A stretch of DNA of 64,000 bases from the NCBI GenBank assembly GCA_977017645.1, contig OZ360228.1, positions 97,278,001 through 97,342,000 of the forward strand, written 5' to 3'. Below the pieces are notes generated by a model. It was not told where the DNA came from, ran no database searches, and saw only the letters and a program-made list of their open reading frames with translations. Numbering within the stretch: the first letter of the stretch is position 1; each line of letters begins with the position of its first letter. Positions 1 through 64,000 of the stretch are shown here, one piece after another. The translations under genes were made by a program, and so were the position numbers. This stretch comes from Torpedo marmorata (taxonomy: Eukaryota).

Positions 1-335
1 GTTTAAAACTAATACTTAAGGGACTTGACTGAGTAGATGCAGAGTTGCTGTTTCCGTTGGTGTCATTAACCAGGTGTCACAGTCTGAATATGAGGGCTTG
101 GCAATTTAAAACAATTGAGAAATAATTACTTCACATTAAGTGTGGTGATCTGTGGAATTCACTATCAAAGAAGCTTGTGGAGGCTTAGTCACTAAGTACT
201 GTATTCATGACTGAGATTGATACATTTTGAGGTGTTAAGGGAATCAAAGTCATACGGGGTAGCTTGGAAAATGATGCTGAGGTAAAAGCTCTGCCATGAT
301 CTTATTGAATGGCAAAGTAGGTGCAAGGGGGATTA
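1..335 (+). mobile_element. Old CR1-type LINE 3' end fragment
   Basis: Degenerate CR1 ORF2 C-terminus/3'UTR phrases (gtggtgatctgtggaattc, gagattgatacattttg, ggaatcaaagtcatacgggg, gccatgatcttattgaatgg). Confidence 0.65.
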
Positions 336-724
336 AAAGACTTCTATTTCTTAAAATGTGGGAATTTTGAAATCCAATTTGTAAAATTTTAGTTTTTAAG
401 CCGATAAGAGTTTGTTAAGCAGTTATTATGGCTCAATATACTACAAAACATTTGGTTACTCATGTAACAAAGAATAACATTATTTTGTCAGCAAGAATGT
501 TTCTCACGTATTTTTAATCCTGGATAGTTCACAGATTTCTGAAGATGCTTCATTGTGAAGGCTATCATTCTCATAGTTTCACCTTATTCTCCTGGGCAGT
601 GCTGGAAGACCTTTCAAAGTAGTCCCAACTCCCTTGCTTTTTATTCACATTGCTACGTTTTTCCTTTTCAAGTCTATATCCAGTTATTTTGTGATAGTTA
701 CAACTGATTCTTCTTCAGAAGAGC

Positions 725-1430
725 TATACAGAAAGGCTGTTCGGCCCAATTTGTCCATGCTGACTAAGTTGTCTATCAGAGCTACACTCATTTTGCTTGC
801 ATTTGTCTCATTTCTCTCAAAATCTTTCCCATCCATGTCTAAGTGACTTCTAAATGTTGTAATTGTGCTTTACTCTACAGCTGCTTCTAGTAGCTTGTTA
901 CATATACCCACAAACCTATGTGTGGAAAAAAAGTTGTCCATCAGGCCCCTTTTAACTCTCTGGAAAAAGTGTGTCACCATTCACTTTATGCCCCTATTAG
1001 ATCATCAGCCTACTACAAGAGCAGGGAAAACAGTCCCAGGCTGTCTAATTTTTCTTCATAACTCAAGCCCTCCAGTCCCAGCAATATCTTTGTAAATCTT
1101 TTCTGCATCTCTTCTAGCTTGATGACATCCTTCCTATATAGTTTGGCAACTGCATACAATAATTCAGGTGTGGTCTCACCAACGTCTTGTACAGTTGTAA
1201 CTTAACGTCCCAGCTCTTGTACTGTGTGCCCTGTCCAATGAAGACAAGCACGCCAAATGCAACTTTCACCGTCCTGTCTACCTGTGTGGCAACTTTAGGG
1301 AATTGTGTACCCTTACCTCTGTTTTACAACACTCTCCATTTATATGTAAGTCCTGCCCTGGTTTGACAAAATGCAACACTTCACACTTGTCTGAGTTAAA
1401 TTCCATCTGCCATTCCTTGACCCACCCAGC
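725..1430 (-). mobile_element. Old CR1-type LINE fragment
   Basis: Reverse complement resembles the CR1 RT C-terminus and 3' end; many stops. Confidence 0.55.
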
Positions 1431-1743
1431 TCTTTCTAGCAGTGCATTCTAGATTTGTATTCAACTTGTGTTCTTAGTAATGCATTTGTGAATGGAATTT
1501 CTAATTGCTGTTTTCATCATCAAGTGAATATCAATGATAAGTTTCAACTGCATAATTTCTAAAATTGTCCTCAAAGCCAATAAATAGAACTTGTAAACAG
1601 TAATATCATAACAGCTACCAAGGAATCATTACCATGTAACCTAAAGAATACCAGATCTCTCCTTTTACCTCCAATTGTACATTACCTTGTAATCTGAAAT
1701 TTTGAAGTCCAAATTCAGATAAATATTAATTCTGGTTTTGTAG

Positions 1744-2397
1744 TTTCAGCAACAAGAGAAGGATGACATCAATTCTCATGCGCATGATCTGAATCACAAT
1801 ACAGCTTGCAGTACTCCATCAAACATTCAGCAACACGGAGAAGAAATCTGCTTTACTGAAACCACCCCAGCAAAGGAGACATCTTGGACAAATGATGGTG
1901 TGGAATTTGATTCTAGTCAAAGAGAGGAATTGGTTCCTCTATCAGGGAGTTGTGATAATGTGGTACAGTTACACAGTTCATCAGAAGGAACGGTAATAAT
2001 TCCACAGCTTGGGATGGACCAGCTGTCTCACAAAAGGTGCATGAATCCTGTCGAAGGGAGTAAGCTTATTAGTGAGGTTGAAATTGAAAGTCAATCAGTT
2101 ATTCCACCCTCAGACCTTGATATGCCACAAGCAAAGAATCCAATATCTCTGAATAATGAGTCCTCAGCCAGTTCTGACTGTGCAAAAAGGGAGAATGGTG
2201 ATAATGAAGTTCTTGATGAAGATGACCTTCCAGCTGATCAAATGAATGACAATGATTCAGAGTTTGTTAAACAAACAGCTCCATTCCAAATTCTGGAGGA
2301 GATTAATCCTGCTGATAGAAGTATTAAGGTTATTTCTGACCATTCAACACATGCTGCATTCACTTTTCAGAATACTGAACTTTATCAACTAGATTAA
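1744..2397 (+). CDS. DNAAF2: DNAAF2 (kintoun) terminal coding exon
   Basis: Acceptor ttttgtag ends at 1743 (a second in-frame AG lies 6 nt further on). Frame is open to TAA 2397. C-terminus IKVISDHSTHAAFTFQNTELYQLD* resembles the conserved kintoun end (AFSFQNSLLYDLD). Convergent with MGAT2 as in human. Confidence 0.88.
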   Translation, partial: FQQQEKDDINSHAHDLNHNTACSTPSNIQQHGEEICFTETTPAKETSWTNDGVEFDSSQREELVPLSGSCDNVVQLHSSSEGTVIIPQLGMDQLSHKRCMNPVEGSKLISEVEIESQSVIPPSDLDMPQAKNPISLNNESSASSDCAKRENGDNEVLDEDDLPADQMNDNDSEFVKQTAPFQILEEINPADRSIKVISDHSTHAAFTFQNTELYQLD

Positions 2398-2452
2398 ATA
2401 AATACTGTAGTTTTGTTTATTAATGCATCTTAAATGTACAGTATTATTGTAC

Positions 2453-2458
2453 AATAAA
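2453..2458 (+). terminator. Candidate DNAAF2 poly(A) signal AATAAA
   Basis: AATAAA about 55 nt after the stop codon, followed by T/GT-rich sequence. Confidence 0.55.
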
Positions 2459-2559
2459 ATTTAACAGTTTGTTTAGAATTTTATATATTAAGTGTAGTTT
2501 TTTAAAACAATTCATTAATGCATGAATGACTGATTCCTTAAATGACATAAAATGTGACA

Positions 2560-3825
2560 TATAAGGAGACTATTTGTCCCATCTGTCTGTGCTGGTCAAA
2601 AACATCTACCCACACCAATCTCACCTTCCAGTTCTTCGTGATACATCCAAGTACATTCTAAATGTGAAGAGTTCTGACTTGACCCTCCTTTCGGCAGTGA
2701 GTTGCGGATCCTAACCATCTCCGAATGAAAAAGCTTTCTTCATCGCCTCTCAGATCCTTCTACCAAATGACCCCTTAGTTTTTAGAATTAGAGTTGGACT
2801 GCCAGGAAACGAGCCCTTTGGCCCACTGAATCTGCACCAACGATCAAGCACCCATTGATGCTAATCCTACATTCTCAACAAATTCTCCCAGATTCTATCT
2901 CTCACCTATGTACCAGGGCCAATTAACATACCTACCCACACATTTTGAACGTGGAAGGAAACTGAAGCACCTGGAGAATCCCATGTGATCACAGGGAGAA
3001 TCAGGTCAGGTATGAACCTGAGTTACTGGAGCTGTACTACATGCAACACTGTGCCTCTTGACCCTCTGTCAAGGAAAATAGCTTTTTCCTATTTACTCTC
3101 ATAATCTTATACTTAAATATCCCTTCAGTCTGACCTGTTCCAATACGTCTATCCATTCTTGGCCATTATTGAAAATTTCCAGTTCTGCTTCTCCAATGCA
3201 ATGTGGTGATCAGAACACAACATATCTATCTTGTATTGATTATAGTTTTCAACTGCTTTGCTCTTGTATTCTATGCCTGTTTAAAAAAAACTATAGTGTT
3301 TTAAATCATCTTACCTTTCTTGCTACCTTTAAGGATTTATGGACATATATTCCATTTTCCACACCATACTGTACCTTACCCCATTCTTTATATTCCCCCA
3401 CCTTGTTGCACCTGTTGAAATGCATTACTTAACACTTCTACAGATTGAATTTCATTTGTCGTGCAACTGAAATCCAATTGACCAAATAATCTGTGCTACC
3501 TAAAGTGTAAAATTCTCACCTTCACCATGGCTAAATTTTGTGACAGTTAATACTGTTTTTTAACCATGGCCTATTTGTTTAAGTCTATGTTATTAATATA
3601 TACAACAAGTAAAGGACCAAGTACTAAGCACTGTGAAATTCCACTGGTAACATCTTCCAGTCACATAAACAACTCATTAATCATTAGTGGTTGCTTGCTG
3701 TCACATTGCATTTTGGATCCGTTTGCGATTCTCCCTTGGAATTTCACGGGTATTTACTTTTTTGACCAGACTGCCTTGTGGGTCTTTATTAAAATCCATG
3801 CAGTCTGCATCAAATATATTTCCTC
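2560..3825 (-). mobile_element. Ancient CR1 remnant with a nested V-SINE (about 2790-3050)
   Basis: Highly decayed CR1-like motifs; SINE core in reverse (ggaaggaaactgaagcacctggagaatcccatgtg). Confidence 0.45.
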
Positions 3826-3838
3826 ATTGACTTTCTTT

Positions 3839-4710
3839 TTTCTTTTCTTTTTAAATATTTTTATTGAGTTTCAACAATAAACGTATACAGAGTAAGAAAA
3901 ACATTTAAAAAATCAGCTGGTATTCATACATGTATATATATAAAAAAAACTAGGTAAATTGTCGTAACTAAATTCTGAATATAGGTTAATCTTAAAAAAA
4001 GAACAATTGAAAATAAAATAGAAAAATAAAGACACAAAAAAAAGATAAAAAACACTAATAACTAATCTATTCTAACCCCTCCCTCTAAGCAAGGTTATCT
4101 TGATGTTGGAAAAAAGAAGGAAAAGAACAAAAAAAAGGTATGGATCCTGTAGCGACCTCCAAGCATTGGACAGAGACTCCTCGGGATAGTCAGTTTTGTT
4201 AATTCTTCCAATCATGATAGTATTCAATGAATGGCCCCAGATCTTTAAAAATTGAAACTTTCTATCCTTGATATTATATCTAATTTTCTCCAAACTCAGA
4301 AAGGACATTACATCTGGTAACCACTGTCTATGTGTCGGTGATAACTCATCTTTCCATTTCAATAAAATTGCTCGTCTGGCAATCAATGTGGAAAAAACAA
4401 ACTTTTTCCTGTGATGCAGAAAAAGGTATGTTAAGTTCACGTGAAAAACCAAACACAGCAATTATAGGACATGGTTCAATATTAATCTTAAAAATCAATG
4501 ATAAAGTTTTAAAAGTATCCTTCCAAAATCTCTCTAGATTGGGGCATTCCCAAAACATATGTATCAGTGAAGCTTCAAAAATTTTACATCTCTCACACAA
4601 TGGATCTATGTCAGTGTATAAATATGATAGTTTAAGTTTAGACATTATTTTTTCTTTTAAACCTCAATAAATTCCAACTTCCTCACAATTTTCCCTTAAC
4701 AAATCCATGG
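3839..4710 (-). mobile_element. 5'-truncated L1-clade LINE
   Basis: ORF2 C-terminal zinc knuckle CERC...HMFWEC and IARRAILLKWK; T-rich tail at 3839; TSD tgactttcttt at 3828-3838 and 4711-4721. Confidence 0.85.
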
Positions 4711-4781
4711 TGACTTTCTTTGATGAATCTGCAACTTTCTGAATGAAAGTTGATATTGTTGCTCAGAAATGACTCAAATAC

Positions 4782-7382
4782 CACTGGACAACAAATTTTT
4801 TCAAAATGTTTGTTACCTGAAAAAAAATTGGGGATCATGAGAGACAACTTCAAGCTAAACTCAAAGATAATTTCAGATTTGCTGTATCACGTAGGAAGTT
4901 GGAGAAACATTAAATTAACTTTTGGTCTGGTTAAGAAGAAGAGGGAGGTGTATAGCAAGTATAGGCAACAAGGAGCTAATGAGGTACTTGAAGAGTACAG
5001 AAAATACTCAAGAAGGAAATCAGGAAGGCAAAAAGAAGACATGAGGTTGCTTTGGCAGATGATGTGAAGGTAAACCCGAAGGGTTTCTACAAGTATATTA
5101 AGAGTAAAAGGATAGTAAGGGACAAAATTGGTCCCCTACAGGATCAGAGTGGTCAACTATGTGTGGAGCCTCAAGTAATGGGGGAGATAAGTTTTTTTTG
5201 TTTTTTTTGCATCAGTATTTACTCAGGAAATTGGCATAGTGCATAAGGAACATGGAACCTATGGAGATTAAGGAGAAGGTGGTGCTTGCTGCCTTACAGC
5301 GATTAAGGTAGATAAATCCCCCGGGCCGGATATGATATTCCCTCGGACCTTGAGGGAAACTAGTGTAGAAATTGCAGGGGCCCTGGCAGATATATTCAAA
5401 ATGTCCTTAGCCACGGGTGAGGTGCCAGAGGATTGGAGGGTAGCTCATGTTTCCTGTTGTTTAAAAAAGGCTCGAAAAATAAACCAGGTAATTATAGGCC
5501 GGTGAGCCTGACGTCAGTAGTAGGTAAATTATTGGAAGGAGTTCTGAGAGATAGGATATATTGGTATTTGGACAGCCATGGGCTGATTAAAGACAGCATG
5601 GCTTTGTGTGTGGTAGGTTGTGTTTAACGAATCTTGTAGAGTTTCTCGAGGAGTTTACCAAGAAAGTAGATGAAGGAAAGGCTGTGGATGTTGTCTACAT
5701 GGACTTTAGTAAAGCCTTTAACAAGGTCCCACATGGGAGGTTAGTTCAAAAGGTTCAGACACAAGGTATCCATGAAGAGGTTGTAAACTGGATTCGAAAT
5801 TGGCTGTGTGGGAGAAAACAGAGAGTGGTAGTGGATGGTTGCTTCTCAGACTGGAGGCCTGTGATTAGTGGTGTTGCCTCAGGGATCTGTGTTGGGACCA
5901 TTGTTCTTTGTTGTATATATCAATGTGGTAAATTGGATCAGCAAGTTTGCTGATGACACAAAGATAGGAGGCGTTGTGGACAGCGAGGAAGATTTTCAAA
6001 GTTTGCAGAGGGATCTGGAGCAACTGGGAGAATGGGCCAAAAAATGGAATATGGAGCTTAATGCAGACAAGTGTGAGGTGATGCATTTTGGAAGGGCAAA
6101 CCAAGGTAGGACATACACAGTAAATGGTAGGGCACTGAGGAGTGCAGAGGAGCAGAGAGATCTGGGAATACAGATACATTGTTCCCTGAAGGTGGTGTCG
6201 CAGGTGGACAGGGTTGTAAAGAGAGCTTTTGGCATCTTAGCCTTTATAGATCAAAGTATTGGGTATAGGAGTTGGGATGTTATGTTAAAGTTGTTTAAGA
6301 CATTGGTGAGGCCAAATTTGGAATATTGTGTGCAGTTCTGGTCGCCTAACTACAGGAAGGATATCAATAAGATTGAAAGAGTGCAGAGAAGATTTACTAG
6401 GATGTTGCCAGGTCTTCAGGAGTTGAGTTACAGGGAAAGATTAAACAGGTTAGGACTTTATTCCTTGGAGCGAAGAAGAATGAGGGGAGATTTGATAGAG
6501 GTTTACAAGATTATGAGAGGTATAAACAGAGTGGATGCGAGTAGGCTTTTTCCACTTAGATTGGGGGAGATAAATACGAGAGGTCATAGTTTTAAGCTGA
6601 AAGGGGGAACATTTGGGGAAAGTTCGTCACTCAGAGAGTGGTGGGAGTGTGGAATGAGCTGCCATCTGATGTGGTGAATGCAGGCTCGATCTTGAGTTTT
6701 AAAAATAGATTGGATAGATACATGGATGGGAGAGGTCTGGAGGGTTATGGAGTGGGAGCAGGTCAGTGGGACTAGCAAAATAGTGGTCGGCACAGACTAG
6801 AAGGGCCGAATGGCCTGTTTTCTGTGCTGTATCATTCTATTGTTCTATGGTTCTATTGAATTTAGCACGTTTAATCGCATAATGATGCTGACACATTGCG
6901 TTAGTTTTGCCCAGGATTTGTCTTGGTCACCAATTTTACAACTGAAGTAGAGCTCATAGGCTTTCTTAATAAGTGCAGTTATGTTGCATCTTTGAGCCTT
7001 AAGTGTATTCTCGCCACAATTGTAAAAGAATGATCACAGCTGTTGCGACATTGACGAGACATTTCTGCTGTATTGAATCTTCCTGAAGACAATAAATGCT
7101 ATTGTTAAGTACACTCACTATGCTATTGCCTGAAGAACATGCGCATCAACATGCGTTCAATCTATATCAATGTAATTCACAGCATCTGTATATGTAAACT
7201 GCTTTTATAGTCTGTCTGCATCAATCCTGACTAATATGACAGGAAATCACTAAAATAGGTTATATCTTTAAAAAAAACTGTACGTGATAGGAACATTTTA
7301 AGGTGATTTTTGTGATCAGCAGCCCAAAATCCATAAAATACACCCAAAACTGTTCAGGAAGCAAAATCTTTGTTGTCAAGTG
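4782..7382. mobile_element. Chapaev3-like (CMC) non-autonomous DNA transposon, interrupted by a CR1
   Basis: TIRs CACTGGACAACAAA at 4782 and TTTGTTGTCAAGTG ending 7382, followed by TAA; termini collinear with the copy at 24504. Confidence 0.65.
4924..6855 (+). mobile_element. CR1 LINE, 5'-truncated ORF2 with frameshifts
   Basis: RT motifs YRPVSLTSVVGK, VVYMDFSKAF, PQGSVLGP, KFADDTK, LVRPNLEY; (TTCTA)n-like tail. Confidence 0.92.
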
Positions 7383-7659
7383 TAATTTTCCCAACACCAA
7401 AGTTAAACTAACTGGCCAGAAGTAACTATTCTCTCCAAGCTTCTGGCACCTCCCCTGCACCACGGGAAGAATGAATCCAGAATATCCTCTTTTTTAGTAG
7501 CCTGGGGATATGTTATCCTGATGATTTATCCCCTTGCAAAAATGCCAACTTTTTCTATGTTTCTCCCATACAATATTTCTTACTCTTTCTCCTTAACTAT
7601 ATTAACATTGTCTTCTCATGAAGACAAGGGAAAGAACCTCATCCATTTTCTCTCATCTG

Positions 7660-8082
7660 TAAACATAGAAGTTTCAAAACAGATAGAGAGGGAAGTAAAA
7701 GAGGGGGGGGTGGCATTGCTAATTAGGGACAGTATCACAGCGCAGAAAGGGAGGATGAGGACGCCATGGAGGGATCATCTCCTGTGTGGCTGGAAGTCAA
7801 AAACAGGAGGGGCACAATCACTCATTGGGAGTGTTCTATTGGGTCCCACCCCACCTAATAGACACCAGGCCACTAAGGACCAGGCCAGATAACCATGCAG
7901 ATTTTGGAAAGATGCAAAACTAACAGGGTTGTTGTCAGAGGGAACATCAGATTCCTTAATACTGATTGCCACCACCTTAATGCAAATCGGTTAGATGGAG
8001 CAGAATTTGTTAGGTGTGCCCAAGAAGGATTCCAGACAGTAAGTTGACAGACCAACAAGAGGAAAGGCCATACTGAATGTAG
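7660..8082 (+). mobile_element. CR1 endonuclease-region fragment (target of Gypsy element A)
   Basis: Degenerate GGGVALLIRD and CAQEGF...RPTRGKAIL motifs. Confidence 0.6.
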
Positions 8083-8939
8083 TGTTATGGACCATGACTG
8101 ACCATTTGGACTGCGGACGGTCAGCAGGAAGGATGAAGTCTTTTGGAGTACACACTGGGACCAGGTACTGAAAGAGTTAACTTGCCCAGGACGGGGTGTA
8201 CTCAGAGAGAGACACACAGAGAGAGAGACAGGCTGTGGAAAGATACTTTGTTGCACTTTTGCAAAAGCAGGTGAAATATTCTGCAAAAAGCATTTAGTCT
8301 GGAGTTGCAAGAGGCTGGAACAACACAGCCAAATCCAGGCTTGTGCATCCCAGGGGAAAAGGCACATGGCCTCCTGTATCAGCAAAATCCTGAGTCAAAA
8401 CAACTTTCGTGGAGAACAGGCATGAGATCAGCGAGACCGGCTGTGAGATCCAAGTATACGCCTCAATCAAACTGATTTGGAATCGCAATCCTCGTGTATC
8501 TACCAAAAGGGAAAGTCATCAGAGAAGTAAAGCAGGCCAAGCATTCGTAAGCTTAAACAGTCATTGTCTCCCTCTCTCCAACGTTCATTAAGAAGTCCTT
8601 CGTGCCAGCTGAATTTGGACCCTGAACATAGAGTGATTTTTGTGGACTGTATTTTTAGGACTGACTTATTTTTATGACTGGCCTGGGGGTTTTGGGGAAG
8701 GTTTTCCATTTTTACATCAGGGTTGGGCACAGACTGTAATGGTCTGGGCTTTACACATTTACACACACACACTTACACACACACACACACACTCTTTAGA
8801 TACCAATAGTGTTTATAGTCATTTATAGTGGGGTTAATTGTTAAGAAATTATATGTTTAATTGTCTTTAATAAATATAAATCTCAATTTTACCACTTTTG
8901 CATTGCGTCTTCTCTCATTGCTGGTTTGAGTTTGTAACA
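8083..8939 (+). repeat. 5' LTR of Gypsy A (857 bp)
   Basis: TGTTA/TAACA ends, (CA)n tract, AATAAA near 8868; near-identical to the other LTRs in the window. Confidence 0.93.
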
Positions 8940-8942
8940 AAT

Positions 8943-8960
8943 TGGAGGCTCGTCCTAGGA
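8943..8960 (+). promoter_or_regulatory. Primer-binding site, tRNA-Pro type
   Basis: TGGAGGCTCGTCCTAGGA directly after the LTR, similar to TGGGGGCTCGTCCGGGAT; copy B has TGGGGGCTCGTCCTGGGA. Confidence 0.85.
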
Positions 8961-9437
8961 TTGAATCAAGATCCAGTTTGGTAATTGAAGGAATCCCAGT
9001 CTGATTTAAGACATTCCTTTTGTAAAGCTAATTAAAAGCTGTGTGTGTGTAACAAAAAACCAGCAACAATGGATGTAGAATTTTTTTTGGAATTACCTGA
9101 TCCTGATACTTTAAAAAAGGCTAAAAAGGAACAGTTAGTGGCTATAGCAACAGAGTTGGGCATTGCTTCAGTAAAATCATCTATGAAAAAGTTGGAGATT
9201 GGGAGAATAATTGCCAAATATTATATAAAAGGGAAAAAGTTTGAGGAGAGCGTGTTAGAGCAGTTTCCCAAGGGTAAACCTTTTGAAAACATAGAGTTGG
9301 AACTAAAGAAATTGGAATTGGAACAAAAGTTTAGACTTGGAGACAGCCAGGGAACAAGAGATTAGACTTAAAAAACACAAATTCTGGAGAAACTCAGCAG
9401 GTCAAACAGTGTCTTTTATGTAGCAAAGGTAGAAATA

Positions 9438-9478
9438 CATAACCGACGTTTCGGGCTTGAGCCCTTCATCAAAGTATG
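9438..9478 (-). ncRNA. Minimal type I hammerhead ribozyme motif (Penelope pLTR)
   Basis: cauacu-UUGAUGA-a-GGGC-ucaa-GCCC-GAAA-C-GUC-gguuaug. Confidence 0.75.
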
Positions 9479-11847
9479 AGAAAATGCCGGCAGGCGTCCG
9501 AACAAAAGAGTGAGGGGGGAAGGGGCGTGGCAAAGGCAGGAGATGATAGGTGGAGAAAGGAGGGAGGGGACAGCTGCAAAGAGGGGGAGGAGGGATGGCT
9601 AGGTAGGAGGAGAAAAACAAGAAGGACAGGTGAGGGGGGAGGGGAAGGGAACGACAAGCAGGTTTAGTGGAAAGCAGAAAAGTCAATGTTAATGCCATCT
9701 GGCTGGAGAGTGCCGAGACGGAAAATGAGATGTTGTTCCTCCAATTTGCGGGTAGTCTGGGTGGGATAGTACATAAGGCCATGGACAGACATGTGAGTGT
9801 GGGAGTGTGACCCAGAATTGAAATGGTTGGCTACTGGGAGGTCGCTGTTGTTGCGGACGGAGAGGAGGTGCTCAGCAAAGCGATCTCCCAATCTACGACC
9901 GGTCTCTCCGATGAAGAGAAAGCCACAAAGGGAGCACCGGATGCAGTAAATAAGTTCTCTGGATGTACAAGTGAAGTGTAGTTTCACTTGGAAGGCCTGT
10001 TTGGGGCCCTGGACCGTGGTGAGGGGGGAGGTGTGGGCGCAGGTGTTGCACCTCCTGCGGGCACAGGGGAAGGTGCCGGGGGTGCGATGGGTGGTGAGGG
10101 ATGAGTGCACGAGTGAATCGCGGAGGGAGCGGTCCCTACGGAAGGCCGAGAGGGGAGGAGAAGGAAAAATGTGTCTGGTGGTGGGATCCTGTAGTAAGTG
10201 CCAGAAATTCTGGCAGATAATGTGTTGGATGCGGAGGCTGGTGGGGTGGTAGGTGAGGATGAGGAGGATTCTATGTTTGTTGCGTCAGGGGGCCAGGGCA
10301 GATGAGCGGGAAATGGAGGAGATGCGGGTGAGGGCTGAGTTGATGGTGGTGGAGGGGAAGCCACGTTTGTGGAAAAAGGCAGACATTTCAGAAGATCTGG
10401 AGTGGAACACCTCATCTTGGGAACAGATGCGGCGGAGGCGGAGAAATTGAGAGAAGGGAATGGAGTCCTTGCAGGGGACAGGGAGTGAGGAAGTGTAGTC
10501 TAGATAGTTGTGGGAGTTGGAGGGTTTGTAGTAAATGTTGGTGGAAAGCTTGTCTCCCGAAATGGAGACAGAGAGATCCAGGAAGGGGAGAGTGTTATCA
10601 GAGATGGACCAGGTGAGTTTGAGATCGTGGTGGGTCGGATGCGAATTGGATGAAGTTGACAAGCTCATTGCGGGTGCATGAGGCAGCCCCGATGTAGTCG
10701 TCGATATAACGGAGGAAGAGATGAGGGGTCTTGCCTGTGTAGGCTTGCAGCATGGATTGCTCCACAAAGCCCACAAACAGGCAGGCGTAGCTGGGACCCA
10801 TGCGGGTACCCATGGCTACTCCTTTGATTTGGAGGAAGTGGGATGAGTTGAAGGAGAAGTTATTGAGAGTGAGGACAAGTTCTGCCAGGCGGAGGAGGGT
10901 GGTGGTAGAGGGTGACTGGTCGGGTCTTTGGTCCAGGAAGAAGCGAAGTGCTTTCAGACCTTCTGTGTGGGGGATAGAGGTATAAAGGGATTGGACATCC
11001 ATGGTGAAGATGATGCGGTCCGGTTCAGGGAATCTGAAGTCATTGAGGAGATGAAGGGCATGTGAGGTGTCGCGGATGTAGGTGGGGAGGGATTGGACCA
11101 GGGGAGAAAAGATGGAGTCAAGGTAAGATGAAACTAGTTCGGTGAATTTTTCACATTTTTCCTTCTCCTCCCCTCTCGGCCTTCCGTAGGGACCGCTCCC
11201 TCCGCGATTCACTCGTGCACTCATTCCTCCCCACCCATCGCACCCCCGACATCTTCCCCTGTGCCCGCAGGAGGTGCAACACCTGCGCCCACACCTCCCC
11301 CCTCACTACGATCCAAGGCCCCAAACAGGCCTTCCAAGTGAAACTACACTTCACTTGTACATCCAGAGAACTTATTTACTGCATCCGGTGCTCCCTTTGT
11401 GGCTTTCTCTACATCGGAGAGACCGGTCGTAGATCGGGAGACTGCTTTGCTGAGCACCTCCTCTCCGTCCACAACAACTGTGACCTCCCAGTAGCCAGCC
11501 ATTTCAATTCTGGGTCACACTCCCACACTCACATGTCTGTCCATGGCCTCATGTACTATCCCACCCAGACTACCCGCAAATTGGAGGAACAACATCTCAT
11601 TTTCCGTCTCGGCACTCTCCTGCCAGATGGCATTAACATTGACTTTTCTGCTTTCCACTAAACCTGCTTGTCGTTCCCTTCCCCTCCCCCCTCACCTGTC
11701 CTTCCTGTTTTTCTCCACCTACCTAGCCATTCCTCCTCCCCCTCTTTGCTGCTGTCCCCTCCCTCCTTTCTCCACCTATCATCTCCTGTCTTTGCCACGC
11801 CCCTTCCCCCCCTCTCTCTTTTGTTCGGACGCCTGCCGGCATTTTCT

Positions 11848-11888
11848 CATACTTTGATGAAGGGCTCAAGCCCGAAACGTCGGTTATG
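11848..11888 (+). ncRNA. Minimal type I hammerhead ribozyme motif (Penelope pLTR)
   Basis: catactttgatgaagggctcaagcccgaaacgtcggttatg. Confidence 0.75.
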
Positions 11889-12562
11889 TATTTCTACCTT
11901 TGCTACATAAAAGACACTGTTTGACCTGCTGAGTTTCTCCAGCATTTGTGTTTTTTACTTCAACCACGGTGTCTACAGATTTTCATGTTTTACAAGAGAT
12001 TAGACTTGGAGGTAGCCAGGGAACAAAAGAAATTAGACAGGGAATTGGAACAAAAGAGATTAGACTTAGAGAGAGAGGAGAACATTAGGCAAAATGAACT
12101 GGAAAAGATTAAGTTGGAAAATGAGAGGAGACAAAAAGAGCACCAAGATCAAATTCGTGGTCCTGTTGAGAGGTTTTTGGCCAGTAGAGAAGTTAGGTTG
12201 GTTCCTCCATTTGAGGAGACGGAAATAGATAAGTACTTCCAGCATTTTGAGAAGGTGGCTGTGAAATTAAAATGGCCACAAGACCAATGGTCTCTTATGT
12301 TACAAAGTGTAATTAAAGGAAAAGCTCAGCAAGCTTATTCTACTCTTACCACGGAGCAAGCTGCTGATTATGAAATGGTGAAAAAGGCTATACTCCAGAC
12401 TTATGAGTTAGTTCCAGAGGCTTATAGACAGAAGTTTAGAAATTTAAAAAGATCAGCAACCCAATCTTACACAGAGTTTGCCTATGAAAAGGTTGTGTGT
12501 TTTGACCAGTGGTGCACATCTAAGGCGGTAAACAATGATTACAATCAATTGAGAGAATTGAT

Positions 12563-15500
12563 GGGGGACATCACGTGATGGCGTTGGGGTAGGATGTAGA
12601 AACCTGACCCTCCTGGGAATTGTTAAAAAAGTACCGAATAAAAAACGTTTTAAAAAATTTAAACCTTTTTAAAAAGTATCTAAATACTGGGAAAACAGTA
12701 CAAGTGCCTTTAAAAAAAGATAAATCAGCCGCAGCCTTACCTAAAGCTCCACGCAAGGAGAAGACCTGAACGGGAAGAAGGCCTCAACAGCAGGGAGCCA
12801 GCGTACAAACTGATCCCCAGGAGGATGAACCGCTGGCAGGGACCTCTGCATGCGCTACATACCTCCAACAACGGGAACATGGCGATGAGGAAAAAACCGG
12901 AAGTGGAACGCGCATGCGCGAAACGCCGGAGCTCTCAGCTGAGTCTGAAGCATCGGGAGGAGAAGAGACAGACCATTCTGATTCCGATGGTGAAGAAGAG
13001 GAGGTGGAAATTGAAGATCAACAGCAACAAGAAGAGGAAATACAAAAAGATGTGGAAGCAAAAGGTAAAGAAACAAGAAATCCAGACGTTAATAATATTA
13101 AAGGAGTTTAAAAAAATTAAGGCTGAAATTAAAGACATTAACAAAGTGGTGAAAGAGATAAAAGGAATAAGGATAAAATTGGATAAGATTGATGGAAAAG
13201 TCAAGAAAGTACAAGATGATATTGAACTTATTGATGACAGAATGGAAAAACTGGAAAATAATATTACAGCTCTAACTATGGAAAATCAGAAGCTTCAACA
13301 GAAAGTAGATATACTGGAGAATTTTAGCAGAAGAAATAATATAAAAATAGTGGGTCTCAAAGAAGAAATAGAAGATCAAGATATGATTGCTTTTATTAAA
13401 AGGTGGATACCTGAAGTTTTGGGTCAAGATAACTTTGATCAACCAATTGAAATTGAAAGAGTACATAGGGCTCTAAGAGGGAAACCACTACAAGACCAAA
13501 CCCACGTTCTGTTTTAATTAAATTTCTTCGCTGCCAAGATAGAGAGAAGGTTCTGAAGCTGGCGATGGAACAAGCAAGAAAAAGACCTGGCCCTTTGATG
13601 CATGAAGGTGCTGGAATTCTATTTTATCCTGATATAAGTGCTGACTTAATGAAGAGAAGGAAAGATTTTAATCCAGCTAAAAAGATCCTCTGGGAGAAGG
13701 GTTACAGATTTGTATTGCAACATCCAGTGACTTTGAAAATCTTTTTGCCTGAACAACCAAGCAGATTCTTTACAAGTTATGTATCGGCAGAGGATTTTGC
13801 TAAAGAACTTCCACAGGTCCAGAGGGAATGAAGAAAAATTAAAATATGAACTGTTATAACTACGTTTCATAAGGGCTATATTATCTGCATCTGTTTGTAA
13901 GCTTGATTAATTTAATAACTGATTACTTTAAAAAAAATATATAAAAAATTATATACCAGGGGGGTTGGGGAGGAGGGTGAGGTTCTGACTACTACTGGAT
14001 CATGTGTAATTTTGCGACCTTGGTCGTGAACCGTAAAATGGAGAGGGGTAGCGCTGTATATTTAAACAGCGCTAGAGGGGAAGAATTTATTTTGTTTTAT
14101 TACTGTGAAAGTGGGAAATTGTATTCTTTAACTTTATACCTATTCTTTTCTATTTGTGTGGATTGCCGGGGGAGTCATGTGTCGACACGATGGAGATCAG
14201 AGACTGAAGTAAAAGGGAGAGGGTTAGCGATCTGGGTTGGAAGAGGTAACACTAAAAAGAATGAATATGGCTATTTAAAATGAGTAACATAGTGAAATTT
14301 ATGAATTTTAATATTAATGGGATAAATGGACCAATTAAGAGGAAAAGAGTATTAGCATATATTTAAAAATTAGGTACAGACGTGGCTTTTTTTACAAGAG
14401 ACACATTTAACAGAAAAAGAACATTTGAAACTAAAAAGAGACTGGGTGGGATATGTAGCAGCTTCTTCATTTAATTCTAAGGCAAGAGGTGTGGCAATCT
14501 TCATAAAAAAGAATCTTCCAATTAAAATTCAAAATGTTGTGATGGATCCTGTAGGGAGATATGTAATGATACATTGCCAAATATATTCGGAATTTTGGAC
14601 TTTTTTGAATATATATGCTCCTAATGTGGATGATGATAAATTTATTCAAGAAACTTTTCTTAATATAGCAGAGGCACACAAAAATATTATAATAGGAGGA
14701 GACTTCAACTTTTGATTAGATCCAGTCTTAGAGAGATCTACAAGAGGAGTGAAAAGAACTAAGGCAGAAAAAGCTACGCTGGTATTAATGAAAGATTTAA
14801 ATTTAATAGATGCCTGGAGAAGAATCCATCCAAGGGAAAAAGATTATTCATTTTACTCGAGTAGACATGATTCTTATTCTAGAATTGATTTATTTTTAGT
14901 TTCAGCACAATTGCAAGATAGAATATTAGAAGCAGAATATAAAGCAAGGATTTTGTCTGACCATTCACCTTTATTAATGACAATTGCCATACCTGATAAA
15001 GAAAAATCGTTATATAGATGGAGACTGAATCCATTATTATTAAAAAGAACAGAATTTTGTGACTTTATAAGGAGGCAAATCCAGATATTTTGTGAAACGA
15101 ATTTAAACTCCGTGATTGATAAATTTGTAATATGGGAAACTTTGAAAGCATATCTAAGAGGTCAAATTATGTTATACTTCAAAAATTAAAAAGGAATATA
15201 TGAGAGAAATAGACCAATTAGAAACAGAAATAACGATTTTAGAAAAGGATTTACAAAAGAAGTTCTGAAGATAAGCGTAGACAACTAACTAATAAAAAAT
15301 GTCAATATAATGTATTACAGACTTATAGAATGGAGAAGACTATTATAAGAACTAAGCAGAGATATTATGAATTAGGTGAACGATCACATAAATACTCATG
15401 GCAATTAAAAACAGAACGGGCGTCAAGAACAATTAATGCAATTAAAAGTGATTCTAATGTTATTAGTTATAAGCCCCAAAAAAATAAATGACTCTTTCAA

Positions 15501-18458
15501 ATTTTTTTATTCTAAATTATACAAAACTGAGTCTTTGCAAGACGATAGTAAAATTGATGGATATTTATTATAGATAAATCTACCGATTAAATATGCAAGA
15601 ACAGCTAGAATTGAGTACCCAGCTTACACAGAAAGAAGTGAAAGATGCAATGAGCTCATTACAAAGCAACAAAGCTCCGGGAGAAGATAGTTTTCCACCA
15701 GAGTTTTATAAAGAGTTTAAAGAACTATTAATTCCTGTCTTTATGGATATGTTACAACAGTCATCAGTAACTCATACCCTCCCGGAATCTTTTTCAACAG
15801 CAATAATTACAGTAATACCAAAGAAAGATAGAGATCTATTGAAACCCTCGTCCTATAGACCAATTTCATTATTAAATGCAGATTATAAAATTGTAGTTAA
15901 AATTTTGGCTAATATGATAACTAAATTATTACCTAAATTAGTAAACATGGATCAGACAGGTTTTAAAAAAAAAGACAAGCAGCTGACAATGTAGCAAGAT
16001 TACTTAGTATTATTCATCTAGCTCAAAAAAGGAAAGTATTAAGTGTTGCGGTGGCTTTAGATGCAGAAAAAGCATTTGATAGATTGGAGTGGGATTTTTT
16101 GTTTAAAGTATTGGAGAAATTTGGAGTTGGACAGACCTTTATAAACTGGATTAAAGCATTATATAATGCTTCAAAAGCTAAAGTAGTGACTAATGGACAA
16201 ATATCAACTCCGTTCTGTTTGACAAGGTCTAGTAGACAAGGATGCCCATTGTCTCCAGCTTTATTTATATTAGCTATAGAACCACTTGCAGAGGCAATTA
16301 GAAGTGACTCGGAAATCAAGGGATTTAGAGTTGGCCAAGAACAACATAAAATTAGTCTATTTGCGGATGATGTTTTAATATATTTGACAGAACCTGAGAC
16401 CTCTTAACAAAGATTACATTTTAAATTGGAAGAATATGGAAAAATCTCAGGTTATAAGATAAATTGGGACAAAAGTGAAATTATGCCCCTTACAGAAGGA
16501 GACTATACTTCATGTAAAATAAATACTCAGTTTAAGTGGCCACATAATGGGATAAAATATTTAGGAATTTGAACAGAGAATAATTAAAAAAATTTACACG
16601 AACTGAATTATTTACCATTACTTAAAAAGGTTAAAGAAGATTTGGAAAAATGGATGAGTCTACCTATAACATTGATAGGAAGAGTTAATTGTATTAAAAT
16701 GAATATATTTCCAAGAATACAATATTTATATCAAACCATACCTATTTTATTACCACAAAGGTTTTTTTAAGAGTTAAATAAACAAGTGAGAAAATTCCTT
16801 TGGAGAGGTAAATTGTCAAGAGTTTCCATAGAATGTTTAACATAGAAATATGAGTTAGGAGGTTTACAGCTCCCTAACTTTAAAAATTATTACCGAGTGA
16901 CACAATGAGATTTCTTACTACTTTTTTGAAAGTGAGGAAAAACCTGCATGGGTTAAAATAGAATTAGGAAAAATAGGAGAGAGAGTAGCAGAAGAATTTA
17001 TATATAAATGGAACTCAAAATTATTAGTAGGAGTTAAAGAAACACCATTATTGAAAAACTTGATCAAAGCCTGGAACAAGATTAATGATGAGATAGGGAC
17101 AAAAGGGACTATATCTCCTAAAACGCAGATACAGAACAATCTTCTACCTTTTATAAAAGATCATCAACTTTTAAATATATGGTTACAGAAAGGAATTAAG
17201 AAGATAGAATATTGTTATGAAGGAGGTCAACTGATTTCGTTTGTACAATTAAGAAATAAATATGGAATACCGAATAATACTCTTTTTTGTTATTTTAAAT
17301 TAAGAGGATATTTAAGGGAAAAACTAGGTTCAGACATGTTGTTACAAAATTGTAGTGAAGTGGAAACTCTTATTAGGAAAGGAAATACTAGAAAATTTAC
17401 TTCTATAATATACTCTGTTACAAAGAGGAGCTTTCAAACAAGGACTTCATAAATCTAGACAGAGATGGGAACAAGATCTTAATGTGACAATTGATGAAAA
17501 AAGATGGTCGGATTTATGTCAAGATAGCATGACCAATACTATTAATGTAAGATATAGATTAGTTCAGTATAACTTTTTACACCAATTATATCTTACACCG
17601 CAAAAGTTGAATAAAATGAAATCTGCATTATCAAATAAGTGTTTTAGATGTGGTGAAGATGTGGGAACTTTTTTACGTTCTACTTGGTCATGCTCTAAGG
17701 TAAGACCCTTCTGGATGGAATTAGGGAATTTGTTAAAGCAAATCACTGGTATTACACTCCCACAAAACCCTGATTTATTTTTATTAGGGAATGTTGAAGG
17801 AACTAGACCAAAATTGAAGTTATAATATATCAATTGAAATTTGTTAAAATTGATCTAGCGGTAGCGAGGAAGTGTATAGCAATAACTTGGAAATCAGATA
17901 CAAGTTAGGTATGGAAAGATGGAATACAGAAATACAGAGTTGGATTCCATTGTAAAATATAACATATAATATGAGAAATAAATATGGGGTATTTTTGCAA
18001 ATTTGGCGTCCATATATCCAGACATTAGGTATAAATATTTAAATGTGTTATTCAAAATCCTAGACCTTATGCTAGCTCTCTCAAATTTAAATTTAAATAA
18101 TAAAAACGCTGTTGAAAACCTTGCGTCGAACTGTGGATTCCGGGGCGATCCATATAGATGTCTTTTATAAGTAATATTATGTTACTTTTGTTTTTTCTTT
18201 TTCCTTCTTTCTTTTGTATATTTTAGGAAGGGGAGGGAATTTAAGGGGACGGAATGGGTCGAGGGTGGGATTAGAAATACTAAGCAAAAATTTTAATTTA
18301 AACTGTTGAAAAATGTTATAAGGATTTGGGAGGATAAGGGAAGGGGTAGTATACACTGTAATGAAATATTATAAAAGATTTTTTGAAGTTAATAATCTAT
18401 ACTATTCTTGTATGTATTACTGTGTAAAAATTTAAAATAAAATAGTCAACAAAAAAAA
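12563..18458 (+). mobile_element. Full-length (about 5.9 kb) decayed L1-clade LINE inserted in the Gypsy A gag
   Basis: GGGGG start; ORF1 (LENFSRRNNIKIVGL, IERVHR, FYPDIS) about 12700-13831; ORF2 from ATG 14280 to about 18042 with EN, RT (FADD) and CCHC region, disrupted; AATAAA 18436; poly(A); TSD aattgagagaattg at 12547-12560 and 18457-18470. Confidence 0.93.
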
Positions 18459-20926
18459 TTGAGAGAATTGTTACTAATTGAGGAGATAAAAAAGGTGTGT
18501 TCCTGAGGATATTAAGGCATACATAGATGAAAAGGAGGTGCAACCGTGGCAAACATCAGCTAAATTAGCAGATGAATATGCTTTCACCCACAAGCCTAAG
18601 TGGACGTCAGGCAGAATTTTCCAAAAGGGCACTGTCGATAATCCCAAGCAAGTGGAAAGTAAATTTGGAAGTGGTGTTAAGGAAAGAGATGAAGGAAAGT
18701 GGAAAAGGGAAAACCCTTCGGGTCCCATTTGCCACTACTGTAGGAAGGCTGGTCATATGCTAGCAAGCTGTCCAAGTGTTGAAAAAGAAGAGAGAAAAGG
18801 ATGCAACACTAATGCTTGTATTCAGAGTGAGAAGAGGCATAACACCCAGGAAGGAGACAAATGTACTTACAAAGTTAGGGATGTATTTAAACCTTTTGTG
18901 ACTGATGGTTTTGTTTCAGTTAAGGCAGGATCAAAGCAAGTTCCAGTGAAAATCTTGCGAGATACTGGAGCTGCTCACTCACTTGTGTTAGATAATGTCT
19001 TGGAATTTTGTGAAGCCACTGACAACGGTGAAATGAATTTAATTAAAGGAATTGGGGGTGATGTTGAGTCCATTCCTTTGCACAAAATAGTGTTGAACTC
19101 AGACTTGGTGGAAGGACCTGTTATAATAGGAGTGAGATCAGAGTTGCCAGTAGAAGGAGTCTCACTGTTGCTAGGCAATGACTTGGCTGAGGGTAAAGTA
19201 GTTCCTGCAGTGCGAATGACCACTAAGCCAGTCATTGATAAGTCAGAGAAGGACTCTGATACTTATCTGACATGTGCCATAACCAGGGCCATGTCTAAGA
19301 AAAATGTCACTGTTGAGAAGGCAGTGGAAAATAAATTGGTGAAAGAAAAGGTCGATGATAATCAAAAACACCTGGAAAAGTTTGAAAAATTTCCTGTGTT
19401 AGACACATACACTAATAAGACACCTAAAGGCACAGATTTGTCACTATCCCGACAGGAGCTAATAGCAAGGCAAAAGTAGGATCCTGATCTTGCTGAGGTG
19501 AGGGATAAGGTTCATTCTGAAGAGGAGATTAAGAAGGTGCCAGTGGGTTATTATGAACAAGATGGGGAGTTGATGAGAAAGTGGAGACCATGTGATGTTA
19601 CCTGCCAGTGAAGAATGGGCAGTAGTGCAGCAGGTTGTGATCCCTAAAGTATATAGGTCCTTTAAGGTTATTAAAAGAACAGTGGACTAATAGTGATGTG
19701 CATTTAAATCTGTTAGATTATATTTCCAAATTTAAGGATCAATTGCATAAAGCGTGTGAGATGGCAAAGGAGACTTTAAAGGCCACTCAACACAGAATGA
19801 AGGTTTGGTATGATCGAAAGGCCAAGATGAGAACTTTCAAACCTGGTGAGAACGTATTAGTTCTGTTTCCCACACATTCAAATCCTCTTAGGGCTAGATT
19901 TTCAGGACCCTATAGAGTTAAATCAAAAATTAATGAGGTCACCTATGTTATAGAAACACCTAATCACAGATGAGACACACAGGTCTGTCATGTGAATATG
20001 ATTAAGCCATATTTTGAACAGGTGCCGCACAAAGAGACTGAACATTTACCAGAGGTGCTAGTTATCGACCGGGGTAAAGAGGAGACAGATAAAACCAGTT
20101 TCAGAGAGGGTCATGGGACTGTTATTTATCCGGGTTATCTAGTAGGACAGGGGCAGGTGGCGCCAGTAGAGGCAAAGGTTGTGACTATTTCCGAGTTCCC
20201 TGTTCCAACTGGTAAGAAAACTCTGAGGAGATTCCTGGGAATGATTGGCTACTACCGCAAGTTCTGTAAATACTTTGCAGATCTTGCACTCCCTCTCACA
20301 AATTTGCTTAGAAAGGGAGAAAAATTTGTATGGTCGACAGGTTGTCAGGAAGCATTTGTCAAATTGAAAGCCATTTTATGCCACCAACCTGTGCTTGTCA
20401 CCTGATTTAGAACAGCCATTTTCTTTAGCCGTGGATGCCAGCGATGAAGCTGTAGGCGTGGTGTTGTTACAGAGGGAGAATGAAGAGGACATTGACCATC
20501 CGGTATTCTACTTCTCAAAGAAGTTCAATGATCATCAAAGGAATTATTCAACCATAGAAAAAGAGTTGTTAGCTCTTGTGTTGGCTCTACAACACTTTGA
20601 TGTGTATATCTGTACAGCTCAAAAACCACACATAGTGTACACTGACCATACTCCATTGGTTTTTCTTTGTAAAATGAAAAATAAGAATCGACGGTTGTTG
20701 AATTGGAGTCTAATTTTGCAAGAATATGATTTAATAATAACACATATAAAACGGAAAGATAATGTAATCACTGATTGTTTTTCTGGATGCTAAACTTTAT
20801 AAATGAAAATAATTCATATTTTTGTGTTTGTGGATGAACATTGTGGGTTTTCTTTATATTGTGACATGTCAATTAATTTCCAAAATTTTGTTCTTGCAGA
20901 CCAAATTGTTCTTTGTGGGTGGGAGG

Positions 20927-21291
20927 TGTTATGGACCATGACTGACCATTTGGACTACGGACGGTCAGCAGGAAGGATGAAGTCTTTTGGAGTACACACT
21001 GGGATCAGGTACTGAAAGAGTTAACTTGCCCAGGACACAGAGAGAGAGACAGGCTGTGGAAAGATACTTTGTTGCACTTTTGCAAAAGCAGGTGAAAAAT
21101 TCTGCAAAAAGCATTCAGTCTGGAGTTGCAAGAGGCTGGAACAACACAGCCATATCCAGGCTTGTGCATCCCAGGGGAAATGGCTGGGAGAATAGCACAT
21201 GGCCTCCTGTATCAGCAAAATCCTGAGTAAAAACAACTTTCGTGGAGAACAGGCGTGAGATCAGCGAGACAGGCTATGAGATCCAAGTATA
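20927..21291 (+). repeat. Truncated 3' LTR of Gypsy A
   Basis: TGTTATGGACC after the polypurine tract; similarity to the 5' LTR stops at about 21291. Confidence 0.9.
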
Positions 21292-21292
21292 C

Positions 21293-22340
21293 ATAAATTT
21301 CAAATGTATCAAGTACAGAATACATTATGCCCCTTAACCCTCCCTTCCCCACCCAAAAAAAATAAAACCAAGACAGAAGAGAAAGAAAAAGAAAAAGAAA
21401 AGGAAACTAAACGTACCTCAGGGGTTTGATTACAACTGAGCACCAATGTGCTCCAAGTACGGTTGCCACACTTTAACAAAGTTATTATATTTATTTCTAA
21501 GACTATATGTATTTTTTTCCATGGGGATACAGCTGTACATTTCTGTAGACGATCGAGTGATGAGATGGGGTGAGTCGGACTTCCAAATAACTGCAATGCA
21601 TTTTTTTGCTAAGGACAGAGCAACTTTTACAAATTGAATTTGGAATTTAGATAATCTGTTGCTTATGTCCATGTGGTTTCCTAAGATAAAACTCCGGGTC
21701 TAGTGGAAAGGCTACTCCCTTAATCCTAGTTAGTACGTTAGCTAAATCATGCCAAAAGGGCCTTACCTTTGCACATGACCAGGTAGAGTGTAAAAAGGAT
21801 CCAATTTCTATCCCACACCTGAAACACAGTTCTGATATCTCTGGTTTTGACTTGTGTAGTTTTTGTGGTGTGAGATACAATTGGTGTAGGAAATTATATT
21901 GAACCAGATTATATCTGGCATTAATGACTGCTGTCATGCTATCCAAACACCAGTCTGACCAGCATCGTTCGTGAATTGTTGTTCCCAAGTCCGACTCCCA
22001 CCTCTCTCTCGATCTTTGTAGGCCCGGCTTAGGGCTTTCGCTTTGGAGTACGAAATACATTCTAGATATGAATTTAGGTGCATTTCCTAATCGATGCAAC
22101 TTTTCCATTTCATTACACCTAGGTGAGGTCATTGTAGGACCCCATCTATCCCTCAAGAAGGACCTCAGTTGAAGAAAACAGTAGACGGTTCCATTAGACA
22201 AATCATATTTACTCTTCAATTACTCAAAAGACATAAGTTTTCCTTTCTTGTACCAGTCTTCAATATATCGGAGTCCCTTCTGGTGCCAAATGTTTAAAAT
22301 TTTGTTACCCAAAGCCATGGGTATAGTTTCGTTTTGGATC
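21293..22340 (-). mobile_element. L1-clade LINE 3' fragment
   Basis: QYNFLHQLYLTP, CFRC...HSTWSC and AKKCIAVIWK motifs. Confidence 0.88.
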
Positions 22341-22633
22341 AAAGGTGATTTTTCTGGATAATTGTGATACAAAATGCATTTCTCTTTCACAAAATTACAA
22401 TGTTCACCACAGGGATTAGATTGGAAAAATTGTAAATGATATAATTGGGCTGCCTTAAATTATCTATTGATGAAATATTGTGTGGCATGATTCCAAAACA
22501 GAAAAATGTCATTTATGTCAGGTCCATTACCTGTCAGAGACAGCATGTCTGAGTCAGTAGGTACAATCTTCAGCTCACCACTCTCAGGAAAGTGCAGACC
22601 CACATTTACATTTTACAGGGGATCCAATGTATA

Positions 22634-23415
22634 CAGGTCGAGTACCCCATATCCGAAGTTCCGAAAATATCCAAAAACCAAACTTTTTTTAGCACCGACA
22701 TGGTGTCACAAGTTGAAAAAAATTCACCACCTGACTTGCCCATGTGGGGCTCTGACGGTGCCAGTTTGGTAACAACAGACCTCTATGGTACAAAACAAAA
22801 TCTTTGCTTCTGGCCGGGAAGATGCCAAATGGAGCTGGGTCCAAGTCTTCAGCATCAGCTGCAGCCGGAATCAACGACGGTGACTCCATTCTCAACATCG
22901 GGTGCGGTGCCGTCCGCATCGAAGAAGTTGCTTTGGGCTCCCGGGCAGGAGCGGGGACCGTAGTCGGTGTCCGGCGGCGGCGGTTGGGAGGTGTCGGGAC
23001 CGGCGGCGGCAGTGTGGATGTGTCAAGGACCGGCAGCGGAGGTGTCAAGACCAGCAGCGGCAGTGGTAGGGAGGTGTTGGGACCGGAGGCATCGGTGGGG
23101 AGGTGTTGGGACCGGCAGCAGAAACATTTGAAAAGGCCATCGAGGAGAATTTCTAGTGTTTGGTGCTGCATTTATCTTCTTTTGTAAGCAGAGATCGTTT
23201 TTGTTTGGTAAGTACTCAACATTATTTCATGTGAAGTTTCCATTTGTGGCATCATGTCGGCGCTCAAAAAGCCTGCCGTTGTTTGTTGTTTAACCGCTGA
23301 TACAGGTATTCTGCTGATGCTACTGTGCTGCTTAGTTCCATTGTTCCGAAAACCGAAAAAAAACACCCCAAAAACGTCTGGTCCCAAGCGTTTCGGATAT
23401 AGGGTACTCGACATG
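22634..23415. mobile_element. Tigger/pogo-type MITE (Tigger4/MER46-like TIRs) with a GC-rich interior
   Basis: TA-CAGGTCGAGTACCCCATATCCGAA...TTCGGATATAGGGTACTCGACATG-TA. Confidence 0.8.
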
Positions 23416-24503
23416 TAGTAGCAGGAAAATTCTTTGGTTTCCGCGAACTATTTTAAAGTATCATCAATGTCTCGCTTGTCTGTCGTTTAATTTTTAGAAT
23501 GTTTATTAAATTACAATACTGTTTGGTGTTTTAGATCTAGTAGCATTTGTCTAGTGTTGCAGGAGTGTTGGGTGTCCACTTTAAAGCTCTGGTGACCATT
23601 TTCGAGAGTTCAGTATGATAATCCAGTATGAACAAGTCCTACAGAGCAGAATAAGGAAAGGAATGTTCAAAAGAACCCTCAGCCAAGAGACCATACTTAC
23701 CAAAGATTTTCAGAGATCAATTCTTTTTCAAGTACTGTAGTAATAGACAATGCAAAAAGATCCAATTTAATAAGAAAATTACAACAGAAATGCATCACAT
23801 GTTGCAGCCACAGAAGTGCACAACCATAATCATAAAACCAACTTTAATGTTTCTGCCTCTTTTCAAGAAACATTTAGAATATTGTGTAACTTGGAGCAAA
23901 CTATTGCCTTTTGGAATTCACCAATGCATTTTGCCTCTGGTCAGCAGAATTTATCTCCTGTTGCTTGGCAGTGAACAGCAAGCAGCAGAGCATGTAGATT
24001 TGTAAATACTCAAGACTCCTGATAATACAAAAAACATTATTAGTAATTCACACTTTGATAGTGCTGGATGTGATCATTCTGCATTTGTTACTTGAGTTGT
24101 CCATTCTTGAGCTTCAACTCCAAATGGAAGAGTGGCTAATTTCAACAGACCATGAATGGTTAATTTCAACAGACTACCTTCACTAGTGATTGCAGTTGGG
24201 GTATAATGTTATCTTTGCTCTGCTGAACCACCACTTACCCATGCTTGTTTAGCCCGTTACAGAAACTAAGGTGAAAAGAGCCAAGACAGTTGGTGAAGCA
24301 AGAGCTGGAGGAGACCCTTTTCTGGTTGATCAGAAGACAAATCATACCACACTTTCAGTGAAGACAACAGTAATTTCTTATACCTCAAGACTTCCCAGTG
24401 TGGCTTTCTGAATGGAGATTTGAGTTCGAGGAAGTGAGAGGATTAGGTCTGAATATATAGTCAATGGTCTCACGTCTGCTGTTGGTCTTGGATTTGCCCA
24501 TAA

Positions 24504-25096
24504 CACTGGACAACAAATTTTTTCATAAGGTTTGTTTCCTGAAAGAAAAACTGGGGATGACGATAGAAAACTTCAAGGTGAACACAAAAGATTATTTTAC
24601 ATTTGCTGTATCACGTTGGAGGTTGGAGAAACATTAAATTAACTTTTATTGAATTCAGCATGTCTAATCACATAATGATGCTGACACATTGTTAGTTCAA
24701 CTGACCTAAAAATGTTTTGCTGCTGATTTTTGTTTGTACTCAGCATCTGATGCCTCTCGTGTCAGTGTCCAACCATAGTCAGCCAGCATTGATGGATTCC
24801 AGTTACCCTGATACCACTTTTCCATGGTCACAATGTCCTGGTGAAACCTTTCACCATGTTCGTCACTGACTGCACCAAGATCAGCAGGGAAGAAGTCCAA
24901 GTGCGACTGCAGAAAATGAATTTTCAATGACATGTTGCACTTCATGGCTTTGTATGCTTGAAGCATGTTAAAAATATGACAGGAAATCACAAAAATAGGT
25001 TATATCTAAAAAACGGTATGTGATAGGAAAATTATAAGGTGATTTTCTTGACCAGCAGCCCAAAATCCATAAAATACACCCAAAAGTGTTCAGGAA
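24504..25096 (-). mobile_element. Chapaev3-like DNA transposon remnant with transposase C-terminus
   Basis: TAA-CACTGGACAACAAA TIR; ORF 24706-24990 contains MSLKIHFLQSHLDFFPADLGAVSDEHGERFHQD; right TIR lost beyond the SINE. Confidence 0.7.
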
Positions 25097-25371
25097 GGGG
25101 CGGCACGGTTGGCATAGCGGTTAGCGCAACGCCTTTACAGCGCCAGCAATCGGGACCGAACCGGGGTTCGAATCCCGCGCTGTCTGTAAGGAGTTTGTAC
25201 GTTCTCCCCGTGTCTGCATGGGTTTTCTCCGGGGGCTCCGGTTTCCTCCCACCATTCAAAAACGTACCGGGGGTGTAGGTTAATGGGGTGTAAATTGGGC
25301 GGCACGGACTCGTGGGCCGAAATGGCCTGTTACCGTGATGTATGTCTAAATTTTTAAAAAAAATTAAATTT
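25097..25371 (+). mobile_element. tRNA-derived V-SINE
   Basis: A/B-box head (tagcggttagcg; ggttcgaatccc), V-domain gttctccccgtgtctgcatgggttttctccggg, A-rich tail. Confidence 0.88.
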
Positions 25372-25495
25372 AAGAAGCAAACAGTAGCCACAGTACATCT
25401 CCCCTTTAAGAAGGTCAAATCCATGGAAAGTATCCCAACTGGAATCATCACAGTGTGGTATGGGAGCTGCACTGCCCAAGATCTGAAGAAGCTTG

Positions 25496-25737
25496 GGGTG
25501 GCATGGTTGGCTTAGCAGTTAGCGCAATACTATTACAGCGCCAGTGACCTGGGATCAAATCCAGCGCTGTCTGTGACAAGTTTGTATGTTCTCCCCAGTG
25601 TCTGTGTGGGTTTTCCTCCAGTTTACTCCCACCCTTTAAAAACATATGGGGGTTGTAGGTTAATTGGGGTATTTGGGCAGCACGGGCTCGTGGGCCGGAA
25701 GGACCTGTTACTGTGCTGTATGTCTAAATTTAAAAAG
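25496..25737 (+). mobile_element. Second, older V-SINE copy
   Basis: Collinear with 25097-25371 but more diverged. Confidence 0.8.
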
Positions 25738-26772
25738 AGGAGCGGATTGACTTAAACCCGCATAAAGTTAGCTTGAATTATTGTGTCACTCAAACCTGGG
25801 CACCTTGGGAGTCTGTTAAGACAATCTGCAGCAAGCTGAGTGCTTGCCCAGATGCTAAAATCATAATGAACTGACATTGTGAACTTCATGCATTAACATC
25901 ATGGAGTCAAATACCTGTGGATCAATCACACATCACGTTGCAGATTTTTCAGTGCGAAGCATCTTTTTAAAAATGAAACACTATACAAGAGATATAGAAT
26001 CTAGTGTCTTTTTGTTAATATGTCAATTTCCCCTTCTCTCAAGCTGCAAACCTTCCAAATCTGTGAATGGTGGCAGCCATTTGGTACTTTATACATATTT
26101 CGACTTTAAATAAGCAAACCAAGACACAACCATTGTCAAGTTACTCCAAGGCATCTTTGACAAACCCAAACCCCTTTGCATCTGCAACCTCCACAAGGCT
26201 CCTTGCTGATTTTGATGGAAGATTATTTTGAAGTATGAGGCACCTTTGAGACAAAATAAGAAAACCATTCATAGATTTGGTTTCCATGGATGCCAGAAAC
26301 GGAATTATGCAGCAGGACAAGGTCTCATGGGAGACACCAACACAGAGAGGCCCCAGTAAGCTGGAACTAGAGAATTGAGATAAGAGTGAGGATATTGGGT
26401 AGGTATTATGAATCGGTCTTTACCTTCAAGATAAAGTAGATTTTGCAATTTAGACAATGGAGTTTTTTTTTTTTTTAAAAAGAACATTTTGTTTTGATGA
26501 AAGCTTGCTCAGCTGATCAGTGTAAAAAGGATGTGCCCCTTCTAGGCAATGTAACAAGATTGGTACATCAGCATTGTTCTCAATTGTCTTCAACTCTATC
26601 CTACCACCTCATTAGATTAAATGAACAGCAAGTTGAACTGATATACATATGGGGAAATCAAATTCCTTGCTTGGAAAAAGAGATACAATTTGAAATTCAA
26701 GTTCAATAAATTTTACAACAGCATTGAGTATTTTACATCTCTTCAATTCTCAAAAGGAATTGTATTGTTCCT

Positions 26773-26778
26773 TTTATT
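26773..26778 (-). terminator. Candidate MGAT2 poly(A) signal
   Basis: AATAAA on the minus strand, about 1.3 kb downstream of the stop through repeat-free sequence; another AATAAA lies near 27637. Confidence 0.4.
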
Positions 26779-28044
26779 TCAGGAGGCCGTACAATGAAAT
26801 ACAAAAAAAAAAACAACCAAGGCATTTGCTGTTAAAGATTGAATAGTCTCTGGGGAGCAGCAGTGTCTCAAACTGCCATGAAGCATCATCTGTCAAATCA
26901 GATGAACCCTATTTAATGCATCACAGGGAAAAGACATGCTGGTTATTTTGGACACCGTTACCAACATATAAACAAAAACATTGCATTGTAGTATCAGTTA
27001 CAGATTTGTGCTTTACTTAAAGAACTGAACAGTACTGTCATTACGATTCAATGTGGTGTACTGATGAACGGGCAAAATTTTTACAGTCATTCATTGGGTG
27101 CGTTTTCCCTTTACTACAAATTCAGACGAGTTGAACTGTTTAAATTTTCATACGAATTCAATTTTGGAAAAACATCCAGCAATTTAGCTGCAGATTTTGC
27201 TCTTGGATCTCTGGGTTTTTATGGTGTGAGCATTTTGAACCAAAGTATTTCCGGTTACAGTTCTTCCACTTGTGGCAGAAGTAACTTGGGTAATAAATTT
27301 AAGATAATCTCACTGCTATACCACACATTAAGGCATAGTTTAAAAAAAAGTTCCTAATGCAAATACACTATAAGAGCAAAGTGACAATGCTGGGTTGAAT
27401 CAGTATCACTGTAAACCAAATAATGAAGTTAGTTTTAAATCCAGCAACATAAAATGAGCACCTTTGACTTCTGTCATCATATAGTTGCATTTTCTTCTGT
27501 TCAATCTCCAGAACACACACAATAAAAGAATAGTAGCTCTTGCTAAAGAGTTTATGTTCTTTATAAATCATTCCCTTTCCTGCTACTCTTTTGCAAAGGC
27601 ATTGGCATACTGGTGTACCAGCATTCCTCCAGCACTTTATTTTTGGGATCCAATGGTAATGGCAAGAGCCAAAAAAGCTATATTTGCTTGGGGACCAGAC
27701 TGTCCTAAGCTTCACCCAAGAGTTTTCTATTAAGGTTACTGACAGCAATCAAAGGTGGAAACCATAGTTGATTTTTTTTCCTCTTCCCAACTCAGAGGAT
27801 TATGAAACCAATTATAACATCCCTTACGGCAACCCTGGTTAAGACAAGTTAACCCAAAGGCCAAGTTTAACCTAGGGGCTCCTTCGTCTATGTTCGATAG
27901 AAACCTTTTGATATATTTAAAAAGTGAGCCATTGGGGTAGCTGTTTTCTTAAGGTTGAAATTCAAAGATATCAGATTGTTCTCTGTTTTTACAACAGGAA
28001 AAAACTAAACTATTAAAAACATATGGCAAAAATGTATCACATAA

Positions 28045-29349
28045 TTACTGCAGTCGGCGATAACTTGCACAAAGTTCATGGTCCCTAATATCTCCCCACC
28101 CTCCATTTTTCACATGTGGAGTGATTGCACCCATTGGAAATACTTTGCTTATTGTCATTGTTCCTGGAAATAAATGCTGTAAATTACTACTTATAATTCT
28201 GTCTATTTTAGAAATTTCAACAGTTGGTGTGCAAGTTTTCTTGTGATGCATACCACAATCACCAGCATGGAAAATCCGAGGAGCTTCACAAACCATAACT
28301 TTCCAATATCGAGGCAAACAGGATACTGTTAAGTGCTGCAATGTCCAGTCCCAGTTATAGTCGTCATATTTGCAGAAAGTATCAGTGCACTCTATCAGTT
28401 TCTGATATGTCTCTCTCGTCATAGCCATGCCCATGTTATGCTCTGTTGATCGCCAGGTTTTCACTTCAACTTTATTTGTTTTATCTCCAAAATCACTTAC
28501 ACGCACATATGTACCAAGGGACAATATGTCACAGTCAGGACAATTTTCAGTCTTCAAACTCCACATATTTTTCAGGACATGATAAAAATCAGGAGACAAA
28601 TAGTGGTCTTCTTCAACGAAAAGCACTAAACCCTTATGATCTTCCAAAACCTTTACTTTCTCCCAAACAAAATGCAACTTCCACCACCAGTGGTGTTTGG
28701 TCTGGCAGAATTTGGACTCCCTGTAATGGCCAAACGAATCTGGATATTCTGCATTAATACAGCCCAATTTGAAAGCATCTGTCTTGCTTATATCACGTGG
28801 ACAGTCTTTAGGATCGTGCCCTGGGAATTCGTTGGGATACAACTGGACACTGAACGGGAAAAATACTTGTAGTACTTGACAAAAATCGATGCTGGCCACG
28901 ATGTGGTTGATTTGTGGAGACCAGAAGTCGTGGCTGAATATTAACAAGACGTTTTCTATTCCTTTGGCTTTTCTGAGCGAGTTCACGAGTAACTGCAGGT
29001 AATCCGGCCTGTTGTGCACTTGGATGACCACCACCACGTCGTCTGGAGGACGTGTCCTTATGCTCTCCGCGTTTCTGACAACCTGATCAAAATTGAGCTG
29101 GTACACGACCCCTCGGTAGACCAACGTCAGGTTGTCCACCTCCGGCCTTTCCAACGTGCCGCCCAGAGATTCGTTGGAAGCTTTCCTGCTCACCTTCCCG
29201 TCGCCTTCTCGCAGCAGTCGCGACGTCTCGGCGTCCCTCGGAAACGCCTCGGCTTTCCTCTGCTTGCCGCCCGTCCAGAAGCCAAAGGCGGCCACCAGCA
29301 CGATGAGCGCCAGCAGCAAGACTTTCTTCTTGTAGATGCGGAACCTCAT
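28045..29349 (-). CDS. MGAT2: Alpha-1,6-mannosyl-glycoprotein 2-beta-N-acetylglucosaminyltransferase (GlcNAc-T II), 434 aa, uninterrupted CDS
   Basis: N-terminus MRFRIYKKKVL plus TM anchor; QVHNRPDYL, CINAEYPDSFGHYRE, QTKHHWWWK, EEDHY, YDDYNWDW, NGGWGDIRDHELC, YRRLQ*. Confidence 0.97.
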   Translation of the reverse strand: MRFRIYKKKVLLLALIVLVAAFGFWTGGKQRKAEAFPRDAETSRLLREGDGKVSRKASNESLGGTLERPEVDNLTLVYRGVVYQLNFDQVVRNAESIRTRPPDDVVVVIQVHNRPDYLQLLVNSLRKAKGIENVLLIFSHDFWSPQINHIVASIDFCQVLQVFFPFSVQLYPNEFPGHDPKDCPRDISKTDAFKLGCINAEYPDSFGHYRESKFCQTKHHWWWKLHFVWEKVKVLEDHKGLVLFVEEDHYLSPDFYHVLKNMWSLKTENCPDCDILSLGTYVRVSDFGDKTNKVEVKTWRSTEHNMGMAMTRETYQKLIECTDTFCKYDDYNWDWTLQHLTVSCLPRYWKVMVCEAPRIFHAGDCGMHHKKTCTPTVEISKIDRIISSNLQHLFPGTMTISKVFPMGAITPHVKNGGWGDIRDHELCASYRRLQ

Positions 29350-29399
29350 GTTAGCTGGCAAGGGAAACAGCGCCTTTTTATATTTCCCCCACTGAAACA

Positions 29400-29950
29400 G
29401 ACCAAAAACAACCAGGGTCAGAGAGACTCGGCGGTCAGGGCAGCCGGAAGCTTCCGATTCGTAAAGGCACCGCCGCGCTCCGGAGCATTTCCAACCGGCG
29501 CAGCCGGGCCAAGGGCAGGCGGCCGCCGGCACTCCCACCCGCTCGGACCCCGAGACGCCAACACACGGCCCAGCAACGCGGCGGCCGATGTCCGTTGCCG
29601 GGAGGGCAGGGCCCTCCCTTCAGCGGGCCTCGCCTCGCCTCACATCCACACCAAGGCCACCACTGTGCCCGCGACCGCTCCGCATCCGCACCTCGCGCCT
29701 GCCTGCCGACCTCCGCTCACCCCTGGAGACCACCTACCCCGCTTTCCCCACCGCCAGTTCCCTCTCTGCGCTGATTGGTGCGCAGCCGTACACAAGGCCA
29801 ATCCCGATTGAACAGCTCAACTGTCACTCATCGGGATTTTGATTGCCCGCTGGTCGTCGCACCTCGAATCACAAGGTCGCGAGCTGATGACGTGACGTGG
29901 ACTCTCCTTGGCAGCAATGTTGTCGATGTCGTTCCTTTACGGTGTGAATA
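29400..29950 (-). promoter_or_regulatory. MGAT2 CpG-island promoter/5'UTR with CCAAT boxes (29774-29778, 29798-29802) and TGACGTG motifs (29888-29900)
   Basis: CpG-rich unique sequence directly upstream of the ATG; motifs read from the sequence. Confidence 0.75.
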
Positions 29951-30419
29951 TATTTACCTGAACTGTAACCAAACTGCAACTGTTGGAATTTTACATTAAA
30001 TAGAAAATGCTGGCAATGCAATGTAGAGAGAGGGAGAGCCGGACATGAAATCTAAACCCGTTTTCTCGCAGCTGACTGTCAATGTTTGGTTTTATTTTAT
30101 AAATTGTTGATCAGTGTCCAGCCCACCCTTCTCCAAAAGTGCATCTTCTTAGTTGGAAAGAGAAGGTTAAGCCCTCACCACCTATTTCCTCGTCAATAAA
30201 CACAGTTGGCAAGTTACGGCGAGCTTTCGACCATGCACTATAATTGTCTCATTTAGCGTGTGCAATGTAAAAAAAATCTACTGTCTCAGTTCATCAATTG
30301 GTGAAACTTTAATTCATGTTTTTGCAATAGACGTGCTGCCCCCCCCTCCCCTCCTTTGCTGTTTATCTCCTAACTCTCTCTAAGCCCCCTTCATCTTTGG
30401 GCGTGTATCCTTACATACT

Positions 30420-30720
30420 TCCATAGCATCGGAAATAGTCTTTAGGCCCACACGCTGACCATCAACAACCCACTTACACCAATTCTATATTAATACAATA
30501 AAACATCTCCCACATTCTCATCAGCTCCTCCTAGATCCCACGAAACACCTATAGGTAGTATCCAATTAACTTACCAACCCACACATCTTTGGGATGTGGG
30601 AAAAAACCAGAGCAGTGAAAATATGTAAACTGCTCAGACAGCACCTGAGTTCGAGACTGAACTGAGGTCTCCGGCGTTGCAAGGCCAGGGGTCTACCAAC
30701 TGTGCCATACCTAGCTGGCG
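30420..30720 (-). mobile_element. Old V-SINE
   Basis: Reverse-strand SINE body (cacatctttgggatgtgggaaaaaaccagag) and head (ccaactgtgccatacc). Confidence 0.6.
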
Positions 30721-30939
30721 CTGCACTGATGGACACCCATGCCCAACCCCTTAAAACATTGCTATGCAAAGCATACCTCTTAATAAATTGCAAATCAAAG
30801 CATCACAATTAATATGCCAGTCCCACAAAAAATAACATCCAATGTCATGACAATTAAACATTATGTGAATCCGTACTTGAATGGTTACGTTCTGCAGGAC
30901 TGAAAATGTAGCTCCAGATGTTGAATTAGACAGAATTCA

Positions 30940-31116
30940 ATAGAGAGAATTGGAGGAGCAAATCTGTAGAGAGATAGCAGATCAATGTAAGAAGCAGAAA
31001 GTTGTGCTAGTGGAGATTTTAACTTTCCAAATATTGACTGGGACTCCCATACTGTGAAAGGGCTGAATGGCTTGGAGTTTGTGAAATGTGTTCAGGAAAG
31101 TTTTCTAAATCAATAT
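30940..31116 (+). mobile_element. CR1 endonuclease fragment (target of Gypsy B/C)
   Basis: Encodes GDFNFPNIDW...LEFVKCVQESFLNQY. Confidence 0.7.
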
Positions 31117-34100
31117 TGTTACAAATTCAAACCAGCAACGACAGAAGACGCAATGTAAAAGGGGTAAAATTGAAATTTATATTTATTAAATACAATTAAA
31201 CATATAATTTCACAACAATTAACCCCACTATAAACAATATTCTTATCTAAAGAATGTGTGTGTGTAAAGCCCAGACCATTACAATCTGTGCCCACCCCTC
31301 CTGTAAAAATGGAAAACCTTTCCCAAAATCCCCAGGTCAGTCATAAAAACCAAGTCAGTCCCAAAAATACAGTCCACAAAAATCACTCTCTATGTTCAGG
31401 GTCCAAATTCAGCTCTGTGCGCTGGCATGAAGGACTTCTTAATGAACGTTGGAGAGAGAAACAATGACAAAGCTTACAAATGCTTGGCCTGATTTTCTTC
31501 CCTGATGACTTTCCCTTTGGGTAGGTACATGAGGATTGCAATTCCAGATCTGATTGAGGCGTATACTTGGATCTCACAGCCCGTCTCGCTGATCTCACGC
31601 CTGTTCTCCACGAACATTGCTTTTTCTCAGGATTTTGCTGATACAGGAGGCCATGTGCTATTCTCCCAGTCTTTTCCCCTGGAATGCACAAGCCTGGATT
31701 TGGTGTCGTTGCTTCAGCCTCTTGCAACTCAAAACTGAATGCTTTTTGCAGAGTTTTGCACCTGCTTTTGCAAATATGCAACAAAGTATCTTTCCACAGC
31801 CTGTGTCTCTCTCTCTCTCTCTCTGTGCACAACCAGTCCTGGGCAAGTTAACTCTTTCAGTACCTGGTCCCAGTGTATACTCCAAAAGACTTCATCCTTC
31901 CTGCTGACCGTCCGCAGTCCAAATGGTCAGTCATGGTCAATAACACCTCCCAACCACAAAGAAAATTTTGGTTTGCACGAACAAAATTTTGGAAGTTAAT
32001 TGAGGTGTCACAATATAAACAAAACCCACAATGTTCATCCACAAACATAAAATATGAACTATTTTCATTTATAAAGTTTAGCATGTAGAAAAACAATCAG
32101 CGATTACATTATATTTCCCTTTTATATGTGCTATTATTGAATCATATTCTTGCAAAATTAGACTCCAATTCAACAACAGTCGATACTTATTTTTCATTTT
32201 ACAAAGAAAAACCAATGGATTATGGTCAGTATACACTATGAGTGGTTTTTGAGCTATACAGATAAACACAAAGTGTTGTAGAGCCAACACAAGAGCTAAC
32301 AACTCTGTTTCTATGGTTGAATAATTCCTTTGATGATCATTGAACTTCTTTGAGAAGTAGGATACCGGATGGTCAATGTCCTCTTCATTCTTCCTCTGTA
32401 ACAGCACCGCACCCACAGCTTCATCACTGGCATCCACGGCTAAAGAAAATGGCTTTTCTAAATCAGGTGACAAGCACAGGTTGATGGCAGAAAATGGCTT
32501 TCAATTTGACAAATGCTTCCTGACAACGTGTCGACCATACAAATGTTTCTCCCTTTCTAAGCAAATTTGTGAGAGGGAGCAAAGTTTTTACAGAACTTGC
32601 GGTAGTAGCCAATCATTCCCAGGAACCTCCTCAGAGTTTTCTTACCAGTTGGAACAGGGAACTCGGAAATAGTCACAACCATTGCCTCTACTGGCGTCAA
32701 CTGCCCCTGTCCTACTACATAACCCAGATAATTAACAGTCCCATGACCCTCTCTGAAACTGGTTTTATCTGTCTCATCCTTACCCCGGTCGATAACCAGC
32801 GCCTCTGGCAAGTGTTCAGTCTCTTTGTGCGGCACCTACTCAAAATATGGCTTAATCATATTTACATGACAGACCTGTGTGTCTCGTCTGCGATTAGGTG
32901 TTTCTATGACATAGGTGACCTCATTAATTTTTGACTTAACTCTATAGGGTCCTGAAAATCAAGCCCCAAGAGGATTTGAATGTGTGGGAAACAGAACTAA
33001 TATGTTGTCACCAGGTTTAAAAGTCTCACCTTGGCCTTTCGATCATACCAAACCTTCATTCTCTGTTGAGTGGCCTTTAAAGTCTCCTTTGCCATCTTGC
33101 AAGCTTTATGCAACCGATCCTTAAATTTGGAAACATAATCTAAGATTTAAATGCACATCACTATTAATCCACTAAAAAACACAAATGCTGGAGAAACTCA
33201 GCAGGTCAAACAGTGTCTTTTATGTAGCAAAGGTAGAATTACATAACCGATGTTTCGAGCTTGAGCCCTTCATCAAAGTATGAGTTTTTTTACTTCAACC
33301 ACGGTGTCTACAGATTTTCATGTTTTACTATTAATTCACTGTTCTTTTAATAACCTTAAATGACCTCTCACCTCGTGTCCAAAAACTAACTCGAATGGAC
33401 TAAAACCAAGTGATTCTTGGACAGACTCCCTCGCTGCAAATAACAACAAATGAATCCCCTCATTCCAATCCTTTTCCTTCTCACAACAATAGGTTCTAAT
33501 CATGTTTTTCAAAGTTGAATGGAACCTCTCCAAGGCCACTTGACTTTCTGGATGGTACACAGAGGATACAATCTGTTTAACTCCCAGTCTATCAACCACT
33601 TGTTGGAAAACGCCTGACATGAAATTACGACCCTGATCTGATTGAATTTTCCTTGGCAAACCTACCAAGATGAAAAACTTTACCATAGCCTTTACAATTG
33701 CTTTTGCTTTAATGTTTTTCAGAGGAATGGCCTCTGGAAATCTAGTGGCTGCACACATAATTGTTAACAAATACTCATTCCTTGCTTTGGTTTTTGGCAA
33801 TGGGCCAGCACAGTCCACAATCACTCTCGAGAAAGGCTCAGTGAAAGCAGGGATAGGTTGCAAGGGTGCCACCGGGGGACTCTGATTAGGTTTACCCACC
33901 TGACAAGTGTGACAGGCCCTGCAAAAGCTTACAACCTCCCTTCTCAAACTGGGCCAATAAAATCTTTTCATTATTTTCGGTATAGTTTTCTTCACCACAA
34001 GGTGACCACCTAAGGGTGTGCTATGAGCCAAAGTTATTATTGCATCCCTATATACTTTAGGGATCACTACCTGCTGCACTACTGCCCATTCTTCACTGGC

Positions 34101-37032
34101 AGGAACATCACATGGTCTCCACTTTCTCATCAACACCCCATCTTGTTCATAATAACCCACTGGCACCTTCTTAATCTCCTCTTCAGAGAGAACCTTATCC
34201 CTCACCTCAGCAAGATCAGGATCCTCCTTTTGCCTTGCTATTAGCTCCTGTCGGGATAGTGACAAATCTGTGCCTTTAGGTGTCTTATCAGTGTATGGGT
34301 GTAACACAGGAGATTACTCAACCTTTTACAGGTGTTTTTGATTATCACCAACATTTTCTTTCACCAATTTATTTTCCACTGCCTTCTCAACAGTAACATT
34401 TTTGTTAGACATGGCCCTGGTTATGGCACGTGCTGGATAAATATCAGAGTCCTTCTCTGACTTATTAATGACTGGCTTAGTGGTCATTCGCACTGCAGGA
34501 ATTACTTTACCCTCAGCCACATCATTGCCTAGCAACAATGAGACTCCTACTGGCAACTCTGATCTCACTCCTATTATAACAGGTCCTTTCACCAAGGCGG
34601 AGTCCAACACTATTTTGTGCAAAGGAATGGACTCAACATCACCCCCAATTCCTTTAATTAAATTCATTTCACCGGTGTCAGTGGCTTCACAAAATTCCAA
34701 TACACTATCTAACACAAGTGACTGAGCAGCTCCAGTATCTCGCAAGATTTTCACTGGAACTTGCTTTGATCCTGCCTTAACTGAAACAAAACCATCACTC
34801 AAAAGGTTTAAATACATCCTTTACTTTGTCAGCAAATTTGTCTCCTTCCTGGGTGTTATGCCTCTTCTCACTCTGAATACAAGCATTAGGTGTTGCATCC
34901 TTTTCTCTTCTTTTTCAACACTGGACAGCTTGCGAGCATATGACCAGCCTTCCTACAGTAGTGGCAAATGGGACCAGAAGGGTTTTCTTTTTTCCCACTT
35001 CCCTTCATCTCTTTCTTTAACACCACTTCCAAATTTACTTTCCATTTGTTTGGGATTATCCACAGTGACCTTTTGGAAAATTCTGCCTGACGTCCTCTTA
35101 GGCTTGTGGGCTAAAGCATATTCATCTGCTAACTTAGCTGAATTTTGCCAAGTTTTCACCACCTTTTCATCTAAGTATGCCTTAATATCCTCAGGAACAC
35201 CTTTTTATCTCCTCAATATTATCAATTCTCTCAATTGATTGTAATCATTGTTTACCGCCTTAGATGTGCACCACCGGTCAAAACACACAACCTTTTCATA
35301 GGCAAACTCTGTGTAAGATTGGGTTGCTGATCTTTTTAAATTTCTAAACCTGTCTATAAGCTTCTGGAACTAACTTATAAGCCTGGAGTATAGCCTTTTT
35401 CACCGTTTCATAATCAGCAGCTTGCTCCGTGGTAAGAGTACAATAAGCTTGCTGAGCTTTTCCTTTTATTACACTTTGTAACATAAGAGACCATTGGTTT
35501 TGAGGCCATTTTAATTTCACAGCCACCTTCTCAAAATGCTGGAAGTACTTATTTATGTCCGCCTCCTCAAAGAGAGGAACCAACCTAACTTCTCTACTGG
35601 CCAAAAACATCTCAACACCTTGTCTTCTCATTTTCCAACTTAATCTTTTCCAGCTCATGTTGCATAATGTTCTCCGCTCTCTTTAAGTCTAATCTCTTTT
35701 GTTCTCTGGCTGCCTCCAAGTCTAATCTTTTTTGTTCCAATTCCATGTCTAATTTCTTTTGTTCCCTGGCTACCTCGAAGTCTAATCTCTTTTGTTCCAA
35801 TTCCTTTAGTTCCAACTGTAGATTTTCAGAAGTGTTACCCTTGGGAAACTGCTCTCACACACTCTCCTCAAACCTTTTCCCTTTTATATAGTACTTGGCA
35901 ATTTTTATCCCAATCTCTGCCTTTTTCATTGATGGTTTTACAGAAGCAATGCCCAACTCTGTTGCTATAGCCACTAACTGCTAATTTTTAGCCTTTTTTA
36001 AAGTATCAGGTTCAGGTGATTCCAAAAAATTTTCTACATCCATTGTTGCTGGTTTATTGTTACACACACACTCGCTTTTAATTAGCTTTACAAAAGGAAT
36101 GTCTTAAACCAGACTGGGATTCCTTCAATTGCCAAGATGGATCTTAATTCAAATCCCAGGACGAGCCCCCAATTTGTTACAAACTCAAACCAGCAACGAC
36201 AGAAGACGCAATGCAAAAGGGGTAAAATTGAAATTTATTAAAGACAATTAAACATATTATTTCTTACCAATTAACCCCACTATAAATGTCTATAAGCACT
36301 ATTCTTATCTAAAGAGAGTGTGTGTGTGTGTAAAAAGCCCAGACCATTACAGTCTGTGCCCAACCCTCATGTAAAAATGGAAAACCTTCCCCAAAACCCC
36401 AGTTCAGTCATAAAAATAAGTCAGTCCCAAAAATACAGTCCACAAAAATCACTCTCTATGTTCAGGGTCCAAATTCAGCTCTGTGTACTGGCACGAAGGA
36501 CTTCTTAATGAACGTTGGAGAGAGAGACAATAACTGTTTAAGCTTACGAATGCTTGGCCTGCTTTTCTTCTCTGACGACTTTCCCTTTTGGTGGGTGCAC
36601 GAGGATTGCGATTCCAAATCAGTTTTGGATTGAGGCGTATACTTGGATCTCACAGCCAGTCTTGCTGATCTCACGCCTGTTCTCCACGAAAGTTGATTTA
36701 AATCAGGATTTTGCTGATACAGGAGGCCATGTGCTATTCTCCCAGCCTTTTCCCCTGGGATGCACAAGCCTGGATTTTGCTGCGTTCTCCAGCTTTTGCA
36801 ACTCCAAACAATTGAATCTGAATGCTTTTTGCAGAGGTTTGCACCTGCTTTTGCAAAAGTGCAACAAAGTATCTTTCCACAGCCTGTCTCACTCTCGGTC
36901 TCTCTCTCACTGAGTACACCCCGTCCTGGGCAAGTTAACTCTTTCAGTACCTGGTCCCAGTGTGTACTCCAAAAGACTTCTTCCTTCCTGCTGACTGTCC
37001 GCAGTCCAAATGGTCAGTCATGGTCCATGACA
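31117..37032 (-). mobile_element. Gmr1-type Gypsy LTR retrotransposon B (gag-PR-IN-partial RT-RH)
   Basis: LTRs at 31117-31946 and 36176-37032; tRNA-Pro PBS about 36155-36172; integrase ORF 33336-34307 (HHCC and D,D-E) upstream of the RT thumb/RNase H at 32078-32750. Confidence 0.93.
33174..33326. mobile_element. Miniature inverted Penelope terminus with a decayed hammerhead (33242-33282, -)
   Basis: pLTR end on - fused to the extreme 3' tail on +; TSD actattaat(c/t)cact; interrupts the Gypsy B pol. Confidence 0.8.
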
Positions 37033-37782
37033 AATCTCTTTTGTTCCAATTCCCTGTCTAATTTCTTTTGTTCCAATTCCAATTTCTTTAGTTCCAACTG
37101 TATGTTTTCAGAAGGTTTACCCTTGGGAAACTGCTCTAACACGCTCTCCTCAAACTTTTCCCCTTTTATCTAGTATTTGGCAATTTTTATCCCAATCTCC
37201 ACCTTTTTCATTGATGGTTTTTCAGAAGCAATGCCCAACTCTGTTGCTATAGCCACTAACTGTTCCTTTTTAGTCATTTTGAAAGTATCAGGTTCAGGAG
37301 ATTCCAAAAAAATTTCCACATGCATTGTTACTGGTTTTTTTGTTACACACACAAACTTTTAATTAGCTTTACAAAAGGAATGTCTTAAACCAGACTGGGA
37401 TTCCTTCAATTACCAAGATGGAGCTTGATTCAATCCTAGGACTTGCCCCCAATTTGTTACAAATTCAAACCAGCAACGACAGGAGATGCAATGCAAAAGG
37501 GGTAAAATTGAAATTTATATTTATTAAAGACAATTAAACATATAATTTCTTAACAATTAACCCCACTATAAACATCTATAAACACTATTCTTATCTAAAG
37601 AGTGTGTTGTGTGTAAAGCCCAGACCATTACAGTCTGTGCCCAACCCTCATGTAAAAATGGAAAACTTTCCCCAAAACCCCCAGGTCAGCCATAAAAATA
37701 AGTCAGTCCCAAAAATAGTCCACAAAAATGACTCTCTATATTCAGGGTCCAAATTTAGCTCTGTGCGCTGGCACGAAGGACT
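37033..37782 (-). mobile_element. Partial Gypsy copy C: truncated LTR (from 37456), PBS and gag 5' part, abutting the 5' LTR of B
   Basis: gag start ...VEIFLESPEPDT; PBS about 37435-37452; LTR cut by an L1 poly(A). Confidence 0.85.
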
Positions 37783-38305
37783 TTTTTTTTAAAATTTTTA
37801 ATTTAAAATCACATGATAATTTCAGAAATATCAAAATACATGTGATATATTTTCCCCCTCCCCTCCCCCTCTACTATGAGAAAAAGAATAGTGTGGAAAA
37901 TGTCATTCTAAAGAAACAACTATAGACTAATTTTATTGTGGAGCACAGGTTCACCAGTCAGACCCGATATCAAGAGATCTTCAAATCCTTAAACCCACTG
38001 TTTTTATATATGGGCTCCATACCTTCAAAAAGAAATTATATTTATTACGTAAATTATAAGTAATTTGTTCAAGTGGTATGCATGAACGAAGTTCTGCATG
38101 CCATCTTTCCAACCCTAAATCTACATCCGATTTCCATGTAATAGCAATGCATTTCTTTGAAACGGCTAAAGCAATTCGCAAAAATTCTATTTGGTGCATA
38201 GTTAATCTCAATTTAATACTAATTCTTTTAATATCTCCAAACAAAAATATCATAGGATCCATTGGGAGTGTAAATCTCAATACTTTATCTAAAAACATAA
38301 GGGTG
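37783..38305 (-). mobile_element. L1-clade 3' fragment
   Basis: Poly(T) at 37782-37790; LAVSKKCIAITWKS and FLKVWSPY motifs. Confidence 0.85.
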
Positions 38306-38380
38306 GACAATCATTTGATGACATAGATTTGAGGTGAAAGGAGGTAGTTTAAAGGAGATCTTCAGGGCAAATTCTTTATA

Positions 38381-38750
38381 CCGTGTATACGCGTGTAAAA
38401 GTCGATACCCAGCAAAAGTCAACCCCCCATTTTTGGCCCCATCTGAGCTCCTGACACCCCGACTGCCATCTCTCGCCCAGGCGCCGGACGCCCGCCCCCC
38501 CGGAGCTCCCAACACCTTGACTGCAGACTCTCGCCTAGGCCCCGGCCGCCCGCCCACCGGAGCTCTTGACGCTCTGAACGCGGATTTACCGCCCAAGCTC
38601 CCGACGCCTCAAACGATGCAGGTACTTACTACGGTCAAAAGTAGTATGCGTGTAATAGTCGACCCCCTAAATTTTACCCTAAAAATTGGTCCACAAAATT
38701 CGACTTTTACACATACATATATATATATATATACACACATACATACATAT
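38381..38750. mobile_element. Tc2/pogo-like MITE with its right TIR decayed into (TA)n, inside a CR1 3' end (about 38310-38960)
   Basis: TA-CCGTGTATACGCGTGTAAAAGTCGA...TCGACTTTTACAC-(AT)n. Confidence 0.6.
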
Positions 38751-40379
38751 ACACGTGTTTCTGGGCGCCTGAAACAGGCTGCCAGGAGCAGTGATGGAAG
38801 CAGATACAATGGTACATTTAAGAGGCTTCTAAATAGACATTGATTATGAAGGGGATATCTATCAAGTGCAAACAGTAGTTTTAGTTTGATTTGGATATCA
38901 TGTTCAGCATAGGCACAGAGTCCAAAGTGTCTGTTCCTGTGCTATATTGTTTTTGTTCCAGTTTTATGAACATGGCAAGTTATCCAAATATGTTCACAAG
39001 AACATTATAAAACAAAATGCAAAGGGAAATTATTAGTACAAATTGTTGACAGAAGGAGAAACTCTAGAGCTCAAGACCTTTGTCATCACAACTATCGGTA
39101 GCAGTAATGAAACACCAAGACTAAAAGACCAAAAATGACATGGTGAGATTTGGAATGTTGTTGGGTTTGGGAAGGGATTTTATAAACAACAATTTGCATT
39201 CTAAAACAGAATGAATCGAAGAGCTAAATTAAAATAGCAAATACAGGAATAATGAGTGAACAGGACTTAAAATGAGGATGAAGAATGAAAAAACTTTATG
39301 GAGCTCACACCAGAATGACTAAAAGTATGTGATGAAGAAGCCTGGCATGATTGTCAGCTGATTTCAGTTACAATAGTAAAATGCAGCAGAATTTATTTTC
39401 AATGTGAAAGTTTAATTGTATGTCCGTGTTTTTATAGTGTGGGTCATAATTACACCAGTTTAAGATTTAGGCAGAAATAATTTTGAAAAGTTAAGAGAAC
39501 AACTTTTTTCCATGTTTGACTTAGTTTCAAATATCAAAATTTGGTGTTGTATCAGGGTTTTTATTAAACAGTCCAAAGTAAACATTCAAAGCATATGTGC
39601 ACATTAGATATCACCCTTTTATTTCAATCAGCAATACATAAAACAGTAATTCAGAATAATCTCCCTCTACTTTCAAACTAAACCTTTTCATCTTTTTGGC
39701 TAACTGGGTAACATATTGACATGGAGAAGTTTGCATGATAATTACATTGATTTAGAGAGCCAATTTACATTTAAAAACAACTTCCCTTGGTCATTTTAGT
39801 AACACGCAAATATTTGCTCATTTTAGTAACACACATTAGAAGAATTTTAAATCTCTTTTCAACATGAATTTCCTCAATCCACCTTTCTGATAAATCTTTT
39901 TCATTACATTTTTGGTTATCTGGCCTGATATGCTACTCACCAGCTGGTGTGTTTATCTGCCTTCACTATTACTACTTGTGAAAACAAAATCTATACATTT
40001 CCAATGCATTTGTAGCTGGCTTTCATAAATTGAAGGTCAAAGTTCTCTTGCCAATGTCTTAACATCTACCATGCTTCATCCATCCATCTCTGCTTGCTGA
40101 CTTACACCTCGTTGCAAATCCCAAAATATCACTCCTCTTTTTCCAGGATGCTCTTTAAAACATACCTCTGACTAAGCTTTTGATCATATATCTTGGTATG
40201 TCTATGTGGTTCATTATTAATTATCTGATACAATTCTTCACTGGGCTCAGAATTAGCCTATTGCTTTTTTATATATTACAAGTCTTGCCAAAATACAGAC
40301 CAGATTAGCCTAGTTATTTTTGCCTACTACCAAAAATGTTCACTTAAATATTTGCAATTGGTCATAAATAATTTGACAG

Positions 40380-41221
40380 TGTTATAAACTCAAACCAGCA
40401 ACGACAGAAGACACAATGCAAAAGGGGTAAAATTGGAATTTATTAAAGACAATTAACCCCACTATAAACGTCTATAAACACTATTCTTATCTAAAGAGTG
40501 TGTGTGTGTGTGTGTGTGTATAAAACCCAGACCATTACAGTCTGTGCCCAACCCTCATGTAAAAATGGAAAACCTTCCCCAAAACCCCCAGGTCAGTCAT
40601 AAAAATAAGTCGGTCCCAAAAATACAGTCCACAAAAATCACTCTCTATATTCAGGGTCCAAATTCAGCTCTGTGCGCTGGCACGAAGGACTTATTAATGA
40701 ACATTGGAGAGAGAGACAATGACTGTTTAAGCTTACGAATGCTTGGCCTGCTTTTCCTCCCTGATGACTTTCCCTTTTGGTAGGTGCACGAGGATTGTTC
40801 TTCCCAAATCAGTGTACCACTGATTGAGGCATGTACTTGGATCTCACAGCCTGTCTCGCTGATCTCACGCCTGTTCTCCACGAAAGTTGCTTTTTCTCAG
40901 GATTTTGCTGATACAGGAGGCCATGTGCTATTCTCCCAGCCTTTCTAGCTGGAATGCACAAGCCTGGATTTGGCTGTGTTGCTCCAGCCTCTTGCAACTC
41001 CAAACTGAATGCTTTTTGCAGAGTTTTGCACCTGCTTTTGCAAAAGTGCAACAAAGTATGTTTCCACAGCCTGTCTCTCTCTCTCTCTCGGTCTCTCTCT
41101 GAGCACACCCAGTCCTGGGCAAGTTAACTCTTTCAGTACCTGGTCCCAGTGTGTACTCCAAAAGACTTCATCCTGCCTGTTGACCGTCCGCAGTCCAAAT
41201 GGTCCGTCATGGTCCATAACA
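40380..41221 (-). mobile_element. Solo LTR of the same Gypsy family (842 bp)
   Basis: TGTTA...TAACA flanked by 4-bp TSD ACAG (40376-40379, 41222-41225). Confidence 0.93.
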
Positions 41222-41573
41222 ACAGGAAGTGGCTCCTTGGTTACATTACCCGAGGTTGAAAATTTCACATCCAGCATTGAGCAAGGTTTCGCAGCATTGA
41301 TGGTGAAACATACAGCACGTGCATTGCAAAGAAACAAGGATTCACACATCAGGATCCCATAATTCAACCATATTTTAAACAAGTGTGATTTAAACTCGAA
41401 AGTACAGAATGTTTTAGGTCCTGAAATTAGTCTTGCTAAACAGTAGTATATTTAAATGTATATATTTTGTTAATATTAATGCAAGGATAAAATTATTGCA
41501 TAAAATTTCCAAGAATACATATTTTAAGTTACTGGTCTGGAATAATTTTAGTGAACACAGTAACAAATTATTT

Positions 41574-41579
41574 TTTATT
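41574..41579 (-). terminator. Candidate LRR1 poly(A) signal
   Basis: AATAAA on the minus strand about 545 nt after the stop codon. Confidence 0.5.
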
Positions 41580-42123
41580 AAATACAAATGAAAATGCCAC
41601 ATACACTGGATCAAACACCCCATAGATTACAGTCTTTTCATTTGAAAAAGAAATGCATACATTTTAGATATGAGTTGCTATTAGGAAAACATAGCCAGTG
41701 ATCTATATACACCAAATACTGCTGTGCTGATTTTTATAAACTTTAATTATCTATGATAATCTTAAGGTCCATTTAAATTGTTTTGTTAACTCATGTTTTC
41801 CTATCAATAATTGTCCAGAGTACAAAATATAGTAGCCAAACATCATTCTAACTTGACTTAAAATGTAAACCTTTTCAAGTTAAAGGCTTTGTCCAAAAAG
41901 ACTGCAATACAGATTGCTGAGTTGTGGTCCAAAACCTTGCAGTGATGTTCTTAAAATCTATATTTTGTTCAGCTTCACTCACAAAAGGAGTATGCATCAA
42001 CACTCGATATTTTGCAAAATGAGTAACATGTACATTGAGGTGTTTGTGCACTGTTTAAAATTAATACTGTACATCGGCAAAATATTCCACAGCCTACCAT
42101 TTAGCTTGAGTAGTTCATAATGA

Positions 42124-42376
42124 TCATCTGTTGCGTTGTTGATGCTTATCAAGGAACTCTGAGTAACAAGTTAATGAACAGAAATAGCAGAGAATTGGGG
42201 CCTCAGTGCCACCCATGTTGTCAACAAGGACTACTGTATGGGAGACCTGGTGTAAATTCAGGGATACAACAACTTGAATAAAAGAGTTCAGGCACGGTCT
42301 TCTGCAAAGGCATGTTTTCATCAAATTCAGATCTTGACACAGATGAGCTGGGAGGATATGTGGTCCATAAGTAATT
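42124..42376 (-). CDS. LRR1: LRR1 coding exon 4 (terminal)
   Basis: Acceptor ttattaaag; encodes ITYGPHILPAHLCQDL...CLCRRPCLNSF...HTVVLVDNMGGTEAPILCYFCSLTC...*; phase 2 matches exon 3. Confidence 0.92.
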
Positions 42377-43049
42377 CTTTAATAAAAAGGGATCAAAACA
42401 CAATTAGTTAAAACAGAATGAGCCCAAGCACCATACACAACGTACCCAAAAGCTATCCCAGACTGTTTAGGTGATGGAAGTAATTGATAATGCAATGTTT
42501 AGACGTTAGTTTCTGCATAACATTAGATTTTACACAAGATGCAGGCCACCGATTGATTGGTGAACTAATGCAGCAAATCATTACATTTTAAAGTTGTTTT
42601 GAAGACATTTGGTCAGAGATCCATCCAAGCTGTGGATTTGACCCGATGCTTCCTCCAACATTCAAGTTCACCTTCTCTTATATCATTATCATCAGGTTGT
42701 TGCCACTCAGCATTCAGCTCAGGTGAAGGGAGAAAACAAAATTAACCTCTAATTTGGAAAGAGCTCACTAAATTCCTGAAGCTGGGAGCTCCAACATTTT
42801 AGTTAGTCAATGCTACTGACAAGGAAGGTTCCAGGTCCATGTTGTATTATCTGATCAAGGTAACGTGATATTGCAATTTGCCCATAAATTCTTGGGCTTT
42901 GGCTGACAGAAACAAGGGAAGAGGTATGGGGAGGGTTTGGATGAGAGAGGCAGATCAGATTTTCAATCCCAATTATTACCTAGTGACCTTGCTTTGAATG
43001 TTTTCATACAAACAGCATTAAGGAAACAAATATCATCAGCTCTGTCTAT

Positions 43050-43056
43050 TACAAAG

Positions 43057-43099
<43 letters not shown>

Positions 43100-43330
43100 T
43101 ATATATATAAAAACAAACAAAAACAAAACCCTCCCTACATCATAACCCTCTATTTTTATTTCATCCATGTGCCTGTCTGAGAGTCTCTTAAATGCCTCTA
43201 ATGTTCCAGCCTCCACCACCACCCCTGGCAAGGCATTCCAGGCACCCATAACTCAGTTATAAAATAAATAAATAAATAAAAAAATTTAAAATCCTGATGT
43301 CTCCCCTAAACTTTCCTCCCTTCACTTTGT
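43050..43330 (-). mobile_element. CR1 3' end with a (TA)n microsatellite (about 43058-43107)
   Basis: Encodes GAWNALPGVVVEAGTLEAFKRLSDRHM; TA tract at the tail. Confidence 0.8.
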
Positions 43331-43859
43331 ACTTTTGTAGCTAAGTCATCACTTTTAGCATGGTGTTATTTTGGTAAATAGTGAAATGAAAATAGCAGAT
43401 TCTTCTTCCAGATTGGAACTTGGAGAAGTTGGTTTGAAGATCAATTAATCAATTTTTCTTTGGATTTAATTTTTTTTGCTAACTTGCATTCATTGAACAT
43501 ATCCCAGAGTGAATATTTCTCAGGATATGCACTCCAAATGCTCACCAATGATAAACATGTAAATGCATGTTTGGAATAACTATTGCAAACTGCAGAGAAT
43601 TAACAGAATTCTGTAAATTATTTTTCCACAACTCAATAGTACGGAGCAACCAAAAATTACATGCATGTTTGTGGTTTTCCCTCTGCACTGCAATATTGAT
43701 TGTGTGTATCCCTTCTGTTCTTGGCTAAACCCAAGGGAACCACGTTTACATGTGGCCACCTTTAAATCTGCTTACTTAAAACCAAATTACATTGCTGCTC
43801 TGCTAATGGGAGACCTATTACTAATCACAGTAATTTAAAAACATATTCAAGTATTTTAC

Positions 43860-44587
43860 CTGTAATTAATTGTTGCTCTTGCTGCAGCCTCCAATAGGGT
43901 CATTGGAATCTGCAAATGAATTGTTGGAATCAGAGGGTTGGGGTGGTCAAAGAGATTTCCAAATAGATCCACATTCTCCAAGCTCAGGAGCTGGAAATCA
44001 CTTGGAAGATAAGGCAACTTGTTGCGCGCTGCTGTGAAGAAGCGCAGTTTAGTTAGTTGTCCAATTCTGCAAGGAAGCTGGACTAACTCATTATCATCAA
44101 GCTTTAGATGAATGAGTTCTCGCAGTTGACAGAACTGAAGAGGGAGAGCACGTAATCGATTATGACTCAAGTCCAAAAACTGCAAAGATTTCTGCAACGT
44201 GGAATTACATAATCCAATGCTGAACATTTCCAAATAGTTATTGTGCAAAACAAGCTCATTTAGGCAAGCAAGGTCACCGATGGCAGCTGGGAGTTTGCGT
44301 ATGTGGTTATTACCAAGATCAAGCTTTTGTAGTTTTCGAAGGCAGAGCATGCGCATATCCACACGTGCCAGTTTGCAGAAGGACACCTGCAGAGATTCTA
44401 GAGAGTAAGGGAAACTTGTGGTGAGAGGATAATCCTTTCTTGATGTTATTATCATTTTGGCTTTTGGTTTTTCAACCTCAGAGGTTTTTACTGGAGCCAG
44501 GTTGGACAATGGTATAGTGTCTATTTCGCTACCTCGGTGAGCCAGCCTTAAAGCAGAAAGGAAGTTCTTCAAATTATTTGCATCTGC
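43860..44587 (-). CDS. LRR1: LRR1 coding exon 3 (leucine-rich repeats)
   Basis: Acceptor tttttaacag and donor AG|gtaaaa; ITSRKDYPL, LARVDMRMLCL, LxxLxLxxNxL repeats, TLLEAAAR; 728 nt. Confidence 0.95.
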
Positions 44588-44959
44588 CTGTTAAAAATAG
44601 AAAAGAGTTTATGAAATATTTGGTAATAGTTTACATTGCAGTTATATTTTTGAAATGTCATCTTTGAATTGTTGATAGACACTTCTGTTTTACCATTCCT
44701 CGCTGTGCTGAATTTAAGAGAATTTGACAAGTGTATAATGTTTGAATTTTCCCAAGTCCAGGCCAGAGCAGTTAATGCCTTTTTAATATCATGAAAAATA
44801 GTTTTGTGTTCACACTACATATTAGGCAACAGAAAATTATAAAATGGAGACATCTATTCTTTCTATTTTTGAATTTCCAGTGCAACTTTACATGCAGAAA
44901 TGCAATCGTGGTTAGTTTATTTTTGACTGACTGATTTTACATATGTGAAGAATGTCCAG

Positions 44960-45594
44960 CTTCTGTATACTCTCCCCTATATTCAATGCTCCGCCCTTCA
45001 GATTCACCCTGCCTTCTGTATACTCTCCCCTATATTCAATGCTCCGCCCTTCAGATTCACCCTGCCTTCTGTATACTCTCCCCTATATTCAATGCTCCGC
45101 CCTTCAGATTCACCCTGCCTTCTGTATACTCTCCCCTATATTCAATGCTCCGCCCTTCAGATTCACCCTGCCTTCTGTATACTCTCCCCTATATTCAATG
45201 CTCCGCCCTTCAGATTCACCCTGCCTTCTGTATACTCTCCCCTATATTCAATGCTCCGCCCTTCAGATTCACCCTGCCTTCTGTATACTCTCCCCTATAT
45301 TCAATGCTCCGCCCTTCAGATTCACCCTGCCTTCTGTATACTCTCCCCTATATTCAATGCTCCGCCCTTCAGATTCACCCTGCCTTCTGTATACTCTCCC
45401 CTATATTCAATGCTCCGCCCTTCAGATTCACCCTGCCTTCTGTATACTCTCCCCTATATTCAATGCTCCGCCCTTCAGATTCACCCTGCCTTCTGTATAC
45501 TCTCCCCTATATTCAATGCTCCGCCCTTCAGATTCACCCTGCCTTCTGTATACTTTCCCTATATTCAATGCTCCGCCCTTCAGATTCACCCTGC
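44960..45594. repeat. Minisatellite, 12 x 53 bp, nearly perfect
   Basis: Unit cttctgtatactctcccctatattcaatgctccgcccttcagattcaccctgc; only the last copy differs. Confidence 0.97.
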
Positions 45595-46227
45595 CTTTTC
45601 CTTGAGCAAATTCTTATTGGAGGCAAAGCATCTGCTTGTAGCAAATTTAAATTATTTGAAACTGCTTCAAAATACTGTCTTTACAATTTTCCTTTCAATG
45701 AAATATCCAGGCAAAGAAAGTGTTGAATATGTGGAATCAAGTAACTGCATACTGGAACACAAAAATATTCCATTTATTCAAAAAGATCAGCAAATTATTT
45801 ATTTCAATTAGGAACTGCAACATAATGCAATTTCTAAGAAACTATGTATTCAAAAGAGACTCCAGGATAGGGTGTTGCCTCCCGAGTGCTCGGGTCCAGT
45901 ATGACTGAGCGGGTGCAGAATATTCTTAAGGGGAAGGGTGAGCAGCCAGAGGTCGTGGTACATATTGGTACCAATGACATAGGCAGCAGTTGGGTAGAGG
46001 TCTTGCAAAGTAAGTTTAGGGAGTTAGGAAAGAGGCTGAAGAGCAGGACCTCCAAGTTAGTAATCTCTGGATTACTCCTGGTGCCACGAGCTAGGGAAGG
46101 TCAGAACAGGAAGATAGCGCAAACGTGAGATGGTGCAGGGGGCAAGGTTTGAAGTTCTTCATCATTGGAACCTTTTCTGGGGAAGGGGTGACCTGAACTC
46201 GAGGGGAACCAATATCATGGCAGGGAG

Positions 46228-47876
46228 TAAAAAACACAAAAGCTGGAGAACTCAGCAGGTCAAACAGTGTCTTTTATGTAGCAAAGGTAGAAATACATAA
46301 CCGACGTTTCAGGCTTGAGCCCTTCTTCAAAGTATGAGAAAATGCCGGCAGACGTCCGAACAAAGGAGTGAGGGGGGAAGGGGGGTGGCAAAGGCAGGAG
46401 ATGATAGGTGGAGAAAGGAAGGAGGGGACAGCAGCAAAGAGGGGGAGGAGGGATGGCTGGTTGGGTGGAAAAAACAGGAAGTACAGGTGAGGGGGAGGGG
46501 AAGGGAACAACAAGCAGGTTTAGTGGAAAGCAGAAAAGTCAATGTTAATTCCATCTGGCTGGAGAGTGCCGAGACGGAATATGAGATGTTGTTCCTCCAA
46601 TTTGCGGGTAGTCTGGGTGGGATAGTACATGAGGCCATGGACAGACATGTGAGTGTGGGAGTGTGACCCAGAATTGAAATGGTTGGCTACTGGGAGGTCG
46701 CTGTTGTTGCGGACGGAGAGGAGGTGCTCAGCAAAGCGGTCTCCCAATCTACAACCGGTCTCTCCAATGTATAGAAAGCCACAAAGGGAGCACCGGATGC
46801 AGTAGATAAGTCCTCTGGATGTACAAGTGAAGTGTAGTTTCACTTGAAAGGCCTGTTTGGGGCCCTGGACCGTGGTGAGGGGGGAGGTGTGGGCGCAGGT
46901 GTTGCACCTCCTGCGGGCACAGGGGAAGGTTCCGGGGGTGCGATGGGTGGGGAGGGACGAGTGCACGAGTGAATCACGGAGGGAGCGGTCCCTACGGAAG
47001 GCCGAGAGGGGAGGAGAAGGAAAAATGTGTCTGGTGGTGGGATCCTGCAGCAAGTGCCGGAAATTCCGGCGGATAATGTGTTGGATGCGGAGGCTGGTGG
47101 GGTGGTAGGTGAGGATGAGGGGTATTCTATGTTTGTTGCGTCTGGGGGCAGAGGGGGCCAGGGCAGATGAGCGGGAAATGGAGGAGATGCGGGTGAGGGC
47201 TGAGTTGATGGTGGTGGAGGGGAAGCCACGTTTGTGGAAAAAGGCAGACATTTCAGAAGATCTGGAGTGGAACACCTCATCTTGGGAACAGATGCGGCGG
47301 AGGCGGAGAAATTGAGAGAAGGGGATGGAGTCCTTGCAGGGGACAGGGTGTGAGGATGTGTAGTCCAGATAGTTGTGGGAGATGGAGGGTTTGTAGTAAA
47401 TGTCGGTGGAAAGCTTGTCTCCCGAGATGGAGACAGAGAGATCCAGGAAGGGGAGAGTGTTATCGGAGATGGACCAGGTGAGTTTGAGATCGTGGTGAAA
47501 GTTGGATGCGAAGTGGATGAAGTTGACAAGCTCATCGTGGGTGCATGAGGCAGCCCCGATGTAGTCGTCGATATACCGGAGGAAGAGATGAGGGGTCTTG
47601 CCTGTGTAGGCTTGCAGCATGGATTGCTCCACAAAGCCCACAAACAGGCAGGCGTAGCTGGGACCCATGCGGGTACCCATGGCTACTCCTTTGATTTGGA
47701 GGAAGTGGGATGAGTTGAAGGAGAAGTTATTGAGAGTAAGGACAAGTTCTGCCAGGCGGAGGAGAGTGGTGGTAGAGGGTGACTGGTCGGGTCTTAGGTC
47801 CAGGAAGAAGCGAAGTGCTTTCAGACCTTCTGTGTGGGGGATAGAGGTATAAAGGGATTGGACATCCATGGTGAAG
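46228..47876 (-). mobile_element. Penelope-like element (5'-truncated; open 449-aa RT C-terminus plus GIY-YIG)
   Basis: ORF 46520-47869; TSD atggcagggag at 46217-46227 and 47877-47887. Confidence 0.93.
46296..46336 (-). ncRNA. Minimal hammerhead ribozyme motif
   Basis: cauacu-UUGAAGA-a-GGGC-ucaa-GCCU-GAAAC-GUC-gguuaug. Confidence 0.7.
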
Positions 47877-49815
47877 ATGGCAGGGAGGGTTGTTAATGCT
47901 GTTGGGAGTGGGGGTTTAAACTAGATTCGCAGGAGGGTGGGAACCAAAGTGAAGAAGCAGAGGAAGAGGTGGTTTGCGCACAGGTAGGGACAGCTGGTAG
48001 GGAATTTGTGTGTTAGGAAAGGCAGATAGGGCAAAATTGCAGCCAAGGGAATGCATTGCAATACAACAGGGACACAGTCAAATATAACAAATACAGGGCT
48101 AAAGGTTTTGTATTTAAATGCACACAGCATAAGAAATAAAGTGGATGACCTTGTAGTACAGCTACACATTGGCAGCTATAATGTAATGGCCATCACGGAG
48201 TCATGGCTAAAGGATGGACGTCATTGGGAGCTACATGTCCAAGGATGCACAGTGTATCGAAAGGATAGGGAAGAAAGCAGAGGGGGCGGCATGGCTCTGT
48301 TGGTAAGGAACATTAAATCATTAGAAAAAGGTGACATAGGATCAGAAGATATAGAATCATTGTGGGTTGAGTTAAGAAATGGCAAGGGTAAAAAGACACT
48401 GTTGGCCTCCAAACAGTAGCTGGGATGTGGACAAAAATTTGCAACAGCCGATAGAAAAGGTGTGTCAGAAGGGCAATGTTATAGTAGTCATGCAAGTAGA
48501 TTGGGAAAACCAGGTTGGGACTGGATCTCAAGAGAGGTTGTAGAAAGCCTACGAGATGGCTTTTTACAGCAGCTTGTTGATGAGCCCACGAGGGCTGTAC
48601 TGGATTGGGTGTTGTATAATGCATCCGAAGTGATGAGAGAGCTTAGAGTAAAGGAACCATTAGGGGGCCAGTGATCACAATATGATTGAGTTCTATTTGA
48701 GATTTAACAAGGAGAAAATAAAGTCAGATGTGTCGGTATTTCAGTGGAGTAAAGGGAATTACAGTGGCATGAGAGAGGAACTGGCCAAAGTAGATTGGAA
48801 GGGGGCAGTAGAACTGGTAGGGAAGATGGCAGAGCAGCAATGGATGGAGTTTCTGCAAGAAATGGGGAAGGTGCAGGATAAATACATACCTAAAAAGAGG
48901 AAATATTCGAATGGAAAAATGTCACAACTTTGGCTGACTAGGCAAGTCAAAGCCAACGTGAAAGCAAAAGAGAGGGCATACAAGGAAGCAAAAATTGTGG
49001 GAAGATAAATAATTGGGAAGTTTTAAAAAACTTACAGAAGGTAATGAAAAAACTCATAATGAGGGAAAAGATGTTATGAAAGTAGGCGAGCAAATAATAT
49101 CAAAGAGGATACAAAAAGCTTCTGTAAGTACATAAAGAATAAAAGAGTTGAAAGTAGATGTAGGACAACTAGAAAATCATGCTGGAGAAATAATAATGGG
49201 AGACAAGGAGATGGCAGAGGAACTAAATTAGTATTTTGCACCAGCCTTCACTGTGGAAGACACCAGCAATGTGCCAGATGTCGAAGGGTATCAGGGAAAG
49301 AAAGTGAGTGCAGTTACTATTGCAGGGAGAAGGTGCTCAGAATCCAAATGTTCCAAGGGTGGATAAGTCTCCCAGACCAGATGCAATGCACCCTCAGGTC
49401 CTGAAAGAGGTAGCTGTAGAGATTGTGGAGGCATTGGTAATGATCTTTCAGGAATCAAAAGATTCTGCCTTGGTCCCGGAGGACTGGAAAATCACAAATG
49501 TCATCCCAGTACTCAAGGGAGTGAGGCAGCAGAATGGAAATTATAGGCCGGTTAACTTGACATCAGTGGTTGGGAAGACATTGGAGTCAATTGTAAAGGA
49601 TGAGGTTACGGAGTACTTGCAGGTACATGACAGGATAAGACAAAGCCAGCATGGTTTCCTTTATGGAAGATCTTGCTCGACAAACCTATTGGAATTCTTT
49701 GAGGAAGCAACAAGCAGGCTGGATAAAGGAGATGCAGTGGATGTTGTGTATTTGGATTTTCAGAAGGTATTTGACAAGGTACCACACATGAGACTACTTA
49801 ACAAGATAAGAGACC

Positions 49816-50047
49816 TGTGTAAAAAATTAATGGTGTGACGTCTCCAAAAAGGTGGGAAAAGCAATGAAGCACTGACGGTACGTTTAGTTTTCTTTTTATT
49901 TGTATGTTTTGTTTCTTAGGTTTTGTTATTCCTTTTTAGTTGGGGGGGGTAGGGAAGGGAAATTTAATAATAATGTTGTATACAATTGGAAATTGTATGA
50001 TTATGTTTATATTGTTAATCTTTTTGTGAAAAATGAAAAAAAAAAAA
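49816..50047 (+). mobile_element. Short L1-type 3'UTR insertion with poly(A)
   Basis: 16-bp TSD aacaagataagagacc (49800-49815, 50048-50063); G-rich tract; poly(A). Confidence 0.82.
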
Positions 50048-50143
50048 AACAAGATAAGAGACCATGGTACAACAGGAAAAATACTAGTGTGGGTAGAGCA
50101 TTGGCTGATTGGCAGGAAACGGAGTTGGAATACAAGGATTATA

Positions 50144-50447
50144 CAGGTGCTCCTCTACTTACGATGGCTCGACTTACGATTTTTCGAAGTTACGATAGTA
50201 CGCTGGCGCTATATTTTATGATTAAAAATTTTTTTTTTTCAGTGTGGGATAAAAAGGTATTCAACATTTAATTATAAAACAGGCTTTGTTTTAGATAAAT
50301 TTGCCCAGCTGTAGGCTATGGTAAGTGGTCTGAATACATTTAAGGTAGGCTAGGCTATGATGTTCGGTATTCTTTTTCGACTTACGATTTTTCCACTTAC
50401 GATGGGTTTAGCGGAACGCAACCCCATCCTAAGTAGAGGAGCACCTG
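50144..50447. mobile_element. Tigger-type MITE (Tigger5/MER47-like TIRs)
   Basis: TA-CAGGTGCTCCTCTACTTACGATGG...CCATCCTAAGTAGAGGAGCACCTG-TA. Confidence 0.85.
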
Positions 50448-50515
50448 TATTCTCATTGGCTCCCAGTTGCTAGTGGTGTTCCACAGGGGTCAGTGTTGGG
50501 GCCGCTTCTTTTTAT

Positions 50516-52320
50516 GTCAAGTCACCTTTATTTGTCGTTCATTACCATATAAGACGAGATAGCGTTTCTCCAGGACCATGGGAAGATGTACATAAATATC
50601 ATAATACAATAGAAAAAACTATAACATGCTAATACACATATATATCTAGGAATTGAGGAGCCTGATGGCTTGCGGGAAAAAACTGTTGCACAGTCTGGAC
50701 GTACGAGCCCGAATGCTTCGGTACCTCCTTCCAGATGGCAAAAGGGAAAACAGTTTACCAAAGGGGTGTGAGAAATCCTTCACAATGTTTTTAGCCTTCC
50801 TCATGCATCGTGTGTTGTAGATGTCCGTCATGGTGGGGAGAGAGACTCCAATAATTTTCTCCGCTGACCCCACTATCCTCTGCAGGGTCTTTCGGTCCGA
50901 GATGGTAGTTACCAAACCAAGCGGTGATGCAATTGCTCAGAATACTCTCAATACATCCCCTGTAGAATGTAGTAAGGATAGGGGGTGGGAGATGAACTTT
51001 CCTCAGCCTTCGCAGGAAGTAAAGACGCTGCTGGGCTTTCTTGGCTATGGAGCTGGTGTTGAGGGACCAGCTGAGACTCTCCGCCAAGTGCACTCCAAGA
51101 AACTTGGTACTCTTTACGACCTCAATGGTAGAGCCGTCCATGGTCAATGGAGAATGATCCCCCCGGGCCCTTCTGAAGTCGACAACCAACTCTTTTGTTT
51201 TGTTTACATTCAGATGCAGGTTGTTGGCTCCGCACCATTCCATTAGCGACTGCACCTCATCTGTATGCTGACTCATCGTTCTTACTGATAAGGCTCACCC
51301 CACGGTCGTATCATCAGCAAACTTTATGATGTGATTCGAGCTGTGTTTTGCTGCACAGTCATGAGTCAGCAGGGTGAACAGCAATGGACTAAGCACACAG
51401 CCCTGGGGAGCCCCTGTGCTCAATGTAATGACCTTAGAAGTGCTGTTTCCAATCCGGACTGCCTGAGATCTTCCTGTCAGGAAGTCTAGGATCTAATTAC
51501 AGAGGGTGTAGTTTAGGCCCAGCCCGCTCAAATTCCCTATCAGGTACTGAGGTATGATCGTGTTGAATGCCGAGCTGAAGTCAATAAACAGCATTCGAAC
51601 ATACGCGTCCTTATTTTCCAGGTGGGTGAGGGCTAGGTGGAGGGTGGTAATGATGGCATCATCTGTGGAGCGGTTTGATCTATATGCGAACTGCAGGGGG
51701 TCCAGTGAGGGGGGCAGCAGAAGCTTGATGTGCCTCATGACGAGCCTGTCGAAGCACTTCATGAAGGTAGATGTGAGTGCGACAGGGCGGTAGTCATTGA
51801 GGCAGGACACCGTCGACCTCTTCTGCACGGGGATGATGGTAGCGGCTTTGAAGCATGTTGGACCCATGGCACTGCTCTGGGAGATGTTAAAGATGTCGGT
51901 GAGAACATCAGCCAGCTGGGCCGCACATCCGCTGAGCACTCTGCCGGGAATGTTATCTGGCCCAGCAGCTTTCCGTGGGTTAACCTTGCTTAACACTCTC
52001 CTCACGTCGGCCACTGAAACACAGCACCTGATCATTTGGAGGAGAGGTTGTCTTCTTTGCCACTATATCATTTTTCGCCTCAAAACGCACGTAGAAGTTG
52101 TTCAGTGCATCTGGGAGGGAGGCATCACCAGCACAGTCAGATGGTGGAGTCTTGTGGTTGGTGATATCTTGAATGCCCTTCCACATGCGTCGCGTGTCCT
52201 TGCTGTCCTGAAAGTGTCTGAATTCGCTGGGCATGTGCACGCTTTGCCTCCCTGATGGCCTTAGACAGCTTGGCTCTTGCAATAGCTAGGGTTACCTTGT
52301 CGCCCGCACTGAAGGCAGAG
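50516..52320 (-). mobile_element. Rex1/Babar-type LINE, 5'-truncated
   Basis: [59 protein letters not shown]; tail AATAAAGGTGACTTGAC. Confidence 0.9.
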
Positions 52321-52524
52321 TTAATGATTCTGATTATGGAATGAATGGCTTTGTGGTCAAGTCTGCAGATGATACGAAGGTAGGTGGAGGAGCAGGTAGT
52401 ATAGAGGAAACACGAAGGCTGCAGAAGGACTTAGACAGATTAGGAGAATAGGCAGAGAAGTGGCAAATTAAATATAATGTCAGAAAGTGTACGGTCATGC
52501 ACTGTGGTAGAAAAAATAAATGGG

Positions 52525-52564
<40 letters not shown>

Positions 52565-55109
52565 ATGGGGAGAAAATTGAAAATACCCAGTTGCAAAGGG
52601 ACCTGGGAGTCCTCCTGCAGGATAGCCTGAAGTTAAACTTGCAGGTTGAGACGGTGGTGAAGAAGGCAAATGTAATGCTGGCATTCATTTCAAGAGGAAT
52701 AGAATACAAGAGCAGGGGTGTGATGTTGAAGCTTTATGAGACCTCATTTGGAGTATTGTGAGCAGTTTTCGGCTCCTCATTTAAGATCTGCTGATGTTGG
52801 AGAGGGTTCTAAGGAGGTTCACTAGGATGATTCCAGAAATGAAAGGGTTATCATTCCAGGAGCATTTGACAGCTCTTGGCCTGTATTTGCTGGAATTTAA
52901 GAGAACGAGGGGGGATTTCATTGAAACATTTCGAATGTTGAAAGGAGTGGGCAGTTGATGCAGAAAGGTTGTTTCTCATGGTGGGAGAGTCTTGGACTAG
53001 AGGGCACAACTTCAGGATTGAAGGGTGTCTGCTTCGAACAGGAATTTCTTCAGCCAGAGGGTGGTAAATTTGTGGAATTTGTTGCCACAGGCAGTTGTGG
53101 AGGCCAGGTCATTGGGTATATTTAAGACAGAGATTAATAGGTTCTTGATTAGCCAGGGCATCAAAGGTTATGGAGAGAAGGCCGGGCAGTGGGAAAATGG
53201 ATGAGCTTCATGATTAAATGGTGGGGCAAACTCAATGGGCTGAATCGCCTATTTCTGTCATAAGACATAGGAGTAAACAACACTTCAGATGTTTATACTG
53301 CTAAAATTCATGTTATATGTTACTTTCATTATTCAGACCCTGCTTGGTTGAATGATGTCAAACAGATAATGAGTGATTTTCCTTGTTTATACTGTCCTAG
53401 TTCAAAGCCAAAACCCATATTGTGCACTTTCCTGCATCTATTCTTTAATTCATATTGCTAAACAAAGTTGCTAAAAATGAAATTTTAAAAATGATAATTG
53501 CTTGAATGACAATGGATGAAAGTAAGGAGCAGGAGAATGCCACTTTGTCCCTCATGTCTACCCAATAAGATCACATCTGATCTGATTGTTAACCAAATCT
53601 GACTGTGCTCACAGTAACTCTTTATTCTCTTTCTTGCTTATCAAGAATCTATTTAACTCTTCTTCAAAGACCAGTCGAAGCAGAGTCTTAGTTTCTTTTT
53701 CATGTAGAGACTTCTAGTGACTTGTAACCCTAACAAAAAAAATCATATGGTTGTGTTAATTGGGCAAACTCTAGTTCTAGGTACTCCCAGAAGAGGAAAC
53801 ATAATCATCATAAACACTATGAAAACTTCTCAGGATCTAGAATATTTCAATTAAATCAGCTCTCACTTAAAAAAAATTTCAATCTTCCATATGAAAAAGT
53901 AATCTTGAAATGGCACCAATATTCCAACTTGGGAAACTCCACACCAGGTTGAACTGATCTGGGTTCCACAAACATTAATCAGATAACAATCATACTGTTT
54001 TAGAGAATAATATTGATTAAAAATAACACCCTTTTTACCTCTGGGTAACATGAGAAAAATCAATACATACCCATCAGTGGATTCAGTTTGATAGGACTTC
54101 TGGTCGTGCAGAATTCCCTCATTGCACTGAAGTGTTAGCCTCGATCACATACTCAGTCTTTGCAATGGTTCTTACAAATATGGCATTCTGACTTAAAAGA
54201 GAATGCTTCGACTGAACCATGGCGTTTGTGCAGCATCTTTTGTGCAACCTAACTTATAGAGCCCCAAAAGGCATGAGAGTGAAGATGAGAGACACATTTT
54301 GGAATGATGCAAATGTAGAAGGCTGAAGTTGTATCAGAAGAGAATCATAAAGTGCAGAGAACATTGCTTGAGCCTCCTCCACTGTACAGCAAAGTGAGAA
54401 ACAGACAGGATGAAAGAGTAAAGTGTTTTGGGGCATGGGACCAAAGAAGATTGGAGGATTGGAGTTTAAGAAATTCCTGGAAGTATTTGAAATATGGGTG
54501 AAGACTAGATGGCTGACAAAGACCAAAAAGATTACTCTTGTGGGATGTTGTGGTCCACAAGTTATTTGAAAATAATTTCATTGTATCGAGGTTGCAAATC
54601 ATAATTTAAGAAATTGGCCACATTATGGATGAAATCGTCATGAACGTTGTGGTACATAAAGTGTTAGGACTGAAAAGCAAAACTCCTGGTGATTCATGTG
54701 ATAGGAACATCAATGTTTGGCTTTGGTTGTTCAAGATGGATATGCATATTGTTGGGTTATGTGAACTAAATTGATGAAATGGTAGATTAAGTCAGTGCCT
54801 AAGCCTTCTAATTACTGAAATAAAAGCATAAAATGTTGGACATAATTAGAATGTTATGCAGCAATCAGAGGGGAAAAACTCTGGTACAATCTTTAATCAT
54901 AGCCAAGAAAAGAGAAATTAAACATATTTCAAGTTACAGAGAAATGGAGGGATGGAGAAAAAGGGAATAACAGTTATAGGGTGGAAACCAAGAGTAATAG
55001 ATGTAGCGCTGGTGTTTGCTGAGAGAGGGTAATGAAGATTGATAAACGCAGCTGAAAGAGAAATAAATAAAAGGAAATTAAAGTGATCAGAGGAATAAAA
55101 CAAACATGC

Positions 55110-55440
55110 TGGGACAGTGAGAGAAACTCTGCAGTTGCTGCCAATCTAAGTAAATAGAATGTCAGAAGCATTCAACAGTTTCAGTGGAGAGAAAATTTCA
55201 ATTAGCTGACCTACAATCTAAAACAAATCCAAAGGGCTGCAACATGCCATCAAAGAATGAGATATTGCTTCTTAAGCTTCCACTTGTCTTTAAAGGGTCA
55301 CTGTAAGAGAAATTGGGAGTGGGATAGAGAGCTAAAATGAAAGGCAACTGGAAGTTCAATCATCCTTGCAGACTGAACAACACGTGAGCACCACATGCCA
55401 AATTCTGCTGGAAGTTGGAGCACAACTTCAACCATGTCGA
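55110..55440 (-). mobile_element. Ancient Penelope-like remnant
   Basis: Weak similarity to the PLE terminus and GIY-YIG C-terminal region. Confidence 0.35.
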
Positions 55441-55908
55441 TTTCAGCCGGAAAAGCTGATATCACATTTAGGCTGCTGGCGACTCGAGGCGAGGAACCCG
55501 CGGAGGCTGTGGGCTGCTGGAGACTGCTGTCGGGGGACTCACACTGGGCTGCGGACTGCTGGAGGATGGCTCGAACTGGCTGGAGGAGTACCAGGTATCG
55601 GAACCGGGATGCGAGGGGGTGCCGAGGGTGACCTGACTGTGTCGGAGGTTCACATCTGGAGCTTGGATTGCCGATGGTTTGGTCTGGACTTTGTGGCTGC
55701 GGAAGCGCTGGAGGCGAATCTACGGACACTTGGTGACTCTGGGGGGACTCTCTTTTGCTTCTCTTTCTCTGACTTATAAGGAACGTTAGAGGCGCTTAGG
55801 CAATTTCTGCCGGTGGCGAATCTGTCTGCCTTGCAGCAGGCAAAAAGAAATTTCATGGAATATGACACTGTCTTATTACTATGACAATAAATTGAATCTT
55901 GATCTTGA
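55440..55908 (+). mobile_element. GC-rich short retroposon with a Rex-like tail
   Basis: Ends in aagaaatttcatg...tatgacaataaattgaatcttgatcttga, similar to the tail at about 62140-62200. Confidence 0.55.
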
Positions 55909-56040
55909 GGACTTTAACCACAGTACCAAACTTCTGAACATGTACTAAAGCTTCTTGACCGTCGTTTTTATTATTTTTTAAAAATAACTGGGACATCGGA
56001 TCGACTTTAACATAATTATTGAGAAAATTCCAGCGTGTAC

Positions 56041-56139
56041 CTTATTTAGACAAACATCCACTGCCGGCTCTTTGAGTCTGATGGTAGCTTTTCCTTCTTC
56101 CACGAATTTTGTGAAACAATGTTCTATATTTCCTTTCAC
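56041..56139 (-). CDS. LRR1: LRR1 coding exon 2
   Basis: cag|GTG...AAG|gt; encodes VKGNIEHCFTKFVEEGKATIRLKEPAVDVCLNK (99 nt). Confidence 0.93.
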
Positions 56140-56212
56140 CTGCGAAGAGATTTGTATTAAAATGTATTCCAAGCTTCTTAATTTAGTAAGTTATACAAAA
56201 ACGACCACTCAC

Positions 56213-56398
56213 CTTGTATTTACAACCCGATTTGTCTTTCAAGGTACAAATCAAGAGGTGAATTGTTGAGTTGTTTTTGATGCCCCGATCGTGGTGCTTT
56301 CCTATTGACAGAACGGCTCGGTTGCCTTTCCCCTTGTTCCTCATACCGAAGGTCGGGAGCATCCGATTGATGACTTCCACCTCACACTGGAGTTTCAT
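56213..56398 (-). CDS. LRR1: LRR1 coding exon 1
   Basis: MKLQCEVEVINRMLPTFGMRNKGKGNRAVLSIG...YK|gtgagt; the four exons sum to 1266 nt (421 aa plus stop); an in-frame upstream ATG also exists at 56434. Confidence 0.93.
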
Positions 56399-56479
56399 TA
56401 TATCTGTGATAAAATGATCACCTACTGTAGACATAATTCTGAGCTATCAGAGAATACAGCATTCCCTTGGACGACAAGC

Positions 56480-56700
56480 ACATAAACAAGTTACCAATAT
56501 GAATACACGGTGTACTTGTTTCCAATTGGCTAACTTCACGATTCAAACCACCACTGATAGGAGTTTAAATCGTGTCAAACAAAGGAGAGAACGCCCCCTT
56601 CTCCTCCCCTCCGCGCCGACCAACCACGAGGAGCTCAGGGTCAGTAAAAAATTACAGCAGTCAACGGGGAGGCGAAAGATGCACCCGGATGGGGAGAAAG
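56480..56700 (-). promoter_or_regulatory. Candidate LRR1 promoter (CCAAT boxes, CHR-like TTTAAA, E2F-like TTTCGCC, local CpGs)
   Basis: CCAAT near 56495 and 56522-56529; gtttaaat near 56563; ggcgaaa at 56671. Confidence 0.45.
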
Positions 56701-57932
56701 GACACTGAGTCCACATGTAGGAAGGAGTGATAATAAATGACAATGGATGAAAAACCAGGGGCGATTCAGGGATTCACTCCACAGTGAGGAGGGAGAGGCA
56801 AAACTGGTGAGGATGGGGAAAGTCCAGATTGAAGTCAAAATTAAAACTATGAAAATTGTATTTGTTAAAAGGGCTAGCTGTAAAGCTGTGTGTGAAGTGC
56901 CAAGTGGGAGAAAGGTCACGCTTCCTTTTGTCAAGCGTACCCATGCTCTTCTCTTTCATTTGTCGTTCCAAATTTGCAGTACAAAGCACTCACTCCATTG
57001 TATGCCTATGATGCTGCCGCTTTGTCGGCACTATAAACAAGATTATTAAACGTGTCACAATCAATTCGTTTTTATACAAATGTCCATATTTGGTTATTAA
57101 GCGGCAAAGTTTAAAATGACTTGCAGTGTATGAATTTAGCTAGGTTTTAATTCTGCACCCAAAGCAGCCAGTATGTATGTTGTAACCGCCATGAGTATAA
57201 GCCGCTGTGGCACGTACAGAACATTCACCAGGGTACAATCTAAGACCCCAGCTTTGTAGCAGAGAACATTGTGAACGAAAGCGAGTCACGTTCGCCGTGT
57301 TCTGCACAAAATCATGCAAATTAGTATTCGTCATAAGTGGAAAACAAATCCCATCAGGCTTCTTACAACTAAAATGTTTAATTCAAGCTTGAAAAATGAA
57401 ATTTACCCTAGACCCTTTTTACCCTCGTCAACGCCATTATTTATTATTACCACATTAATGTGCCATTTCTAATAATTGCTGGAGAGTAAAATACTGAAGT
57501 GTACAGAGGGTTAAAATATACTTCCATACAAAATCTAACATATTTTGCAAAGGGACATTTTTATAGCACTCCAACATTTAATAGTAAAGATTTTCCCAAA
57601 ATGTGCGTTTTATCCTTAAGAATATCCATAAAAGCATTTTGTATTTTATGCAGAAACTTTGTTTAAAAAATGAAATTGAAGAACATGCTCAGCGACAAAC
57701 AGAAATGTAATACTTCTAGTGCGGAGCAAAGACCCAGTCCACACAGAAGGCACCATACAAATAAAGTTCTTTCCTTATTACACTAGTTTCAGTGCTTTTG
57801 TCCATTGATATATATTCACAATCAAAAATGTGTATGCACCAATCCGAATCCGCTTTACAGCTCAATCTTTTAAGAAAATTCATTTCGAATTTTTAACTGT
57901 ACTTCATTCTGAAGTGAAAGGTAATTGACACA

Positions 57933-60641
57933 GACTGCTACCTGCAGGAGAAGACGCTGGAGCCTCCCACGCTGACTGCCACTGGAGTCCTGATCTCGCT
58001 ACTGGATCCCACTAACTTATCCCCCTCACTACTCCTTCCCTATCCTCCTCCACCTCTCCCTACTCCACCCTCATCTCCTCCTCCTCTCTGCCCCCCTCTT
58101 CTCCCCACCCCTCAGACCTCACCCCCCCTCTCTCTGGCTACCCCCCTCTCCCCCCCCCAACCCCCCTCCAACCAGCCCCAACCCTCCACAACACCGATCC
58201 CCACTCTCACCCCTGCTTGGTTTTTACTATCCCCTCTGACCTTCCCCTCTGTGAGACAGAGCGCTCGGTCCTCAGTAGAGGCCTCACTTTCGTCCCCCTC
58301 CGCCAACACCTCAACGAGTTCCGTGCACGCCGCGATGCCAAACTCTTCTTCCGTCGCCTCCGGGCTCACTTCCTTGACCGTGCCTCACACCCCCCCACCC
58401 AAGACCCTTTCTCCCACTTCAAGCCTTCTTCCTCTTCCTGGCCACTTCATCCTGGCCAGCTGCCTGCTCTGGACCTTTTTATTTCCAACTGCCTCTGAGA
58501 CATCAACCGTCTCAACTTTACCACCCACCTCTCGTATTCCAACCTCTCCTCCTCAGAACGCTCTGCCCTCCACAACAATCCCAACCTCACCATCAAACCA
58601 GAAGACAAGGGCGGTGCAGTTGTGGTCTGGCACACTGACCTCTACCTTGCCGAGGTCAGTCGATAGCTCTCAGACACCTCCTCCTATTGACCCCTCCAAC
58701 AGGACCCCACCACTACACATCAAGCCACTGTCTCCAACACCATCTCCAACCTCATCACCTACAGTCACCTCCCCGGCCATCAACCTCATTCTCCCCCACC
58801 CCAGCACTGCCCGTTTCTACCTTCTACCCAAGATACACAAACCCAACTATCCGGGCAGACCCATTGTTTCTGCCTGCTCCTGCCCCACCGAACTAGTTTC
58901 ATCTTTCCTTGACTCCATCTTTTCTCCCCTGGTCCAATCCCTCCCCACCTACATCTGCGACACCTCACATGCCCTCCATCTCCTCAATGACTTCAGATTC
59001 TCTGAACCGGACCGCATCATCTTCACAATGGATGTCTAATCCCTTTATACCTCTATCCCCCACACAGAAGGTCTGAAAGCACTTCGCTTCTTCCTGGACC
59101 AAAGACCCGACCAGTCACCCTCTACCACCACCCTCCTCCACCTGGCAGAACTTGTCCTCACTCTAAATAACTTCTCCTTTAACTCATCCCACTTCCTCCA
59201 AATCAAAGGAGTAGCCATGGGTACCCGCATGGGTCCCAGCTATGCCTGCCTGTTTGTGGGCTTTGTGGAGCAATCCATGCTGCAAGCCTACACAGGCAAG
59301 ACCCCTCATCTCTTCCTCCGGTATATCGATGACTACATCAGGGCTGCCTCATGCACCCGCGATGAGCTTGTCAATTTCATCAACTTCGCGTCCAACTTCC
59401 ACCCCGATCTCAAACTCACCTGGTCCATCTCCGATAACACTCTCCCCTTCCTGGATTTCGGTCTCCATCTCGGGAGACAAGCTTTCCACCGACATATACT
59501 ACAAACCCTCCAACTCCCACAACTACCTGACTACACTTCCTCACACCCTGTCCCCTGCAAGGATTCCATCCCCTTCTCGCAATTTCTCCGTCTCCGCCGC
59601 ATCTGTTCCCAAGATGAGGTATTCCAGTCCAGATCTTCTGAAATGACTGCCTTCTTCCACAAACATGGCTTCCCCTCCACTACCATCAACTCAGCCCTCA
59701 CCCGCATCTCCATTTCTCCGCTCATCTGCCCTGGCCCCCTCTGCCCCCAGACATAAACATAAATCCTCACCTACCACCCCACCAGCCTCCGCATCCAACA
59801 CATTATCCGCCGGAATTTCCGGCACTTACTTTAGGATCCCACCACCAGACACATCTTTCCTTCTCCTCCCCTCTCGGCCTTCCGCAGGGACCGCTCCCTC
59901 CGCGATTCACTCGTGCACTCATCCCTCCCCACCCATCGCACCCCCGGCACCTTCCCCTGTGCCCGCAGGAGGTGCAACACTTGCGCCCACACCTCCTCCC
60001 TCACCACGGTCCGGGGCCCAAACAGGCCTTTCAAGTAAAGCAACACTTCACGTACATCCAGAGAACTTATTTACTGCATCCGGTGCTCCCTTTGTGGCAT
60101 TCTCTACATCGGAGAGACCGGTTGTAGATTGGGAGATCACTTCACTGAGCACCTCCTCTCCGTCCGCAACAACTGCGACCTCCCAGAAGCCAACCATTTC
60201 AATTCCGAGTCACACTCCCATGTCTGTCCATGGCCTTATGTACTATCCCACTCAGACCACCCGCAGATTGGAGGAACAACACCTTATTTTCTGTCTGGGC
60301 ACTCTCCAGCCAGATGGCATTAACATTGACTTTTCTGCTCTCCACTAAACCTGCTTGTCTTTTCCTTCCCCTCCCCCCTCACCTGTCCGTCCTGTTTTTT
60401 TCCCACCCACCCAGCCATCCCTCCTCCCCCTCTTTGCTGCTGTCCCCTACCTCCTTTCTCCACCTATCATCTCCTGCCTTTGCCACTCCCCCCCCACACT
60501 CTTTTGTTCGGACACCTGCCGGCATTTTCTCATACTTTGATGAAGGGCTCAAGCCCGAAACGTCGGTTATGTATTTCTACCTTTGCTACATAAAAGACAC
60601 TGTTTGACCTGCTGAGTTTCTCCAGCATTTGTGTTTTTACC
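57933..60641 (+). mobile_element. Penelope-like element (long, frameshifted RT and GIY-YIG)
   Basis: SVLSRGLTFVP, DKGGAVVVW, YLLPKIHK, GRPIVS, RYIDD; TSD ttgacaca at 57925-57932 and 60642-60649. Confidence 0.92.
60531..60571 (+). ncRNA. Minimal hammerhead ribozyme motif
   Basis: catactttgatgaagggctcaagcccgaaacgtcggttatg. Confidence 0.75.
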
Positions 60642-61039
60642 TTGACACAAATATAAACTGTTTATCCTTCTCCTGGGAAGCTAGCAGATCTTCAGTATTG
60701 CCAACATTTTCTATTTTCCTTCAACATTCATCTGATTTAAAAAAAAATTGAAACACGATATGATTCAACATTCAAAGATGTAGGGCACTGACTCAGTAAG
60801 CAGCCATGCTCAGTCTTGTTCAAATCGGTTGGACCAGACAAAACATTAGTTGCTGATTACACTATTTTTCCTGAATAGTGAAACTCCTGCTTCTTTGAAG
60901 ATTCTCCAGTATATCTAGGACTCAATAATATATTTATTAGAGCTTGGTGCTTATAGAAAACAAGTTATAGAATCCATAGTCACACAAGTCATAATAAGTT
61001 ATAGAAAGCTAGAAAATCAAATTTGGTGCAGTAGGAACA

Positions 61040-62200
61040 GCAAAGCTTCGCTCCAAGATGAGCTCAATGCCTCTATGCCCGATTTGACCACCAGAACAAG
61101 GAAGAACCACTGCACAGCCCCACATCCCCTGATGATCCTCTACTGTCAGTAGACGAAGATGACGTGCGGGCTGCCTTCAGGAGAGCGAATCCAAGATCCG
61201 GGCCTCAATACCCCGCTGTGCAATTGGATACTAGACTTCCTCCTCTCCAGACTCCAATCACTGCAGATTGGCAAGAACATCTCCTCCACAATCTCCATCA
61301 GTACCGGAGCACCACAGGGCTGCGTACTTAGCCCCCTGCTCTATTCGCTTTACACCTATGACTGTGTGGCTCGGTTCGACAACAACACGATATACAAATT
61401 TGCTGACAATACCACTGTAATAGGCTGTATAAAAAGGGGCGATGAGTCAGCATTCAGGAGGAAGATTGAAAACTTAGCTGAATGGTGTACTAACCACAAC
61501 CTCGCACACAATGTCACCAAAACCAAGGAGCTGATTGCGGACTTCAGGAAGGGAAAACCAGAGGTGTACGATCCAGTGATCATTGGGGGATGGGAGGTGG
61601 AGCGAGTGAGCAAATTTAAATTCCTGGTAGTCACTATCTCGGAGGACATTTCCTGGACCCAACATACTAATGTCATTGTGAAGAAAGCTCGTCAGTGCCT
61701 CTGCATCCTCAGGAGTTTGGAGGTTCGGTAAGACATTGGAAACCTTGGCAACCGTCTACAGATGTGTCGTGGAAAGTGTGCTGACCGGCTGCATCAGAGC
61801 CTGGTATCGGGGCACCAATACCTGAGTGTAAAGCCCTGTAAAAGGTAGTGGACACAGCCCAGTACATCACAGGCAAAACTCTCCCCATTATCGAGATAAT
61901 CTACCTCAAACACTGCCGTCAGAATGCAACAGCAATCATCAAGGATTCACACCACCCAGTACATGCTTTGTTCTTGCTGCTGCCATCTGGAAAGAAGTAT
62001 AGGTGCCACAAGACTCACATCTCTGAGTTCAGGAATAGCTGCTACCCCTCAACCATCAGAGTCCTGAACAACATTTCTTTCTTCGCGAGTCCAGTTTACA
62101 GTTACCGGTAATTAGAAATTCTACCTGGCCCACAGGAAAAAGAATCTCAGGGTTGGATGTGATGTCATTTTTGTATTCTGACAATAAATTTGAACTTTGA
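61040..62200 (+). mobile_element. Rex1/Babar-type LINE fragment with an internal deletion
   Basis: [45 protein letters not shown]; tail gacaataaatttgaactttga. Confidence 0.85.
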
Positions 62201-64000
62201 TAAAGTGCTTTTAATGAAGAAATGTTTCAACTTCTCAAATCGGTTTAAACCATTTGCCTATTTTGACACCATCCACAGAAAGTTAGCAGCTCCTTGCCTT
62301 TTGCCAATGCCACCAAAATGTGAGAACAGCTAGGACAATTTGTCAATGGAGAAAAACTCATCATTTTGAACATGCATTTCCACAGTGCCTTAAAACAACA
62401 GAAGATATTTTCAGGAACAACCAGGGGACTGCGTGGGTAATTTATCAAAAGCCGGTTATCGAAATATAATTTGAAGTCTTAAAAGTTAGAAAAGGCCAGA
62501 ACGACAATTCCAGCTGGCCAGGTCCAGGATCCAAAAGCACAGCAATCAGTGGCAGTGATTAAAATCAGCAGTAAAAAAGAGCTACGAAGACTGCAGAGGA
62601 CTCATGGCAAGAAGGCTTGTGACTGTTAGCCAGAGCTCATTGCTGTAGAAAGCTAGAAAGTGCATGAAGCAAAAGGAGTAAAATATTAAAAAAGGTATTA
62701 GGAAAGAAAAGAAAATATTAATAGGTAAAGTAAGAGTTTAAAGGGAATGAGGGTTCCAAATATAATGTAATAGAGACAAAAATAGCAATGAATGTGGCGA
62801 CAACTGGTATGGTTCTGAAAGTTACAATGCAGACACTAAAACATTGGATATGCAAAAGTTTAGCATCTTTAAAAATGGAAAATTATTTAAGAAATAGGAG
62901 CAAGTTCCTCCATAGACCAGAGATCTATCTATAACCATGTTCAATAATCCAATTACCTCAACTCTCTAGGTAGGGAATCAAAAATATTACAACGACATTC
63001 CTCCATCTGTTTTAAATGGATAGCCCATTAAACAATGCCCTCTTGTTCTAAATTATTCAACAAGGGAAAACATCTTTGGAACACATCTCTATTGTCACCA
63101 GAGAATCTTTAATACTTCAATTTTTCATTGTTCATTTGATCACCTTTCTTTTTAATAAACCCCAGTAAGCATTTGTTCTGTGCAAAGCAACCTGTTCATC
63201 CTATGCAACAAAAAAAAAAAAATCTGCTGGAAGAATTCAGCAGGTCGAGAAGCAACAGTGGAAGAAAAGGAATGATCAAAAGTCTTAATGTTGGGTTCAG
63301 ATCCTAAATGGTAACTATTCTTTCTCTGCTGGTGCAGGTCCAGCAACTTGTTTTTGCTTCAGATTCCAGCATCTGCAGTCTCCTGTTTATCCCAGGAATC
63401 GATTTGGCGAATCTTCTCCAAAGCAAGTATATTTGTCCTCAAATAATAAGGCCAAGGTTATGTGCAGTTCTCCGGCTGTTTTCTCACTGACACCCTGAGC
63501 AGTTGCAGCATGACTTTCTTTGTTTTGTGCTCAGACTCTTTGCAATAAATGATAACATTCCCACTGCCTCGGAAAGACTGCCAATATATTTCAGGACACA
63601 TCCCACCCCAGTCACATTCTTACACCCCACTTACATCAGTCAGAAGATACACAAGTTTGAAAACATGAACCTCCAGATTCAAGGACAGTTTCTTTCCTGC
63701 TGTTATCAGACTCTTGAATGAAGTTTTCACTGGTAAACAATGTCCGTGCACTGTTTAACTGTACTTTTCTCTGTATCTTGCACTTTACCCTAACAGCACT
63801 ATACTCTGCACGTTTTGATTTACTACAATACTTGTTTTATTATTGCACTCCCAACTCATGTATGGACTGACTTGCCTAAATAGCAAGCAAAGTTTTTCTT
63901 ACTGTATCTGTATGCATGATAAACAATTCAATATTCTATTTATCTTAATTCCTTGATATACATGCATGCTAACATCCTGTTATAGGATAGCCAGACCACT

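Follow-up and report, generated by a model that had tools for sequence, protein, structure and literature searches.

Can a retrotransposon lineage that encodes no polymerase spread through a vertebrate genome on reverse transcriptase (RT) supplied in trans? The question is raised by a 64-kb window (the whole stretch of DNA analysed, G000:C40:97278001-97342000) of a 6.2-Gb host genome, in which a preliminary description had read the same RT deletion in two LTR elements and proposed a lineage encoding Gag, protease (PR), integrase (IN), RT thumb and RNase H. Both elements are decayed: element A occupies 8083-21292 on the plus strand and element B 37032-31117 on the minus strand. They lie in opposite orientation, as described, and have diverged by ~5%. 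Catalytic motifs of PR, IN and RNase H are legible in A or B. On PC1, the leading axis of variation in the family, both elements rank with the old copies.

Element A, on the plus strand throughout, starts with a 5' LTR (TGT...ACA, 8083..8938; left flank GTAG) followed by the PBS. Its gag-PR-IN N-terminus (9070..19657) is broken by an inverted Penelope-like pair with a ~16-bp duplication (~9374-11993) and by an L1/Tx1-type LINE (~12563-18456), and ends at a 686-nt deletion of the IN core that is found nowhere else in the genome. The C-terminal part of IN and the post-IN linker follow (19658..20119), reaching the RT deletion join and ending in the remaining copy of an imperfect 11-nt repeat (20109..20119). 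Downstream lie an RT primer-grip/thumb remnant with RNase H (20120..20790; Pfam RT_RNaseH, E=1e-34), interrupted by a 2-nt frameshift near 20397, and the PPT with a partial 3' LTR (20913..21292; the LTR starts at 20927) truncated by a minus-strand L1 fragment. Element B, on the minus strand, runs from its 5' LTR (36175..37032) through a decayed gag-PR-IN-linker region (32749..36043; Pfam Integrase_H2C2 and rve) with a Penelope-like fragment in IN (~33173-33326, ~13-bp duplication), the remaining 11-nt repeat copy (32738..32748), and a thumb remnant with RNase H (32081..32737) that has an 11-nt thumb deletion and the same 2-nt frameshift as A, to its 3' LTR (31117..31945). The 5' LTR of B lies directly inside the gag of a third copy (37033..37786, minus strand), which consists of the 3' part of an LTR, a PBS and the gag start; a solo LTR of the same family with the 4-bp TSD CTGT stands at 40380..41221 (minus strand). 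L1/Tx1-type fragments truncate A at its 3' LTR (21293-22500) and the third copy at its LTR (37787-38273), in addition to the L1 in the gag of A. The window also holds an intact, single-exon host gene, MGAT2 (28048-29619, minus strand; Pfam E=3e-161), with element B ~1.5 kb upstream of it, an LRR1-like host exon (43859-44590, minus strand) and a 53-bp tandem repeat (44854-45665).

Both copies indeed read HVNMIKPY...DKTSFREGHGTV.Y.GY.VGQG in a single frame (GHG at 20109 in A and at 32748-32734, minus strand, in B). Compared with full-length Gmr1-like polyproteins, ~250 residues are missing from A and B: neither copy matches the stretch ~945-1196 of P0003, which contains LPFG and YIDD, so the YxDD palm is absent rather than overlooked. 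The deletion measures exactly 771 nt (257 codons), is in frame and comprises the RT core (fingers and palm with YIDD); the skip is exact in 62/62 deleted copies (60 sampled plus A and B). The position of the join had to be corrected. It had been placed at GHG (about 20108 and 32748), but GHGT is linker sequence, so that the true join lies 11 nt further right, at 20119/20120 in A and 32738/32737 in B. In 30 RT-bearing loci the deleted piece is flanked by the imperfect repeat, 9/11 nt alike, in the form of GGTCATGGGAC (GHGT, linker) and GGACATGCGAC or GGACATGCTAC (GHAT, palm end), and it is the codon alignment of the two repeats that keeps the join in frame. A subgenomic form made by splicing was rejected, as the skipped piece ends AC..CT and, whichever strand or register is read, lacks GT-AG ends. 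None of the other large deletions in 122 copies was present in more than one copy.

The described retention of thumb and RNase H stands as far as the domains are concerned, but the 2-nt deletion between them (~20397 and ~32468) shifts the frame in both A and B, so that neither encodes an IN-thumb-RNase H fusion. We considered this frameshift as a family trait and rejected it: it is rare, with 33 exact copies genome-wide and 0/117 in sampled copies, and 9/10 viewed carriers are RT-bearing. Common to A and B, it may reflect some local exchange between them. Rare 2-nt deletions also recur in unrelated copies at TA-containing sites (e.g. TTAAG, CTTAG, CATAG), a possible mutational signature.

Search patterns with the join set before GHG missed the RT-bearing parent because the join lies 11 nt further right: one gave 46 matches, of which 20/20 viewed were junction derivatives, and a second gave 0 matches. 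A pattern of the linker followed by other bases gave 7 places, one of which (L082) runs on into RT. From the RT of L082 we traced a large RT-bearing form of this family, ~90-94% identical to element B in the flanks and with the same LTR, PBS and PPT. The proposed need for RT in trans is thus supported by the missing RT core together with the existence of this partner. The RT-less form is a non-autonomous deletion derivative in that it has lost an essential enzyme, has retrotransposed and has its cis signals in common with an autonomous partner. A sister RT-bearing Gmr1 family, retrieved by RT-protein search, was rejected as parent, being only ~74% identical to B. This sister family is abundant (L051-L080), and an EGH motif occupies the same linker position in L053, L054 and L059.

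By domain order (PR-IN-RT-RH), single gag-pol ORF, Pfam matches and similarity to database polyproteins, the family is assigned to Gmr1-type Ty3/gypsy elements, for which IN upstream of RT (PMC8220671) and a single gag-pol ORF (PMC11117352) are described as defining traits. Open frames span 1,200-1,500 codons in sampled copies, IN is 64-73% identical to the best Gmr1-like polyproteins, and RT copies in the genome reach up to 90% identity to a sawfish protein, which makes a cartilaginous fish the probable host. Family members have TG...CA LTRs, PBS, PPT and a short TSD. The PBS, just after the 5' LTR (examined in L118-L237), is hypervariable past its first 10 bases, and several PBS variants are common to both classes. 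In young copies it reads TGGGGGCTCGTCCGGGAT, which we take to match tRNA-Pro. In the same copies, whether deleted or RT-bearing, a charged coiled-coil-like repeat in Gag (codons ~89-114 of the reference frame) varies through in-frame indels of 3-27 nt.

The junction is not confined to this locus. Exact 27-mers across it occur 13,214 times genome-wide, against 5,914 for the RT-bearing form and 0 for a reversed control. To avoid the bias of junction 27-mers, we also anchored a census on IN: the first 100 exact integrase matches on contig C1 comprised 70 deleted, 23 RT-bearing and 7 unclassified copies. Of these 100, 46 matched known junction entries (33 deleted and 13 RT-bearing, with three of the assignments made across insertions), while 54 were read anew (37 deleted, 7 unclassified and 10 that retain the core wholly or in part). 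Genome-wide exact counts of 26,516 for gag and 27,131 for integrase, with exact-match rates in the sample of 73% and 85%, correspond to ~32,000-36,000 internal copies. The deletion allele accounts for about 70-75% of this very large family. For sequence comparison we took the first 60 listed places per class on contig C1 and, for statistics, removed three tandem or duplicate partners, leaving 59 and 58 copies. This sample of ~120 among ~32,000-36,000 copies covers the first 34 Mb of one contig and was picked by exact 27-mer, so that lesions below ~5% frequency escape it.

These copies inserted independently. Matching, varied 4-bp TSDs bound 25/36 two-LTR deleted copies and 20/29 two-LTR RT-bearing copies. 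Neither A nor B has a matched TSD: the 3' LTR of A is cut by L1, and B has flanks GATT/ATAT with LTRs 7.9% apart. Median LTR divergence (K2P) is 0.020 in deleted and 0.019 in RT-bearing copies (TSD-only test, p=0.31), and TSD-bearing deleted copies range from 0.3 to 5.5%; the two classes cover an equal span of ages. With distinct TSDs and copies genome-wide, the deletion is older than both insertions in the window and has spread by retrotransposition, as had been proposed. It appears that both forms have long persisted side by side in steady proportion. The RT-less form also occurs in head-to-tail tandem arrays with ~4.9-5.0 kb spacing and LTRs in common (G000:C1 5,291,871-5,301,832, 5,766,284-5,772,143 and 3,948,380-3,953,400; L035-L037), and in L151/L152 one TSD (GTGG) encloses the whole dimer.

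The notion of a distinct RT-less lineage, in contrast, did not hold. More than ~100 nt from the join, deleted and RT-bearing copies are inseparable. Among 385 polymorphic columns, 13 differ by class at p<0.01; 11 of them, and all 10 that pass Bonferroni correction, lie within 55 nt of the join. On FastTree trees of regions beyond 100 nt, the class label changes 30 times in gag-PR, 39 in IN, 40 in the 3' part of IN and 33 in thumb-RH, versus shuffled means of 31, 39, 39 and 36 (of 200 shuffles, 76, 113, 143 and 35 gave no more changes than observed). In the 100-nt stretches next to the join, one on each side, label changes drop to 15 and 6 versus a shuffled 39 (0/200 as low). Distances in IN are the same within and between classes (0.042). 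The deletion shows a mean r2 of 0.011 with 99 common sites beyond 100 nt, versus 0.14-0.23 at all distances among these sites themselves. PC1 (39% of variance) does not separate the classes (p=0.35) but correlates with LTR age in each of them (rho 0.60 and 0.75), so the linkage structure between sites reflects time.

Close to the join, the picture is one of private and age-ordered variation. Haplotypes of deleted copies pass from VIYLGY (oldest) through VNYLGY to VNS(L/R)(S/G)Y (young), none of which occurs in sampled RT-bearing copies. A change at +6 is present in 89/93 deleted versus 0/56 RT-bearing copies, and a second junction-linked base in 80/93 versus 0/56, so that private bases lie on both sides of the join. 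Such haplotypes on a shared backbone point to one deletion that arose once and was repeatedly re-housed before insertion. It behaves as a single deletion allele at about 70-75% in a recombining population.

The identical 771-nt joint is also present in other sequencing runs, scored by presence in contigs, whose depth was not taken as copy number. Run X1 (organism A), from which the assembly may derive, has it in 28 contigs, run X2 (organism B) in 1 contig and run X7 (organism F; tentatively RNA) in 1 contig; it was not seen in 10 contigs examined from run X4 (organism C), at low cover. With one contig each in X2 and X7, this hints that the allele may predate a species split.

We consider it probable that A and B are old, decayed copies of one 771-nt RT-core deletion allele that was copied in shared particles and had its flanks swapped. 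The allele would have originated by a single template jump between the codon-aligned GHGT and GHAT repeats, which would place it in frame automatically. RT-less RNA would then enter particles containing RT from the RT-bearing partner, with RT provided in trans by co-packaging, would often be paired with partner RNA, and would win more than half of the output. Template switching in mixed particles would keep replacing the flanks of the deletion allele. Copy-choice recombination between co-packaged RNAs is a known route (PMC6894440, PMC10924933), and by analogy we extend it to the RT-less/RT-bearing pair. The copying advantage, from a shorter RNA or a biased output of mixed dimers, would be limited by the need for an RT donor, and the outcome could be a frequency-dependent balance resembling that of a defective-interfering genome. 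If, in a toy model, a particle functions only when it contains one or more RT-bearing RNAs, the equilibrium is q = 2k-1, and q = 0.69 requires k ~0.85, an illustration and not a measurement.

Whether the RT-less protein is used is a separate matter, and we hold the chances to be about even that RT-less RNA is translated into a Gag-PR-IN-thumb-RNase H polyprotein of its own, on which it depends in cis. In favour of this, the load of stops and frameshifts at insertion extrapolates to ~0 (intercepts -0.03 and 0.09 per 100 codons, intervals including 0). The frame at the join is given by the codon-aligned repeat and a clean ORF is importable by recombination, so neither demonstrates a cis role; that no other large deletion is multi-copy does count for one, as do the catalytic motifs of PR, IN and RNase H still legible in A or B. 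A proposed N/S check on IN and RNase H yielded a purifying signal that cannot be assigned to the RT-less class: the shared versus singleton N/S ratio of 0.14-0.28 spans Gag core, PR, IN, thumb and RNase H, but on polymorphisms common to both classes, so that it gives the RT-less form no credit.

A somewhat less favoured reading contests only this cis-protein part. It retains the same allele and recombination but makes the protein irrelevant, with the frame a side effect of the codon-aligned repeat and gag, PR, IN and RNase H kept clean only by re-import from RT-bearing copies. In keeping with such passive carriage, class-private shared variants outside the junction are nearly nil (0-2 per region) and singleton N/S is neutral-like in both classes. 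The junction-linked private changes, 13 N : 5 S as scored and ~12:6 given two sites mis-scored by adjacent changes, appear close to neutral, and they abolish the YLG motif. If the protein were irrelevant, however, further deletions should pay, yet all other large ones are single-copy and the exact counts of gag and IN are alike; moreover, the 18 shared junction-linked changes (93 copies) include 0 stops or indels versus ~2.6 expected (P~0.08).

A more ambitious possibility, which we regard as doubtful, is that the RT-less form is a functional, balanced, trans-species deletion polymorphism. The majority form would supply surplus Gag, PR and IN, with the ~3:1 ratio setting particle stoichiometry at the level of the population, or reflecting a segregation-distorter-like equilibrium, instead of plain parasitism. 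Other LTR elements obtain such a surplus via frameshifting or splicing, and the RT-less form is proposed as its source here since the single ORF of Gmr1 yields Gag and RT 1:1.

Three further readings bear on the shared allele itself. That the RT-less copies form a separate non-autonomous subfamily, swapping only LTRs or occasional pieces with its partner, would agree with the single origin and the private junction haplotypes; it is nevertheless most improbable, as label changes beyond 100 nt equal those of shuffles, IN distances do not distinguish the classes, and in this sample the RT-less copies have no clade of their own outside the lesion. Even less credible is a recurrent hot spot, at which every RT-less copy formed anew from an RT-bearing template via the 11-nt repeats, making the flanks alike. 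The repeat does border the deleted piece and the classes are intermixed on the trees, yet the age-ordered private bases on either side of the join, and the weaker GCTAC repeat in most young RT-bearing copies, largely refute this reading. Spread at the DNA level after insertion, by segmental duplication and ectopic gene conversion that would also have homogenised the flanks, has a similarly slight probability despite the tandem arrays and the rare 2-nt deletion common to A and B, given distinct 4-bp TSDs, TG...CA termini and unique insertion sites of most sampled copies, internal haplotypes that track their own LTR age in both classes (and thus mixing before insertion), and only 6 rare alleles common to A and B, no more than in some unlinked pairs (up to 9 and 15).

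These results bear on how defective and autonomous LTR elements coexist, a matter in which simulations of bovine ERVK foresee collapse (PMC10924933). The present family preserves, in tens of thousands of copies that can be dated, a single RT-null allele in an apparently steady majority. The linkage window of this allele is as short as is usual under long-term balancing selection, and species may share it. Frequency-dependent models can be tested directly on such genomic data, and template-switch recombination can be measured in a vertebrate retrotransposon; RT-based censuses would overlook about three quarters of the family.

The elements resemble the Gmr1 clade in having IN upstream of RT, a single gag-pol ORF and a SCAN-like gag match, but their majority form lacks the RT core, and no such form is described in the cited sections of PMC8220671 and PMC11117352. 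A search of open-access literature brought up no account of a Gmr1 family with a deletion allele confined to the RT core. Mouse IAP 1-delta-1 is likewise a partly deleted form that dominates new insertions and needs proteins in trans, and its fusion protein is reported to help in cis (PMC7411935, PMC10924933). IAP 1-delta-1, however, is an ERV whose deletion fuses gag to pol, whereas here Gag, PR and IN are untouched and the RT core alone is gone, recombination is free down to ~55 nt and the ratio is steady over the age range of the family. In the ERVK[2-1-LTR] pair of cattle, defective copies also outnumber competent ones (85:15), recombination is pervasive and biased output from mixed particles has been proposed (PMC10924933). 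The bovine D-type has no intact ORFs and a swapped central segment, unlike the ORF that was intact at insertion here, and the predicted extinction of that family contrasts with a coexistence that looks long-lived. Wheat RLG_Sabrina/WHAM, with RLG_Wilma, are high-copy gypsy elements without RT that may give Gag to a 'cooperative complex' (PMC9744471); they have lost both RT and IN and are separate families, whereas here IN and RNase H are kept within one gene pool. In the Ty1 and ONSEN 'clans', too, defective members recombine with autonomous ones by copy choice while being reverse-transcribed, but the cited part of PMC6894440 describes no long-lived deletion allele that alone holds the majority. 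IAP 1-delta-1, bovine ERVK D-type and wheat Sabrina/WHAM already provide examples of non-autonomous deletion forms more numerous than their helpers. What sets the present family apart is the loss of only the RT core from an otherwise open single ORF, within one gene pool with ~55-nt linkage and at a ratio that looks steady over the sampled ages.
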